64,000 nucleotides of DNA from Isurus oxyrinchus (lineage: Eukaryota). Made by a program: the position numbers and the translations under genes. The notes beneath the pieces were generated by a model. It was not told the DNA's origin and did no database searches. It was given only the letters and a program-made list of their open reading frames with translations. Shown here piece after piece: positions 1 through 64,000 of this stretch; positions within the stretch are counted from its first letter, which is position 1; each line of letters starts with the position of its first letter. The stretch is taken from contig JANJGN010000052.1 in assembly GCA_026770705.1 (NCBI GenBank), positions 2,790,001-2,854,000 of the forward strand, in the 5' to 3' direction.

Positions 1-549
1 GAGAGATTGTGTTTCTGAGAGAGAGAGAGAGAGCAGTAGAGTGCGATAGAGAGAGATTGTAAATGTTAGAGAGAAAATGTGTGTGTGAGAGAGAGAGATA
101 GAGCAGAAGAGTGTGATAGAGAGAGATTGTGAGTGTTAGAGAGAGAATGTGTGTGTGTGAGAGAGAGAGATAGAGCAGAAGAGTGCGATAGAGAGAGATT
201 GTGTTTGTGAGAGAGAGAGAGAGAGCAGTAGAGTGCGATAGAGATTGTGTTTGTTAGAGAGAGAATGTGTGTGTGAGAGAGAGAGATAGAGCAGAAGAGT
301 GCGATAGAGAGAGATTGTGAGTGTTAGAGAGAGAATGTGTGTGTGTGAGAGAGAGATAGAGCAGAAGAGTGTGATAGAGAGAGATTGTGAGTGTTACAGA
401 GGGAATGTGTGTGTGTGAGAGAGAGATAGAGCAGAAGAGTGTGATAGAGAGAGATTGTGAGTGTTAGAGAGAGAATGTGTGTGTGTGAGAGAGAGAGAGA
501 TAGAGCAGAAGAGTGTGATAGAGAGAGATTGTGAGTGTTAGAGAGAGAA

Positions 550-581
<32 letters not shown>

Positions 582-3500
582 CAGAAGAGTGTGATAGAGA
601 GAGATTGTGAGTGTTAGAGAGAGAATGTGTGTGTGTGAGAGAAAGAGAGATAGAGCAGAAGAGTGTGATAGAGAGAGATTGTGAGTGTTAGAGAGAGAAT
701 GTGTGTGTGTGTGAGAGAGAGAGAGATAGAGCAGAAGAGTGTGATAGAGAGAGATTGTGAGTGTTAGAGAGAGAATGTGTGTGTGAGAGAGAGAGATAGA
801 GCAGAAGAGTGTGATAGAGAGAGATTGTGTTTGTGAGAGAGAGAGAGAGAGAGCAGTAGAGTGCGATAGAGAGAGACTGTGTTTGTTAGAGAGAGAATGT
901 GTGCGTGAGAGAGAGAGATAGAGCAGAAGAGTGCGATAGAGAGAGATTGTGAGTGTTAGAGAGAGAATGTGTGTGTGTGAGAGAGAGATAGAGCAGAAGA
1001 GTGTGATAGAGAGAGATTGTGAGTGTTACAGAGAGAATGTGTGTGTGTGAGAGAGAGATAGAGCAGAAGAGTGTGATAGAGAGAGATTGTGAGTGTTAGA
1101 GAGAGAATGTGTGTGTGAGAGAGAGAGAGAGATAGAGCAGAATAGTGTGATAGAGAGAGATTGTGAGTGTTAGAGAGAAAATGTGTGTGTGTGTGAGAGA
1201 GAGAGATAGAGCAGAGGAGTGTGATAGAGAGAGATTGTGAGTGTTAGAGAGAGAATGTGTGTGTGTGAGAGAGAGAGATAGAGCAGAAGAGTGTGATAGA
1301 GAGAGATTGTGAGTATTAGAGAGAGAATGTGTGTGTGTGTGTGAGAGAGATAGAGCAGAAGAGTGTGATAGAGAGAGATTGTGAGTGTTAGAGAGAGAAT
1401 GTGTGTGTGATAGAGAGAGAGATAGAGCACAGGAGTGTGATAGAGAGAGATTGTGAGTGTTAGAGAGAGAATGTGTGTGTGTGAGAGAGAGAGATAGAGC
1501 AGAAGAGTGCGATAGAGAGAGATTGTGAGTGTTAGAGAGAGAATGTGTGTGTGTGAGAGAGATAGAGCAGAAGAGTGTGATAGAGAGAGATTGTGAGTGT
1601 TAGAGAGAGAATGTGTGTGTGAGAGAGAGAGAGATAGAGCAGTAGAGTGCGATAGAGAGAGATTGTGAGTGTTCGAGAGAAAATGTATGTGTGTGCGAGA
1701 GAGAGATCGAGCAGAAGAGTGTGATAGAGAGAGATTGTGTTTGTTAGAGAGAGAATGTGTGTGTGAGAGAGAGAGAGAGAGCAGTAGAGTGCGATAGAGA
1801 CAGATTGTGAGTGTTAGAGAGAGATTGTGTGTGTGTGTGAGAGAGAGATAGAGCAGAAGAGTGTGATAGAGAGAGATTGTGAGTGTTAGAGAGAGAATGT
1901 GTGTGTGTGTGAGGGAGAGATAGAGCAGAAGAGTGTGATAGAGAGAGATTGTGAGTGTTAGAGAGAGAATGTGTGTGTGTGTGAGAGAGAGATAGAGCAG
2001 AAGAGTGTGATAGAGAGAGATTGTGAGTGTTAGAGAGAGAACGTGTCTGTGTGTGAGAGAGAGATAGAGCAGAAGAGTGCGATAGAGAGAGATTGTGAGT
2101 GTTAGAGAGAGAATGTGTGTGAGAGAGAGAGAGAGATGGAGCAGAAGAGTGTGATAGAGAGAGATTGTGAGTGTTAGAGAGAGAATGTGTGTGTGTGTGT
2201 GAGAGAGAGAGACATCGAGCAGAAGAGTGTGATAGAGAGAGATTGTGAGTGTTAGAGAGAGAATGTGCGTGTGTGAGAGAGAGAGATAGAGCAGAAGAGT
2301 GCGATAGAGAGAGATTGTGAGTGTTAGAGAGAGAATGTGTGTGTATGTGAGAGAGAGAGATAGAGCAGAAGAGTGTGATAGAGAGAGATTGTGAGTGTTA
2401 GAGAGAGAATGTGTGTGTGTGTGAGAGAAAGATAGAGCAGAAGAGTGTGACAGAGATTGTGAGTGTTAGAGAGAGAATGTGTGTGTGTGTGAGAGAGAGA
2501 TAGAGCACAGGAGTGTGATAGAGATTGTGAGTGTCAGAGAGCGAATGTGTGTGTGTGTGTGAGAGAGAGAGATAGAGCAGAAGAGTGTGATAGAGAGAGA
2601 TTGTGAGCATTAGAGAGAGAATGTGTGTGTGTGAGAGAGATAGAGCAGAAGAGTGTGATAGAGAGAGATTGTGAGTGTTAGAGAGAGAATGTGTGCGTGT
2701 GTGAGAGAGAGAGAGAGAGCAGAAGAGTGCGATAGAGAGAGATTGTGAGTGTTAGAGAGAGAATGTGAGTGTGAGAGAGAGAGAGATAGAGCAGAAGAGT
2801 GTGATAGAGAGAGATTGTGAGGGTTAGAGAGAGAATGTGTGTGTGTGAGAGAAAGAGAGAGAGATAGAACAGAAGAGTGTGATAGAGAGAGATTGTGAGT
2901 GTTAGAGAGAGAATGTGTGTGTGAAAGAGAGAGAGAGAGAGCAGTAGAGTGCGATAGAGAGAGATTGTGTTTGTTAGAGAGAGAAGGTGTGTGTGAGAGA
3001 GAGAGAGAGAGATAGAGCAGAAGAGTGTGATAGAGAGAGATTGTGAGTGTTAGAGAGAGAATGTGTGTGTGTGTGAGAGAGAGAGAGATAGAGCAGAAGA
3101 GTGTGATAGAGATTGTGTGTGTTAGAGAGAGAATGTGTGTGTGTGTGAGAGATAGAGCAGAAGAGTGCGATAGAGAGAGATTGTGTTTGTGAGAGAGAGA
3201 GAGAGAGCAGTAGAGTGCGATAGAGAGAGATTGTGTTTGTTAGAGAGAGAATGTGTGTGTGAGAGAGAGAGATAGAGCAGAAGAGTGCGATAGAGAGAGA
3301 TTGTGAGTGTTACAGAGAGAATGTGTGTGTGATAGAGAGAGGGATAGAGCACAGGAGTGTGATAGAGAGAGATTGTGAGTGTTAGAGAGAGAATGTGTGT
3401 GTGTGAGAGAGAGAGAGAGCAGAAGAGTGCGATAGAGAGAGATTGTGAGTGTTAGAGACAGAATGTGTGTGTGTGAGAGAGAGATAGAGCAGAAGAGTGC

Positions 3501-5174
3501 GATAGAGAGAGTTTGTGAGTGTTAGAGAGAGAATGTGTGTGTGTGTGAGAGAGATAGAGCAGAAGAGAGCGATAGAGAGTGATTGTGAGTGTTAGAGAGA
3601 GAAGGTGTGTGTGTGAGAGAGATAGAGCAGAAGAGTGTGATATAGAGAGATTGTGAGTGTTAGAGAGAGAATGTGTGTGTGTGAGAGAGAGAGAGATAGA
3701 GCAGAAGAGTGTGATAGAGAGAGATTGTGAGTGTTAGAGAGAGAAAGTGTGTGTGTGTGAGAGAAAGATAGAGCAGAAGAGTGTGATAGAGATTGTGAGT
3801 GTTAGAGAGAGAATGTGTGTGTGTGTGAGAGAGAGATAGAGCACAGGAGTGTGATAGAGATTGTGAGTGTTAGAGAGAGAATGTGTGTGTGTGTGTGAGA
3901 GAGAGAGATAGAGCAGAAGAGTGTGATAGAGAGAGATTGTGAGTGTTAGAGAGAGAATGTGTGTGTGTGAGAGAGAGATAGAGCAGAAGAGTGCGATAGA
4001 GAGAGATTGTGAGTGTTAGAGAGAGAATGTGTGTGTGAGAGAGAGAGAGATAGAGCAGAAGAGTGTGATAGAGAGAGATTGTGAGTGTTAGAGAGAGAAG
4101 GTGTGTGTGTGAGAGAGAGAGAGATAGAACAGAAGAGTGCGATAGAAAGAGATTGTGAGGGTTAGAGAGAGAATGTGTGTGTGTGAGAGAGAGAGAGAGA
4201 GATAGAGCAGAAGAGTGTGATAGAGAGAGATTGTGAGTGTTAGAGAGAGAATGTGTGTGTGTGAGAGAGAGAGAGAGAGATAGAGCAGTAGAGTGCGATA
4301 GAGAGAGATTGTGTTTGTTAGAGAGTGAAGGTGTGTGTGTGAGAGAGAGAGAGATAGAGCAGAAGAGTGTGATAGAGAGAGATTGTGAGTGTTAGAGAGA
4401 GAATGTGTGTGTCTGAGAGAGAGAGAGAGCAGAAGAGTGCGATAGAGAGAGATTGTGTTTGTGAGAGAGAGAGAGAGAGCAGTAGAGTGCGATAGAGAGA
4501 GATTGTAAATGTTAGAGAGAAAATGTGTGTGTGAGAGAGAGAGATCGAGCAGAAGAGTGTGATAGAGAGAGATTGTGTTTGTTAGAGAGAGAATGTGTGT
4601 TTGTGAGAGAGAGATAGGGCAGAAGTGTGTGATAGAGAGAGATTGTGAGTATTAGAGAGAGAATATGTGTGTGAGAGAGAGAGAGAGATAGAGCAGAAGA
4701 GTGTGATAGAGAGAGATTGTGAGTGTTAGAGAGAGAATGTGTGTGAGAGAGAGAGAGATAGAGCAGAAGAGTGTGATAGAGAGAGATTGTGAGTGTTAGA
4801 GAGAGAATGTGTGTGTGTGTGTGAGAGAGAGATAGAGCAGAAGAGTGTGATAGAGAGAGATTATGAGTGTTAGAGAGAGAATGTGTGTGTGTGAGAGAGA
4901 GAGAGAGATAGAGCAGAAGAGTGTGATAGAGAGAGATTGTGAGTGTTAGAGAGAGAATGTGTGTGTGTGTGTAAGAGAGAGATAGAGCAGAAGTGTGCGA
5001 TAGAGAGAGATTGTGAGTGTTAGAGAGAGAATGTGTGCGTGAGAGAGAGAGAGATAGAGCAGAAGAGTGTGATAGAGAGAGATTGTGAGTGTTAGAGAGA
5101 GAATGTGTGTGTGTGAGAGAGAGACATCGAGCAGAAGAGTGTGATAGAGAGAGATTGTGAGTGTTAGAGAGAGA

Positions 5175-5209
<35 letters not shown>

Positions 5210-7586
5210 CAGAAGAGTGCGATAGAGAGAGATTGTGTTTGTTAGAGAGAGAATGTGTGTGTGTGAGAGAGAGAGAGAGATAGAGCAGAAGAGTGTGATA
5301 GAGAGAGATTGTGAGTGTTAGAGAGAGAAAGTGTGTGTGTGAGAGAGAGATAGAGCAGAGGAGTGTGATAGAGAGAGATTGTGAGTGTTAGAGAGAGAAT
5401 GTGTGTGTGAGAGAGAGAGAGATAGAGCAGAAGAGTGTGATAGAGAGAGATTGTGAGTGTTAGAGAGAGAATGTGTGTGTGTGAGAGAGAGATAGAGCAG
5501 AAGAGTGTGATAGAGAGAGATTGTGAGTGTTAGAGAGAGAATGTGTGTGTGTGTGAGAGAGAGATAGAGCAGAAGAGTGTGATAGAGAGAGATTGTGAGT
5601 GTTAGAGAGAGAATGTGTGTGTGTGAGAGAGAGAGATAGAGCAGAAGAGTGCGATAGAGAGAGATTGTGAGTGTTAGAGAGAGGATGTGTGTGTGTGAGA
5701 GAGAGAGATAGAGCAGAAGAGTGCGATAGAGAGAGATTGTGTTTGTGAGAGAGAGAGAGAGAGCAGTAGACTGCGATAGAGGGAGATTGTGTTTGTTAGA
5801 GAGAGAAGGTGTGTGTGTGAGAGAGAGAGAGAGCAGAAGAGAGCGATAGAGAGAGATTGTGTTTGTTAGAGAGAGAATGTGTGTGTGTGAGAGAGAGAGA
5901 GAGCAGAAGAGTGTGATAGAGAGAGATTGTGAGTTTTAGAGAGAGAATGTGTGTGTGTGAGAGAGAGAGATAGAGCAGAAGAGTGCGATAGAGAGAGATT
6001 GTGAGGGTTAGAGAGAGAATGTGTGTGTGTGAGAGAGAGAGAGCAGAAAAGTGCGAGAGAGATTGTGAGTGTTAGAGAGAGAATGTGTGTGTGTGAGAGA
6101 GAGATAGAGCAGAAGAGTGTGATAGAGAGAGATTGTGTTTGTTAGAGAGAGAATGTGTGTGAGAGAGAGAGAGAGACAGAGCAGAAGAGTGTGATCGAGA
6201 GAGATTGTGAGTGTTAGAGAGAGAATGTGTGTGTGAGAGAGAGAGAGAGATAGAGCAGAAGAGTGTGATAGAGAGAGATTGTGAGTGTTAGAGAGAGAAA
6301 GTGTGTGTGTGTGAGAGAAAGATAGAGCAGAAGAGTGTGATAGAGATTGTGAGTGTTAGAGAGAGAATGTGTGTGTGTGTGAGAGAGAGATAGAGCACAG
6401 GAGTGTGATAGAGATTGTGAGTGTTAGAGAGAGAATGTGTGTGTGTGTGAGAGAGAGAGATAGAGCAGAAGAGTGTGATAGAGAGAGATTGTGAGTGTTA
6501 GAGAGAGAATGTGTGTGTGTGAGAGAGAGATAGAGCAGAAGAGTGCGATAGAGAGAGATTGTGAGTGTTGGAGAGAGAATGTGTGTGTGAGAGAGAGAGA
6601 GATAGAGCAGAAGAGTGTGATAGAGAGAGATTGTGAGGGTTAGAGAGAGAATGTGTGTGAGTGAGAGAGAGAGAGAGAGATAGAGCAGAAGAGTGTGATA
6701 GAGAGAGATTGTGAGTGTTAGAGAGAGAATGTGTGTGTGTGAGAGAAAGAGAGAGATAGAGCAGTAGAGTGCGATAGAGAGAGATTGTGTTTGTTAGAGA
6801 GTGAAGGTGTGTGTGTGAGAGAGAGAGAGAGATAGAGCAGAAGAGTGTGATAGAGAGAGATTGTGAGTGTTAGAGAGAGAATGTGTGTGTCTGAGAGAGA
6901 GAGAGAGAGCAGAAGAGTGCGATAGAGAGAGATTGTGTTTGTGAGAGAGAGAGAGAGAGCAGTAGAGTGCGATAGAGAGAGATTGTAAATGTTAGAGAGA
7001 AAATGTGTGTGTGAGAGAGAGAGATCGAGCAGAAGAGTGTGATAGAGAGAGATTGTGAGTGTTACAGAGAGAATGTGTGTGTGTGAGAGAGAGAGAGAGA
7101 TAGAGCAGAAGAGTGTGATAGAGAGAGATTGTGAGTGTTAGAGAGAGAATGTGTGTGAGAGAGAGAGAGATAGAGCAGAAGAGTGTGATAGAGAGAGATT
7201 GTGAGTGTTAGAGAGAGAATGTGTGTGTGTGTGTGAGAGAGAGATAGAGCAGAAGAGTGTGATAGAGAGAGATTGTGAGTGTTAGAGAGAGAATGTGTGT
7301 GTGTGAGAGAGAGAGAGAGATAGAGCAGAAGAGTGTGATAGAGAGAGATTGTGAGTGTTAGAGAGAGAATGTGTGTGTGTGTGTGAGAGAGAGATAGAGC
7401 AGAAGAGTGCGATAGAGAGAGATTGTGAGTGTTAGAGAGAGAATGTGTGTGTGAGAGAGAGAGAGATAGAGCAGAAGATTGTGATAGAGAGAGATTGTGA
7501 GTGTTAGAGAGAGAATGTGTGTGTGTGAGAGAGAGACATCGAGCAGAAGAGTGTGATAGAGAGAGATTGTGAGTGTTAGAGAGAGA

Positions 7587-7619
<33 letters not shown>

Positions 7620-8975
7620 CAGAAGAGTGCGATAGAGAGAGATTGTGTTTGTTAGAGAGAGAATGTGTGTGTGTGAGAGAGAGAGAGAGATAGAGCAGAA
7701 GAGTGTGATAGAGAGAGATTGTGAGTGTTAGAGAGAGAAAGTGTGTGTGTGAGAGAGAGATAGAGCAGAGGAGTGTGATAGAGAGAGATTGTGAGTGTAA
7801 GAGAGAGAATGTGTGTGTGATAGAGAGAGAGATAGAGCACAGGAGTGTGATAGAGAGAGATTGTGATGTTAGAGAGAGAATGTGTGTTTGTGAGAGAGAG
7901 AGAGAGCAGAGGAGTGTGATAGAGAGAGATTGTGAGTGTTAGAGAGAGAATGTGTGTTTGTGAGAGGGAGAGAGAGCAGTAGAGTGCGATAGAGAGAGAT
8001 TGTGAGTGTTAGAGAGAGAATGTGTGTGTGTGAGAGAGAGAAAGAGCAGAAGAGTGTGATAGAGAGAGATTGTGAGTGTTGGAGAGAGAATGTGTGTGTG
8101 TGAGAGAGAGAGATAGAGCACAGGAGTGTGATAGAGAGAGATTGTGAGTGTTAGAGAGAGAATGTGTGTTTGTGAGAGAGAGAAAGATGGAGCAGAAGAG
8201 TGTGATAGAGAGAGATTGTGAGTGTTAGAGAGAGAATGTGTGTGTGTGTGAGAGAGAGATAGAGCAGAAGAGTGTGATAGAGAGAGATTGTGAGTGTTAG
8301 AGAGAGAATGTGTGTGTGTGAGAGAGAGAGATAGAGCAGAAGAGTGCGATAGAGAGAGATTGTGAGTGTTAGAGAGAGGATGTGTGTGTGTGAGAGAGAG
8401 AGATAGAGCAGAAGAGTGCGATAGAGAGAGATTGTGTTTGTGAGAGAGAGAGAGAGAGCAGTAGACTGCGATAGAGGGAGATTGTGTTTGTTAGAGAGAG
8501 AAGGTGTGTGTGTGAGAGAGAGAGAGAGCAGAAGAGAGCGATAGAGAGAGATTGTGTTTGTTAGAGAGAGAATGTGTGTGTGTGAGTGAGAGAGAGAGCA
8601 AAAGAGTGTGATAGAGAGAGATTGTGAGTTTTAGAGAGAGAATGTGTGTGTGTGAGAGAGAGAGATAGAGCAGAAGAGTGCGATAGAGAGAGATTGTGAG
8701 GGTTAGAGAGAGAATGTGTGTGTGTGAGAGAGAGAGAGCAGAAAAGTGCGAGAGAGATTGTGAGTGTTAGAGAGAGAATGTGTGTGTGTGAGAGAGAGAG
8801 ATAGAGCAGAAGAGTGTGATAGAGAGAGATTGTGTTTGTTAGAGAGAGAATGTGTGTGAGAGAGAGAGAGAGACAGAGCAGAAGAGTGTGATCGAGAGAG
8901 ATTGTGAGTGTTAGAGAGAGAATGTGTGTGTGAGAGAGAGAGATAGAGCAGAAGAGTGTGATAGATAGAGATTGT
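1..8975 (+). repeat. Tandem satellite, ~68-72 bp unit GAGAGAGATAGAGCAGAAGAGTGTGATAGAGAGAGATTGTGAGTGTTAGAGAGAGAATGTGTGTGTGT with variable (GA)n/(GT)n tracts
   Basis: Directly visible, roughly 130 copies; runs off the left edge of the window. Confidence 0.97.
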
Positions 8976-9242
8976 GAGGGCTAAACTCACTGAGAGAAAA
9001 AGCTGGACACCCAGCACAGCGAGTGAGGGAACAATCAATTTTTGCCGTGTTTGGTGAATCGGTTTGCGATGTCCCTTCTCAATCTCTCCTTCCTTGTCTT
9101 GACATTAGTTTATTCCCTGGGGCTGTTTAATTCCCTGAAAGGTGCCATTTAACCACAAGTTGTTGCTTGAGGAAGAAACGCTGGGGACAATTTCTGAAAA
9201 AGTCTCTGTGTTTATCATTTCCATTTAGATGAGGAACTGAAG

Positions 9243-9288
9243 ATGGGAGAGGTCGGTCTGATATTGATCTTCATCAGCTTGCTGCCAA
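9243..9288 (+). pseudogene. Siglec-like gene A1, leader exon (MGEVGLILIFISLLP, phase 1)
   Basis: ATG, hydrophobic stretch, GT donor at 9289; phase fits the V exon at 10109. Confidence 0.7.
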
Positions 9289-9544
9289 GTACAAATTCAT
9301 TACTGATCGGAACTCAGGGAATTGGATTCTTTCCTGGAATGAGGAAGTGAACATTTAATTTTAGAGAACAGGGTTAGTGATCACACAGAGAGTGAGCGAA
9401 TAGCGAGTCAGAGAATATAGCAAAAGCAAAAGCCTCATACGGACTCGAAACACCAACTCTGTTTCTCTCTCCACAGATGCTGTCAGACCTGCTGAGTTTT
9501 TCCAGCATTTTCTGTTTGTGCATCAGAGAGCTTGTTTCAATAGG

Positions 9545-10070
9545 AATGACAGTGCATTTATATAGCACCTTTAATGCAGTCAAACATCCTTATTGCTTCA
9601 CAGGATTCCCCCACAAGGGGTAACATCCCCTCAGCATCCACCCTGTCAAACCCCCCACCACCTCAGAATCTTATATGTTTCAATAAGATCACCTCTCATT
9701 CTTCTAAACTCCAATGGATACAGGGCCCAACCTGCTCAACATTTCCTCATAAGACAAACCCCCTTCATCCCAGGAATCAGCCCAGTGATCCTCCTCTGAG
9801 CTGCCTCCAATGCAGAGTCTATCCCTCCCTAAGTAAGGAGACCAGAACTGTACACACTGCTCCTGATACAATCTCACCAACGCCCTGTACAGTTGTAGCA
9901 AGACTTCCCTCCTTTTATACTCCATCCCTTTGCAATAAAGGCCAACATTCCACTTGCCTTCCTCATTCCGTGCTGTTCCTGAATGCTGACTTTCTGTGAT
10001 TCATGTACAAGGACACCCAGATCCCTCTGTACCGCATTCTGCTGCCTCTCTGCATTGAAGTAATATTCTG
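9545..10070 (-). mobile_element. CR1-type LINE 3' fragment
   Basis: ORF 9704-9925 (EYKRREVLLQLYRALVR...CVQFWSPYL) is the typical CR1 ORF2 C-terminus. Confidence 0.85.
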
Positions 10071-10108
10071 CTTTTTGATGTCCTGTCTCTTCCCTTGTTG
10101 CCTTTCAG

Positions 10109-10398
10109 GAGTGACGTCAGAGGGATGGTCTATGAAGGCGCTACCTCGGAGGGCCATCAGCAGCTCTTGTGTGGTTATTCCGTGTAGCTTTGAGTTTCCT
10201 TCCCACTCTTACACAGCACTGCACGGAGCTTGGTATAAATATTGGTATAGATGGAAATATACCATCACATACACCAAAGATTCCAATTATGGGGTGGCCA
10301 CATTCGTGGGACGTGCTAAAATAATCGGCGACTTGGAAGTGAAGAATTGTTTGGTGAGGATTGACAGTCTCAGAGCTGAAGACAGTGACGTGTATTAC
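10109..10398 (+). pseudogene. Siglec/MAG-like V-set exon A1, 3'-truncated by Gypsy sequence
   Basis: tttcAG acceptor; SSCVVIPCSFEFP..HGAWY..GRAKIIGDL..NCLVRI..EDSDVYY, then an abrupt switch to gag-like sequence. Confidence 0.85.
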
Positions 10399-11750
10399 AC
10401 CCAATTCTAAATCTTTTCACCAATTAGTCGTCCTCATGAAGATGTATTTTCAGCTGAAGCCGTGGGTAATAATGCAGAGGTTTAAGTTTAACTCCAGAGT
10501 AAGGGCCCAGGGAGAGTCCATCGCAACCTATACAGTGAAGTGGAAGCAGGTGACTGAGCACTGGGACCTCGGAGACACACTCAATGACATGTTGCGGGGC
10601 CGATTGGTTTGTGCCGTTCACCCCAACGCCATTCAGAGCCGTTTACTCGCAGAAGCCGACATCGATTTGAAGCGCACCATGGAAATAGCGCCAGGCATGG
10701 AAAGTGCTGGGAGAGACTGGCGGGATTTACAGGATGTACAACATGGCGCCAGTCCTCAGCTGGGACAGGAACCAACCACCGGGCGTGAGGCTCAAACTGG
10801 AGAGAGAGAGAGAGAGAGAGACAGCCGCCAAGCGAGAGACAGTCTCTGCCGCTCCAGAAACTAAAAGGCTTCGTGGGAGTATTTCAGCAGCAACTCCGAA
10901 GTTGGCCTGTTCTCGATGTGGGGGGCATTGAGCTCGTACCGGACACCTGCAGGTTCAAGGGGGCAGAAAGCCATCACTGCCACAAGAAAGGGGCGGGTAA
11001 TAAAGCAATGCAGGGTGAAATCGAGACAGCCCATCAGGCAGTGCACCAACATGATGGAAGTGAATAATATCACAGAGCCTGAAGCTGCTGATACCGATGT
11101 CTATTCCCTGTCCAATGTCACAGTGGTAAAAACTGAACCTATAACCATCACAACCCAAGTGAATGGGCAGCCACTAGTAATGGGGCAGATACGGGAGCCT
11201 CAGACACAGTGGTGGAAGAGCCCACATTTAAACAGCTAAATGAAGGAACCCAGACGCTGAATTTAGAGCAAACAATGGATCAGCTGAAGACACACACTGG
11301 AGAATCCATACAGGGAAAGGACCTCATCCCAGTACCTGTGTCCTACAGGCAGCAGACAGCCCAGCTTCCAGTGATCATAGCGACAGGTGAGGGCCCTAGT
11401 CTTCTGGGCCGAGACTGGTTCCAGAAAACCAAGCTCAGCTGCTCTGAAATGTTTCACTGGAGGAGTTGCTGAGTTGCTGGGGGAATATGAGAGTGTATCT
11501 CGGAATGAGTTTGAAGAATTGAAGCATCCTCACAGGCTGCAAGTGTCCCTCAGGTCAGAGTTGGTTCCACTGGAAAATCCTGAAGAGAAAGAAAGCGAAT
11601 TCTGTGCCGCTCTGAGCAAACTGAAGAAACAGTTGGCAGGGAAGACCCAACCATGTCCAATGTTCCAGGAGGAAGGCAAGAGATACAAGGAAGAGACTGA
11701 AGAGCTGAAGATTCAGCTGAATGAAACCAAAGAGGCAGTTACAGTATCAC
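10399..11750 (+). mobile_element. Degenerate Gypsy LTR retrotransposon internal fragment (gag-protease)
   Basis: QRFKFNSR..GESIATY..LNDMLRGRLVC, a degenerate CxxC zinc knuckle and GEGPSLLGRDW; frameshifted. Confidence 0.85.
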
Positions 11751-11759
11751 AACAATTTT

Positions 11760-12176
11760 ACAGAGCAGAAGGAGGCCATTCAGCCCGTCGAGCCTGTTAC
11801 ACAGGAACAGGAAGAGGCCCATTCAGCCCCCTCGAGACTGTTACACAGGAACAGAAGGGGGCCATTCAGCCCATTGAGCCTGTTACACAGATACAGGAAG
11901 AGGCCATTCAGCCTCCTCAAGACTGTTACACAGGAACAGGAGCAAGCCCATTCAGCCACTGATGTCTGTTACACAGGAACTGGAGGAGGCCCATTTAGCT
12001 CCTCAAGCCTGTTACACAGGAACTGGAGGAGGCCCATTCAGCCCCCTCGAGCCTGTTACACAAGAACAGGAGGAGGCCCATTCAGCCCCATTGAGCCTGT
12101 TACACAGAAAAAGGACGAGGCCCATTCAGCCACTGATGCCCGTTACACAGGAACAGGTGGAGGCCATTCAGCCCCT
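11760..12176 (+). repeat. ~43-bp minisatellite (GAGCCTGTTACACAGGAACAGGAGGAGGCCCATTCAGCCCCTC)
   Basis: Tandem copies visible. Confidence 0.9.
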
Positions 12177-13406
12177 TGTAGGGTGTGGTGGTGTGTGTCC
12201 GCTTCACCTGCGACTTCTGAGCCGTCTGAATCGCTCCCACTCCCTGGGTTCTAGACCTTGGACTTATTCGGGGCTTGTCACAAAGTGCAGCAGACAACTG
12301 GTTTTGGTGCAAGACAAAAACTGAGTTTACTGAAGTCACAAATGAACTTCTAACATTAGGATGACACTGAGATTATACAGACTTACAAAGTACACTGAGT
12401 TAAGAATAGGGAACACATGGCATAACGAGGGAGAATCACGCTACTAATGCCCTTACCCTTGTCCCACCCCCCATCCCTAACTAAATTGCACTAGGAGAGG
12501 TCAGGGGTCACGCTCACCAACCCAGGGTTCCTTGACAGGTGGAAATCCAGCCAGGTAAGCCGGTTGCAGTTTTGGGGGATGCTCTTAGTGTCCTCTGGGG
12601 CCTGTCATCCCCACGTGGTCCTGGTCTGTGGAATCTGTGAAGGGTCTTCAGTTGGGTGGATGGCGCGGTTGTGGGTGGTCGATCTTCATGGAGGGCAGCG
12701 GTTGTGGCCTTGTATCTTCGGTTGAGCCTGCCACCCCGTGCCCCTCACCGTGATGTTGCCTGTGGGCCTGCAAACCTCCAGATCTCCTTGCTTAAACTCT
12801 GTTTCAACCGCTCCCAACTGCTCACTGCCCTGTGTCAGCTTTCAACACTGCAACCCTTCTGCTGGCTGGTTTCTCTCCCAACTGACTGCCCAGTTATACT
12901 GCCTTTCGAGTTTCTTATCGCAATCCAAATCAAGGTTCGTTCTTTGTTTGTCTTTGGTGGGCTTCCCCAGGTGATTGATGTCTCGTTGTTGTTAATGGGC
13001 TCGCATGATGTTTATCATTGTCTTCCTGCCCAGTAACTAGTTTTGAACTGAAAGCCATTGTATGTGTGGAGTATTGATGGGTTCGCATAATTAAATTGCC
13101 GGCCTCAGAAGTTAGGAGCGATTATTGATGCAAGATTTAGATGGGCTTCAGTTGCGTGTGAAGTGAAGTCTTTCTCTGGGTTGATTGTATTAAAGGGAAG
13201 AATGCGTATTCTGTCTCCTCTCGTTGTCTGGTTTCAGGCCAAACATTCCACACTGCTCTCAATAAGCCCGGACATGTGCAGCCCCAGGCCTTCATGGGCC
13301 CAGCCTCCTGTCTGCAGGGTTTTCCACTTAACTCAGCAGTTTAAAGGTGCAAAAGTGATATCCTTGTTGATGATATGGAAAATGTGGGAATTTTGAGAAC
13401 CCTTAA
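12177..13406. mobile_element. Putative solo LTR-like element
   Basis: Termini TGTAGGG...CCCTT(A/C)A; the right-arm copy reads TGAAGGG...CCCTACA. No matching TSD. Confidence 0.4.
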
Positions 13407-13690
13407 AGAGATAGGGAGGGTTACAGGGGCTGGAGGAGGTTACAGGTATAGGGAGGGGTGTAGGGGTTGAAGGTGGTTACAGAGATGGGGAGGGTTGTGG
13501 GGGTTGAAGGTGGTTACAGAGATGGGGAGGGTTGTGGGGGTTGGAGGTGGTTACAGATATAGGGAGGGGTGTAGGGGTTGAAGGTGGTTACAGAGATGGG
13601 GAGGATTGTAGAGGCAGGTGGAGGCTGCCTTAGGGAGGGTTGTAGGGGCTGGAGGAAAGGGAGAGAGAGAGGAGGTTACAGATATAGGGA
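13407..13690 (-). repeat. 37-bp minisatellite (CTCTGTAACCTCCTCCAGCCCCTACAACCCTCCCTAT)
   Basis: Tandem copies visible. Confidence 0.9.
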
Positions 13691-13884
13691 GGGAGACAGT
13701 CAGAGAGAGAGCCTCCAGGAGATAGAGAGCGATAGAGAGATTGAGAGACAGACAGAGACTGAGAGAGGGAGAAGAGAGAAGGAGAGTGAGAAGACTGAGA
13801 GAGGGAGAAGAGAGAAGGAGAGTGAGAGAGAGACAGAACAAGTGTGAAAGATGGTGGAAGGGAAGAGTGGGGAGGTGTTGGCCT

Positions 13885-14230
13885 GATGGTATTTTCACTG
13901 GACCAGTAATCCAGAGACCCAGCGTAATGCTCCTGGGACCCTGGTTAGAATCCCACCACAGCAGTTGGTGGAATTTGAACTCAATAAAAACCTGGAATTA
14001 AAAGTCCGATGATGACCAGGAAACCATTGCCGATTCTTGTATTTGGGTCACAAATGCCCTTTAGGGAGGGAAATCTGCTGTCCTTACCTGGTCTGGCCTA
14101 CATGTGACTCCAGACCCACAGCAATGTGGTTGACTTTTAAAAAGTGGCCTCTGAACAAGGGCAATTAGGGTTGGGCAATAAATGCTGGCCTAGGCAGTGA
14201 TGTCCACATCACATGAAAGAATGAAATAAA
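13885..14230 (+). mobile_element. tRNA-derived SINE with LINE-derived tail
   Basis: B-box-like GGTTAGAATCCC; tail GGGCAATTAGGGTTGGGCAATAAATGCTGGCC matches the LINE 3' end at ~62270-62310. Confidence 0.75.
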
Positions 14231-14809
14231 AGGACAGAGAGGGACAGACAGAGTCGAGAGACACCCAGAATGAAAAAAACACAGTAAACACTGGAAAATA
14301 AACATTCTGGTCTGATCTGGTCTTGTATACCTTCAAATGGAACACCAGTAAAACAGGGAAATAAGAGTACTGGGCCAAACTGTTAGAGAGGGGCACATTT
14401 AGAGAGAGAGAGAGAGAGAGAAAGAGGGAGACACTGAAAGAGATAAGGACAAGGAAAGAAAGAGTGAGAGAGAGAGACAGACAGAGACACACAAAGAAGT
14501 AGAAAGAAAGTGATAGAGATGAAGCAGGAGAGAATGAGGAGAAAGATAGATAGATAGAGAGAGAGGATGGTAGAGAAAGAGAACGAGAGGAAAAGAGACA
14601 AAGGCAGAATGTGATGGAACACTGAATCCTTGTCTATGCGTTTTGAAATCCAGCCCAGAACTATCATTGGAAGATTCAGCGAGTGTCCAGTACAGGGGAC
14701 CCAGCCCAACCTTCTCATCCTGACCTTCCCAGTGGGGCTGAAGAGGGCAGAGAGGAAACCTTCCTCTGTTATTCTGTTGTCGAATAAACACAACAATTCT
14801 GGAACTCTG

Positions 14810-15410
14810 CCCTTTCTATCTCACGGATTAGAATATAAGGGGGCAGAGGTCATGCTTCAGTCTACATAAAGCCCTGGCTAGACCACACCTGGAGTCACTG
14901 TGAGACATTCTGGGCCCCACACCTTAGGAAGGATATATTGACCTCGGAGGGAGAGCAGTGTCAGTTTACCAGAGTGAGACCGGGACTCCAAGGGTTAAAT
15001 CACAAGGCGAGATTAAACACAAACTCGGCTTGTATTCCCTGGAAGTTAGAATGTTAAGCAGGAGATTTGATGAAAGTTCGCATGATATTAAGGGGAACAG
15101 ATCGGGGGCGATAAAGAGAAACCATTTCCCCTGGTTGGGGGGAGTCTGGGACTCGGGATCAGAGCCTAAAAAGGAATTAAATTAGGAAGTACAAAGGGTG
15201 GGAGAAATTTGGAACTCTCTTCCCCAAACAGGAACTGATGCACGATCAAGTTGTTCATTTTAAACCTGTGAGACTGATAGATTTTTGTTATCCAAAGGTA
15301 TTAAAGGAGATGGGACAAAGGCATATGGGGCTAGTTTGCAGATCAGCCATGAACTCATTGAATGGTGGAGCAGGCTCGAGGGGCCAAATGGCCTCCTCCT
15401 ACCCTTATGT
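14810..15410 (+). mobile_element. CR1 LINE 3' fragment
   Basis: EYKG-EVMLQ..RPHLE motif; tail GGCTCGAGGGGCCAAATGGCCTCCTCC. Confidence 0.8.
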
Positions 15411-16379
15411 AATAGAAACTTACCTGTCAGAAGCCAGTTTATGTTGATGTGAGTCTGAGTCGATGACTGAACCCAGTTGGTGACTTGTTCCATACAAAGC
15501 AAGAACGTTCATGCCCTTCAATGTTCCTGGATAAACCATGAACAAAGCTGGTGACAGACAGTCTCCACATGGTAAACACTGACCGATCAACACATGACAT
15601 GGCTGTTAACCCCTAAACCTCAGCGTAAATCAGTTCCCCCTCGAGGCCCCTTGTCCGAAATAAAAGCAACGCACACAATTTGTAAAATAGTAAGTGTCTG
15701 GCAGGAAGGAGGAGCAATGAGAGGAGTAAGGGGTTAGGGGGCGTGCGCTTCACCTGATTTGCCGACATAAGAACCAGCCCCTATGTTTTTGCTATGTTGT
15801 GTTGCGTCAATATGAACACATATTTGCACAAGGTGAAGGGCGTTGCGGAGGGACTGATAGTTCTCGGCGCCAGACAGTCAATGTCCCAGTGACCTTACTG
15901 CTGGTCCCAGGCCAGTGGGACAGGGAACATCGACACTGCAATATCCAGAAATGGGTGCGATACCACACAGCTACCCACCCGCGGCTGTCCCCTTCAAGTG
16001 TTTCAGGTATAAGAGCAGGAAGCTCCTCTAGTTACAAACCAAAGCATCAAAGCAGAGCCAGAAGATCAGAAGAGACAGGCAGAGATGGGAAGCTCCCAGA
16101 TGAAATGGCGACTTGTCTTGTTCACTCTGACTTTGCTGCTCTCCCTGCAGCTGAGTCACTTCTTCTCCTTGTCGAGGTTAAGCTAAGAGATGTCCCTCTG
16201 GGTGAGGTGTTTCTTGCACATGACTCTACGTCTACCACCCAGATAGACTGGTCACTTCCGCAGTTTGATATTATTATGTTCGTGCCTTTAATATTGTCGC
16301 CCTCTATGAATTTAACATCATTTCCTTCTGTCATTTCCCCTGAAATTCTCATTCTTGTTTTCAATCCCTCCTCAGCCAC

Positions 16380-16680
16380 TCCCTATCTCTGTAACCTCCT
16401 CCAGCCCGTACAACCCTCCCTATCTCTGTAAACTCCTCCAGCCCCTACACCCCTCCCTATCTCTGTAACCTCCTCCAGCCCCTACAACCCTCCCTATCTC
16501 TGTAACCTCCTCCAGCCCCTACAACCCTCCCTATCTCTGTAACCTCCTCCAGGCCTTACAACCCTCCCTATCTCTGTAACTTCCTACAGCCCTTACAACC
16601 CTCCCTTTCTCTGTAACCTCCTACAGCCTCTACAGCCCTCCCTATCTCTGTAACCTCCTCCAGCCCCGACAACCCTACCT
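16380..16680 (+). repeat. 37-bp minisatellite in intron 1 of the hepcidin duplicate
   Basis: Tandem copies visible. Confidence 0.9.
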
Positions 16681-16739
16681 AAATCACTGGTCTGAGTCTC
16701 ACTCCAGGGAATTCAGTCCCATAATGTAGATCAACGCTC

Positions 16740-17297
16740 CGTGCTGAGGGAGTGCTGCACTCTCAGAGGGTCAGTAGTGTGGAAGTGTTGCACTATTGGA
16801 GGGACAGTACTGAGGGAGTGCTATACTGTCGGAGGTCAGTACTGAGGGAGTGCTGCTGTGTCGAAGAGTTAGTACTGAAATAGAGCTGCACTGACGGAGG
16901 GACAGTACTGAGGGTGCGCAGTACTATCGAAGGGTTAATACTAAGGGAGTGCTGCAGTGTCAAAGGGTTAGTACTGAGGGAGCGCAACAATGTTGAATGA
17001 GACATTAAACTGAGTCCCCCGTCTGCCCTCTCGGGCGGGTGTGAAAGATCCCACAGCCACTATTTGGAGGAAGAGCAGGGGGAGTTCTCCCCGGTGTCCT
17101 GGGACCAATATTTATCCCTCACCCAACATCACCAAAAACAGATGATCTAGGCCATGATCACATTGCTATTTGTGGGATCTTGCTGTGCACAAATCAGCTG
17201 CCACATTTCCTACAGTGTGAGTGCACTTCAAAAACCTCCTTCAGTGGCTGTGAAATGCTTTGGGATGTGGTGAAAGGCGTTAGAGAAATGCAAGTCT
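16740..17297 (+). mobile_element. DeuSINE (SacSINE1/AmnSINE1-like) with internal 33-bp tandem expansion
   Basis: CAGTACTGAGGGAGTGCTGC..GAGACATTAAAC..AGATCCCACAGCCACTATTT..TGAAAGGCGTTAGAGAAATGCAAGTC. Family assignment is from recall of the consensus, not from a search. Confidence 0.75.
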
Positions 17298-18199
17298 GTC
17301 CTCCTCCCCCTCTCTCTCTCCTGTACCTCTCTCTCTCTCTCTCCCTCTCCCTCAATCCTCCTCTCACTTTCTCCCTGATAAATTCTTTCTTTTTGCAGGT
17401 TGACACTGCTTTAGGTTCTTCGACGATTGAGAAATCTGTGGATTCCCCGGACACGGTAGGTGGAAATTCATTCCTTATTTTAAGGTTTCTCCCTGCTCGT
17501 TTCTTCCACAGAAAGTTTTCTGATTTCAAGCTGATTTCAGTGGCAGTCTGTCTCGGTTATACTCAGGAGGCATGTTTGAAATCGAGCCCCCCCCCCCTTT
17601 TTTTGCAAAGCTGGGAAGAGACAATTCCAAGGAAGTGAACATATCCCCACAGGAATTTTAAATGTAACCCACGCCGGGAATAGTGAGAGGGAGACTGATC
17701 CAGCCTGGGAGTGAGTTAAAGAGAGGCTGGGAGTCGAGAGTCGGAGAGAGGGATGGAATGGGGGAGGGAGGGATTGGAAGAGAGAGACAGAGAGTGGGAC
17801 GGGGAGGGGTGAAAGGGAAAGAACATAGGTGGGAGAGAGTGACAGAGGGAGAAATTAAAGAAGAGATGCAGAGTGAGGGAAAGTGAAAAGGGAAGAGAGA
17901 TTGTCCAAGAGAGAGAAATTAACAGGGAAGGGAGAGTTACAGAGTGAGCGAAAGGTACAAAAATAGTGTGAGAGAGAGGGAGAGATACTGAGTGGGAGAA
18001 TGAGACAGGGAGAGAGAGAGAGAGAGAGACAGGAAAAGGGAGAGAGGAGAGAAAGATTGGGAGAGAGGGCAATTGAGAGGAAGAGTAGGAGAGAGAGAGA
18101 CAGGGAGAGGAGGAGTGGATGAGAGGAAGAGAGAGAGATATGGAGCAGGAGAACACCTCCTCCGGTCCCGATGTTCCTCCAAAATCTCTGACATGACTC

Positions 18200-19144
18200 G
18201 AAGACTTTCAACCAGTGAATAAAAATTGTTCCAAACCACCTGAGACCACAGCCCTCAGTTACTATTCAGCACTTCATCACCCATATCAAACCCTCACCCT
18301 ACCGCCCAGCATCGAACGGCAGGGCTGAGCAGGGCATCCAAACCTTTAAATCCAGGGTGAGAAAGATGGAAGGGGATTCCATCGGCATGAGATTGTCCCG
18401 GTTCCTCTTCACAAACTGGGCCAGGCCACAAACAACGACCAGCATTGGCCCTGCAGAACTACTAATGAAGAGACATCTCCGCACCCACCTGACCCTTATC
18501 CAGCCGGATTTAAAGGGGAGGCTGGAGAAAAGCCAAGAGACGCAGGAGACCAGGCACGATGGTCATGCTGGGAAAGAACTTTCACTGTGGGAGGTGCAGT
18601 CCTTGCGATGAACTATGGAGATGGGTCCAATTGGCTGTTAGGCGAGGTGAGTGCAGTAACTGGATCCCTCTCCTCTCATGTATCAGTAAACGACATGTGG
18701 ATCATTTCCCCAAAATAACGCTGGTCCCACAAGAAGAAATGAAGTCTTCATCTCCACTTGAGTCTGGGCCACATGTAGAGGACAGGTCCCAAAATTTGGA
18801 AGGAGAAACATTCGAGAAAGCCTCCTGAGAGACTTGATTTGTAAATAGTTATTAGTGTAATTAGTTCACTTGTTATTAAGTTTGTCAACTGCACTTTTTA
18901 AGTAAAGGGGGAAGGATGTGGTAAAGTGGAGTTCCATGTACAGTTAAGAGAATGCAAGTGGATAAACCATGTGACAGTGCTGCCCAATCATTGTACAGTG
19001 CGGGCTACTGGTTCACTGTAAGTCTAGAGCTGGAGGTGGGTGTGGGAACATGCAAAAATTTAGTGCTCTGCCCTCTTGCAATAAATAATCAGCTTGTTCC
19101 AATGTCGGTCTCTCTTGGTTATTGATAGCGAGCATCAACTAACA
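18200..19144 (+). mobile_element. Gypsy integrase C-terminal fragment, polypurine tract and 3' LTR
   Basis: PYRPASNGRAE..QTFK..RLSRFLF..PAELLMKRHLRT; PPT AAAGGGGGAAGGA at ~18905; TG...CA LTR with AATAAA. Confidence 0.8.
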
Positions 19145-19229
19145 AGTGTATATGAAGGAGTGCAATTTGAGTTTACTCAACCAGTGAACTCATAGACTCA
19201 AGATATAAAACCAACAAACAGTCAGGGAG

Positions 19230-20930
19230 AGATGGACAATCCAACATGTGATCACATTTCAGAGATGTGTAAGAATAATAAAGCAGTAATACTCAGGGAT
19301 TTTAACTACCCAAATATTAATTGGGACAGCTTTAGTGAGCAAGGTAGGGAGGGAGAAAAATTCTGAAGTTGCATCCAGGAGAAGATTTTTAGTCTGTGCA
19401 TAGAAAGCTCAACAAGGGAGGGGACAGTTCTGGACCTAATATATGGAAAAGCGCAGGGAAAGGTGGAAAGCGTATCAGTAGGGGAGATAGTGACTGTAAC
19501 TCAATTGGATTTAGGACAGTTATGGAGAAGGATAAGTTTGTGCTGGGAATAAAAATTCTAAACTGGGGAAAGGCTAATTTTACTAAGATGAGATATGATT
19601 GGGCCCAAGTGGACTGGGAGAAGCTCTTTGCAGATAAAACTGTGTCAGAGCAGTGGGAGGCATTCAAGGAGGGAATAGCGAGAGTACAGAGCAGATATCT
19701 TCCTGTAAAGACAAAGAGGGAGACCAAGTCTGGAGAACCCTGGAAGAAAAGGAACGTAAAGGTTAGGATTGAGAAAAAAGAGAAGCTTATGGCAGATACT
19801 GAGGGCTCAATACAGCAGAGTCCCTAGAGGAGTACAAATAGTGCAGAGGGGAACTGAAAAAGGACATTAGGAAAGATAAGCGAGTGCATGAGAAAGCACT
19901 GGTGGGTAGAATAAAGCAAAACCCAGAGGGGTTTTTTAAATATGTAAAGAACAGGAGAATAACTCGGTAAAGAGTGGGGCCGATTAGGGACTATCGAGGT
20001 AATGTGTGTGTGGACCTGGAAGACGTGGGTACAGTCCTCAATGAATACTTTGCATCAGTCTTCACAATGGAAAAGGATGATGCAGGTATAACATCAGGGT
20101 GGAGGACAGTGAAATATGAGAGGAAATTAACACAGAGAGAGGAGGTACTAGTGGGTTTAGTGGCCTGAAAAGTGGATAAATCCACAAGCCCAGATGAGAT
20201 GAATCCAAAGCTGTTGAAGGAGGAAAGGGAAGAGATATCAGGGGCCCTGGCAGTAATTTTCAAATCCTCTCTGGCCACAGGTGAGGTGCCAGAGGACTGG
20301 AGGATGGCTCATGTTGTCCCATTATTAAAAAAGGGAGGAAGGGATAGATCAGGAAATTACAGGCCAGTCAGTCTAACCTCGGTGGTGGGGAAGTTACTAG
20401 TAAGAATTCTGAAGGACAGAATGAATCTGCACTGGGAGAGACAAGGATTAATCTGGGATATTCAGCATGGATTTGTTAAGGGAAGGTCATGTTTGACAAA
20501 CCTGATCAAAGCTTTTGAGGAGGTAACCAGGAGTGTTGATGAGAGTAATGCCTTTGATGTGGTCGACATGGGCTGAGGAAGGCTTTTGATCAGGTGCCTC
20601 TTGGCAGAGAGGCCAAGAAAGTAAGAGCCCATGGGATCCAAGGCAAAGTGGCACGTTGGATCCAATATTGGCTGAGGCAGGAAGCAGAGGGTGATGGTGG
20701 AGGGATGTTTCTGTGACTGGATGTCTGTTTCCAGTGGGGTTCCACAGGGCTCAGTGCTGGGGCACTTGCTGTTTGTGGTGTATATAAATGAATTGGACGT
20801 AAATATAGGGGGAATGATCACGACGCAAATGGACTTCAACCTGGAAAAATGTGAGGTGATGCACTTAGGGAGGGAGTTGCTGACCAGAATGGACAAGATG
20901 GGCTAAATGGCCTCCTTCTGTCCTGTAAGT
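19230..20930 (+). mobile_element. CR1 LINE ORF2 fragment (endonuclease end and RT), degenerate
   Basis: GNYRPVSLTSVVGK, QHGFVKGRSCLTNL, SGVPQGSVLG; stops and frameshifts. Confidence 0.92.
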
Positions 20931-21120
20931 GTCTATGAGTCTATGAGTCCATGATGCACTATCGGAGAGTCAGTAGTAAGGATGTACTGCCTGTCAGGGC
21001 TCACTTTTTACCAGTTAAACACCAATGGTTTGTTTATAAACAAAGTGCAGTATGTGGGAGCTTGCTGTGCACATTTGATACTATTCCTGCTAATGTAGAA
21101 TGAAGGGTGTTTGTACTTAC

Positions 21121-21417
21121 ATAGCACAGTCAGTACGAGGGTCCGCTTCGATGAAACAGATGGATATCTCACTCTGCAGCTGAGAGTGTGTCCGTGGTGT
21201 TTGAGTGATGGGATCAGGGTCAGAACAGAAGTATAGGTCAGAGTGACACCATGCTGAGTTACAGTGTTTGAGACTGATCCAGGTACGTCAGTGGGAGTGT
21301 CCCAGGTTAAGACAGGTGCTGCTGTTCCATTGCACGTTGTGTTGAAGGTGCAGCTTACATCCACACGCTTTCCTGCAATAATTTCAGCAGGGAATATCGT
21401 GGGTTTATCTGTGAAAT
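21121..21417 (-). CDS. Siglec-like gene B1, exon 3: C2-set Ig domain (DFTDKPTIFPAEIIAGKRVDVSCTFNTTCNG..LTW..LSCRVRY..TLVLTVL)
   Basis: AG at 21419-21418, GT at 21120-21119, 297 nt, phase 1-1, open; has the extra Cys typical of Siglec domain 2. Confidence 0.88.
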
Positions 21418-22343
21418 CTAACAGACAGAGAATGGATCCTTTTAGAGAAATATAACGTGAAGCATCAGTTCAAATAGAAATCACAGTCCCACAAGAGAAA
21501 GCACTTTTACAAGGATGATATCAGAACTGAGAGGTTACAATGATCATTTTAGAATTGTCTCTTTTTACACTTGTTGAATCTCTGTCACTCAGATTAATAC
21601 ACTCTCACTCAGTGACCCTTGATTTGACCAGACTGGGTGAGGGTGGAGGAACAGCTCACAGCTCGGGGAGAACAGACTCAGCATTTGGAAAAGGATATAG
21701 AGACACTGGAGAGGGTGGTAAAAAGCTTCACAAGGATGATCTCAGCAATGTGAGGCTTTACCTATCAGGAGAGGATGTACAGGCTGGGTCTCTGTTCTCT
21801 TGAACAGAGAAGGTTGAAGGGTGACCTCATTTGATCTTTCAAGTAGTGAAAGGTTTTGATCGAGTAGACATGGAACAAATGAACAAAACCAGAGGCTGAC
21901 AATATAAGATCCTCACTAATAACTCCAATGGGGAATTCAGGAGAAACTTCTTTACCCAGAGAGTGGAGAGAATGTGTGCTTCAAGAATCACTTCATTGCC
22001 TGTGAATCGATTAAGGATCGTCCTGATGTGGTGAAAGGCGCTATAGGAATGCAAGTCATTCTGTTGTCAATTTGTGGGAATTTAAAACAAGATTAGAGAG
22101 CTTGATAAGATTGGATAACCTGATAACATTGATGGACACACTCAATCTATTTAATCATTGATATTAAAGTGAGTATTAGAGGTTGCTTTAGGACTGAACT
22201 GGAAGCTATCAGCAGGTTATTGAGAATCAGACAGTGTGTTACAATAAGCTTTGTTTTGTGTTAATATGTAAACGTCACAGTTTGTGTTATTTCCCATTGA
22301 GTGTTGGATGTGAATTGTTGAGTAATTATAACACAGCACTTAC

Positions 22344-22712
22344 CAGAAATGTGAAGCCGGGTTACAGGGTAATAGTTGTAGTTATTTGTACTTCCAAATT
22401 CTATTCTGAAAAAATAAGATCCTGCATCTTCCCGTCTGATGTTGTTTATAATCAGGGAACAGTCGCCATCTTTCAGGTCTCCAGACAGCTGGGTCCGATG
22501 GCGGAACCTTGGTAACTCGTGACTGTGATCCTTGGAGTGAAAGGCAAAGGGATTGTCGAATTTGTGTTTCTCGTTATTAAACCAGATTCCGACTCGTGGT
22601 TGGCTTTCCAAATGTGCTGGATAACTGTAATGACACGGAATCTGTACACACGAACCTTCCTGCGCTGTCACCTCTTGTGGAGTGTCACCTTTCCACTCTT
22701 GTGACAGTCCAA
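22344..22712 (-). CDS. Siglec-like gene B1, exon 2: V-set sialic-acid-binding domain
   Basis: 369 nt, phase 1-1, open; GSCVQIPC, GIW, GDCSLII and EDAGSYFFRIE with the essential Arg; canonical splice sites. Confidence 0.92.
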
Positions 22713-23635
22713 CTGGGGAGAGAAATATCTATATTTAATTCTGGATCCTCAATGTCAACTGAATCTTCATTGTCACTTCATTGTCTAAGGAATCTCTTTG
22801 GATCCTCATTGTCTAATGGATTATTTCTGATCCAAACCCCATATTGTTGTATTGTTGATTCCGATGCAGCATTGTAGACTGACTTGTCCCCAAGCTCAGC
22901 ACTGACCCTACTCCAGCAGAGACTGTGAAACACACTAACAAAGCGCCTCTAGCCTGAGCTCTGCCTGTGTCAAGAGCAAAGACAAATATACAAACTGAAT
23001 ATTGACACCTTTACACACAGACAGCTTTACCTTCCTTCTCTCTTTCAGTTATCTTGCTCCCTTATTGAAGTATCTAGCAAGGTGAGAATGGACAGGAAGT
23101 GTGACACTGAACAGCCTGTCTATTCTAGGAGCTGCTATGTTGTCTTCATGGGAAATTCTGACTAAAATCAGCAAAAGACACTAATTTCAGGCCATTGCGG
23201 TCAGACCCTCAGCATCAAGTTAGACTTCATCCCCTGAATTTTGCGTCCGATTTTCTACTCAAACTTTCACCTCCCCAAACCTCCACCCCGACCCCACAAG
23301 TGACTCGATGACCTACACTGGCTCCCAGTCCAGCAATGCCTCGATGTGATTATTTTTACACTTGATTTCCAATCCCTCCATTACTCCGCTACACTCCCTG
23401 TCTCTGTAACCCCCTCCAAACCTACAACCCTCTGTGATCTCTGCACTCCTCCAATTCTGCTGTCAGACAGGGAGTCAGTGTATATCAGTGAGCACAGGGG
23501 TGATGGGTGAATGGGACTTGGTGTGAGTTTGTACACTGGCACACTGCTGAATCGGTTTCCTATCAGAGCTCAATAAGAATGGTCTTATACAAACACTATT
23601 AACCATAAACCTGTCCAAGTTGACGATGATATTAC

Positions 23636-23675
23636 CTTGGAGAAGAGACAGGAGGAAGTAAGATTTCCCGATCAT
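23636..23675 (-). CDS. Siglec-like gene B1, leader exon (MIGKSYFLLSLLQ, phase 1)
   Basis: CAAG|GTAAT donor; joins the V exon in frame (LLQ-V-GLSQEW). Confidence 0.8.
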
Positions 23676-24484
23676 CGTCCACTCTCAGGTATTTCATTCG
23701 CTCTCAAACTGTGATAGAGAAAGGAGTTAATGAGACCTCACCTCTTGTCCGACAGCTCTCGAGAGATCAGAACTGCTTTTAGACAATGTCTTCACAGACC
23801 TAATTTGACTCTCTGTGGGATGATAGGTGCTCTGTAGAGAGTTACAAGGCTTTAAGGAAGAAAAACAACGATGAACTTGCATTTCTTTAGCACCTTTCAC
23901 CACCTCAGGATGTCCCAAAGCTCATGTCTCTGCACTTCCCTCATCCCTTGAGCTAGAAAGATGTTCTGTACAACAGACTTGAGCCTCACACCCAGATCTC
24001 AATAATCAGTAGAAATCTTTCAAAGGCATCAATCATTGGAATCTGTCTTTATAAAGTCACAACATCAACAAAGGACGGTGTTGGTGGTGGAAGTGAATTC
24101 CAATCATTCCGTTACTTACCCAGGACCTGTCCGACTGCTCGCCTGGGGTGGAACTGCCCACACGCTCTGCTTGGGCTGAATGACCTCTTCCTGTGCTGCT
24201 CCCTCTGTGTATTTAATTAGAAAGGGTTGATGTGTCTCTGTGAGACAAAATGAGGAAGTCAGATCAAAGTGACAGAGCAGCTGATGTTTTGAGTTTTTTG
24301 AAGCTGTTAACCCTTTGCGTTCTGGACTTGTGATGATATTTCTGCTCAAAAGTGGAAAGTCATTGACCAGGAATTTCTCCTGTGGGTCACTGGGTTTCGA
24401 ACCCTCTCTCACTCTCTGAGTGGATGGTCACCTGTTCGAGATTCATTTGGCAAAATTCAGGCTGGCAAATCAGATCAGCACTCA

Positions 24485-25130
24485 GTGTCAGGACTGAGAG
24501 TCCTGCACAATCGGAGGGTCAGTACTGAGAGAGAGCTGCACTGTTGGAGGGTGAGTATTGAGGGAGTGCTGCATAGTCAGAGGGTCAGTACTGAGGGAGT
24601 GCTGCAAGGTCAGAGGGTCAGTGCTAAGAGAGAACTGCACTGTCAGAGGGTCAGTACAGAGGGAGTGCTGCACAATCGGAGCGTCAGTACTGAAGGAGTG
24701 CTGCACTGTCAGAGGGTCAGTACTGAGGGAGTACTGCACTGTTGGAGGGTCAGTACTGAGGGACTGTTGCACTGTGAGAGGGTCAGTACAGAGGTAGAGC
24801 TGCACTGTCAGAGGGTCAGTACTGAGGGAGTGCTGCACTGTCAGAGGGTCAGTACTGAGACAGAGCTGCACTGTCAGATGGTCAGTACTGAGGGAGTGTT
24901 GCACTGTGGGAGGGTCAGTACTGAGAGAGTGCTGCACAGTCGGAGGGTCAGTACTGAGGGAGTGCTGCACAATCGGAGGGTCAGTACTGAGGGAGTGCTG
25001 CACGGTCGGAGGGTCAGTACTGAGGGAGAGCTGCACTTTCGGAGGGTCAGTACTGAGGGAGTGCTGCACTGCTGGAGGGTCAGTACCGAGGGAATGCTGC
25101 ACTGTCGCAGGCTCAGTACCGAGGGAATGT
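24485..25130 (+). repeat. 33-bp minisatellite (CAGTACTGAGGGAGTGCTGCACTGTCAGAGGGT)
   Basis: About 19 tandem copies; the source of the repetitive ORFs here. Confidence 0.95.
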
Positions 25131-25149
25131 AAACCGAACCCATTGGTCA

Positions 25150-28100
25150 ACTAAAATAGTGACAAGGGTTGAATAAACTGGTGATGAGGTGAAAAACAAG
25201 GAAGAAAAAGCAAGGAATGAAAGCAAGCGAATTGAAATCTGGCCGTGCCTCGCACAGTGATTATAAATATAATTTCCATCCTAATAACCGAAGCAGTCCC
25301 CTCGAAGAATGCTGCAGTTTGGAAGAGTTGATCCTTTCGACCCAACGGTGGGCGATTGGTCTCATTATGGTGAACCTCTCGCATTCTTTTTCCAAGTGAA
25401 TGACATTGATGGGGAGGAGAAGAGGCGAGCGACCCTCTTATCCACGTGTGGGAGTAAGACTTAGGGATTGATGCGAACTTTAATGCCACCCGGTGCCATG
25501 GATTCAAAAAGTTTAGATGATCTTGTGAACCTTGTGAAGATTCCTTCCCAGCCCCAGCCCTCGGTAACGATGCAACGGTCCAAATTTAACTCAAGAAATA
25601 GAGTCCCAGGGGAGGCAGCTGCATGTTATGTGGAAATTCTGAAACAGTTAACAGGACATTGTGGGTTTGGTAAATCTATAAATGATATGCTGAGAGATCG
25701 ACTGGTGTGCAGTATAAATGAAGATGTGATTCAGAAGAGATTACTGTCTGAAACAGATTTGGATATTCAGAAGGCGCTGGGAATAGTGCTGGCTATGGAA
25801 AGAGCAGTGAGGGACTCGAAAAACATATGGAGAGTGCAAAATGTCACCGTCCTCATGTTGGGTGAGGAGCCTCAGCCAAGAAGTGCGGGAAAATGTACAG
25901 CTCTGATGAGAAACGGGAAACCTCCACCACTAGCAGCAAATAAAAAGGAATGACTTAGCAGAGAAAACATGGAATAATGGGAACAGAGGTGAAGCAGACA
26001 ACCTCGTAGTGAATGGAACTTTAAAAAAATCAATTGTTTTTACTGTCATCGAAACAGAGAGCCCATGAGAGATTGCAAGGATAGAATCAGGCAGAGTTTC
26101 AATCAAGAGAGAAAACCCTGTGAGATCCATAACATAGAAGAGCCTGAAGTAACAGATTCAGATAGTTATTCATTGTATAATTTAAAGGTAGGAAGAACAG
26201 AGCCAATCTATGTAACAGTGAGGGTGAATGATAGAGCTCTCAGAATGGGGGTGGACACAGGAGCTAACACTACGCTAATTGGGGAGCATACTTTCAAATA
26301 CTGGAATCATGGGGAAAGTCAATTAAATTTGGAAGAAACAGATGACTAATTGAAAACTTACACGGGAGAAGACATTCAAGCCAAAGACATAAGCAGGGTT
26401 ATTATACAGTATGGAAGTCAATCAGTAAAATGACCCTTGATGATGGGAGCTGGTGAGGGACCAAGCCTCCTTGGACGAAACTGGCTGAAAGATATTAAAC
26501 TGGACTGGTCTGAGATCTTCCAACTGAGAGCCAGTGGGCTACCTGAGCTACTACAAAAATACATCTCAGTTTTCCAAGATGAACTCGGGGAGATCCAGGG
26601 GCTGCAAGCAAAAATTCATGTGGATCCAGACTCTACCCCTCTGATTTATGAAGGCACGACCAGTACCTTATGCAATGTGGAAAAAGGCAGATGCTGAATT
26701 GGGCAGGTTCTAGAAACTGGGAGGGATACAATCTGTGCTGTCCTCAGAATGGGCAGCACCAATAGTCCCTGGACCTGAGCCTGGCCAAAGTGTTTGTGGA
26801 GATGACAAGAATTGACTGGAACGGCCTACACGGAGCTGATATGAACCATGCTTATCAACAATTGGAGTTCGAGAAGGCCTCCCAGAAGTTTGTCACAATT
26901 AATACACACAAAGGGTTGTATCAATAAACCGGTTTGCCTTTCAGAGTCTCCTCTGCAGGATCACAGAGTCTTAATGGCACAGCAGGAGGCCATTCAGCCC
27001 ATCGTGTCTATCCCAGCTCTCCAAATGAGCATCATGACCTAGTGTCATTGCCCTGCCTTTCCCCATGCCCCTGCACCTTTTCTCTATCCAAATAATCATC
27101 TAATGCCCTCCTGAATGCCTCGATTGAACCTGCCTCCACAACACTTCCAGGCCGTGCATTCCAGGCCCAGAACTCAGTTGTGTGAAAAAGTTTTTTCTCA
27201 CGTCACATTTGCAACATCAGTCATGCTAAATGTCAGCGGGAAGGTGGAAAGGAGGCCAGGAAGACAGGAAACTGGACATGACTGGCATAGTCATGACAGG
27301 AAGCTGACCGTAGGAGAGACGGTATATGTGAAGGATTTTAGAGAGGGGCCAAAGTGGTCACCGGGTGAAATAAATGCAGCGATTGGAACTCTTTCTCACC
27401 ATGTGAAAGTGGAAGACCGAGTCATATGGAGACATGTGGGTCATATAAGGAGGAGAGAAACAAAGTACCAAGAAACATTCCCACCAGTCTTCACGGCTGC
27501 GTCTATGTCTCCTGTTGAAAGAACTCAGCTGAGAACAGATGTGTCTGAAGGGTCTGTTGTACCTGCAAGAGTTGAGGAAACAGGTTTGCAGGTGTCCACC
27601 GAAGAAGCTGGTGTTGGGACAACATCAGAAAAGGAGACTCCTGACAAAGCATCTGAAGCTGTGGATCTGAGACGTTCCAGACGCATAAGGAAACCCCCCA
27701 GAAAGACTGAATTTGTAAATTACTGATCTGTGTAAATCATCTGATACTTTGAGAAAATGGTAAAAGTAAGTGTAAAATGTATTTCTGAGTAAAGGGGGAG
27801 GGTGGTGGTAATCTGATGTGTGATATACCTTTAAGAAGAAGGTTACAATGGAAGATAACATGAGCTCAGTGTTGTGGTGTGTTCTCAGAATCAACCTCAG
27901 GCCTGGCTAAAAACAGAACTCTACCCATTACAGGGAAACCATCTTTTTTGTTCACAGAGTTAGTCACGTACACACTGGGTTATTTAAATTCAAATCTTGT
28001 CAGTACATAATCACATAATAAGCAGATGTTCCCAGTCCCAGGTACATATCTGCTCCTTACCCAAGCAAGAACTGTTTATCTCGTTCTAGCCTGGTGCCGT

Positions 28101-28530
28101 TTGCCTTTACCTTATCTGTTTACCCTCAGCATCTCTTTATGTCTCTTCTCGAGTTAATCCCTTGTGATCTTCAAGGCCTTTCTGGAGAGTTCTGCTGATG
28201 TCAGCCCCATGGTGAACAAGGTTCACCTGGAGAATTCTGCTGACCTTTGGTTTTCACTAATAGAAGTCCCTGTTTAACTCTTATATCCGTGTCCAACAGC
28301 CGAGTGGCGCAGGTACCTCAGTAGTCGGTCACCTTTGGTTAGAGCCTGTAATGCAGAGACAGGGCTTGAGTTGAAAGCACACAAGTGTAGCTGCTGAGTT
28401 CCTTTGTAAATAAGCAGAATGTGTTTCATCTAAGAACTGTCTGCTGATCTACTCTGTCTATTGTACCTACTCAGCCTCTCCAAAACAAGCCTGGATCCAT
28501 AAGTCCCAACAAACTCGTGACCAGCATCCA
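25150..28530 (+). mobile_element. Degenerate Gypsy LTR retrotransposon (gag, protease, partial RT, integrase tail, PPT, 3' LTR)
   Basis: INDMLRDRLVC, VDTGA protease motif, GEGPSLLGRNW, LRRSRRIRKPP; PPT AAAGGGGGAGGG at ~27791. Confidence 0.85.
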
Positions 28531-28642
28531 ACAGTATCAATAATTAATGTATGTATTGTGGGTGGAATTTTCGATTTGGATCAATAATACTAAACACTGA
28601 TCACTCTGATTGTCACTCTGATCATTTCTGTTTCTATTACAG

Positions 28643-28759
28643 AAGAAAGATGAGAAGGATCTGGAAATGAAATCTAACCGCAGAGTCAATCCTGATACAG
28701 ATGATGATCTTTACGCAAACTGTGATTTTGCCAAGGATTCTGTTTATGGGAATTTATAA
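28643..28759 (+). CDS. Orphan terminal cytoplasmic exon of an inhibitory-type receptor (KKDEKDLEMKSNRRVNPDTDDDLYANCDFAKDSVYGNL*)
   Basis: Pyrimidine-rich acceptor ttctattacAG; 117 nt to TAA; ITIM-consensus SVYGNL plus DLYANC; AATAAA at 29525-29530. Confidence 0.65.
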   Translation, partial: KKDEKDLEMKSNRRVNPDTDDDLYANCDFAKDSVYGNL

Positions 28760-30084
28760 ACTGAGCAAGAATGAGACACACACAGTGTGGGGAGAATACA
28801 GAACGGGAGAATCATTCAAAACTCCAATTTACCTTCCTAATATCCACAGGAACTCACTCCCAGGAAATAGATTTAAACCTCTTGTTACAATCTGATGGAA
28901 TTTCTTCGGAATGATCTATCCAGGATGATTGTCTGTGGGTTTCAATTCGAACATCCTCCTTCAGAATTGTCCCTCCCTGTTGGAAACATCCTTCTCTCCA
29001 TTCTGATTGTAAATGTCTTTAGATATCGTTCGATGATGTACCAGGACAGAATGGACAAATTCAATCCCGTGTCCGTGATTATGAGTTAATTTTCATTCTG
29101 TTATTCACCTTCCTGTCTGTCAGTGTTTACAGAATATTCATCAGCCAGTGTAGACTTCAGGAAATGCAGCATCGGTGGATAATTGGAGCAGAGGAGATTG
29201 GTAAAATTTACTCAGCATTTTGTAGTCAAATGTATTTTCAGAAATATATTTGGATTTTACACTTCATTGTTAAACAGCGAAACGAACAACAATCTGGGAT
29301 ACAATTTGATTGGAGATTTGAGAAATTCTCTGCAGCTTAGAGGATAACAGATGTGCTACAGTGCCACCAATGATGGGAATTCATCAGTACAACGTGACAT
29401 GTTTACATTGATATAGCCAATGAACATAGGAAATTATGATGTGAAAAATTGGTTGCAGGTTTATCTTCTTCAATATGTCATGGATGGATGAGACAGCTTT
29501 GATAACAGAATGAGATAGAGCTGCAATAAACCATCATTTTAGTCTTTCACACTTGGAGAGTACAATTAGCATCCATCCTGATGGCTGAGTGGATGGGTGG
29601 ACTGTGCGATGTGTTACAGATCACAGAGACCAACATACTCGATCCTGGTTCCGCTCTGTGTTTGATGAGATGCTTGGATCAAAGATTGGGAAAATAAATA
29701 ATCCTCCTGCATTGATCTGCAACTGCTCTCTCCCTCTATCAATATCCTGAGGACAGAATTGGGTTTGAGGTCCAAAATCAGACACATGCTTTAACTGCCC
29801 ATTGAATAGGAACAGGAGGAGGCCATTCAGCCCCCTCGAGCCTGCTACACAGGAACAAGAGAGCACCTGAAATAAAAACAGAAAATGCTGGAGAAACTGA
29901 GTAGGTCTGGCAGCATCTGTGCAGAGATAAACAGAATAAACATTTTGAGTCCGTATAACCCTTTTTCAGAGTCTCAAAGCAAAAACTCTGTTTCTCTCTC
30001 CACAGCTGCTGCCAGACCTGCTGAGTTAATGCAGCATTTTCTGTTTTTATTTCAGATTTACAGCATCTGCAGTATTTATTTTTA

Positions 30085-31075
30085 ATGACAGGAGGACATT
30101 CAGCAGCTCACGCCTGTTACACAGGAACAGGAGGAGGCCCATTCAGGCCCTCGAGCTTGTTACACAGGAACAGGAGGAGTTCCATTCAGCCCCCTCAAGC
30201 CTGTTACACAATGACAGGAGGAGGCCCATTCAGCCCCTCGAGCCTGTTACACAGGAACAGGAGGAGGCCCATTCAGGCCCTCGAGCTTGTTACACAGGAA
30301 CAGGAGGAGTTCCATTCAGCCCCCTCAAGCCTGTTACACAATGACAGGAGGAAGCCCATTCAGCCCCATGGGCTTGTTACACAGCAACAGGAAAAGGCCC
30401 ATTCAGCCACTCAGACTGTTACACAGAAACAGGAGGAGGCCCATTCATTCCCTCGAGCCTGTAACACAGGAACAGGAGGAGGCCCATTCAGCCCCCTCGA
30501 GCCTGTTACACAGGAACAGGAGGAGGTCCATTCAGCCCCATGAGCCTGTTACACAGGAACAGGAGGATGCCATTCAGCCCCATGAGCTTCTTACACAGGA
30601 AGAGGAGGAGGACCATTCAGCTACTCAAGCCTATTACACAAGAACAGGATTAGGACAATACAGCCACTCGAGCCTGTTACACAGGAACAGGAAAAGGCCC
30701 ATTCAGCCACTCAAGCCTGTTACACAGGAAAAGGAGGAGTCCTATTCAGCCCCATAGAGCCTGTAACACACGAACAGGAGGAGGCCATTCAGTCACCTGA
30801 GCCTGTTATCCAGGAACAGGAAGAGCACATTCAGTCTCTCAACCCTCTTACACAGGAATAGGAAACCCATTCAGTCCCTCATGCCTGTTACACAGGAACA
30901 GGAGGAGGCCCATTCTGTCCCCTTGAGCCTGTTACACAGGAACAGGAGGAGGCCCATTCTGTCCCCTTGAGCCTGTTACACAGGTACAGGAGACCCATTC
31001 AGCCTCCACAAGCTTGTTACACAGGAACAATAGGGGCTCCATTCAACCACTCAAGCCTGTTCCACAAGAACAGGA
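30085..31075 (+). repeat. ~43-bp minisatellite array
   Basis: Tandem copies visible. Confidence 0.92.
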
Positions 31076-31910
31076 GCAAAAACAAAAATAGCTGGAAAAA
31101 CTCAGCAGGTCTGACAGGATCTGCGGAGAGGAACACACTTGACGTTTTGGGTCTGTAAGACTCTTCATCAGAAATAAGGGAATCGAGAAATGAGGTGACG
31201 TTTTAGCTGGTAGAGGGGGGTGGGACAGGTAGAGCTGGATTGTGGGCCAGTGATAGGTGGAGGTAAAGAAGACGTTGCCAAAGATGTGATAGACAAAAGG
31301 ACAAAGGGGTGTTGACGGTGGTGATATTATCTGAGGAATGTGCTAATGGGGACATTAAGGGTAGAAAGCAGGACGAGCAAGAGACAGATAGTCCTAGTGG
31401 GGGTGGGGTGGGGCAAAGGATTGAAATAGGCTAAAAGGTAGAGATACAACAACAGATGTAAAACATTTAAAAATAATGGAAATAGGTGGGAAAAGAAAAA
31501 TATATAAATAAAATAAATATTAAAAATGATAAATTATTGGAAAAAGGGAGATTGGAAAGAGGGTGGGGATGGAGGAGAGAGTTCATGATCTGAAATTGTT
31601 GAACTCAATATTCAGTCGGGAAGGCTGTAAAGTGCCAGGTCGGAAGATGAGGTGCTGTTCCTCCAGTTTGTGTTGGGCTTCACTGGAACAATGCAGCAGG
31701 CCAAGGACGGACATGTGGGCATGAGAGCAGGGTGGGGTGTTAAAATGGCAAGCGACAGGGAGGTCTGGGTCATGCTTGTGGACAGACCGAAGGTGTTCAT
31801 CAGAGCGATCACCCAGTCTGTGTTTGGTCTGTCCCATGTAGAGGAGACCACATTGGGAGCAGTGAAGGCAGTAGATTAAATTGAGGGAAGTGCAAGTGAA
31901 ATGCTGCTCC
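31076..31910 (-). mobile_element. Penelope-like element 3' fragment (GIY-YIG endonuclease) inserted in the minisatellite
   Basis: GQTKHRLGDR..EHLRSV..LPVACHFN..KLEEQHLIFR.GTLQP..LNIEF. Confidence 0.88.
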
Positions 31911-31929
31911 CAATGATGCTCCTAATGTA

Positions 31930-32480
31930 CTCGAGCCTGGTACACAGGAACTGGGGAAGGCCAATTCAGCCCCTTTAGCCTTTTACACAGGAACAGGAGG
32001 AGGCCAACTCAGCCCCATGAGCCTGGTACACAGTGAGAGAAGGAGGCCATTCAGCCCCCCTGAGCCTTTTGCACAGGAAAAGGAGAACCATTCAGCCCCT
32101 CGAGCCTGTTACACAGGAACAGGAGGAGGCCCATTCAGCCCCTCGAGCTTGTTACACAGGAACAGGAGGAAGTCATTCAGCCCCTCGAGCCTGTTACACA
32201 GGAACAGGAGGAGGCCCATTCAGACCCATGAGGCTGTTACACAGGAACAGGAGGCAGCCCATTCAGACCCTCTAACCTGTAACACAGGAACACAAGGAGA
32301 TCCATTGAGCCTCTTGAGCCTGTTACACAGGAACAGGAGGAGGCCATTCAGCCCCTCGAGCCTGTTACACAGGAACAGGAGGAGGCCAATTCGGACACTC
32401 GAGCCTGTTAAACAAGGACAGGGGGAGGGCATTCAGCACCTGGAGCCTGTTACACAGGAACAGGAGGAGGCCCATTTAGC
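31930..32480 (+). repeat. ~43-bp minisatellite array
   Basis: Tandem copies visible. Confidence 0.9.
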
Positions 32481-32614
32481 CCAAGCAGAGCGTGTGGGCA
32501 GTTCCTCTCCAGGCGAGCAGTCGGACAGGTCCTGGGTAAGTAACAGATCGATTGAAAATCACGGGGGGAGTTCTGAGGGCTCCTAATCCATTGTCCTGTC
32601 TTCTAAATCAGCAC

Positions 32615-32890
32615 CTTAATACTGACCCTTCAACAGTGCCGCACTCCCTCAGTACTGATCCTCCAACAGTGCAGCACTCCCTGATTAATGTCCCTCTGAC
32701 AGTGCAGCACTCCCTCAGTACTGACCCTCCAACAGTGCAGCACTCCCTGATTAATGTCCCTCTGACAGTGCAGCACTCCCTCAGTACTGACCCTCAAACA
32801 GTGGAGATCTCCCTCAGTACTGACCTTACAATAGTGCAACACCCCCTCAGTAATGACCATCCGACAGTGCAGCACTTGCTCAGTACTGAC
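32615..32890 (-). repeat. 33-bp minisatellite
   Basis: Tandem copies visible. Confidence 0.88.
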
Positions 32891-33688
32891 ACTGGGGAGT
32901 TTCAATCCACTCTGTGGGGCAGACGTCCCCTGAATGGTGTCTTGAATCCCACAACATTCTGACCCCCTGAATTTGGCTGTGAAACCCACTGACCCACAGG
33001 AGAAACTCCTGGTCAATGACTGTCCACCTGTGAGCAGAAATATCAACACAGGGTCAGGACACAAAGGGTTAACAGTTCACCAACATCTCAAAACATGAGC
33101 TGCTCTGTCACTTTGATCCAACTTCCTCATTTTTTCACACAGTGACACATTAACCCTTTCTAATTAAATACACAGAGGGAGCAGCACAGGAAGAGGTCAT
33201 TCAGCCCAAGCAGAGCGTGTGGGCAGTTCCTCCCCAGGCGAGCAGTCGGACAGGTCCTGGGTAAGTAACAGAACGATTGGAATTCACTTCCACAACCAAC
33301 ACCGTCCTTTGTTGATGTTGTGACTTTATAAAGACAGATTCCAATGATTGATGCCTTTGAAAGATTTCTACTGATTATTGAGATCTGCGTCTGAGGTTCA
33401 AGTCTGTTGTACAGAACATCTTTCTTGCTCAAGGGATGAGGGAAGTGCAGAGACATGAGCTTTGGGATGCCCTGAGGTGGTGAAAGGTGCTATAGAAATG
33501 CAAATCCTTCATTGTTTGTCTTTCTTAAAGCCTTGTAACTCTCTGCAGAGCACCTATCATCCCACAGAGAATCAAATTAGTCTGTGAAGACATTGTCTAA
33601 AAGCAGTTCTGATCTCTCGAAAGGTGCTGGACAAGAGGTGAGGTCTCATTAACTCCTTTCTCTTTCACAGCTTGAGAGTGAGAAGTGG

Positions 33689-33749
33689 ATGGAATATCTG
33701 GGAGTGGACAATGATCGGGAAATCTACTTCCTCTTGTCACTTCTCCAAG
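33689..33749 (+). pseudogene. Siglec-like gene B2, leader exon (1 nt shorter than B1; only the upstream ATG at 33689 is in frame)
   Basis: Homologous to 23636-23675; CAAG|GTAAT donor. Confidence 0.7.
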
Positions 33750-34452
33750 GTAATATCATCGTCAGCTTGGACAGATTTATATTTAACAGTCTTTGTAAAA
33801 GATCATTCTTATCTCTTTATCTCTGTAACCTCCTGCAACGCAACCAATCAACTTCCCAGGTCTCTGTGTTACTCCAATTGTGGCCTCTTGACCATCCCCC
33901 GATTCCCATCACTCCAATACTGGCGGCCGTGCCTACAGCTGCCTGGGACCTGAGCTCTGGAATTCACTCCCTAAACCTCGGCGATGGAGGAGATCAGAGG
34001 GTTTCATTTTACTGAGAATCACCACGACCACATCACAGCTGCAGTGAGAATAGACAGAGAGTCCAGCCCTCACACTTCCTGCACAGTTTCACCATAGCAA
34101 CCACAATATGGAAATTTAAAAATACTGAAAGTTAAACTGAAGCTCAGCCCATTCAGTGTTGAGAGATGAGATATTTACACAGTTTCCCTGTCTATCTTGT
34201 AGACACTGTGTTGGGTGGAAGACTGGCTTCAGTAAACAGGGTCCTGAGGACCATGAGCCAATGTAGAATGAACTTGTCCACTCCTGTGTCCAGGATTCTC
34301 TTCTATCTGTTGTGAAACCTTGGGGAGTTCCATGTGTGTCCTGTAGATGGTCCACACTGCAGCCACTGTGCCCCAGTGATGGAAGGGGTGGATATCGAGT
34401 CTAGTGGATCTACAAACCATCCAGAGTCAAATATTGATATTTCTCTCCCCAG

Positions 34453-34826
34453 TTGGACTGTCACAAGAGTGGAAAGGTGACACTCCACGAGAGGTGACAG
34501 CGCAGGAAGGTTCGTGTGTACAGATTCCATGTCATTACAGTTACTTATCAAATTTCGTAGGGAGATCACGTGCGGAATCTGGTTGAAAGGAATAGATGGG
34601 AACCCACAGCCTAAATGGTCAATAGCCTTTCACTCCGAGGGTCACAATCACAGGGATCAAAGATTCCGCCATCATACCCGGCTGTCTGGAGACCTGAAAG
34701 ATGGCGAGTGTTCCCTGATTATAAACAACATCAGACGGGAAGATGCAGGACCTTATTTTTTCAGAATAGAATTTGACAGCAGGAATAGTTACAGCTACTA
34801 TCCTGTAACCCAGCTTCACGTTTCTG
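34453..34826 (+). pseudogene. Siglec-like gene B2, V-set exon with -1 frameshift at ~34571
   Basis: Split over ORFs 34404-34586 and 34514-34906; retains DAGPYFFRIE; canonical AG/GT. Confidence 0.9.
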
Positions 34827-35349
34827 GTAAGTGCTGTGTTATAATTACTCAACAATTCACATCCAACACTCAGTGGGAAATAACACAAACTGTGACGTTT
34901 ACATAATAACACAAAACACAGCTTATTATAACACACTGTCTGATTCTCAATAACCTGGTGATAGCTTTCAGTTCAGTCCTAAAGCAACCTCTAAAAATCA
35001 CTTTAATATCAATGATGAAAAGCATTAACTGTACCGACATCTTTCATTCTACATCAGCACTCCCTCAGCGCTGACCCTCTGACAGTGCAGCCCGTTCTCA
35101 GTATCCACATTCTCAGGCCACTCAAAGTGCTTCACAGTCGATAGAAGTTAATTGATCTTTATATGATTATTGCTGAATGAAGAGACAAGCTGTCTAAACT
35201 TCTCATATCGCAAACAGCATTCTCCACGGCAACACCTCCACCTATCAGAGACCACTTGCCAACCAATCAGCACTGTCTTTCCATTAAGTATAAATTGTTG
35301 TTCACTTTCTGTTGGTAATCGTGCGAACGGGGTTCTTGATTCCTGCCAT

Positions 35350-35502
35350 GACATCTGAATGTCCAAATGAACAGAAGAAGTTCCAACAATGAGCTGTGGT
35401 TGCTGATTCCTCACGTTACATCCAGGGACACTGGAGACTATCAGTGTGTGGCAGAGAATGAACATGGAGCAGTGGAGGGGTTCATAACCATTACTGTGGA
35501 TT
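35350..35502 (+). pseudogene. 3' half of an Ig C2/I-set exon of B2 (..LWLLIPHVTSRDTGDYQCVAENEHGAVEGFITITVD)
   Basis: DxGxYxC motif; phase-1 donor GTGAGT at 35503; 5' half and acceptor missing. Confidence 0.82.
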
Positions 35503-37163
35503 GTGAGTGTACACAGACATCAACATCTCTCTCAGATTCGAATACTACACAAACACCCTCAAACGTACAGACCTAAATAGACACGTGCAGACACACATAT
35601 ATGACCACACACAAAGACACACTCACAAACAAACACACTAGCACAAGACTCCCTCATGGGTTACCTGACCTCCCTCAGTACTGCACTGGAGCGTGGGCTG
35701 AATTCTGGGATTTGTGTTCCCATTCATATTTATAGAAGAATATGGAAATTACTCATACAAACACTCAGATGCATAGAGGCACTCATAGATACTCTCTGCT
35801 TCTCCAACTCTCTCTCTCCCTTTAAGGAGCTACCTGAAACCTAACCCGTTGACGAATAACTAGTCCCAACTCCTCTTTATCTGATTCTGTGATTTTTTTG
35901 TGAATCTGAGAGTAAGAGAGAGGTGGAGAGGTTTAGTAAGAGAATTCCTGCTGATGAAAAGCTTACATCCTGTTCTCACTATTTCCGTGCCCATTATGTC
36001 CAAAGCCCCTGTTTATAGTGATGACTGCCTATGTAAACGTCACACTGTAGTTACAGCCTCCCACCAGTGGTGGCATTGTAGCACTTAATCCTTGTGTTTC
36101 CCAGCTTTTCAAGCAAATCTACTTCCCAGTTTGCTCCACAAGCTGTGAGTTCATCGGAATTCAATTATTTCTCAAACGGTAGATTTGATGTCATTTTATT
36201 GAAAACTTCCTCAGCGCCTCCCTGAAGGGTTTACACTCTCTGGGAAGCAGGAATAGGCTGGATGTTGGGGAGTTCATCTTTTCCCAGAGAGCAGTGATCC
36301 TCGGGAATGTGCTGTCAGTGGGTGTGGTGGTTGCTGTCTCTCTGTCACCTTCAAGAGGGATCTGGAGTGGTTACTGACTGGGGGAGAGATCATGGAAGCG
36401 GAGAATGATACAGCACAGGAGGAGGCCATTCAGCCCATTGTGCCTGTGCCAGGTCTTTCAATGTTCTATCCAATCAGATCCACTAACCACCACTCCACTT
36501 TGCCCCCATCTTCCTCCTTCAAGTGTTTATCCAATTTCCCTTTTGAAAGTTCCTATTGAATCTTCTTCCACCGCCCTTTCAGGCAGCACCTTCCAGATCA
36601 CAACAACTCGCTCTGTCAAAACAAATTCTCCTCATCTCCCCCTCCGGTTCATCAATCTGTGTCCCTCTGGTTACCGACCCTCCTGCCCCTTAAATACATT
36701 GATACTGTTCACATCACACACTCCCTGTGGGAGCGAGTTCCACATTCTCCCCTCTCTCTGGGTAAAGATTAGAACTGTTTATTAAGCGGGGGGTGTAAGT
36801 CCGTGGGGGAGTCCATCTCGATCCTCCCTGATTCGCACACACGTCCGAGATGGATTTCAACTCTGCACTAAACGTTTCCAGAATTTTCTACAGCACAATC
36901 CTGTACACAGTGATGGAGAGAAACATTGGACAGGGAGTCCAACAGCACAATGATCCATTCTCACCAATGTTCCACGCTAAGGGGAAAGTTCCGATTGTCC
37001 ACTCTTAGAGTGTTTACAATGAAAACATTCATTCCACATTGAATCCCAGTGGATGGGTCAATAATACAGCAAATGTTGCAGTGATATGAAGCTTGATTGT
37101 TCAGCCAGAGTGAGAGATTGAAAGCGGAGAGTCAGTGATGATTTCATTCTGTGTGTTCTCTAG

Positions 37164-37303
37164 ACAGTGGAGGAGAGATTCTGCACGTGATCCTGATCCT
37201 GGGAATACGAGCTGTGATATTCCTTGTGGCTGTGGTTATCACTATCGCTGGAGTCTGTGTCTGGGAGAGACAAACAGTGAAAGGAAGTCGACAGACTGTT
37301 TGA
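37164..37303 (+). pseudogene. TM plus short-tail terminal exon, activating type (YSGGEILHVILILGIRAVIFLVAVVITIAGVCVWERQTVKGSRQTV*), presumably of B2
   Basis: ttctctAG acceptor, phase 1; hydrophobic helix with an internal Arg; stop 12 residues after the TM. Confidence 0.75.
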
Positions 37304-37419
37304 AGCTTTGTACAGCAACAATCTGGTCAGTCAGTGCGGACAAATAACGTGTGATGTTGGGTTAAGTGTAATGAAACTGGTCAGTGTCCTGGTTAGAATC
37401 ACCTTCGTATCAGAGAGGC

Positions 37420-38020
37420 ATTCCAGGACAGTGGGAGACCATTCAGCCCATTGAGTCCATGTTGTCTCTCTGTAGAGCAATCCACTCAGTCCCATTCCCC
37501 CGCTCTATCCCCGTATCCCTGCAAGTTTATTTCCCCTCAAGTGTCCATCCAATTTCCTTTTGAAATTGTTCATCGTCTCCGCTTCCACCATCCTCGTAGG
37601 CAGCGAGTTCCAGCTCATTACCACTCGCTGTGTAAAAAAGTTCCTCCTCACATCCCCCCTCTGCCCAAAACCTTCAATCTGTGTCCCCCAGTCCTTGTCC
37701 CATCAGCTAATGGCAACAGCTTCTCTTTGTCTACCTGATCTAAACCCATCATCATCTTGTACACCTCGATCAGATCCCCCCTCAATCTCCTTTGCTCCAA
37801 GGAGAACAACCCCAGCTTCTCCAACCCAACCTTGTAGCTAAAATCCCTCATCCCTGGACCCATTCTGCTCAATCTCCTCCCCACCCTCTCAAGGACCCTC
37901 ACTTCCTTCCCAAAGTGAGGAGACCAGAACTGGACACAATGCTCTAGCTGTGACCTAACCAGAGCTTTATAAATGTTCAGCATAACCTCCCTGTGTTTGT
38001 ACTCAATCCCTCGATTTATG
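37420..38020 (-). mobile_element. CR1 LINE 3' fragment
   Basis: RGIEYKHREVMLNIYKALVRSQLEHCVQFWSP..LEQRRLRGDLIEVYK. Confidence 0.92.
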
Positions 38021-38729
38021 AAAAGCTTATTCTTTCCATCAGCACAAACAGCAATTTCCAAGCGGACTCCCATCAGCAGACAGAGTGCAATGAAACATCG
38101 GCATGCCTGCTTCTTAATGTACGGAGAGAATCCTGGAACGAGAGATTCTCCTTCTTCTCCTCAGCAAGCTGAAACTTTTCCTTATACCTGGTGCTCCCCA
38201 GTCCTGCTGTGTGGACACATCATAACCACGGCATTGTCTGTCTGTGTGCAGCCAACATGGTCGAATAGGAATGAACAGAAATGTGACGTTGCTAAACTCT
38301 GTTCTCTGATTGGAATGTGCTTTCTGAATGCTGCACCTTTTTCATGCTGCGATAGATTGTAAGAAGCATTTGGGTTATGAATAAAATTACATTGATTAAC
38401 TCAAGTGATTAAAATGTTCAGGCTGTTCTGTAGATATTTAAAGATTAAAATTCTTGTTTTGCTGCAAAATACTTGGCTCAAAGACATTACTTCATGTTGT
38501 CACGTTTTCCAATCAGATGAATTCCTCTGTCCATCTTTATAATAGAAATTTCCAATGTAAACATGTCACATTGTAGCTGCACAAACTTGCCAGTGGCTGG
38601 TGTGATATCAAAGCTGTCTTGCTGTCGAGAAACAGCGAGAAATATTCCTGTTGTGTGCATGAACTTCATGTTAGCATGAGACACAGGCATCAGATGCAAT
38701 TTTGTGCAATTTGTACAATGTTCTTTAGA

Positions 38730-39015
38730 CAGCGCAGCACTCCCTCAGTACTGACCCTCCAACAGCGCAGCACTCCCTCAGTTCAGACCCTCCTACAGTG
38801 CAGCACTCCTTCAGATCAGACCCTCCGACAATGCAGCACTCCCTCAGTTCAAACCATCCGACAGTGCAGCACTCCCTCAGTTCAGACCCTCCGACTGTGC
38901 AGCACTCCCTCAGTTCAAACCCTCAGACAGTGCAGCACTCCCTCAGTTCAGACCCTCCGACAGTGCAGCACTCCCTCAGTACTGAACCTCCGACAGTGCC
39001 GCACTACCTCAGTAC
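38730..39015 (-). repeat. 33-bp minisatellite
   Basis: Tandem copies visible. Confidence 0.88.
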
Positions 39016-40261
39016 TTCTCCGCCGATGCTGCCAGACCTGCTGAGTTTTCCCAGGTATTTCTGTTTCTGTTTCTGTTTTGAATTTCCAGCATCTGCAGTT
39101 GTTTTGATTTTAGTGCTGGGCAGTTCCTCAGCAAGGATTCGGGCCACAAAACATTGCGAGTGCTGTGGGTCTGCGCCACGATTTAGAGAGCTGTGCTTGG
39201 CACGCCTATTCTAGGCCCAGTCCAGTGTGGTGGGGACAGCCTGGCAGTCCTGGGTTGGTGGTGCCCAGCATGGTGTGCAGGACGTGGTCAGTCGCTCACA
39301 CACGTCGGTCCTGGGGGTGGGTGGCTTGATACTAGGCCGCAGGTGGCACAATCCCAGTCAGGGGAGGCAACTGCAGCCTGTCAGTGGGGAGCAGGTAATA
39401 TAGAGGGTAGGGGTGGGGGTGGGAATCGAGGGGGGCCGGTGGTCTCTGTAAGTCACAGTACAATGGGCCTCTAGTTGGAGAGAGGTCAGGTCTACATGGG
39501 GCATTGGGATGTCAACATCAGACAGTCTAGGGAGGAGGACTGGGATGTCAACCCCGAACACAATAAGATCAAGGATTAGAGAGGAAGGGAGGAGACTGAT
39601 TGGAAGGAGGGGAATGTGCACATTATGCTCCTCCAGCACGATGGGAGGGACTGTGATGGTTACGGGGGTGGGGGGGGGTGAAGTGGGAGGGGATAGACGC
39701 TTACCTGGTGGTATTGCCTCAGCCTCACCCTTTTTCAAGCTGATCCAATGTCGCAGTTGAAGAATAAGCTACAAAACAAATTGGCAGGGGAGGTCTCCCA
39801 GGGCCTGTGGGAGACATCACCCACTGCATCTTTGGCCTGTTTGAAGGGGCACCCGAACAATTCCGGCTTTTCCAAATGATGAGGAAGACACAGCTGCACC
39901 CCGAGTCCCCTACTGGGGATCCAGAAGGTTGCAATAGCGCTGCGAGGGACTCATGGGCTCCACAGTGACTCCCTAATTAGCGACTGGAAGGTTTATGTTC
40001 ATTTATCTTTATTATCCGTTCATATTGAGCAATGGAGCTCCTGATCTGACACCTTTCTGTACCTCGTCCAATGCTTCTGTTATCAGGACTTCCACATCGA
40101 TGTGAAAGAGCCATGATGATAGCAGACAGTCGCACAATGGGAATGGCACTAGGCCAGTGATCCAGAGGCCCAGGTGAATGCTTTGGAGGTACGGGTTCAA
40201 ATCCCACCACGGCAGCTGGAGGAATTTAGATTCGATTAATCAATAAATTTAATTGATTGAT

Positions 40262-42475
40262 ACATTTTTTTCTTATTCATTTCAGGGATGTTGGTGTCGC
40301 TGACTAGGCCAGTATTTGTTGCCCATCCCCATTTGCCTTTGAGAACATATGGATATCTGAGTTAGGATCAGGAGAAGGTCACTCAGTCCCTCGAACCTGC
40401 TCCGCCATTCAGTAAGATCATGGCTGATCTGATTGTCACCTCAACCTCACATTCCTGCCTACCCCCAATGACCTTTCACCCCATTGTTAATCAAGAATCT
40501 ATCTAGCTCTGTGGAAGGGGAGCCAATCAATCGGGCTGCTTTGTCCTGGATGGTGTCGAGCTTCTTGAGTGTTGTTGGAGCTGCACTCATCCAGGCATGT
40601 GGAGAGTATTCCATCACACTCCTGACTTGTGCGTTGTAGATGGTGGACAGGATTTGGGGAGTCAGGAGGTGAGTTACTGTCTGCAGGGTTCCCAGCCTCT
40701 GACCTGCTCTTGCAGCCACAGTGTTTATATGGCTGCTCCAGTTCAGTTTCTGCTCAATGGTAACTCCCAGGATGTTGATATTGGGGGATTCAGTGATGGT
40801 AATGCCATTGAATGCCAAGGGGCGATGGTTATGAATGGTCTGTGGGATATTCTGGTACAAAATGTCAACACTCGGACTCCAGATGCAATATTCAAGTGGT
40901 TCCTTTATTAGGCATGTGGGGAGCAAACGCTGAGCAGTCCAGGCGCTTCTCCACCGAAGTTCAAATGAGCACAGTTTATATATTTTTTACTCTCAGTTAC
41001 AAGGTAATGGTATTAGTTAGACAAAGGCCACAGCACAATGACCCTCCGGTGGGCTGATAATTGTGTTCTTGTACAGTAATTACAGGGCAGAGACTGGCTA
41101 TTGTCCTTTTGAGACAGCAAAGAATCTATGTTTGTTCGATACAAAAGGTTTCCGGAGGCTGACTGGATGTGGTTCAAGGCCATCGGACGGTGTGAAATAA
41201 CCTTCCCCAATTCTTGATTGAGTCACCCTGTGTCCTTGTGTGTGTGTCTCCCATTTCCTCATTGCAAATTTCCAGCTGAGCCCTTTGTACAGGTTTTTAG
41301 CTTTCACGTAAGGATGTGATTGTCTGTGTACGCTTCGTCACCCTAGCTGCTGGTCCTGGCTGGCTCTTTAAAATAAATCCAAATTTTCTGCGCCTTCAGT
41401 TAGATTCTCTCTTGTTGGAGCTGGTCATTGCCTGGCACTTGTGTGGCATGAATGTTACTTGTCACCTGTCAGCCCAAGCCTGGTTGTTGTCCAGGTCTTG
41501 CTGCATTTGGACATAACTTGCTTCAGTATCTGAGGAGCCATGAATGATGCTGAACATTGTGCAAACATCAGCAAACATCCCCACTTCTGACCTTATGATG
41601 GAAGGAAGGTCATTGATGAAGCAGTTGAAGATGTTTGAGCCTAGGACACTACCCTGAGTAACTCCTGCAGTGATGTCCTGGAACTGAGATGATTGACCCC
41701 CAATAATCACAACCATCGTCCTTTGTGCTGGGTATGACTCCAAGCAGCGGAGAGTTTTCCCCCGATTCCCATTGACTCCAGTTTTGCTTGGGCTCCTTGA
41801 TTTGCCACACTCAGTCAAATGCTGCCTTGATGTCAAGGGCAGTCCCTCTCACCTCTGGAGTTCAGCTCATTTGTGCATGTTTGAACCAAGGCTGTAATGA
41901 GGCCAGGAGCTGAATGATCCTGGTGGAACACAAACTGAGCGTCAGTGAGCAGGTTCTTGGTAAGCAGGTGCTGCTTGCAAGCGCTGTTGATGACCCCTTC
42001 CATCACTTTAGTAATGATCAAGAATAGACTGCTGGGGAATTGGCTGGGTTGGATTTGTCCTGCTTTTTGTGTACAGGACGTACCCCATAGCCGGGTAGTT
42101 GCCAGTGTTGCAGCTGTACTAGAAAATTCCAGAAAAGCTTGGCTAGGGGCGCAGCAAGTTCTGGAGCACAAGTCTTCAGTACTATTGCCAGAATATTGTC
42201 AGGGCCTGGAGCATTTACAATATCCAGTGCCTTCAGCCCTTCCTTGATATCACGTGGAATTAATCGAATTGGCTAAAGATTGGCATCTCTGATGCTGGGG
42301 ACCTCCGGAGGAGGCCGAGATGGATCACCCACTCAGCACTTCTGGCTGAAGATTGTTGCGCATGCTTCAGTCTTGTCTTTTGCACTGGCGTGCTGGGCTC
42401 CTCCATCAGTGAGGATGGGGATATTTGTGGAGCCTCCTCCTCCAGTGAGTTGTTTAATTGTCCACGACTGGATGT
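40262..42475 (-). mobile_element. CR1/L2-clade LINE fragment inserted into a tRNA-SINE (halves ~40140-40255 and ~42477-42810)
   Basis: RT motifs (AGVTQGSVLG, MFAD, ILGVTI..LNWSSHI); the SINE halves match 13885-14230. Confidence 0.85.
40832..41398 (-). mobile_element. Solo LTR (567 bp) with 4-bp TSD
   Basis: TGAA...TTCA termini; GTTA at 40828-40831 and 41399-41402; TATA-like tract and AATAAA on the minus strand. Confidence 0.85.
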
Positions 42476-44324
42476 GACATCTGGAATGCGAAGCTAGTCT
42501 CAGTAATGGTGACCATGAAACTAAGGCCAATTGTTACAAAAACCCATCTGGGTCACTAATGCCCTTTGGGGAAGGAAACCTGCCGTCCTTACCCATTCTG
42601 GCCTACGTGTGACTCCTGACCCACAGCAATGTGGTTGACTCTTAACTGGCCCCTGAAATGGCCGAGCAAGCCACTGAGTTATATCAAAACCCGCCACAGA
42701 CCAGTCAAACCAGGCGAACTGCAGCACTTCGAAAAGGCAGCTCAGCACCCCCTTCTCAAGGGCTCAGTCAGGAACAGGTAACAAACGCTGTCCACATCCC
42801 GTGAAAGAATTTTGGTAAAAAGGTAGCCGTGTATCACCACCCACGGCCAGCGCCAACCCCCCCACCCCTACCTGATTGCACCAGTTTCAGATTACACCAG
42901 GTCAATGAACGGATAGAAACTCAAACCAATGAGATGAGCACAGAGCAGGATCAAGCCAGAGAGAGTTGGTGGGAAGAATTGGGAAAGCAACAAAAAAGGC
43001 AGAGCGGACACTAACACTATAACAAAGTAAAGACCAGAGGAGGAAGGAAGCAAGTGTGAAGAGGAATTGAGAGTAGAGCTGGTAGGCTGCTTGTCGAAGC
43101 CAAGGAACCTCCATAGGGCACATCCACAGTGCTGTTGGGGAGGGTGATACATGATTTTGACCCAGGATCATCAAGTGTTGCACTGGCAGAGCCTTTAAAG
43201 TAAAGGAACCTTTACTACCCGTGCACCCCCCCGCCCTACAAAGCTGTTGACCTGCTGAGTCCACCTGTACAGGCAACCTCCAGACAGTTGGCTACAGAGG
43301 CCATTGCAGCTGCTGAATATGACTTCCATTTTCAAACCCTTCATGAATGCAAGGATGGAGAATTCAGCAGGAATATTCCTGCACATCCTGTGGCAGATCC
43401 TGTAAATAAAAGGGACCTTCACTCACTCCCCAAAGCTGCTGACCTGCTGATTCACATCTACAGGCAACCTCCAAATAGTCAACTAGAGAAGACAACGCAG
43501 CTGCTGAATGTGACTCCTAGTTTTAAACCCTTCACTCTGGAAAGAAGGAATCCAGAGCAATGGCCTCAGTATGATTCTTCACAGAAACTGATTTTAAATC
43601 TCATGTCTAAGTATTATTTTTCCTTTGCTTACATTTTAATCCTTGCACCTGATGGCTTTATCGCTTCAACTTAAATAACTTTCAGCAGGAGCCAGGTTCA
43701 AATTGAATGGACAAGCTGGCTTGGGGGGCCAAAAGGCCTACTCCTGCTTCTGTTTATTTATGTTGGTGTTGTTATGTAGTGGAACTAGAGAGGTTATAGC
43801 AGTTATGAGAACATTAAGCAAACAGCAGCAAGAATTGAACACCTACGTTGTGGTTTATGAAAAGGTTTTCAACCTGGTCAACTGGTAAAATCTGTTGAAA
43901 GTGGGCTATCATGGCGTGTGCCCTTTGTGAGATATTTGTAACAACGTTCTCGATGTCGGAACAGCTTGCATTGAACAAAGCTGATCTTTACCCAGAACTT
44001 CAGAGGAAGGGGGGACAATTGTTCCCTGGTGTGGGGGGCATGGTGGGGGGGGAGGGTGAGGGAGAGACAAGTAGCCTGAAATACCAAGCCAGACACTTTG
44101 TGAAGACACAAGTTGTTTATTCATTTTTTTTCACAAATCATAATCTTTACAATTAAAGTCCCGACAAGATGATGGTGAATCATGAACACATTGTCGGGGT
44201 CAATCTGTGCCCGGGAGCATAAAGCAGCAAAATCAGGAGCCCGCTTTACATCACTCTGAATTTTAACTATCATTAACCCCAGTAACATCCATTCAAATGA
44301 CTTAGTCATAAGATTCCTCACACA

Positions 44325-44655
44325 TTCACTTGCACACTCACACACCCACACCCACACAGACACACTGACACACTCACTCATTCACATTGACACACACTGA
44401 CACAGTCACACACACCCACACAGACACACTGACACACTCACTCATTCACATTGACACACACTGACACAGTCACACACACACACACACACACACACGCTGA
44501 CACAATCACACACATTCACATTGACACGCACTAACAGTCACACATACACACACACACGCTGACACAATCACACACATTCACATTGACACACACATATTGA
44601 CAGTCACACACACACACACACACACACGCTCATAAAGACAGACACAAACACAGTC
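44325..44655 (+). repeat. (CA)n-rich degenerate microsatellite
   Basis: Visible. Confidence 0.85.
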
Positions 44656-44958
44656 ACGTGAGGTGAATAGTGTCGATGTATTTAAGGGGAAGCTGGATAA
44701 ACACACGAGGGAGAAATGAATAGAAGGATATGGTGATGGGGTGAGATGGAGAAGGGGTGGGCGGAGACTCGTGTGGAGCAGAAACTCCAGCATGGAACAG
44801 ATGGGCCGAATGGCTCCTTTCCCTGCTGTAAAACGCAGGTAAAGTTTCAGTTGGAATTAATGAACAGGGCCTGTGTGAAATAGATTGCTAAGCAGTAGAT
44901 AAGGAGGGGAGAGGCTGTGGCATGGTGCAGGATGACCTTGCGTGAATGAGGCCAGGGT

Positions 44959-45075
44959 CTAATATCTACAGCAGAGACCACAAGTCTCATTTGGTTCTCT
45001 CCAATTACAGCAGTTACAGCAGAATCTGCAGAGCTGCTGTCTGTCCATTCTCTTCTGGCGCTGCAGCAAGGAGCC
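44959..45075 (-). CDS. HAMP: Hepcidin exon 3: GSLLQRQKR-MDRQQLCRFCCNCCNWREPNETCGLCCRY*
   Basis: cctgcttttccAG acceptor, phase 0; RxKR furin site; C-x2-CC-x-CC-xn-CG-x-CC hepcidin Cys pattern; TAG stop. Confidence 0.95.
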   Translation of the reverse strand, partial: GSLLQRQKRMDRQQLCRFCCNCCNWREPNETCGLCCRY

Positions 45076-45149
45076 CTGGAAAAGCAGGAGGACAATAGGT
45101 GAGAACATTCCTGAAAGAAAGAAGGCATCATTTCAATCAGGCGCGTCAT

Positions 45150-45770
45150 TTGAAGGAGGATGGCGCATTTCTATAGCGCCTTTCCCCTCCTCGGGATGGC
45201 CCAAAGTGTTCCACAGCTGAAGGAAGGACTTTTTCTGAAGTGAGCTCACCGCTGTAATGTAGGAAACGCAGCAGGCAATTCACGCACAGCAAGATCCCAC
45301 AAACAGAAATGTGATAATGGCCCCGATTTTCAGTTTTTTACCAATGTCAGTTGAGGGATAAATGTTTGCCCCAGGAAAGCAGACATAACTGCATCCCATC
45401 CAGCCCCCACCACACCCTCCACACATACCCCCAACTCCTGACGCACTTCATTTAAATTGTGGCCATGGAATCCTCTACATCCATCTGAGAGGGCAGATGT
45501 TGTCTCAGTTTAACATCTCATCTGAAAGACAGCGCATTCAACAGTGCAGCACCCCCTCAGTACTGACCCTCCGACTGTGCAGCACTCCCTCAGTACTGAC
45601 CGTCTGACAATGCAGCACCCCCTCAGTACTGACCCTCCGACTGTGCAGTCCCCCGCCGGTACTGACCTTCTGACAATGCAGCACTCCAAGACTGACTGTC
45701 TGACAATGCAGCACCCCCTCAGTACTGACCCTCCGACTCTCCTGCCCCCCCGCTGGTACTGACCCTCCGA
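45150..45770 (-). mobile_element. DeuSINE with 33-bp tandem expansion, in hepcidin intron 2
   Basis: Same SINE body as 16740-17297. Confidence 0.75.
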
Positions 45771-46050
45771 CAAATCGGTAATTTCTCAATTATGCCTGGT
45801 GGTCCTTTTAACTCAGAGCTGAGAGTTGCAGAGAATCGAGCAGACACCCTGAACTGACACTTGCAGTGCAAGTACTGGGAGCGCGCTGGTCATTATCTTG
45901 CTGCTGTCTGTGGGATCTTACTGTGCGCCAATGGCTGATTCTTTTCCCACAGTACATCAGTGACCTCACATGAAAGAAAAAAAGCACTTGATTGTCTGTG
46001 AAACAGTTTGGGACGTCCTGATGTGTTGGAAGGCGCTAGAGAAATGCAAG

Positions 46051-46199
46051 AGTTGACGTTTCGAGTCCTCATGACCCTTCTGAGGACTCGAAACGTCAAC
46101 TCTTTTCTTCTCCGCCGATGCTGCCAGACCTGCTGAGTTTTTTCAGGTAATTCTGTTTTTGTTTTGGCTTTCCAGCATCTGCAGTTTTCTTTGTTTTTA
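46051..46199. mobile_element. Short Penelope-derived insertion with inverted 5' end and 14-bp TSD
   Basis: TAGAGAAATGCAAG at 46037-46050 and 46200-46213; perfect 24-bp inverted repeat 46048-46071/46081-46104. Confidence 0.75.
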
Positions 46200-47469
46200 T
46201 AGAGAAATGCAAGTCCTCTTTGTCTTTCACTCGATCCTCTAAGGTGTCTGTTGATTAACCAGCCTCTCGGTGTTTGATGTAGGCCTGGTTATAAACAGGT
46301 AGAAGGATCAAATATCAAAAATGCTTTGGCTGACAGTCAAACCGATTGTGCATTCGGAGAGATTAGATACGGTCTGCACACAATGACTCCAGTCTCTGGC
46401 ACTGACTGCCGCCTGGGGTCTCCCTTCCACATAACACTCACAACTTGCATTTACACAGCGCCTCTGACATTGCAAAATGTCCCAGCCCACATTACCGGAG
46501 CGTAAATCAGAGAGAAGTCTAACACTGAGTCACATATGGAGATATTAGGGATAGGTGACCAAAAGCTTGGTCAAAGATGTCAGTTTTTAAGGAGCGTCTT
46601 AAAGGAGAGAGAGAGAGAGAGGCAGAGAGGTTAAGGGAGGGTATTCCGGAGCTCAGGGCCCCAGGCAGCTGAAGGCACGGCCACCAATGGTGGAGCGATG
46701 GGAATCAGGGGGACCCGGGAGATGCAGTAATGTCAGAGATTTTGGAGGAACATCGGGACCGGAGGAGGTGTTCTCCTGCTCCATATCTCTCTCTCTCTTC
46801 CTCTCTTCCACTCCTCCTCTCCCTGTCTCTCTCTCTCCTACTCTTCCGCTCAATTGCCCTCTCTCCCAATCTTTCTCTCCTCTCTCCCTTTTCCTGTCTC
46901 TCTCCCTCTCTCTCCCCTGTCTCCTTCTCCCACTCTGTATCTCTCCCTCTCTCTCACACTATTTTTGTACCTTTCGCTCACTCTGTAACTCTCCCTTCCC
47001 TGTTAATTTCTCTCTCTTGGACAATCTCTCTTCCCTTTTCACTTTCCCTCACTCTGCATCTCTTCTTTAATTTCTCCCTCTGTCACTCTCTCCCACCTAT
47101 TTTCTTTCCCTTTCACCCCTCCCCGTCCCACTCTCTGTCTCTCTCTTCCAATCCCTCCCTCCCCCATTCCATCCCTCTCTCCGACTCTCGACTCCCAGCC
47201 TCTCTTTAACCCACTCCCAGGCTGGATCAGTCTCCCTCTCACTATTCCCGGCGTGGGTTACATTTAAAATTCCTGTGGGGATATGTTCACTTCCTTGGAA
47301 TTGCCTCTTCCCAGCTTTGCAAAAAAATTGAGGGGGGGCTCGATTTCAAACATGCCTCCTGAGTATAACCGAGACAGACTGCCACTGAAATCAGCTTGAA
47401 ATCAGAAAACTTTCTGTGGAAGAAACGAGCAGGGAGAAACCTTAAAATAAGGAATGAATTTCCACCTAC

Positions 47470-47526
47470 CGTGTCCGGGGAATCCACAGATTTCTCAATC
47501 GTCGAAGAACCTAAAGCAGTGTCAAC
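47470..47526 (-). CDS. HAMP: Hepcidin exon 2 (VDTALGSSTIEKSVDSPDT), propeptide
   Basis: 57 nt, phase 0-0; ttctttttgcAG acceptor and ACG|GTAGGT donor. Confidence 0.88.
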
Positions 47527-48209
47527 CTGCAAAAAGAAAGAATTTATCAGGGAGAAAGTGAGAGGAGGATTGAGGGAGAGGGAGAGAGAGAGAGAGAGGT
47601 ACAGGAGAGAGAGGGGGAGGAGGACAGACTTGCATTTCTCTAACGCCTTTCACCACATCCCAAAGCATTTCACAGCCACTGAAGGATGTTTTTGAAGTGC
47701 ACTCACACTGTAGGAAATGTGGCAGCTGATTTGTGCACAGCAAGATCCCACAAATAGCAATGTGATCATGGCCTAGATCATCTGTTTTTGGTGATGTTGG
47801 TTGAGGGATAAATATTGGTCCCAGGACACCGGGGAGAACACCCCCTGCTCTTCCTCCAAATAGTGGCTGTGGGATCTTTCACACCCGCCCGAGAGGGCAG
47901 ACTGGGGACTCAGTTTAATGTCTCATTCAACATTGATGTGCTCCCTCAGTACTAACCCTTTGACACTGCAGCACTCCCTCAGTACTGACCCTCCGACAGT
48001 GCAACACTTCCACAGTACTGACCCTGTAACAATGCAGCACTTCCTCAGTACTGACTTCCGACAGTATAGCACTCACTCAGTACTGTCCCTCCAATACTGC
48101 AACACTTCCACACTACTGACCCTCTGAGAGTGCAGCACTCCCTCAGCACGGAGTGTTGACCTACGTTATGGGACTGAATTCCCTGGAGTGAGACTCAGAC
48201 CAGAGATTT

Positions 48210-48955
48210 AGGTAGGGTTGTTCCGGCTGGAGGAGGTTACAGAGATAGGGAGGGTTGTAGAGGCTGTAGGAGGTAACAGAGATAGGGAGGATTCTAGAGG
48301 CTGTAGGAGGTTACAGAGATAGGGAGGGTTGTAGGGGCTGTAGGAGGTTACAGAGATAGGGAGGTGAGTAGGGGCTGTAGGAGGTTAATGAGATGGGGGG
48401 GTTGTGGGGGCTGGAGGAGGTTACAGAGGTAGGGAGGGTTGTAGAGGCTGGAGGAGGTTACCAAAATAGATACTGTTGTAGGGGCCACAGTAGGTTACAG
48501 AGATAGGGAGAGTTATAGTGTGGAGAGGACGTTATAGAGTTCATGAGCATTGTAGGGGCTGGAGGAGGTTACAGTGATTCTGAGGGTCGTGGGGCCTGGA
48601 GGAGGTTACAGAGATAGGGAGGGTTGTAGGGTCTGGAGGAGGTTACAGAGATAGGGAGGGTTGTAGGGGCTGGAGCAGGTTACAGAGATAGGGAGGGTTG
48701 TAGGGTCTAGAGGAGGTTACAGTGATCATGAGGGTTGTGGGGCCTGGGGGAGGTTACAGAGATAGGTAGGGTTGTAGGGGCTGGAGGAGGTAACAGAGAT
48801 AGGGACAGTTGTAGGGGCTGGAGGAAGTTACAGAGATAGGGAAGGTTGTAGGGGCTGGAGGAGGTTACAGAGATAGGGAGGGTTGTAGGGGCTGGAGGAG
48901 TTTACAGAGATAGGGAGGGTTGTACGGGCTGGAGGAGGTTACAGAGATAGGGAGT
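48210..48955 (-). repeat. 37-bp minisatellite in hepcidin intron 1
   Basis: About 20 copies, versus about 8 in the left arm. Confidence 0.92.
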
Positions 48956-49155
48956 CGCTGAGGAGGGATTGAAAACAAGAATGAGAATTTCAGGGGAAAC
49001 GACAGAAGGAAATGATGTTAAATTCATAGAGGGCGACAATATTAAAGGCACGAACATAATAATATCAACCTGCAGAAGAGACCAGTCTATCTGGGTGATA
49101 GACGTAGAGTCATGTGCAAGAAACACCTCACCCAGAGGGACATCTCTTAGCTTAC

Positions 49156-49248
49156 CCTCGACAAGGAGAAGAAGTGACTCAGCTGCAGGGAGAGCAGCAA
49201 AGTCAGAGTGAACAAGACAAGTCGCCATTTCATCTGGGAGCTTCCCAT
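49156..49248 (-). CDS. HAMP: Hepcidin exon 1 (MGSSQMKWRLVLFTLTLLLSLQLSHFFSLSR), signal peptide
   Basis: 93 nt, phase 0; AGG|GTAAG donor; basic n-region and hydrophobic core; second in-frame ATG at 49233. Confidence 0.9.
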
Positions 49249-49317
49249 CTCTGCCTGTCTCTTCTGATCTTCTGGCTCTGCTTTGATGCTTTGGTTTGTA
49301 ACTAGAGGAGCTTCCTG

Positions 49318-62249: not shown

Positions 62250-63330
62250 TTTTTGTATTCATTCACTGACACTGGCTAGGCCAGAATTTATTGCCCATCC
62301 CTAATTGTCCTTGAGAATATGGTGGTGATCTGCCCTCCTGAGCTGCTGCAGTCCCTGTGGTGTATGTACACCCACAGAACTGTTTGGGAGGGAGTTGCAG
62401 GATTCTGACCCAGCGACAGTGAAGGAACGGTGATATATTTCCAAGTGAGGATGGTAAGTGGCTTGGAGGGGAACTTCCAGGTGGCGGTGTTCCCATGTGT
62501 CTGCTGCCCTTGTCCTTCTAGATGGTAGTGGTCATGTGTTTGGAAGGTGCTGTCGAAGGAGGCTTGGTGACTCCCTGCGTTGCATCTTGTAGATGGTACA
62601 CACACTGCTGCCACTGTGCGTCAGTTGTAGAGGGACAGAATGTTTGTGGATGGGGTGCAAATCAAGCGGGGCTGCTTTGTTCTGGACGGTGTCGAGCTTC
62701 TTGAGTGTTGTTGGAGCTGTACTCATCCAGGAAAGTGGCGAGTATTCCATCACACTCCTGACCTGTGCCTTGAGGTTGGTGGACAGGCTTTGGGGAGTCA
62801 GGAGGCGAGTTACTCACCACAGGATTCCCAGGCTCTGGCCTGCTCTTATACTCACAGTTTTTATATGGCTAGTCCAGTTCAGTTTCTAGTCAATGGTAAC
62901 CCCCAGAGTGTTGATAGTGGGGGATTCAGCAATGGTGATGCTATTTGACATTAAGGGGAGATGGATATATTCTCTCTGGTTGGAGATGGTCATTGCCTGG
63001 CACTTGTGTGGCATGAATGTTACTTGCCACTTGTCAGGCCAAGCCTGGATATTGTCCAGGTCTTGCTGCATTTGGACATGGACTGCTTCAGTATCTGATG
63101 AGTCATGAATGATGTTGAACATTGTGCAATCATCAGTGACCATCCATAATTCTGACCATCTGATAGAATGAATGTCATTGATGAAGCAGCTGAAGATGGT
63201 TGGGCCTAGGACACTACCCTGAGCAACTCCTGCAGTGATGTCCTGGAACTGAGATGACTGACTTCCAACAACCACAACCGCCTTCCTTTGTACTTGGTAT
63301 GAATCCAACGAGTGGAGAGTTTTCCCTGTG
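62250..63330 (-). mobile_element. CR1/L2-clade LINE 3' fragment with tail
   Basis: AGVAQGSVLGPTIFSCFIND..TDDCT..WQVTFMPHKC. Confidence 0.9.
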
Positions 63331-64000
63331 ACATGACATGGCATATGATGTGTGCTTGGTGCTCCAAATCCACAAGGGAAAATTGGTCATGCTATCACAA
63401 TAGTTTTGCAATTTGTATTTATTACAGGAAGCGTGCACTGAATTCAGGAGTAATGAGTTGACCACAACCTTTAGACATTTTAAAAATTCAATTACGATAT
63501 TTATTAACAAAATAAAAGATTTCAAGCACAGACATAATACCACAGTTAGTTACAGCTAAAATAAATTCTCAAATTCCTAATTAACCTGACTCCCAGTTAC
63601 AGAGCCTGGTTAAGGCAACAGTCCAAAATAAGATTTTAGATTAAAAACAAATCCAGCGAGTTAACACAGCACACACTTGACACTGGAATTCTAAATGGAT
63701 TTCTCCAACTTTATTTACTGAACATAACAGACTTATGCACAAATGCCTGGAGGCTTCTTAAAGTCTATTTCACACACTCCTGTTAGATCTTACATGGCCC
63801 CCAACATAGCCTTTCATTCTCCTTTATACATGTTTCTCTCTCTTTGATGTGTAAATTCTTTGGAACTGTACCTTTCCCATAATATAAACTTTCATGTTGC
63901 CAATATTGTCAATGAAGTTTGGGTAAAATTTAAAAAAAAACTCCTTAGCTTTGCTTATTGGGCTTGTCCTAAACAGACCAACATCCCTTTGAAATCTAAA

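What the first reader, a model, noticed from the sequence alone, without database searches (positions are those of the whole stretch)
44959..49248. Hidden intact three-exon hepcidin gene, absent from the ORF track
Seen: three phase-0 exons with canonical splice sites (49248-49156, 47526-47470, 45075-44959; introns 1629 and 2394 nt). They splice to 88 aa: MGSSQMKWRLVLFTLTLLLSLQLSHFFSLSR|VDTALGSSTIEKSVDSPDT|GSLLQRQKR-MDRQQLCRFCCNCCNWREPNETCGLCCRY. Established: HAMP genes have this signal/pro/mature exon layout (about 30/20/34 codons in human), an RxxR furin site and 8 Cys in this pattern. Inference: a functional hepcidin-family gene of a cartilaginous fish. Every exon is under 40 codons and buried in repeats, so annotation pipelines could easily miss it.
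Basis: partly seen in the sequence, partly recalled or inferred. Interest (0 to 1): 0.92.

Follow-up and report, generated by a model that had tools for sequence, protein, structure and literature searches.

The report
Expressed long-loop hepcidin gene copy
This is a real, intact, correctly spliced and strongly transcribed gene for a hepcidin-type peptide, but it is one of many near-identical copies in this genome, and its peptide differs from the classic iron hormone in its loop and its N-terminus.

Summary
Exon 3 passes the curated Pfam Hepcidin threshold (32.2 bits against 27). Public transcriptome-type contigs carry both predicted splice joints, to the base.

It is not a unique hidden gene. 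The scan found this before on other DNA of the same genome: 176 notes mention hepcidin, and several follow-ups describe the same long-loop form. This window also holds a second, truncated copy in inverted orientation. That copy has the promoter, exon 1, exon 2 and part of intron 2 (15625-18198, + strand) but no exon 3.

The 29-residue mature peptide keeps the eight cysteines, the RQKR cleavage site and six residues before the first cysteine. Its hairpin loop has 8 residues instead of 4-5 and carries an N-E-T sequon. The His3 and hydrophobic-4 residues of hormone-type hepcidins are absent. The promoter has a TATA box and an exact composite BMP/SMAD-type element. Whether the peptide acts as an iron hormone or in defence is unresolved. 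The species could not be checked because run names are coded.

The parts
49453..49467 (-). Composite BMP/SMAD-type element GGCGCCAGACAGTCA, about 205-219 nt upstream of the ATG
   Evidence: the pattern GGCGCCANNNNGNCV matches only twice in 64 kb (0.03 expected), both times in a hepcidin promoter. Its function is inferred, not tested.
49320..49325 (-). TATA box (TATAAG)
   Evidence: The RNA contig X4 record 16 reaches 49292, about 30 nt downstream.
49249..49292 (-). 5' UTR (minimum extent)
   Evidence: table 8: X4 record 16 covers 49154-49292 with 0 differences and continues into exon 2.
49156..49248 (-). Exon 1 coding part, 31 codons: signal peptide with a basic n-region and a 12-14 residue hydrophobic core
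   Evidence: 9-residue hydropathy peak 2.7 at residues 10-19. The splice donor is confirmed.
47527..49155 (-). Intron 1 (1629 nt, GT-AG, phase 0). It contains a 37-bp x 20 tandem array and a 33-bp array.
   Evidence: joint 47526|49156 (X1: 11 contigs; X4: 1 contig)..
47470..47526 (-). Exon 2, 19 codons (propeptide)
45076..47469 (-). Intron 2 (2394 nt, GT-AG, phase 0)
   Evidence: joint 45075|47470 (X1: 9 contigs plus 1 variant contig; X4: 1 contig; X5: 1 contig).
46130..46284 (-). Minor cassette exon inside intron 2 (155 nt, AG/GT). It lies in a high-copy repeat and gives a stop after 9 codons.
   Evidence: joints 45075|46130 and 46284|47470, in X1 only..
44959..45075 (-). Exon 3 coding part: end of the propeptide, RQKR convertase site, 29-residue mature peptide with 8 Cys, and stop TAG at 44961-44959
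   Evidence: (Pfam Hepcidin, 32.2 bits). (bass hepcidin 1S6W, with a 4-residue insertion in the loop).
44707..44958 (-). 3' UTR (minimum extent). Its distal part is repeat-derived.
   Evidence: table 8: X4 record 10 covers 44707-44995 with 0 differences. The poly(A) site was not determined.
15625..18198 (+). Truncated inverted duplicate: promoter with the same BMP-type element (15866-15880), exon 1 copy (16085-16177), exon 2 copy (17399-17455) and 740 nt of intron 2. It has no exon 3.
   Evidence: Both exons are 100% identical. Unique non-coding DNA differs by 1.7%.

Best explanation
This is an intact, transcribed member of the hepcidin (HAMP) family. It is one copy of an amplified 'long-loop' hepcidin subfamily that lies among CD22/Siglec-like genes.

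Shown here:
- Three phase-0 exons are spliced exactly as predicted.
- Exon 1 encodes a signal-peptide-like leader.
- Exon 3 encodes an RQKR convertase site followed by a 29-residue peptide.
- The peptide has the eight hepcidin cysteines.
- A TATA promoter carries an exact composite BMP/SMAD-type element.

Inferred mechanism: BMP/SMAD-driven transcription, probably in liver, is followed by secretion. A furin-type cut after RQKR then releases a four-disulfide hairpin peptide. Its tip loop has 8 residues instead of 4-5 and may be N-glycosylated at N-E-T.

The target of the peptide is not established. I lean slightly (about 45%) towards a retained or dual iron-hormone role on ferroportin.
- The promoter element is of the iron-sensing type.
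- The N-terminal arm has the right length, and Leu6, Arg8 and Phe9 sit where hormone-type hepcidins have them.
- The net charge is only about +1, which is weak for a membrane-active peptide.

A pure defence or other role gets about 35%. The confidence given (0.85) is for the gene being a real, intact, expressed hepcidin-family member, not for the peptide's target.
For: - Gene structure and translation.
- Family: Pfam Hepcidin at 32.2 bits, above the cut-off of 27, E 1.3e-7. The best solved relative is bass hepcidin 1S6W, with a 4-residue loop insertion.
- Uniqueness: the cysteine pattern occurs once in the window.
- Splicing: the joints 45075|47470 and 47526|49156 have GT..AG ends in X1 and X4. 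The first joint is also in X5, from another organism and study.
- Transcription: X1 exon bins have summed depths of 175,000-840,000, against roughly 400-1,400 in unique intron bins. Intron contigs sit at depth about 650-1,200, consistent with pre-mRNA.
- Promoter: the BMP-type element matches twice against 0.03 expected, both times in a hepcidin promoter. Human HAMP has BMP-responsive elements at -84/-79 and -2255/-2250 (PMC3879105).
- Neighbourhood: Ig_CD22 and V-set exons lie next door.
- Mature peptide: 29 residues, 8 Cys, net charge about +0.4 at pH 7 as computed with free cysteines.
- Comparison: published sea bass Hamp1 and Hamp2 peptides also have six residues before the first Cys and a 5-residue loop (PMC5665920).
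Against: - No peptide was detected and no activity was tested.
- His3 and the hydrophobic residue 4, present in the published human and teleost hormone-type hepcidins compared here, are Arg and Gln in this peptide.
- No TTCNNNGAA STAT-type site lies within 470 nt upstream.
- Many copies exist, as is usual for defence-type hepcidins in teleosts (PMC6240063).
- The majority junction contig in X1 carries Met50 where the window has Thr50. The main expressed form is therefore another allele or copy.
- Intron contigs differ from this copy by about 1.2%, which is close to the 1.7% between the two copies in this window.
- All runs are only guessed to be RNA. Contig depths are not a proper expression measure.
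- The single-sequence AlphaFold2 model was helical and of low confidence, so the fold is unconfirmed.
Confidence: 0.85

Rival explanations
1. It is a defence-type or otherwise neofunctionalised paralogue. Like teleost Hamp2, the amplified long-loop copies would have left iron control to a separate canonical hepcidin elsewhere in the genome. They would act as antimicrobial or immunomodulatory peptides.
For: - The His3/hydrophobic-4 motif is lost.
- The CRFCCNCC core is identical to the published sea bass Hamp2 core (PMC5665920).
- The copy number is high and the genes sit in an immune-receptor cluster.
- Teleost Hamp2 genes are lineage-specific expansions with antimicrobial activity (PMC6240063).
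- Earlier follow-ups on other copies reached this reading. That is not independent evidence.
Against: - The net charge is only about +1. In croaker, arginine-poor Hamp2 peptides had no antibacterial activity (PMC6240063).
- The promoter keeps an iron-pathway-type BMP element and has no STAT-type site nearby.
- No canonical hepcidin has been reported in this genome by the scan so far. Only part of the genome has been read.
Confidence: 0.35
2. This particular copy is silent or redundant. The RNA contigs would come from near-identical paralogues or alleles elsewhere, and this locus would simply be an intact duplicate carried along by segmental duplication of the Siglec cluster.
For: - Exons 1-2 are 100% identical in the second copy in this window.
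- The scan notes many further copies.
- The dominant X1 junction contig has Met50, not the window's Thr50.
- At 47936 and 48097 the X1 letters equal those of the truncated copy.
- An X1 contig leaves the window sequence at 44709 in the 3' UTR.
Against: - Junction contigs with the window's own Thr50 form exist in X1 (9 contigs) and X4.
- X4 record 10 matches 289 nt of the exon 3 end and 3' UTR without a difference. X1 records match intron 2 with 1 difference in 340 nt and 1 in 221 nt.
- The promoter, splice sites and reading frame are all intact.
Confidence: 0.2
3. The match is a chance arrangement of short open frames, or a decayed pseudogene.
For: All exons are short. The large protein searches gave no hits.
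Against: - The Pfam score is above the curated threshold.
- Both splice joints are found to the base in RNA-type contigs.
- The frame, convertase site and eight Cys are intact.
- The blank searches are explained by the 38-residue query and by the tools' limits.
Confidence: 0.01

Closest known systems
Hormone-type hepcidin (human HAMP hepcidin-25; teleost Hamp1)
   Same: - Pfam Hepcidin family.
- Three-exon gene with the mature peptide in exon 3.
- RX(K/R)R site.
- Eight Cys as C-x2-CC-x-CC...C-x2-CC.
- Six residues before the first Cys.
- Aliphatic residue 6 and aromatic residue 9.
- BMP-responsive-type promoter element.
- Siglec (MAG/CD22-type) genes next door.
   Different: - Residues 3-4 are Arg-Gln, not His plus Phe/Leu/Ile.
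- The loop between Cys5 and Cys6 has 8 residues with an N-E-T sequon, against 4-5.
- No STAT-type site lies near the promoter.
- The gene is present in many copies rather than one.
Teleost Hamp2-type (antimicrobial) hepcidins
   Same: - The core CRFCCNCC and the tail CG-x-CCR-aromatic are nearly identical to sea bass Hamp2 (PMC5665920).
- There is no His3 motif.
- The family is multi-copy.
   Different: - Hamp2 is reported only in percomorph teleosts (PMC6240063). Any likeness would therefore be convergent, not shared descent.
- The loop here is longer and the charge lower.
- Leu6 is kept here, where sea bass Hamp2 has Gly.
Nurse shark plasma hepcidin (proteomics, PMC9207270)
   Same: It is a cartilaginous-fish hepcidin detected as a protein. 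It had no orthologue in a shark genome annotation, which is the same 'missed by annotation' situation.

Membership tests
Hepcidin family (Pfam PF06446) | Profile match above the curated gathering score | tested here: met
   32.2 bits against a cut-off of 27, E 1.3e-7. Exon 3 residues 5-37 align to profile positions 24-52 of 53.
Hepcidin family (Pfam PF06446) | Eight cysteines spaced C-x2-CC-x-CC-loop-C-x2-CC | tested here: met
   The loop has 8 residues where the published peptides have 4-5.
Hepcidin family (Pfam PF06446) | Proprotein-convertase site RX(K/R)R directly before the mature peptide | tested here: met
   QRQKR|MDRQQLC... Cleavage itself is not testable here.
Hepcidin family (Pfam PF06446) | N-terminal signal peptide | tested here: inconclusive
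   a basic n-region (K7, R9) and a hydrophobic core at residues 10-21. No SignalP-type predictor was available.
Hepcidin family (Pfam PF06446) | Three-exon gene, transcribed and spliced, with the mature peptide wholly in exon 3 | tested here: met
Hepcidin family (Pfam PF06446) | Beta-hairpin fold with four disulfides | tested here: inconclusive
   the single-sequence AlphaFold2 model is helical, with pLDDT 72.5 and pTM 0.39. It is not trustworthy for a disulfide-rich 38-mer.
Hepcidin family (Pfam PF06446) | Conserved neighbourhood beside MAG/CD22-type Siglec genes (human 19q13.12, from general knowledge) | tested here: met
   Ig_CD22 at 42.9 bits and V-set exons at 22264-22728 and 34481-34903. 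USF2 was not looked for and not seen.
Iron-hormone type hepcidin (HAMP / Hamp1) | N-terminal x-x-His-(Phe/Leu/Ile)-x-(Ile/Leu)-Cys arm needed for ferroportin binding | tested here: not met
   the arm is M-D-R-Q-Q-L-C. The length and Leu6 are kept. His3 and the hydrophobic residue 4 are absent. Compare QSHLSL in sea bass Hamp1.
Iron-hormone type hepcidin (HAMP / Hamp1) | BMP-responsive element in the promoter | tested here: met
   as a sequence motif only. One search gives the human elements.
Iron-hormone type hepcidin (HAMP / Hamp1) | Proximal STAT3 site | tested here: not met
   no TTCNNNGAA lies between 49249 and 49720.
Iron-hormone type hepcidin (HAMP / Hamp1) | Binds and down-regulates ferroportin | not testable with these tools
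   The species' ferroportin is not in the window.
Teleost Hamp2-type hepcidin | Falls in the percomorph Hamp2 clade | not tested
   No homologue set could be fetched. By taxon range (PMC6240063) membership by descent is unlikely.

The most novel reading that the evidence does not exclude
The long-loop form, with Arg3-Gln4 and possibly an N-glycan, is the only hepcidin type of this lineage and is its ferroportin ligand under BMP control. The His3/Phe4 arm regarded as essential would then be an innovation of bony vertebrates. The ancestral jawed-vertebrate hepcidin-ferroportin contact would have used other residues, and the gene would have been amplified many-fold together with a Siglec cluster.
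Probability: 0.2. Interest if true: 0.75.

Novelty: new variant of a known kind. Interest (0 to 1): 0.45.

Why it matters
Hepcidin is the master iron hormone of vertebrates. Reviews state that it has no known antecedent before fish, and that the ferroportin cysteine it binds first appears in cartilaginous fish (PMC8235187). If the source is a shark, as earlier scan notes say, these genes sit at the base of that system. They would show what an early-branching hepcidin looks like. They would also show whether BMP control of the promoter predates the split from bony vertebrates, and whether the N-terminal arm is as universal as assumed. On the practical side, short-exon peptide genes such as this one may be missing from some shark annotations (PMC9207270), so iron-biology comparisons may be working from incomplete gene sets. 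For this window alone the added value is modest, because the scan has already described the same gene type on other DNA.

Tried and rejected
- The search for homologous proteins, run on the 57-residue open frame that contains exon 3 and scored on residues 18-57, found no candidate. Published teleost hepcidins share four 5-residue words with the query, so this blank says nothing.
- The search of protein representatives with exon 3 gave 0 hits at E<=0.001. A 38-residue query cannot reach significance in 1.8 billion proteins.
- The protein-atlas search gave a best score of 0.76 to an unrelated plant cluster. This is uninformative.
No orthologous loci or copy census could be fetched.
- Structure prediction on exon 3 alone gave a helical, low-confidence model. 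I ran no fold search on it.
- I first thought that the 100% identity of exons 1-2 between the two copies showed selection. Measured against unique non-coding DNA (1.7% different) the probability is only about 0.075, so I dropped the claim.
- I looked for a Siglec tail exon that the truncated copy could splice onto, as reported elsewhere in the scan. No tyrosine-motif exon lies on the + strand downstream, and the neighbouring Siglec is on the opposite strand.
- The species was not identified because run organisms are coded.
Full report
**Observation.** The three exons are in the sequence exactly as described. Exon 1 (49248-49156, minus strand) starts at an ATG in a good Kozak context and ends at ...AGG|gtaag. 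Exon 2 (47526-47470) lies between ...tttgcag| and |gtaggt. Exon 3 (45075-44959) follows ...ttttccag| and ends in TAG. Both introns are phase 0 and are 1629 and 2394 nt long. A six-frame regex search finds the hepcidin cysteine pattern only at this one place in the 64-kb window. ORFs listed over these exons are in other frames, so the gene is indeed invisible to an ORF track. That step is left out.

**Family.** Exon 3 alone hits Pfam Hepcidin (PF06446) at 32.2 bits, above the curated cut-off of 27, with E 1.3e-7. Among solved structures the only match is bass hepcidin 1S6W (E 0.24). It aligns with a four-residue insertion in the loop. Exon 1 has a basic start and a hydrophobic core typical of a signal peptide, but no dedicated predictor was available.

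**Expression and splicing.** The look-up of sequencing runs returned 16 coded runs. I laid four of them on window:44670-49420. X1 and X4 are organism A, from one sample and one study. X5 and X7 are organism B, from two other studies.
- The joint 45075|47470 skips 2394 nt with GT..AG ends on the coding strand. In X1 it is carried by nine contigs, plus one contig with a single-letter variant. It is also in one X4 contig and one X5 contig.
- The joint 47526|49156 skips 1629 nt and is carried by eleven X1 contigs and one X4 contig.
- In X1 the exon bins have summed word depths of about 175,000-840,000. Unique intron bins have about 400-1,400, and intron contigs sit at 650-1,200. This is what a very abundant mRNA with its pre-mRNA would give.
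- Contig depths are crude, and the runs are only guessed to be RNA. The spliced joints are the argument that they are.
- X4 record 16 extends the 5' UTR to at least 49292, about 30 nt below a TATAAG box at 49325-49320.
- X4 record 10 covers 44707-44995 without a difference, so the 3' UTR is at least 250 nt long.
- Organism B contigs are about 92% alike in the intron. The window therefore belongs to organism A.

**Not copy-specific.** The majority junction contig in X1 (depth 13,928 against 2,475) has A for G at 47471 on the + strand. This changes codon 50 from ACG (Thr) to ATG (Met). A minor form changes Val32 to Gly. X1 intron contigs differ from this copy by roughly 1.2%. At least two sequence forms are therefore expressed, and the dominant one is another allele or copy. 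A minor isoform includes a 155-nt cassette exon (46130-46284). It lies in a high-copy repeat and brings a stop after nine codons.

**A second, truncated copy and a palindrome.** Self-comparison shows a large inverted duplication. The left arm runs from about 9.5 to 18.2 kb (+) and the right arm from about 52.8 to 46.7 kb (-). An inner pair lies at 22150-24398 and 35020-32981. The left arm carries the hepcidin promoter, exon 1 (16085-16177) and exon 2 (17399-17455), both 100% identical to the intact gene. It also carries 740 nt of intron 2, and the homology ends at 18198. No second exon 3 exists anywhere in the window. A reverse-transcriptase fragment and an integrase-like ORF (unconfirmed: no Pfam hit) lie downstream of the break. 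Unique non-coding DNA of the two copies differs by 1.7% (30 of 1755). The exon identity is therefore not significant by itself (P about 0.075).

**Neighbourhood.** The flanking genes are Siglec-like.
- A V-set exon that also matches the CD22 first-Ig model lies at 22264-22728 (-).
- Its mirror lies at 34481-34903 (+).
- A C2-set exon lies at 21011-21469 (-).
- Weaker V-set exons lie at 51981-52343 (-) and 10000-10407 (+).

In humans HAMP lies next to MAG and CD22. That is general knowledge and was not tested here. The position is thus consistent with orthology. Here the intact hepcidin gene and the Siglec gene B2 converge on each other.

**Promoter.** The sequence GGCGCCAGACAGTCA (49467-49453) fits the composite SMAD1/5-SMAD4 pattern GGCGCCANNNNGNCV. 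I took that pattern from memory of the BMP-response literature. It occurs twice in the window against 0.03 expected, and both occurrences are in hepcidin promoters. These two are copies of one sequence, so they count as one event. Human HAMP has BMP-responsive elements at -84/-79 and -2255/-2250 and a STAT site at -72/-64 (PMC3879105). No TTCNNNGAA lies within 470 nt upstream here. First readers noted the same promoter features on other copies.

**The peptide.** After RQKR the mature peptide has 29 residues. It has six residues before the first Cys, then the core CRFCCNCC, an eight-residue loop with an N-E-T sequon, and the tail CGLCCRY. I compared it with published peptides.
- It shares the arm length, Leu6, Arg8 and an aromatic residue 9 with hormone-type Hamp1.
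- It shares the core with sea bass Hamp2.
- It lacks His3 and the hydrophobic residue 4.
- Its loop is about twice the usual 4-5 residues.
- Its net charge is only about +1. In croaker, arginine-poor Hamp2 peptides were not antibacterial (PMC6240063).

**Interpretation.** I am confident (about 0.85-0.9) that this is a real, intact hepcidin-family gene whose exact exon structure is transcribed. The role of the peptide is open.
- I lean slightly towards a retained or dual iron-hormone role (about 45%). The reasons are the promoter element, the preserved arm length and hydrophobic positions, the weak charge, and the fact that the hairpin tip is the part of hepcidin least likely to touch ferroportin. 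That last point is from my own knowledge of the published complex and was not tested here.
- A defence-type role (about 35%) is favoured by the lost His3 motif and by the copy number.

**Relation to earlier scan work.** The scan found this before on other DNA of the same genome. 176 notes mention hepcidin. Several follow-ups describe the same long-loop gene as spliced and highly transcribed. Others describe truncated copies spliced onto Siglec tail exons. My results agree on the gene. This window adds four things: the exact joints, a truncated copy that faces a Siglec gene on the opposite strand and so cannot make that chimera, the palindromic layout, and the Thr50/Met50 forms.

**Limits.** The species is not identified because names are coded. 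No homologues could be fetched. The fold model is unusable.

Noticed in passing
window 15625-18198 (+): Truncated inverted duplicate of the hepcidin gene. It has the promoter, exons 1 and 2 (100% identical to the intact gene) and the start of intron 2, but no exon 3. An integrase-like ORF (18219-18608; no Pfam hit) and a reverse-transcriptase fragment (20169-20573) follow the break.
   Followed up: partly
window about 9500-18200 (+) against 52800-46700 (-), and 22150-24398 against 35020-32981: The window is organised as a large interrupted palindrome. Each arm carries a Siglec V-type exon, retroelement debris, a hepcidin 5' part and an inner Siglec gene (B1 or B2). The left arm lacks about 8 kb that includes hepcidin exon 3.
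   Followed up: partly
window 46130-46284 (-): Minor cassette exon of 155 nt with AG/GT sites, inside a high-copy repeat in intron 2. It was seen only in X1 and brings a stop after nine codons, so it is probably a non-productive exonised repeat.
   Followed up: yes
window 47471 and 47525: The RNA contigs carry Thr50Met (ACG>ATG at a CpG; the majority form in X1, also in X5) and Val32Gly (a minor form). Both window copies have Thr50 and Val32, so another allele or paralogue is the main expressed form.
   Followed up: partly
window 1-8980 and 53400-54720: Purine-rich satellite with a period of 70-72 nt (about 105 copies, 82% alike, GC skew near +0.9). A shorter mirror-image block lies in the right arm and is cut by an N gap at 54725-54854.
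   Followed up: partly
window 48209-48954, 49698-49920, 16379-16681, 13403-13656: A 37-bp tandem repeat family flanks hepcidin exon 1 on both sides (in intron 1 and upstream of the promoter) and recurs in the left arm. 33-bp arrays at 45541-45773 and 47941-48146 recur at 24.5-25.1 kb, 32.6-32.9 kb, 38.7-39.0 kb, 55.0-55.2 kb and 57.3-57.7 kb.
   Followed up: no
window 22264-22728 (-) and 34481-34903 (+): Siglec V-set exons with the ...YFFRIEF... arginine motif. The B1 exon also matches the CD22 first-Ig Pfam model above its cut-off, whereas B2 matches it more weakly over a shorter stretch.
   Followed up: partly

What the first reader, a model, noticed from the sequence alone, without database searches (positions are those of the whole stretch)
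44962..45048. Atypical mature hepcidin: no His/Phe N-terminus, doubled loop with an N-glycosylation sequon
Seen: a 29-aa mature peptide starting MDRQQL. It has 8 residues (NWREPNET) between the second CC pair and the CG, including N-E-T, and a net charge of about +1 (4 Arg vs 3 Asp/Glu). Established: iron-regulatory hepcidins begin DTHFP (mammals) or QSHLS (teleost HAMP1). That N-terminus, with His3, is needed for ferroportin binding and forms the ATCUN metal site, and the turn is about 4 residues (HRSK in human). Antimicrobial HAMP2 types are usually more cationic. Inference: this peptide fits neither class. It may be a separate shark hepcidin lineage, possibly glycosylated, with a co-evolved ferroportin or a different target.
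Basis: partly seen in the sequence, partly recalled or inferred. Interest (0 to 1): 0.85.

Follow-up and report, generated by a model that had tools for sequence, protein, structure and literature searches.

The report
Expressed long-loop shark hepcidin paralogue
This is the last exon of a real, spliced and very strongly transcribed hepcidin gene whose peptide has a hairpin loop twice the usual length and an altered start. It is one copy in a multi-copy family, and the same animal also transcribes a hepcidin with the usual iron-hormone start, so this is a side branch and not a replacement for the hormone.

Summary
Minus strand 44962-45048 encodes a 29-aa peptide starting MDRQQLC. It has eight Cys in hepcidin order, an RQKR convertase site before it and a TAG stop after it. 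Its loop has 8 residues (NWREPNET) where human has 4 and sea bass 5, and the loop contains N-E-T. Exon 3 passes Pfam Hepcidin (32.2 bits, cut-off 27).

The gene has three exons: 49248-49156, 47526-47470 and 45075-44959. Both introns are confirmed by GT-AG joints in one run, where exon depth is about 500 times intron depth. Siglec V-set exons flank the gene, as MAG and CD22 flank human HAMP.

- The same run holds a transcript fragment reading ...KR-MSHLSICMYCC, the canonical His3 type. A co-evolved ferroportin is therefore not needed.
- Another fragment, NKKGTKKT-CGLCCRY*, also has a loop of at least 8 residues but no sequon. The long loop looks like a family trait, and the sequon does not.
- Sea bass Hamp2 carries N-M-S in the same loop.
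- Glycosylation, ferroportin binding and antimicrobial activity were not tested.

The scan has noted this same peptide many times on other DNA of this genome, so the gene is multi-copy. The window also holds a truncated inverted duplicate (15625-18198) that lacks exon 3.

The parts
49156..49248 (-). Exon 1: ATG plus 31 codons (MGSSQMKWRLVLFTLTLLLSLQLSHFFSLSR), a signal peptide with a hydrophobic core; the donor is AGG|GTAAGC
   Evidence: Sequence and translation. The joint 47526|49156 with CT..AC ends (GT..AG on the minus strand) is seen in 11 contigs of run X1.
47470..47526 (-). Exon 2: 19 codons of pro-region (VDTALGSSTIEKSVDSPDT), phase 0 on both sides
   Evidence: Joints on both sides are seen in run X1, and the exon bin depth is 183,904 against about 1,000 in unique intron bins.
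44959..45075 (-). Exon 3: end of the pro-region (GSLLQRQKR), the mature peptide and the stop TAG; the acceptor is ttttccag|GGC
   Evidence: Pfam Hepcidin scores 32.2 bits against a cut-off of 27. The joint 45075|47470 is seen in 9 contigs of X1, and the bin depth is 632,240.
45049..45060 (-). R-Q-K-R proprotein-convertase (furin-type) site directly before the mature peptide
   Evidence: Read from the sequence. Cleavage itself is inferred from the R-X-K/R-R rule and was not observed.
44962..45048 (-). Predicted 29-aa mature peptide with Cys at 7, 10, 11, 13, 14, 23, 26 and 27; by homology the disulfides are C7-C27, C10-C13, C11-C23 and C14-C26
   Evidence: The human disulfide connectivity comes from PMC7915682; its transfer to this peptide is an inference.
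44983..45006 (-). Eight-residue hairpin loop N15-W-R-E-P-N-E-T22, including the sequon N20-E21-T22 (44983-44991)
   Evidence: HMMER places a 4-residue gap in bass hepcidin opposite NWRE.
49320..49325 (-). TATA-like TATAAG, 77 nt upstream of the ATG
   Evidence: Motif scan. Depth in run X1 rises in the bin 49279-49400.
49458..49467 (-). GGCGCCAGAC, a BMP-responsive-element-like motif (GGCGCC plus a SMAD AGAC box), 210-219 nt upstream of the ATG
   Evidence: There are two matches in the window, this one and its duplicate at 15866-15875, against 0.02 expected by chance. Function was not tested.
15625..18198 (+). Truncated inverted duplicate of the same gene. It holds the promoter, exon 1 (16085-16177, identical), a first-intron donor changed from GT to TT (16178-16179), exon 2 (17399-17455, identical) and the start of intron 2. 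It has no exon 3.
   Evidence: blastn gives 94.8% and 93.5% identity. Coordinates were checked. There is no further colinear match and no second CCxCC motif.

Best explanation
The stretch is the coding part of exon 3 of an intact, three-exon hepcidin-family (HAMP) gene on the minus strand. The gene lies tail-to-tail with a Siglec-like gene.

Shown here:
- family membership;
- both splice junctions;
- very high transcript level of this sequence type in one run of the same species.

Inferred:
- the 88-aa precursor enters the secretory pathway through the exon-1 signal peptide;
- a furin-type convertase cuts it after RQKR;
- the product is a 29-aa, four-disulfide beta-hairpin whose tip loop has 8 residues instead of 4-5.

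This gene is one copy of an amplified, diversifying shark hepcidin family. The same animal also transcribes a copy with a canonical x-S-H-L-S-I-C start. The window peptide keeps only half of the ferroportin-contact patch: Leu6 and Phe9 are kept, while His3 is Arg and the hydrophobic residue 4 is Gln. It is therefore most likely not the principal ferroportin-closing iron hormone. It is more likely a side-branch paralogue, functionally comparable to teleost Hamp2: host defence or another extracellular role, perhaps with weak or modulating ferroportin binding.

The long loop would point out of the ferroportin cavity. It is where the copies differ most, so it is more likely a variable surface than a binding requirement. 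N-glycosylation of N-E-T is possible but unlikely to be a defining feature.
For: Family. Pfam Hepcidin scores above its cut-off. The core CRFCCNCC and the tail CGxCCR(F/Y) are shared with bass hepcidin.

Gene model. Exons have canonical GT-AG borders. In run X1 the joints fall exactly at 45075|47470 and 47526|49156, and exon bins reach 184,000-632,000 against about 700-1,200 in unique intron bins.

Synteny. Siglec V-set exons lie at 22264-22728(-) and 34481-34903(+). They match Siglec-8, MAG and CD33 at E 1e-16 to 1e-17 and Pfam V-set/Ig_CD22.

Family and paralogues:
- Variant junction contigs differ in the pro-region. One changes Thr to Met at 47471 with depth 13,928, against 2,475 for the window form. 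Another changes Val to Gly at 47525.
- One loose end reads MSHLSICMYCC and another reads NKKGTKKTCGLCCRY*.
- A truncated duplicate lies in the window.
- Scan notes report the same peptide on many other pieces of this genome. These are leads only.

N-terminus. The active patch of human hepcidin is His3, Phe4, Ile6 and Phe9 (PMC7915682). A close relative's DNA reads MRQQQL instead of MDRQQL, so this end is not under tight constraint.

Loop. In the ferroportin complex the 'highly variable hepcidin loop' is largely extracellular and the two termini are buried (PMC8235187).
Against: - No function was tested.
- Net charge of about +1 is low for a membrane-active peptide.
- The enormous transcript level and a GGCGCCAGAC motif in the promoter are what one expects of the iron-regulated liver hepcidin.
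- Leu6, Cys7, Phe9 and the two-residue C-terminal tail are retained, so ferroportin binding is not excluded.
- The canonical-type transcript rests on a single contig end of 38 letters. Its abundance and its locus are unknown.
- Reads cannot be assigned to this copy rather than to near-identical copies elsewhere.
- The tissue of run X1 is not known to me.
Confidence: 0.6

Rival explanations
1. This long-loop peptide is itself the shark's iron-regulatory hormone. It binds a ferroportin whose cavity has co-evolved with the R3/Q4 N-terminus.
For: - The transcript level is very high, as for hepatic hepcidin.
- The promoter holds a BMP-RE-like GGCGCCAGAC motif, with 0.02 expected by chance.
- Leu6, Cys7, Phe9 and the C-terminal length are retained.
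- The loop would be extracellular and so tolerated.
- Cartilaginous fish ferroportin already has the C326 equivalent, and some species have a second ferroportin (PMC8235187).
Against: - A transcript fragment with the canonical S-H-L-S-I-C start exists in the same run.
- Two of the four patch residues are replaced by polar or charged ones.
- The N-terminus differs between two close relatives, MDR against MRQ.
- The family is multi-copy, with divergent loops.
Confidence: 0.2
2. The peptide is N-glycosylated on Asn20 in the enlarged loop, which would give a glycopeptide hepcidin with new properties.
For: A sequon N-E-T with Thr and no Pro is present. It sits in a loop that is solvent-exposed in the known complex.
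Against: - The sequon is absent from the paralogous NKKGTKKT loop.
- Sea bass Hamp2 has N-M-S in the same loop and is handled in the literature as a plain peptide. From memory, native bass hepcidin had the unglycosylated mass.
- Asn20 is 9 residues from the C-terminus and next to a disulfide Cys. From my own knowledge, oligosaccharyltransferase works poorly in such positions.
- No paper on a glycosylated hepcidin was found.
Confidence: 0.1
3. This copy is a drifting, functionally irrelevant duplicate on its way to becoming a pseudogene.
For: The locus is in duplication flux. A truncated copy with a broken donor lies 27 kb away. The N-terminus and the loop vary between copies and between relatives.
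Against: - All eight Cys, the RQKR site, the signal peptide, all four splice sites, the TATA box and the stop are intact.
- Transcripts with exactly this exon 3 dominate run X1, with depth about 680,000 and no listed variant inside the exon.
Confidence: 0.1

Closest known systems
Teleost Hamp2-type hepcidins (e.g. sea bass Hamp2; bass hepcidin, PDB 1S6W)
   Same: - The core C-R-F-C-C-N-C-C is identical and the tail is C-G-x-C-C-R-(F/Y).
- Six residues precede Cys1 and lack the Q-S-H-L-S motif.
- The loop contains P-N-x-(S/T).
- Multi-copy genes sit beside one canonical Hamp1-type gene.
- Net charge is low.
   Different: - The loop has 8 residues, not 5.
- The expansion is probably independent, in sharks rather than teleosts. 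Orthology was not tested.
- No antimicrobial data exist.
- Leu6 is kept, as in Hamp1.
Iron-regulatory hepcidin (human HAMP, DTHFPICIF...; teleost Hamp1, QSHLSLCRW...)
   Same: - Three-exon gene with a furin site.
- Eight Cys in the same order.
- Six residues before Cys1 and two after the last CC.
- Hydrophobic residue 6 and aromatic residue 9.
- Siglec neighbours (MAG and CD22 in human, from my own knowledge).
- Very high expression.
   Different: - Arg replaces His3, so there is no ATCUN site.
- Gln replaces Phe/Leu4.
- The loop has 8 residues against 4-5.
- The gene is multi-copy.
Canonical-type hepcidin transcript of the same species (fragment ...KR-MSHLSICMYCC)
   Same: The pro-region is similar enough to align at 85% or more, and the Met after the convertase site is the same.
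   Different: It has His3, Leu4, Ile6 and Tyr9. Its loop and its locus are unknown, and it is not in this window.

Membership tests
Hepcidin family (Pfam PF06446) | Profile match above the curated cut-off | tested here: met
   Exon 3 scores 32.2 bits against a cut-off of 27, E 1.3e-07.
Hepcidin family (Pfam PF06446) | Eight Cys in the order C-x2-CC-x-CC-loop-C-x2-CC | tested here: met
   The spacing is identical except for the loop, which has 8 residues instead of 4-5.
Hepcidin family (Pfam PF06446) | Three-exon prepropeptide gene: signal peptide, pro-region, R-X-K/R-R site, and the mature peptide at the C-terminus in the last exon | tested here: met
   Both introns are confirmed by GT-AG joints in run X1. 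Cleavage itself was not observed.
Hepcidin family (Pfam PF06446) | Conserved neighbourhood (HAMP beside the Siglec genes MAG and CD22, and USF2, in human; from my own knowledge) | tested here: inconclusive
   Siglec-type V-set exons flank the gene. USF2 was not looked for, and one-to-one orthology of the Siglecs was not established.
Iron-regulatory (ferroportin-binding) hepcidin | N-terminal patch of His3, Phe/Leu4, Ile/Leu6 and Phe/Trp9 | tested here: not met
   The peptide has Arg3, Gln4, Leu6 and Phe9, so two of four residues are kept (the patch is defined in PMC7915682).
Iron-regulatory (ferroportin-binding) hepcidin | ATCUN site (free N-terminus, X-X-His) | tested here: not met
   The start is M-D-R.
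Iron-regulatory (ferroportin-binding) hepcidin | Binds ferroportin and triggers its internalisation | not testable with these tools
Iron-regulatory (ferroportin-binding) hepcidin | Transcription driven by BMP/SMAD and IL-6/STAT3 | tested here: inconclusive
   GGCGCCAGAC lies at -219. No TTCNNNGAA site occurs within 950 nt upstream. These are motifs only.
Hamp2-type (host-defence) hepcidin paralogues | Extra, diversifying copies beside a canonical copy | tested here: met
   Variant and paralogous transcript fragments are seen, and a truncated duplicate lies in the window. Many further copies are reported by scan notes, which I did not check.
Hamp2-type (host-defence) hepcidin paralogues | Antimicrobial activity and induction by infection | not testable with these tools
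   This needs peptide assays and challenge experiments.
N-glycosylated secreted peptide | Sequon N-x-S/T (x not Pro) that is conserved and occupied | tested here: inconclusive
   The sequon is present but absent from the paralogous loop NKKGTKKT. Occupancy cannot be tested here.

The most novel reading that the evidence does not exclude
Sharks have amplified hepcidin, together with the neighbouring Siglec genes, into a family. In it a doubled, hypervariable hairpin loop (acidic and sequon-bearing in this copy, strongly basic in another) acts as a copy-specific recognition surface on a constant four-disulfide scaffold. Some copies may be glycosylated, or may tune ferroportin rather than close it. 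That would be a mode of hepcidin diversification not described in bony vertebrates.
Probability: 0.15. Interest if true: 0.7.

Novelty: new variant of a known kind. Interest (0 to 1): 0.42.

Why it matters
Hepcidin and its Cys326-bearing ferroportin first appear in cartilaginous fish (PMC8235187), yet I found no paper that describes a shark hepcidin. An abundantly expressed long-loop form next to a canonical-type form would show that the split into an iron hormone and side copies arose in sharks too, and probably independently of the teleost Hamp1/Hamp2 split. It also offers a natural test of how much loop the ferroportin site tolerates. In practice, genome annotators and proteomics databases should expect many near-identical hepcidin copies in sharks. 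One study found hepcidin in nurse shark plasma but no whale shark orthologue (PMC9207270).

Tried and rejected
**Searches for relatives that gave nothing**
- The search for homologous proteins, with a stop-free 57-aa reference and the region limited to the exon: no candidate.
- The search of protein representatives with the 38-aa exon 3: no hit at E up to 0.001 among 1.84 billion proteins. The query is too short for that library, so this says nothing about novelty.
- As a result, no orthologue set, no phylogeny and no conservation test across chondrichthyans could be made.

**Structure and complex**
- AlphaFold2 on exon 3 without an alignment gave two helices, mean pLDDT 72.5. This contradicts the known beta-hairpin and was discarded. 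No fold search was run on it.

**Literature**
- The nurse shark plasma proteome supplement held as text does not mention hepcidin.
- The minihepcidin paper PMC3225996 is not held.
- No held paper prints the peptide motifs.

**Other checks in the window**
- Pfam scans of ten long ORFs gave only sub-threshold or low-complexity hits.
- My first two regular-expression screens for Ig exons found almost nothing. A looser listing then showed the V-set exons.

**Runs of other organisms**
- Runs X5 and X10 covered repeats almost exclusively. X5 also had one weak exon 2-exon 3 joint.
- For X11 (organism B DNA), only the indel pair at 45041/45045 was listed inside exon 3. Its other differences were cut from the table, so conservation of the loop and the sequon in organism B remains unknown.

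- The spliced 88-aa precursor was not joined or searched as one sequence. Exons were searched apart by reference.

Full report
**Observation**

A TAG stop follows at 44961-44959. R-Q-K-R precedes it at 45060-45049, and before that lies a good acceptor, ttttccag|GGC.

The 38-aa exon passes Pfam Hepcidin (PF06446, 32.2 bits, cut-off 27, E 1.3e-07). Its best solved relative is bass hepcidin 1S6W. The core CRFCCNCC is identical there, and HMMER opens a four-residue gap opposite NWRE. This is the only CCxCC motif in the six frames of the window.

**Gene model and expression**

Upstream on the same strand I read two further exons:
- Exon 1 at 49248-49156: 31 codons, a typical signal peptide, donor AGG|GTAAGC, and TATAAG 77 nt before the ATG.
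- Exon 2 at 47526-47470: 19 codons, phase 0 on both sides.

Together with exon 3 this makes an 88-aa precursor. Each was handled by reference.

Laying the contigs of four public runs on 44900-49400 gave the following for run X1 (organism A, the best holder):
- A joint at 45075|47470 in 9 contigs and a joint at 47526|49156 in 11 contigs. Both have CT..AC ends, which is GT..AG on the minus strand.
- Exon bins at 632,240, 183,904 and 323,499. Unique intron bins lie at about 700-1,200.

The run therefore contains spliced RNA of this gene type at a very high level. I do not know the tissue. The genome holds near-identical copies, so the reads cannot be pinned to this locus.

**Surroundings**

Siglec-type V-set exons lie at 22264-22728 (minus) and 34481-34903 (plus). 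They carry the YFFRIE motif, hit Pfam V-set and Ig_CD22, and match Siglec-8, MAG, Siglec-5 and CD33 at E 1e-16 to 1e-17. An I-set exon follows at 35352-35573. In human, HAMP lies beside MAG and CD22 (my own knowledge), so the neighbourhood fits a true HAMP locus.

**A family, not a single gene**

Four lines of evidence from my own calls:

1. Junction contigs in X1 come in variants. One has Met instead of Thr at the last codon of exon 2 (47471), with depth 13,928 against 2,475 for the window form. Another has Gly for Val at the first codon of exon 2.
2. Two contig ends in X1 leave the window sequence inside exon 3.
 - One matches the pro-region through the ATG at 45048-45046 and continues S-H-L-S-I-C-M-Y-C-C.
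 - The other matches from the 3' side up to 44987 and is preceded by N-K-K-G-T-K-K, which gives ...NKKGTKKT-CGLCCRY*.
 - The first is the canonical pattern: compare sea bass Hamp1 Q-S-H-L-S-L-C-R-W-C-C (PMC5665920). It has His3, a hydrophobic residue 4, Ile6 and an aromatic residue 9.
 - The second shows a loop of at least eight non-Cys residues that is strongly basic and has no sequon.
 - I cannot tell whether the two fragments belong to one transcript.
3. The window holds a second, inverted, truncated copy at 15625-18198, 94-95% identical.
 - Its promoter, 5'UTR, exon 1 (16085-16177) and exon 2 (17399-17455) are identical to the main copy.
 - Its first donor is TT instead of GT.
 - Homology stops in intron 2, and there is no exon 3.
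4. DNA of a close relative (organism B, run X11) reads M-R-Q-Q-Q-L where this window reads M-D-R-Q-Q-L.

The scan's own notes report the same 29-aa peptide on many other pieces of this genome. Three of them lie about 0.74, 1.52 and 2.01 Mb before this window on the same piece. Other follow-up agents also report a canonical-type transcript. I treat these as leads. They agree with what I saw.

**What it most likely does**

The steps from precursor to a secreted four-disulfide hairpin are inferred from the family. By homology the disulfides are C7-C27, C10-C13, C11-C23 and C14-C26 (human connectivity from PMC7915682).

The active epitope of human hepcidin is its first nine residues, above all His3, Phe4, Ile6 and Phe9 (PMC7915682). 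Here the equivalents are Arg3, Gln4, Leu6 and Phe9, and there is no X-X-His copper site.

In the ferroportin complex the 'highly variable hepcidin loop' is largely extracellular, while both termini are buried (PMC8235187). A doubled loop is therefore no obstacle to binding. The altered N-terminus is.

A canonical-type copy is expressed in the same animal. On that basis, the window peptide is best read as a side-branch paralogue comparable to teleost Hamp2, which does not regulate ferroportin (PMC5665920). It shares with Hamp2 the CRFCCNCC core and a P-N-x-(S/T) loop element. I put this reading at 0.6.

Several points speak for the rival, that this is the iron hormone itself (0.2):
- the huge transcript level;
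- the retained Leu6, Cys7 and Phe9;
- a GGCGCCAGAC motif at -219, found twice in the window (here and in the duplicate) against 0.02 expected. It resembles the BMP-responsive element of HAMP promoters (my own knowledge).

**Glycosylation**

The sequon is real but weak evidence:
- With three Asn in the peptide, one N-x-S/T is not unusual by chance.
- The paralogous long loop lacks it.
- Sea bass Hamp2 has N-M-S in the same loop.
- The Asn lies nine residues from the C-terminus and next to a disulfide Cys.
- I found no paper on a glycosylated hepcidin.

I put this at 0.1.

**Comparison with what is known, and novelty**

The peptide is a member of the hepcidin family by every feature I could test. 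It fails the N-terminal features of the iron-regulatory class. Its eight-residue loop exceeds the human (4) and sea bass (5) loops.

No held paper describes shark hepcidins or prints these motifs. The literature says only two relevant things:
- Ferroportin's Cys326 first appears in cartilaginous fish, and some species have a second ferroportin (PMC8235187).
- Hepcidin was detected in nurse shark plasma without a whale shark orthologue in the database (PMC9207270).

I rate it a new variant of a known kind.

**Limits**

I could not retrieve any other chondrichthyan hepcidin. The single-sequence AlphaFold model was helical and was discarded.

Noticed in passing
window 15625-18198 (+): Truncated inverted duplicate of the hepcidin gene. 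Promoter, 5'UTR, exon 1 (16085-16177) and exon 2 (17399-17455) are identical to the main copy, while the introns are 94-95% identical. The first donor is TT instead of GT (16178-16179). Exon 3 is absent. About 200 identical bases around exon 1, where roughly 12 differences would be expected, suggest constraint or gene conversion.
   Followed up: yes
window 49458-49467 (-) and 15866-15875 (+): GGCGCCAGAC (a BMP-responsive-element-like GGCGCC plus a SMAD AGAC box) lies about 215 nt upstream of the hepcidin ATG, and again in the duplicate. That is 2 matches against 0.02 expected by chance. It is a possible iron/BMP control element.
   Followed up: partly
window 46200-46284 (-): A minor alternative splice in run X1 joins exon 2 to an acceptor at 46284 inside intron 2 (one contig, depth 844). 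It reads AYIKHREAG and then a stop, so the product would lack the mature peptide.
   Followed up: partly
window 47471 and 47525: Spliced contigs in run X1 carry pro-region variants. One changes Thr to Met at the last codon of exon 2 and has a higher depth than the window form. Another changes Val to Gly at the first codon of exon 2. They probably come from other copies or alleles.
   Followed up: partly
window 22264-22728 (-) and 34481-34903 (+); 35352-35573 (+): Two inverted Siglec-type V-set exons carry the sialic-acid Arg motif YFFRIE (best matches Siglec-8, MAG and CD33), and an I-set exon follows. The layout is hepcidin copy, then Siglec, then Siglec in the opposite direction, then hepcidin: a large inverted duplication.
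   Followed up: partly
window 48200-48960 (intron 1), 49698-49920, 13403-13656 and 16379-16681: A tandem array with a period of about 37 bp (..cctcctccagcccctacaaccctccctatctctgtaa..) fills much of hepcidin intron 1. It recurs upstream of the gene and in the duplicate.
   Followed up: no
window 44300-44640: A long CA-rich compound microsatellite lies about 300 nt past the hepcidin stop. No AATAAA or ATTAAA was found within 660 nt downstream of the stop, so the poly(A) site is not defined.
   Followed up: no
window 45500-45780, 47920-48150, 24480-25130, 32610-32900, 38720-39030, 55000-55210, 57280-57690: A dispersed repeat built of units like 'cagtactgaccctccgac' occurs in both hepcidin introns and across the window. 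Its copies gave huge depths in all four runs, including other organisms.
   Followed up: no
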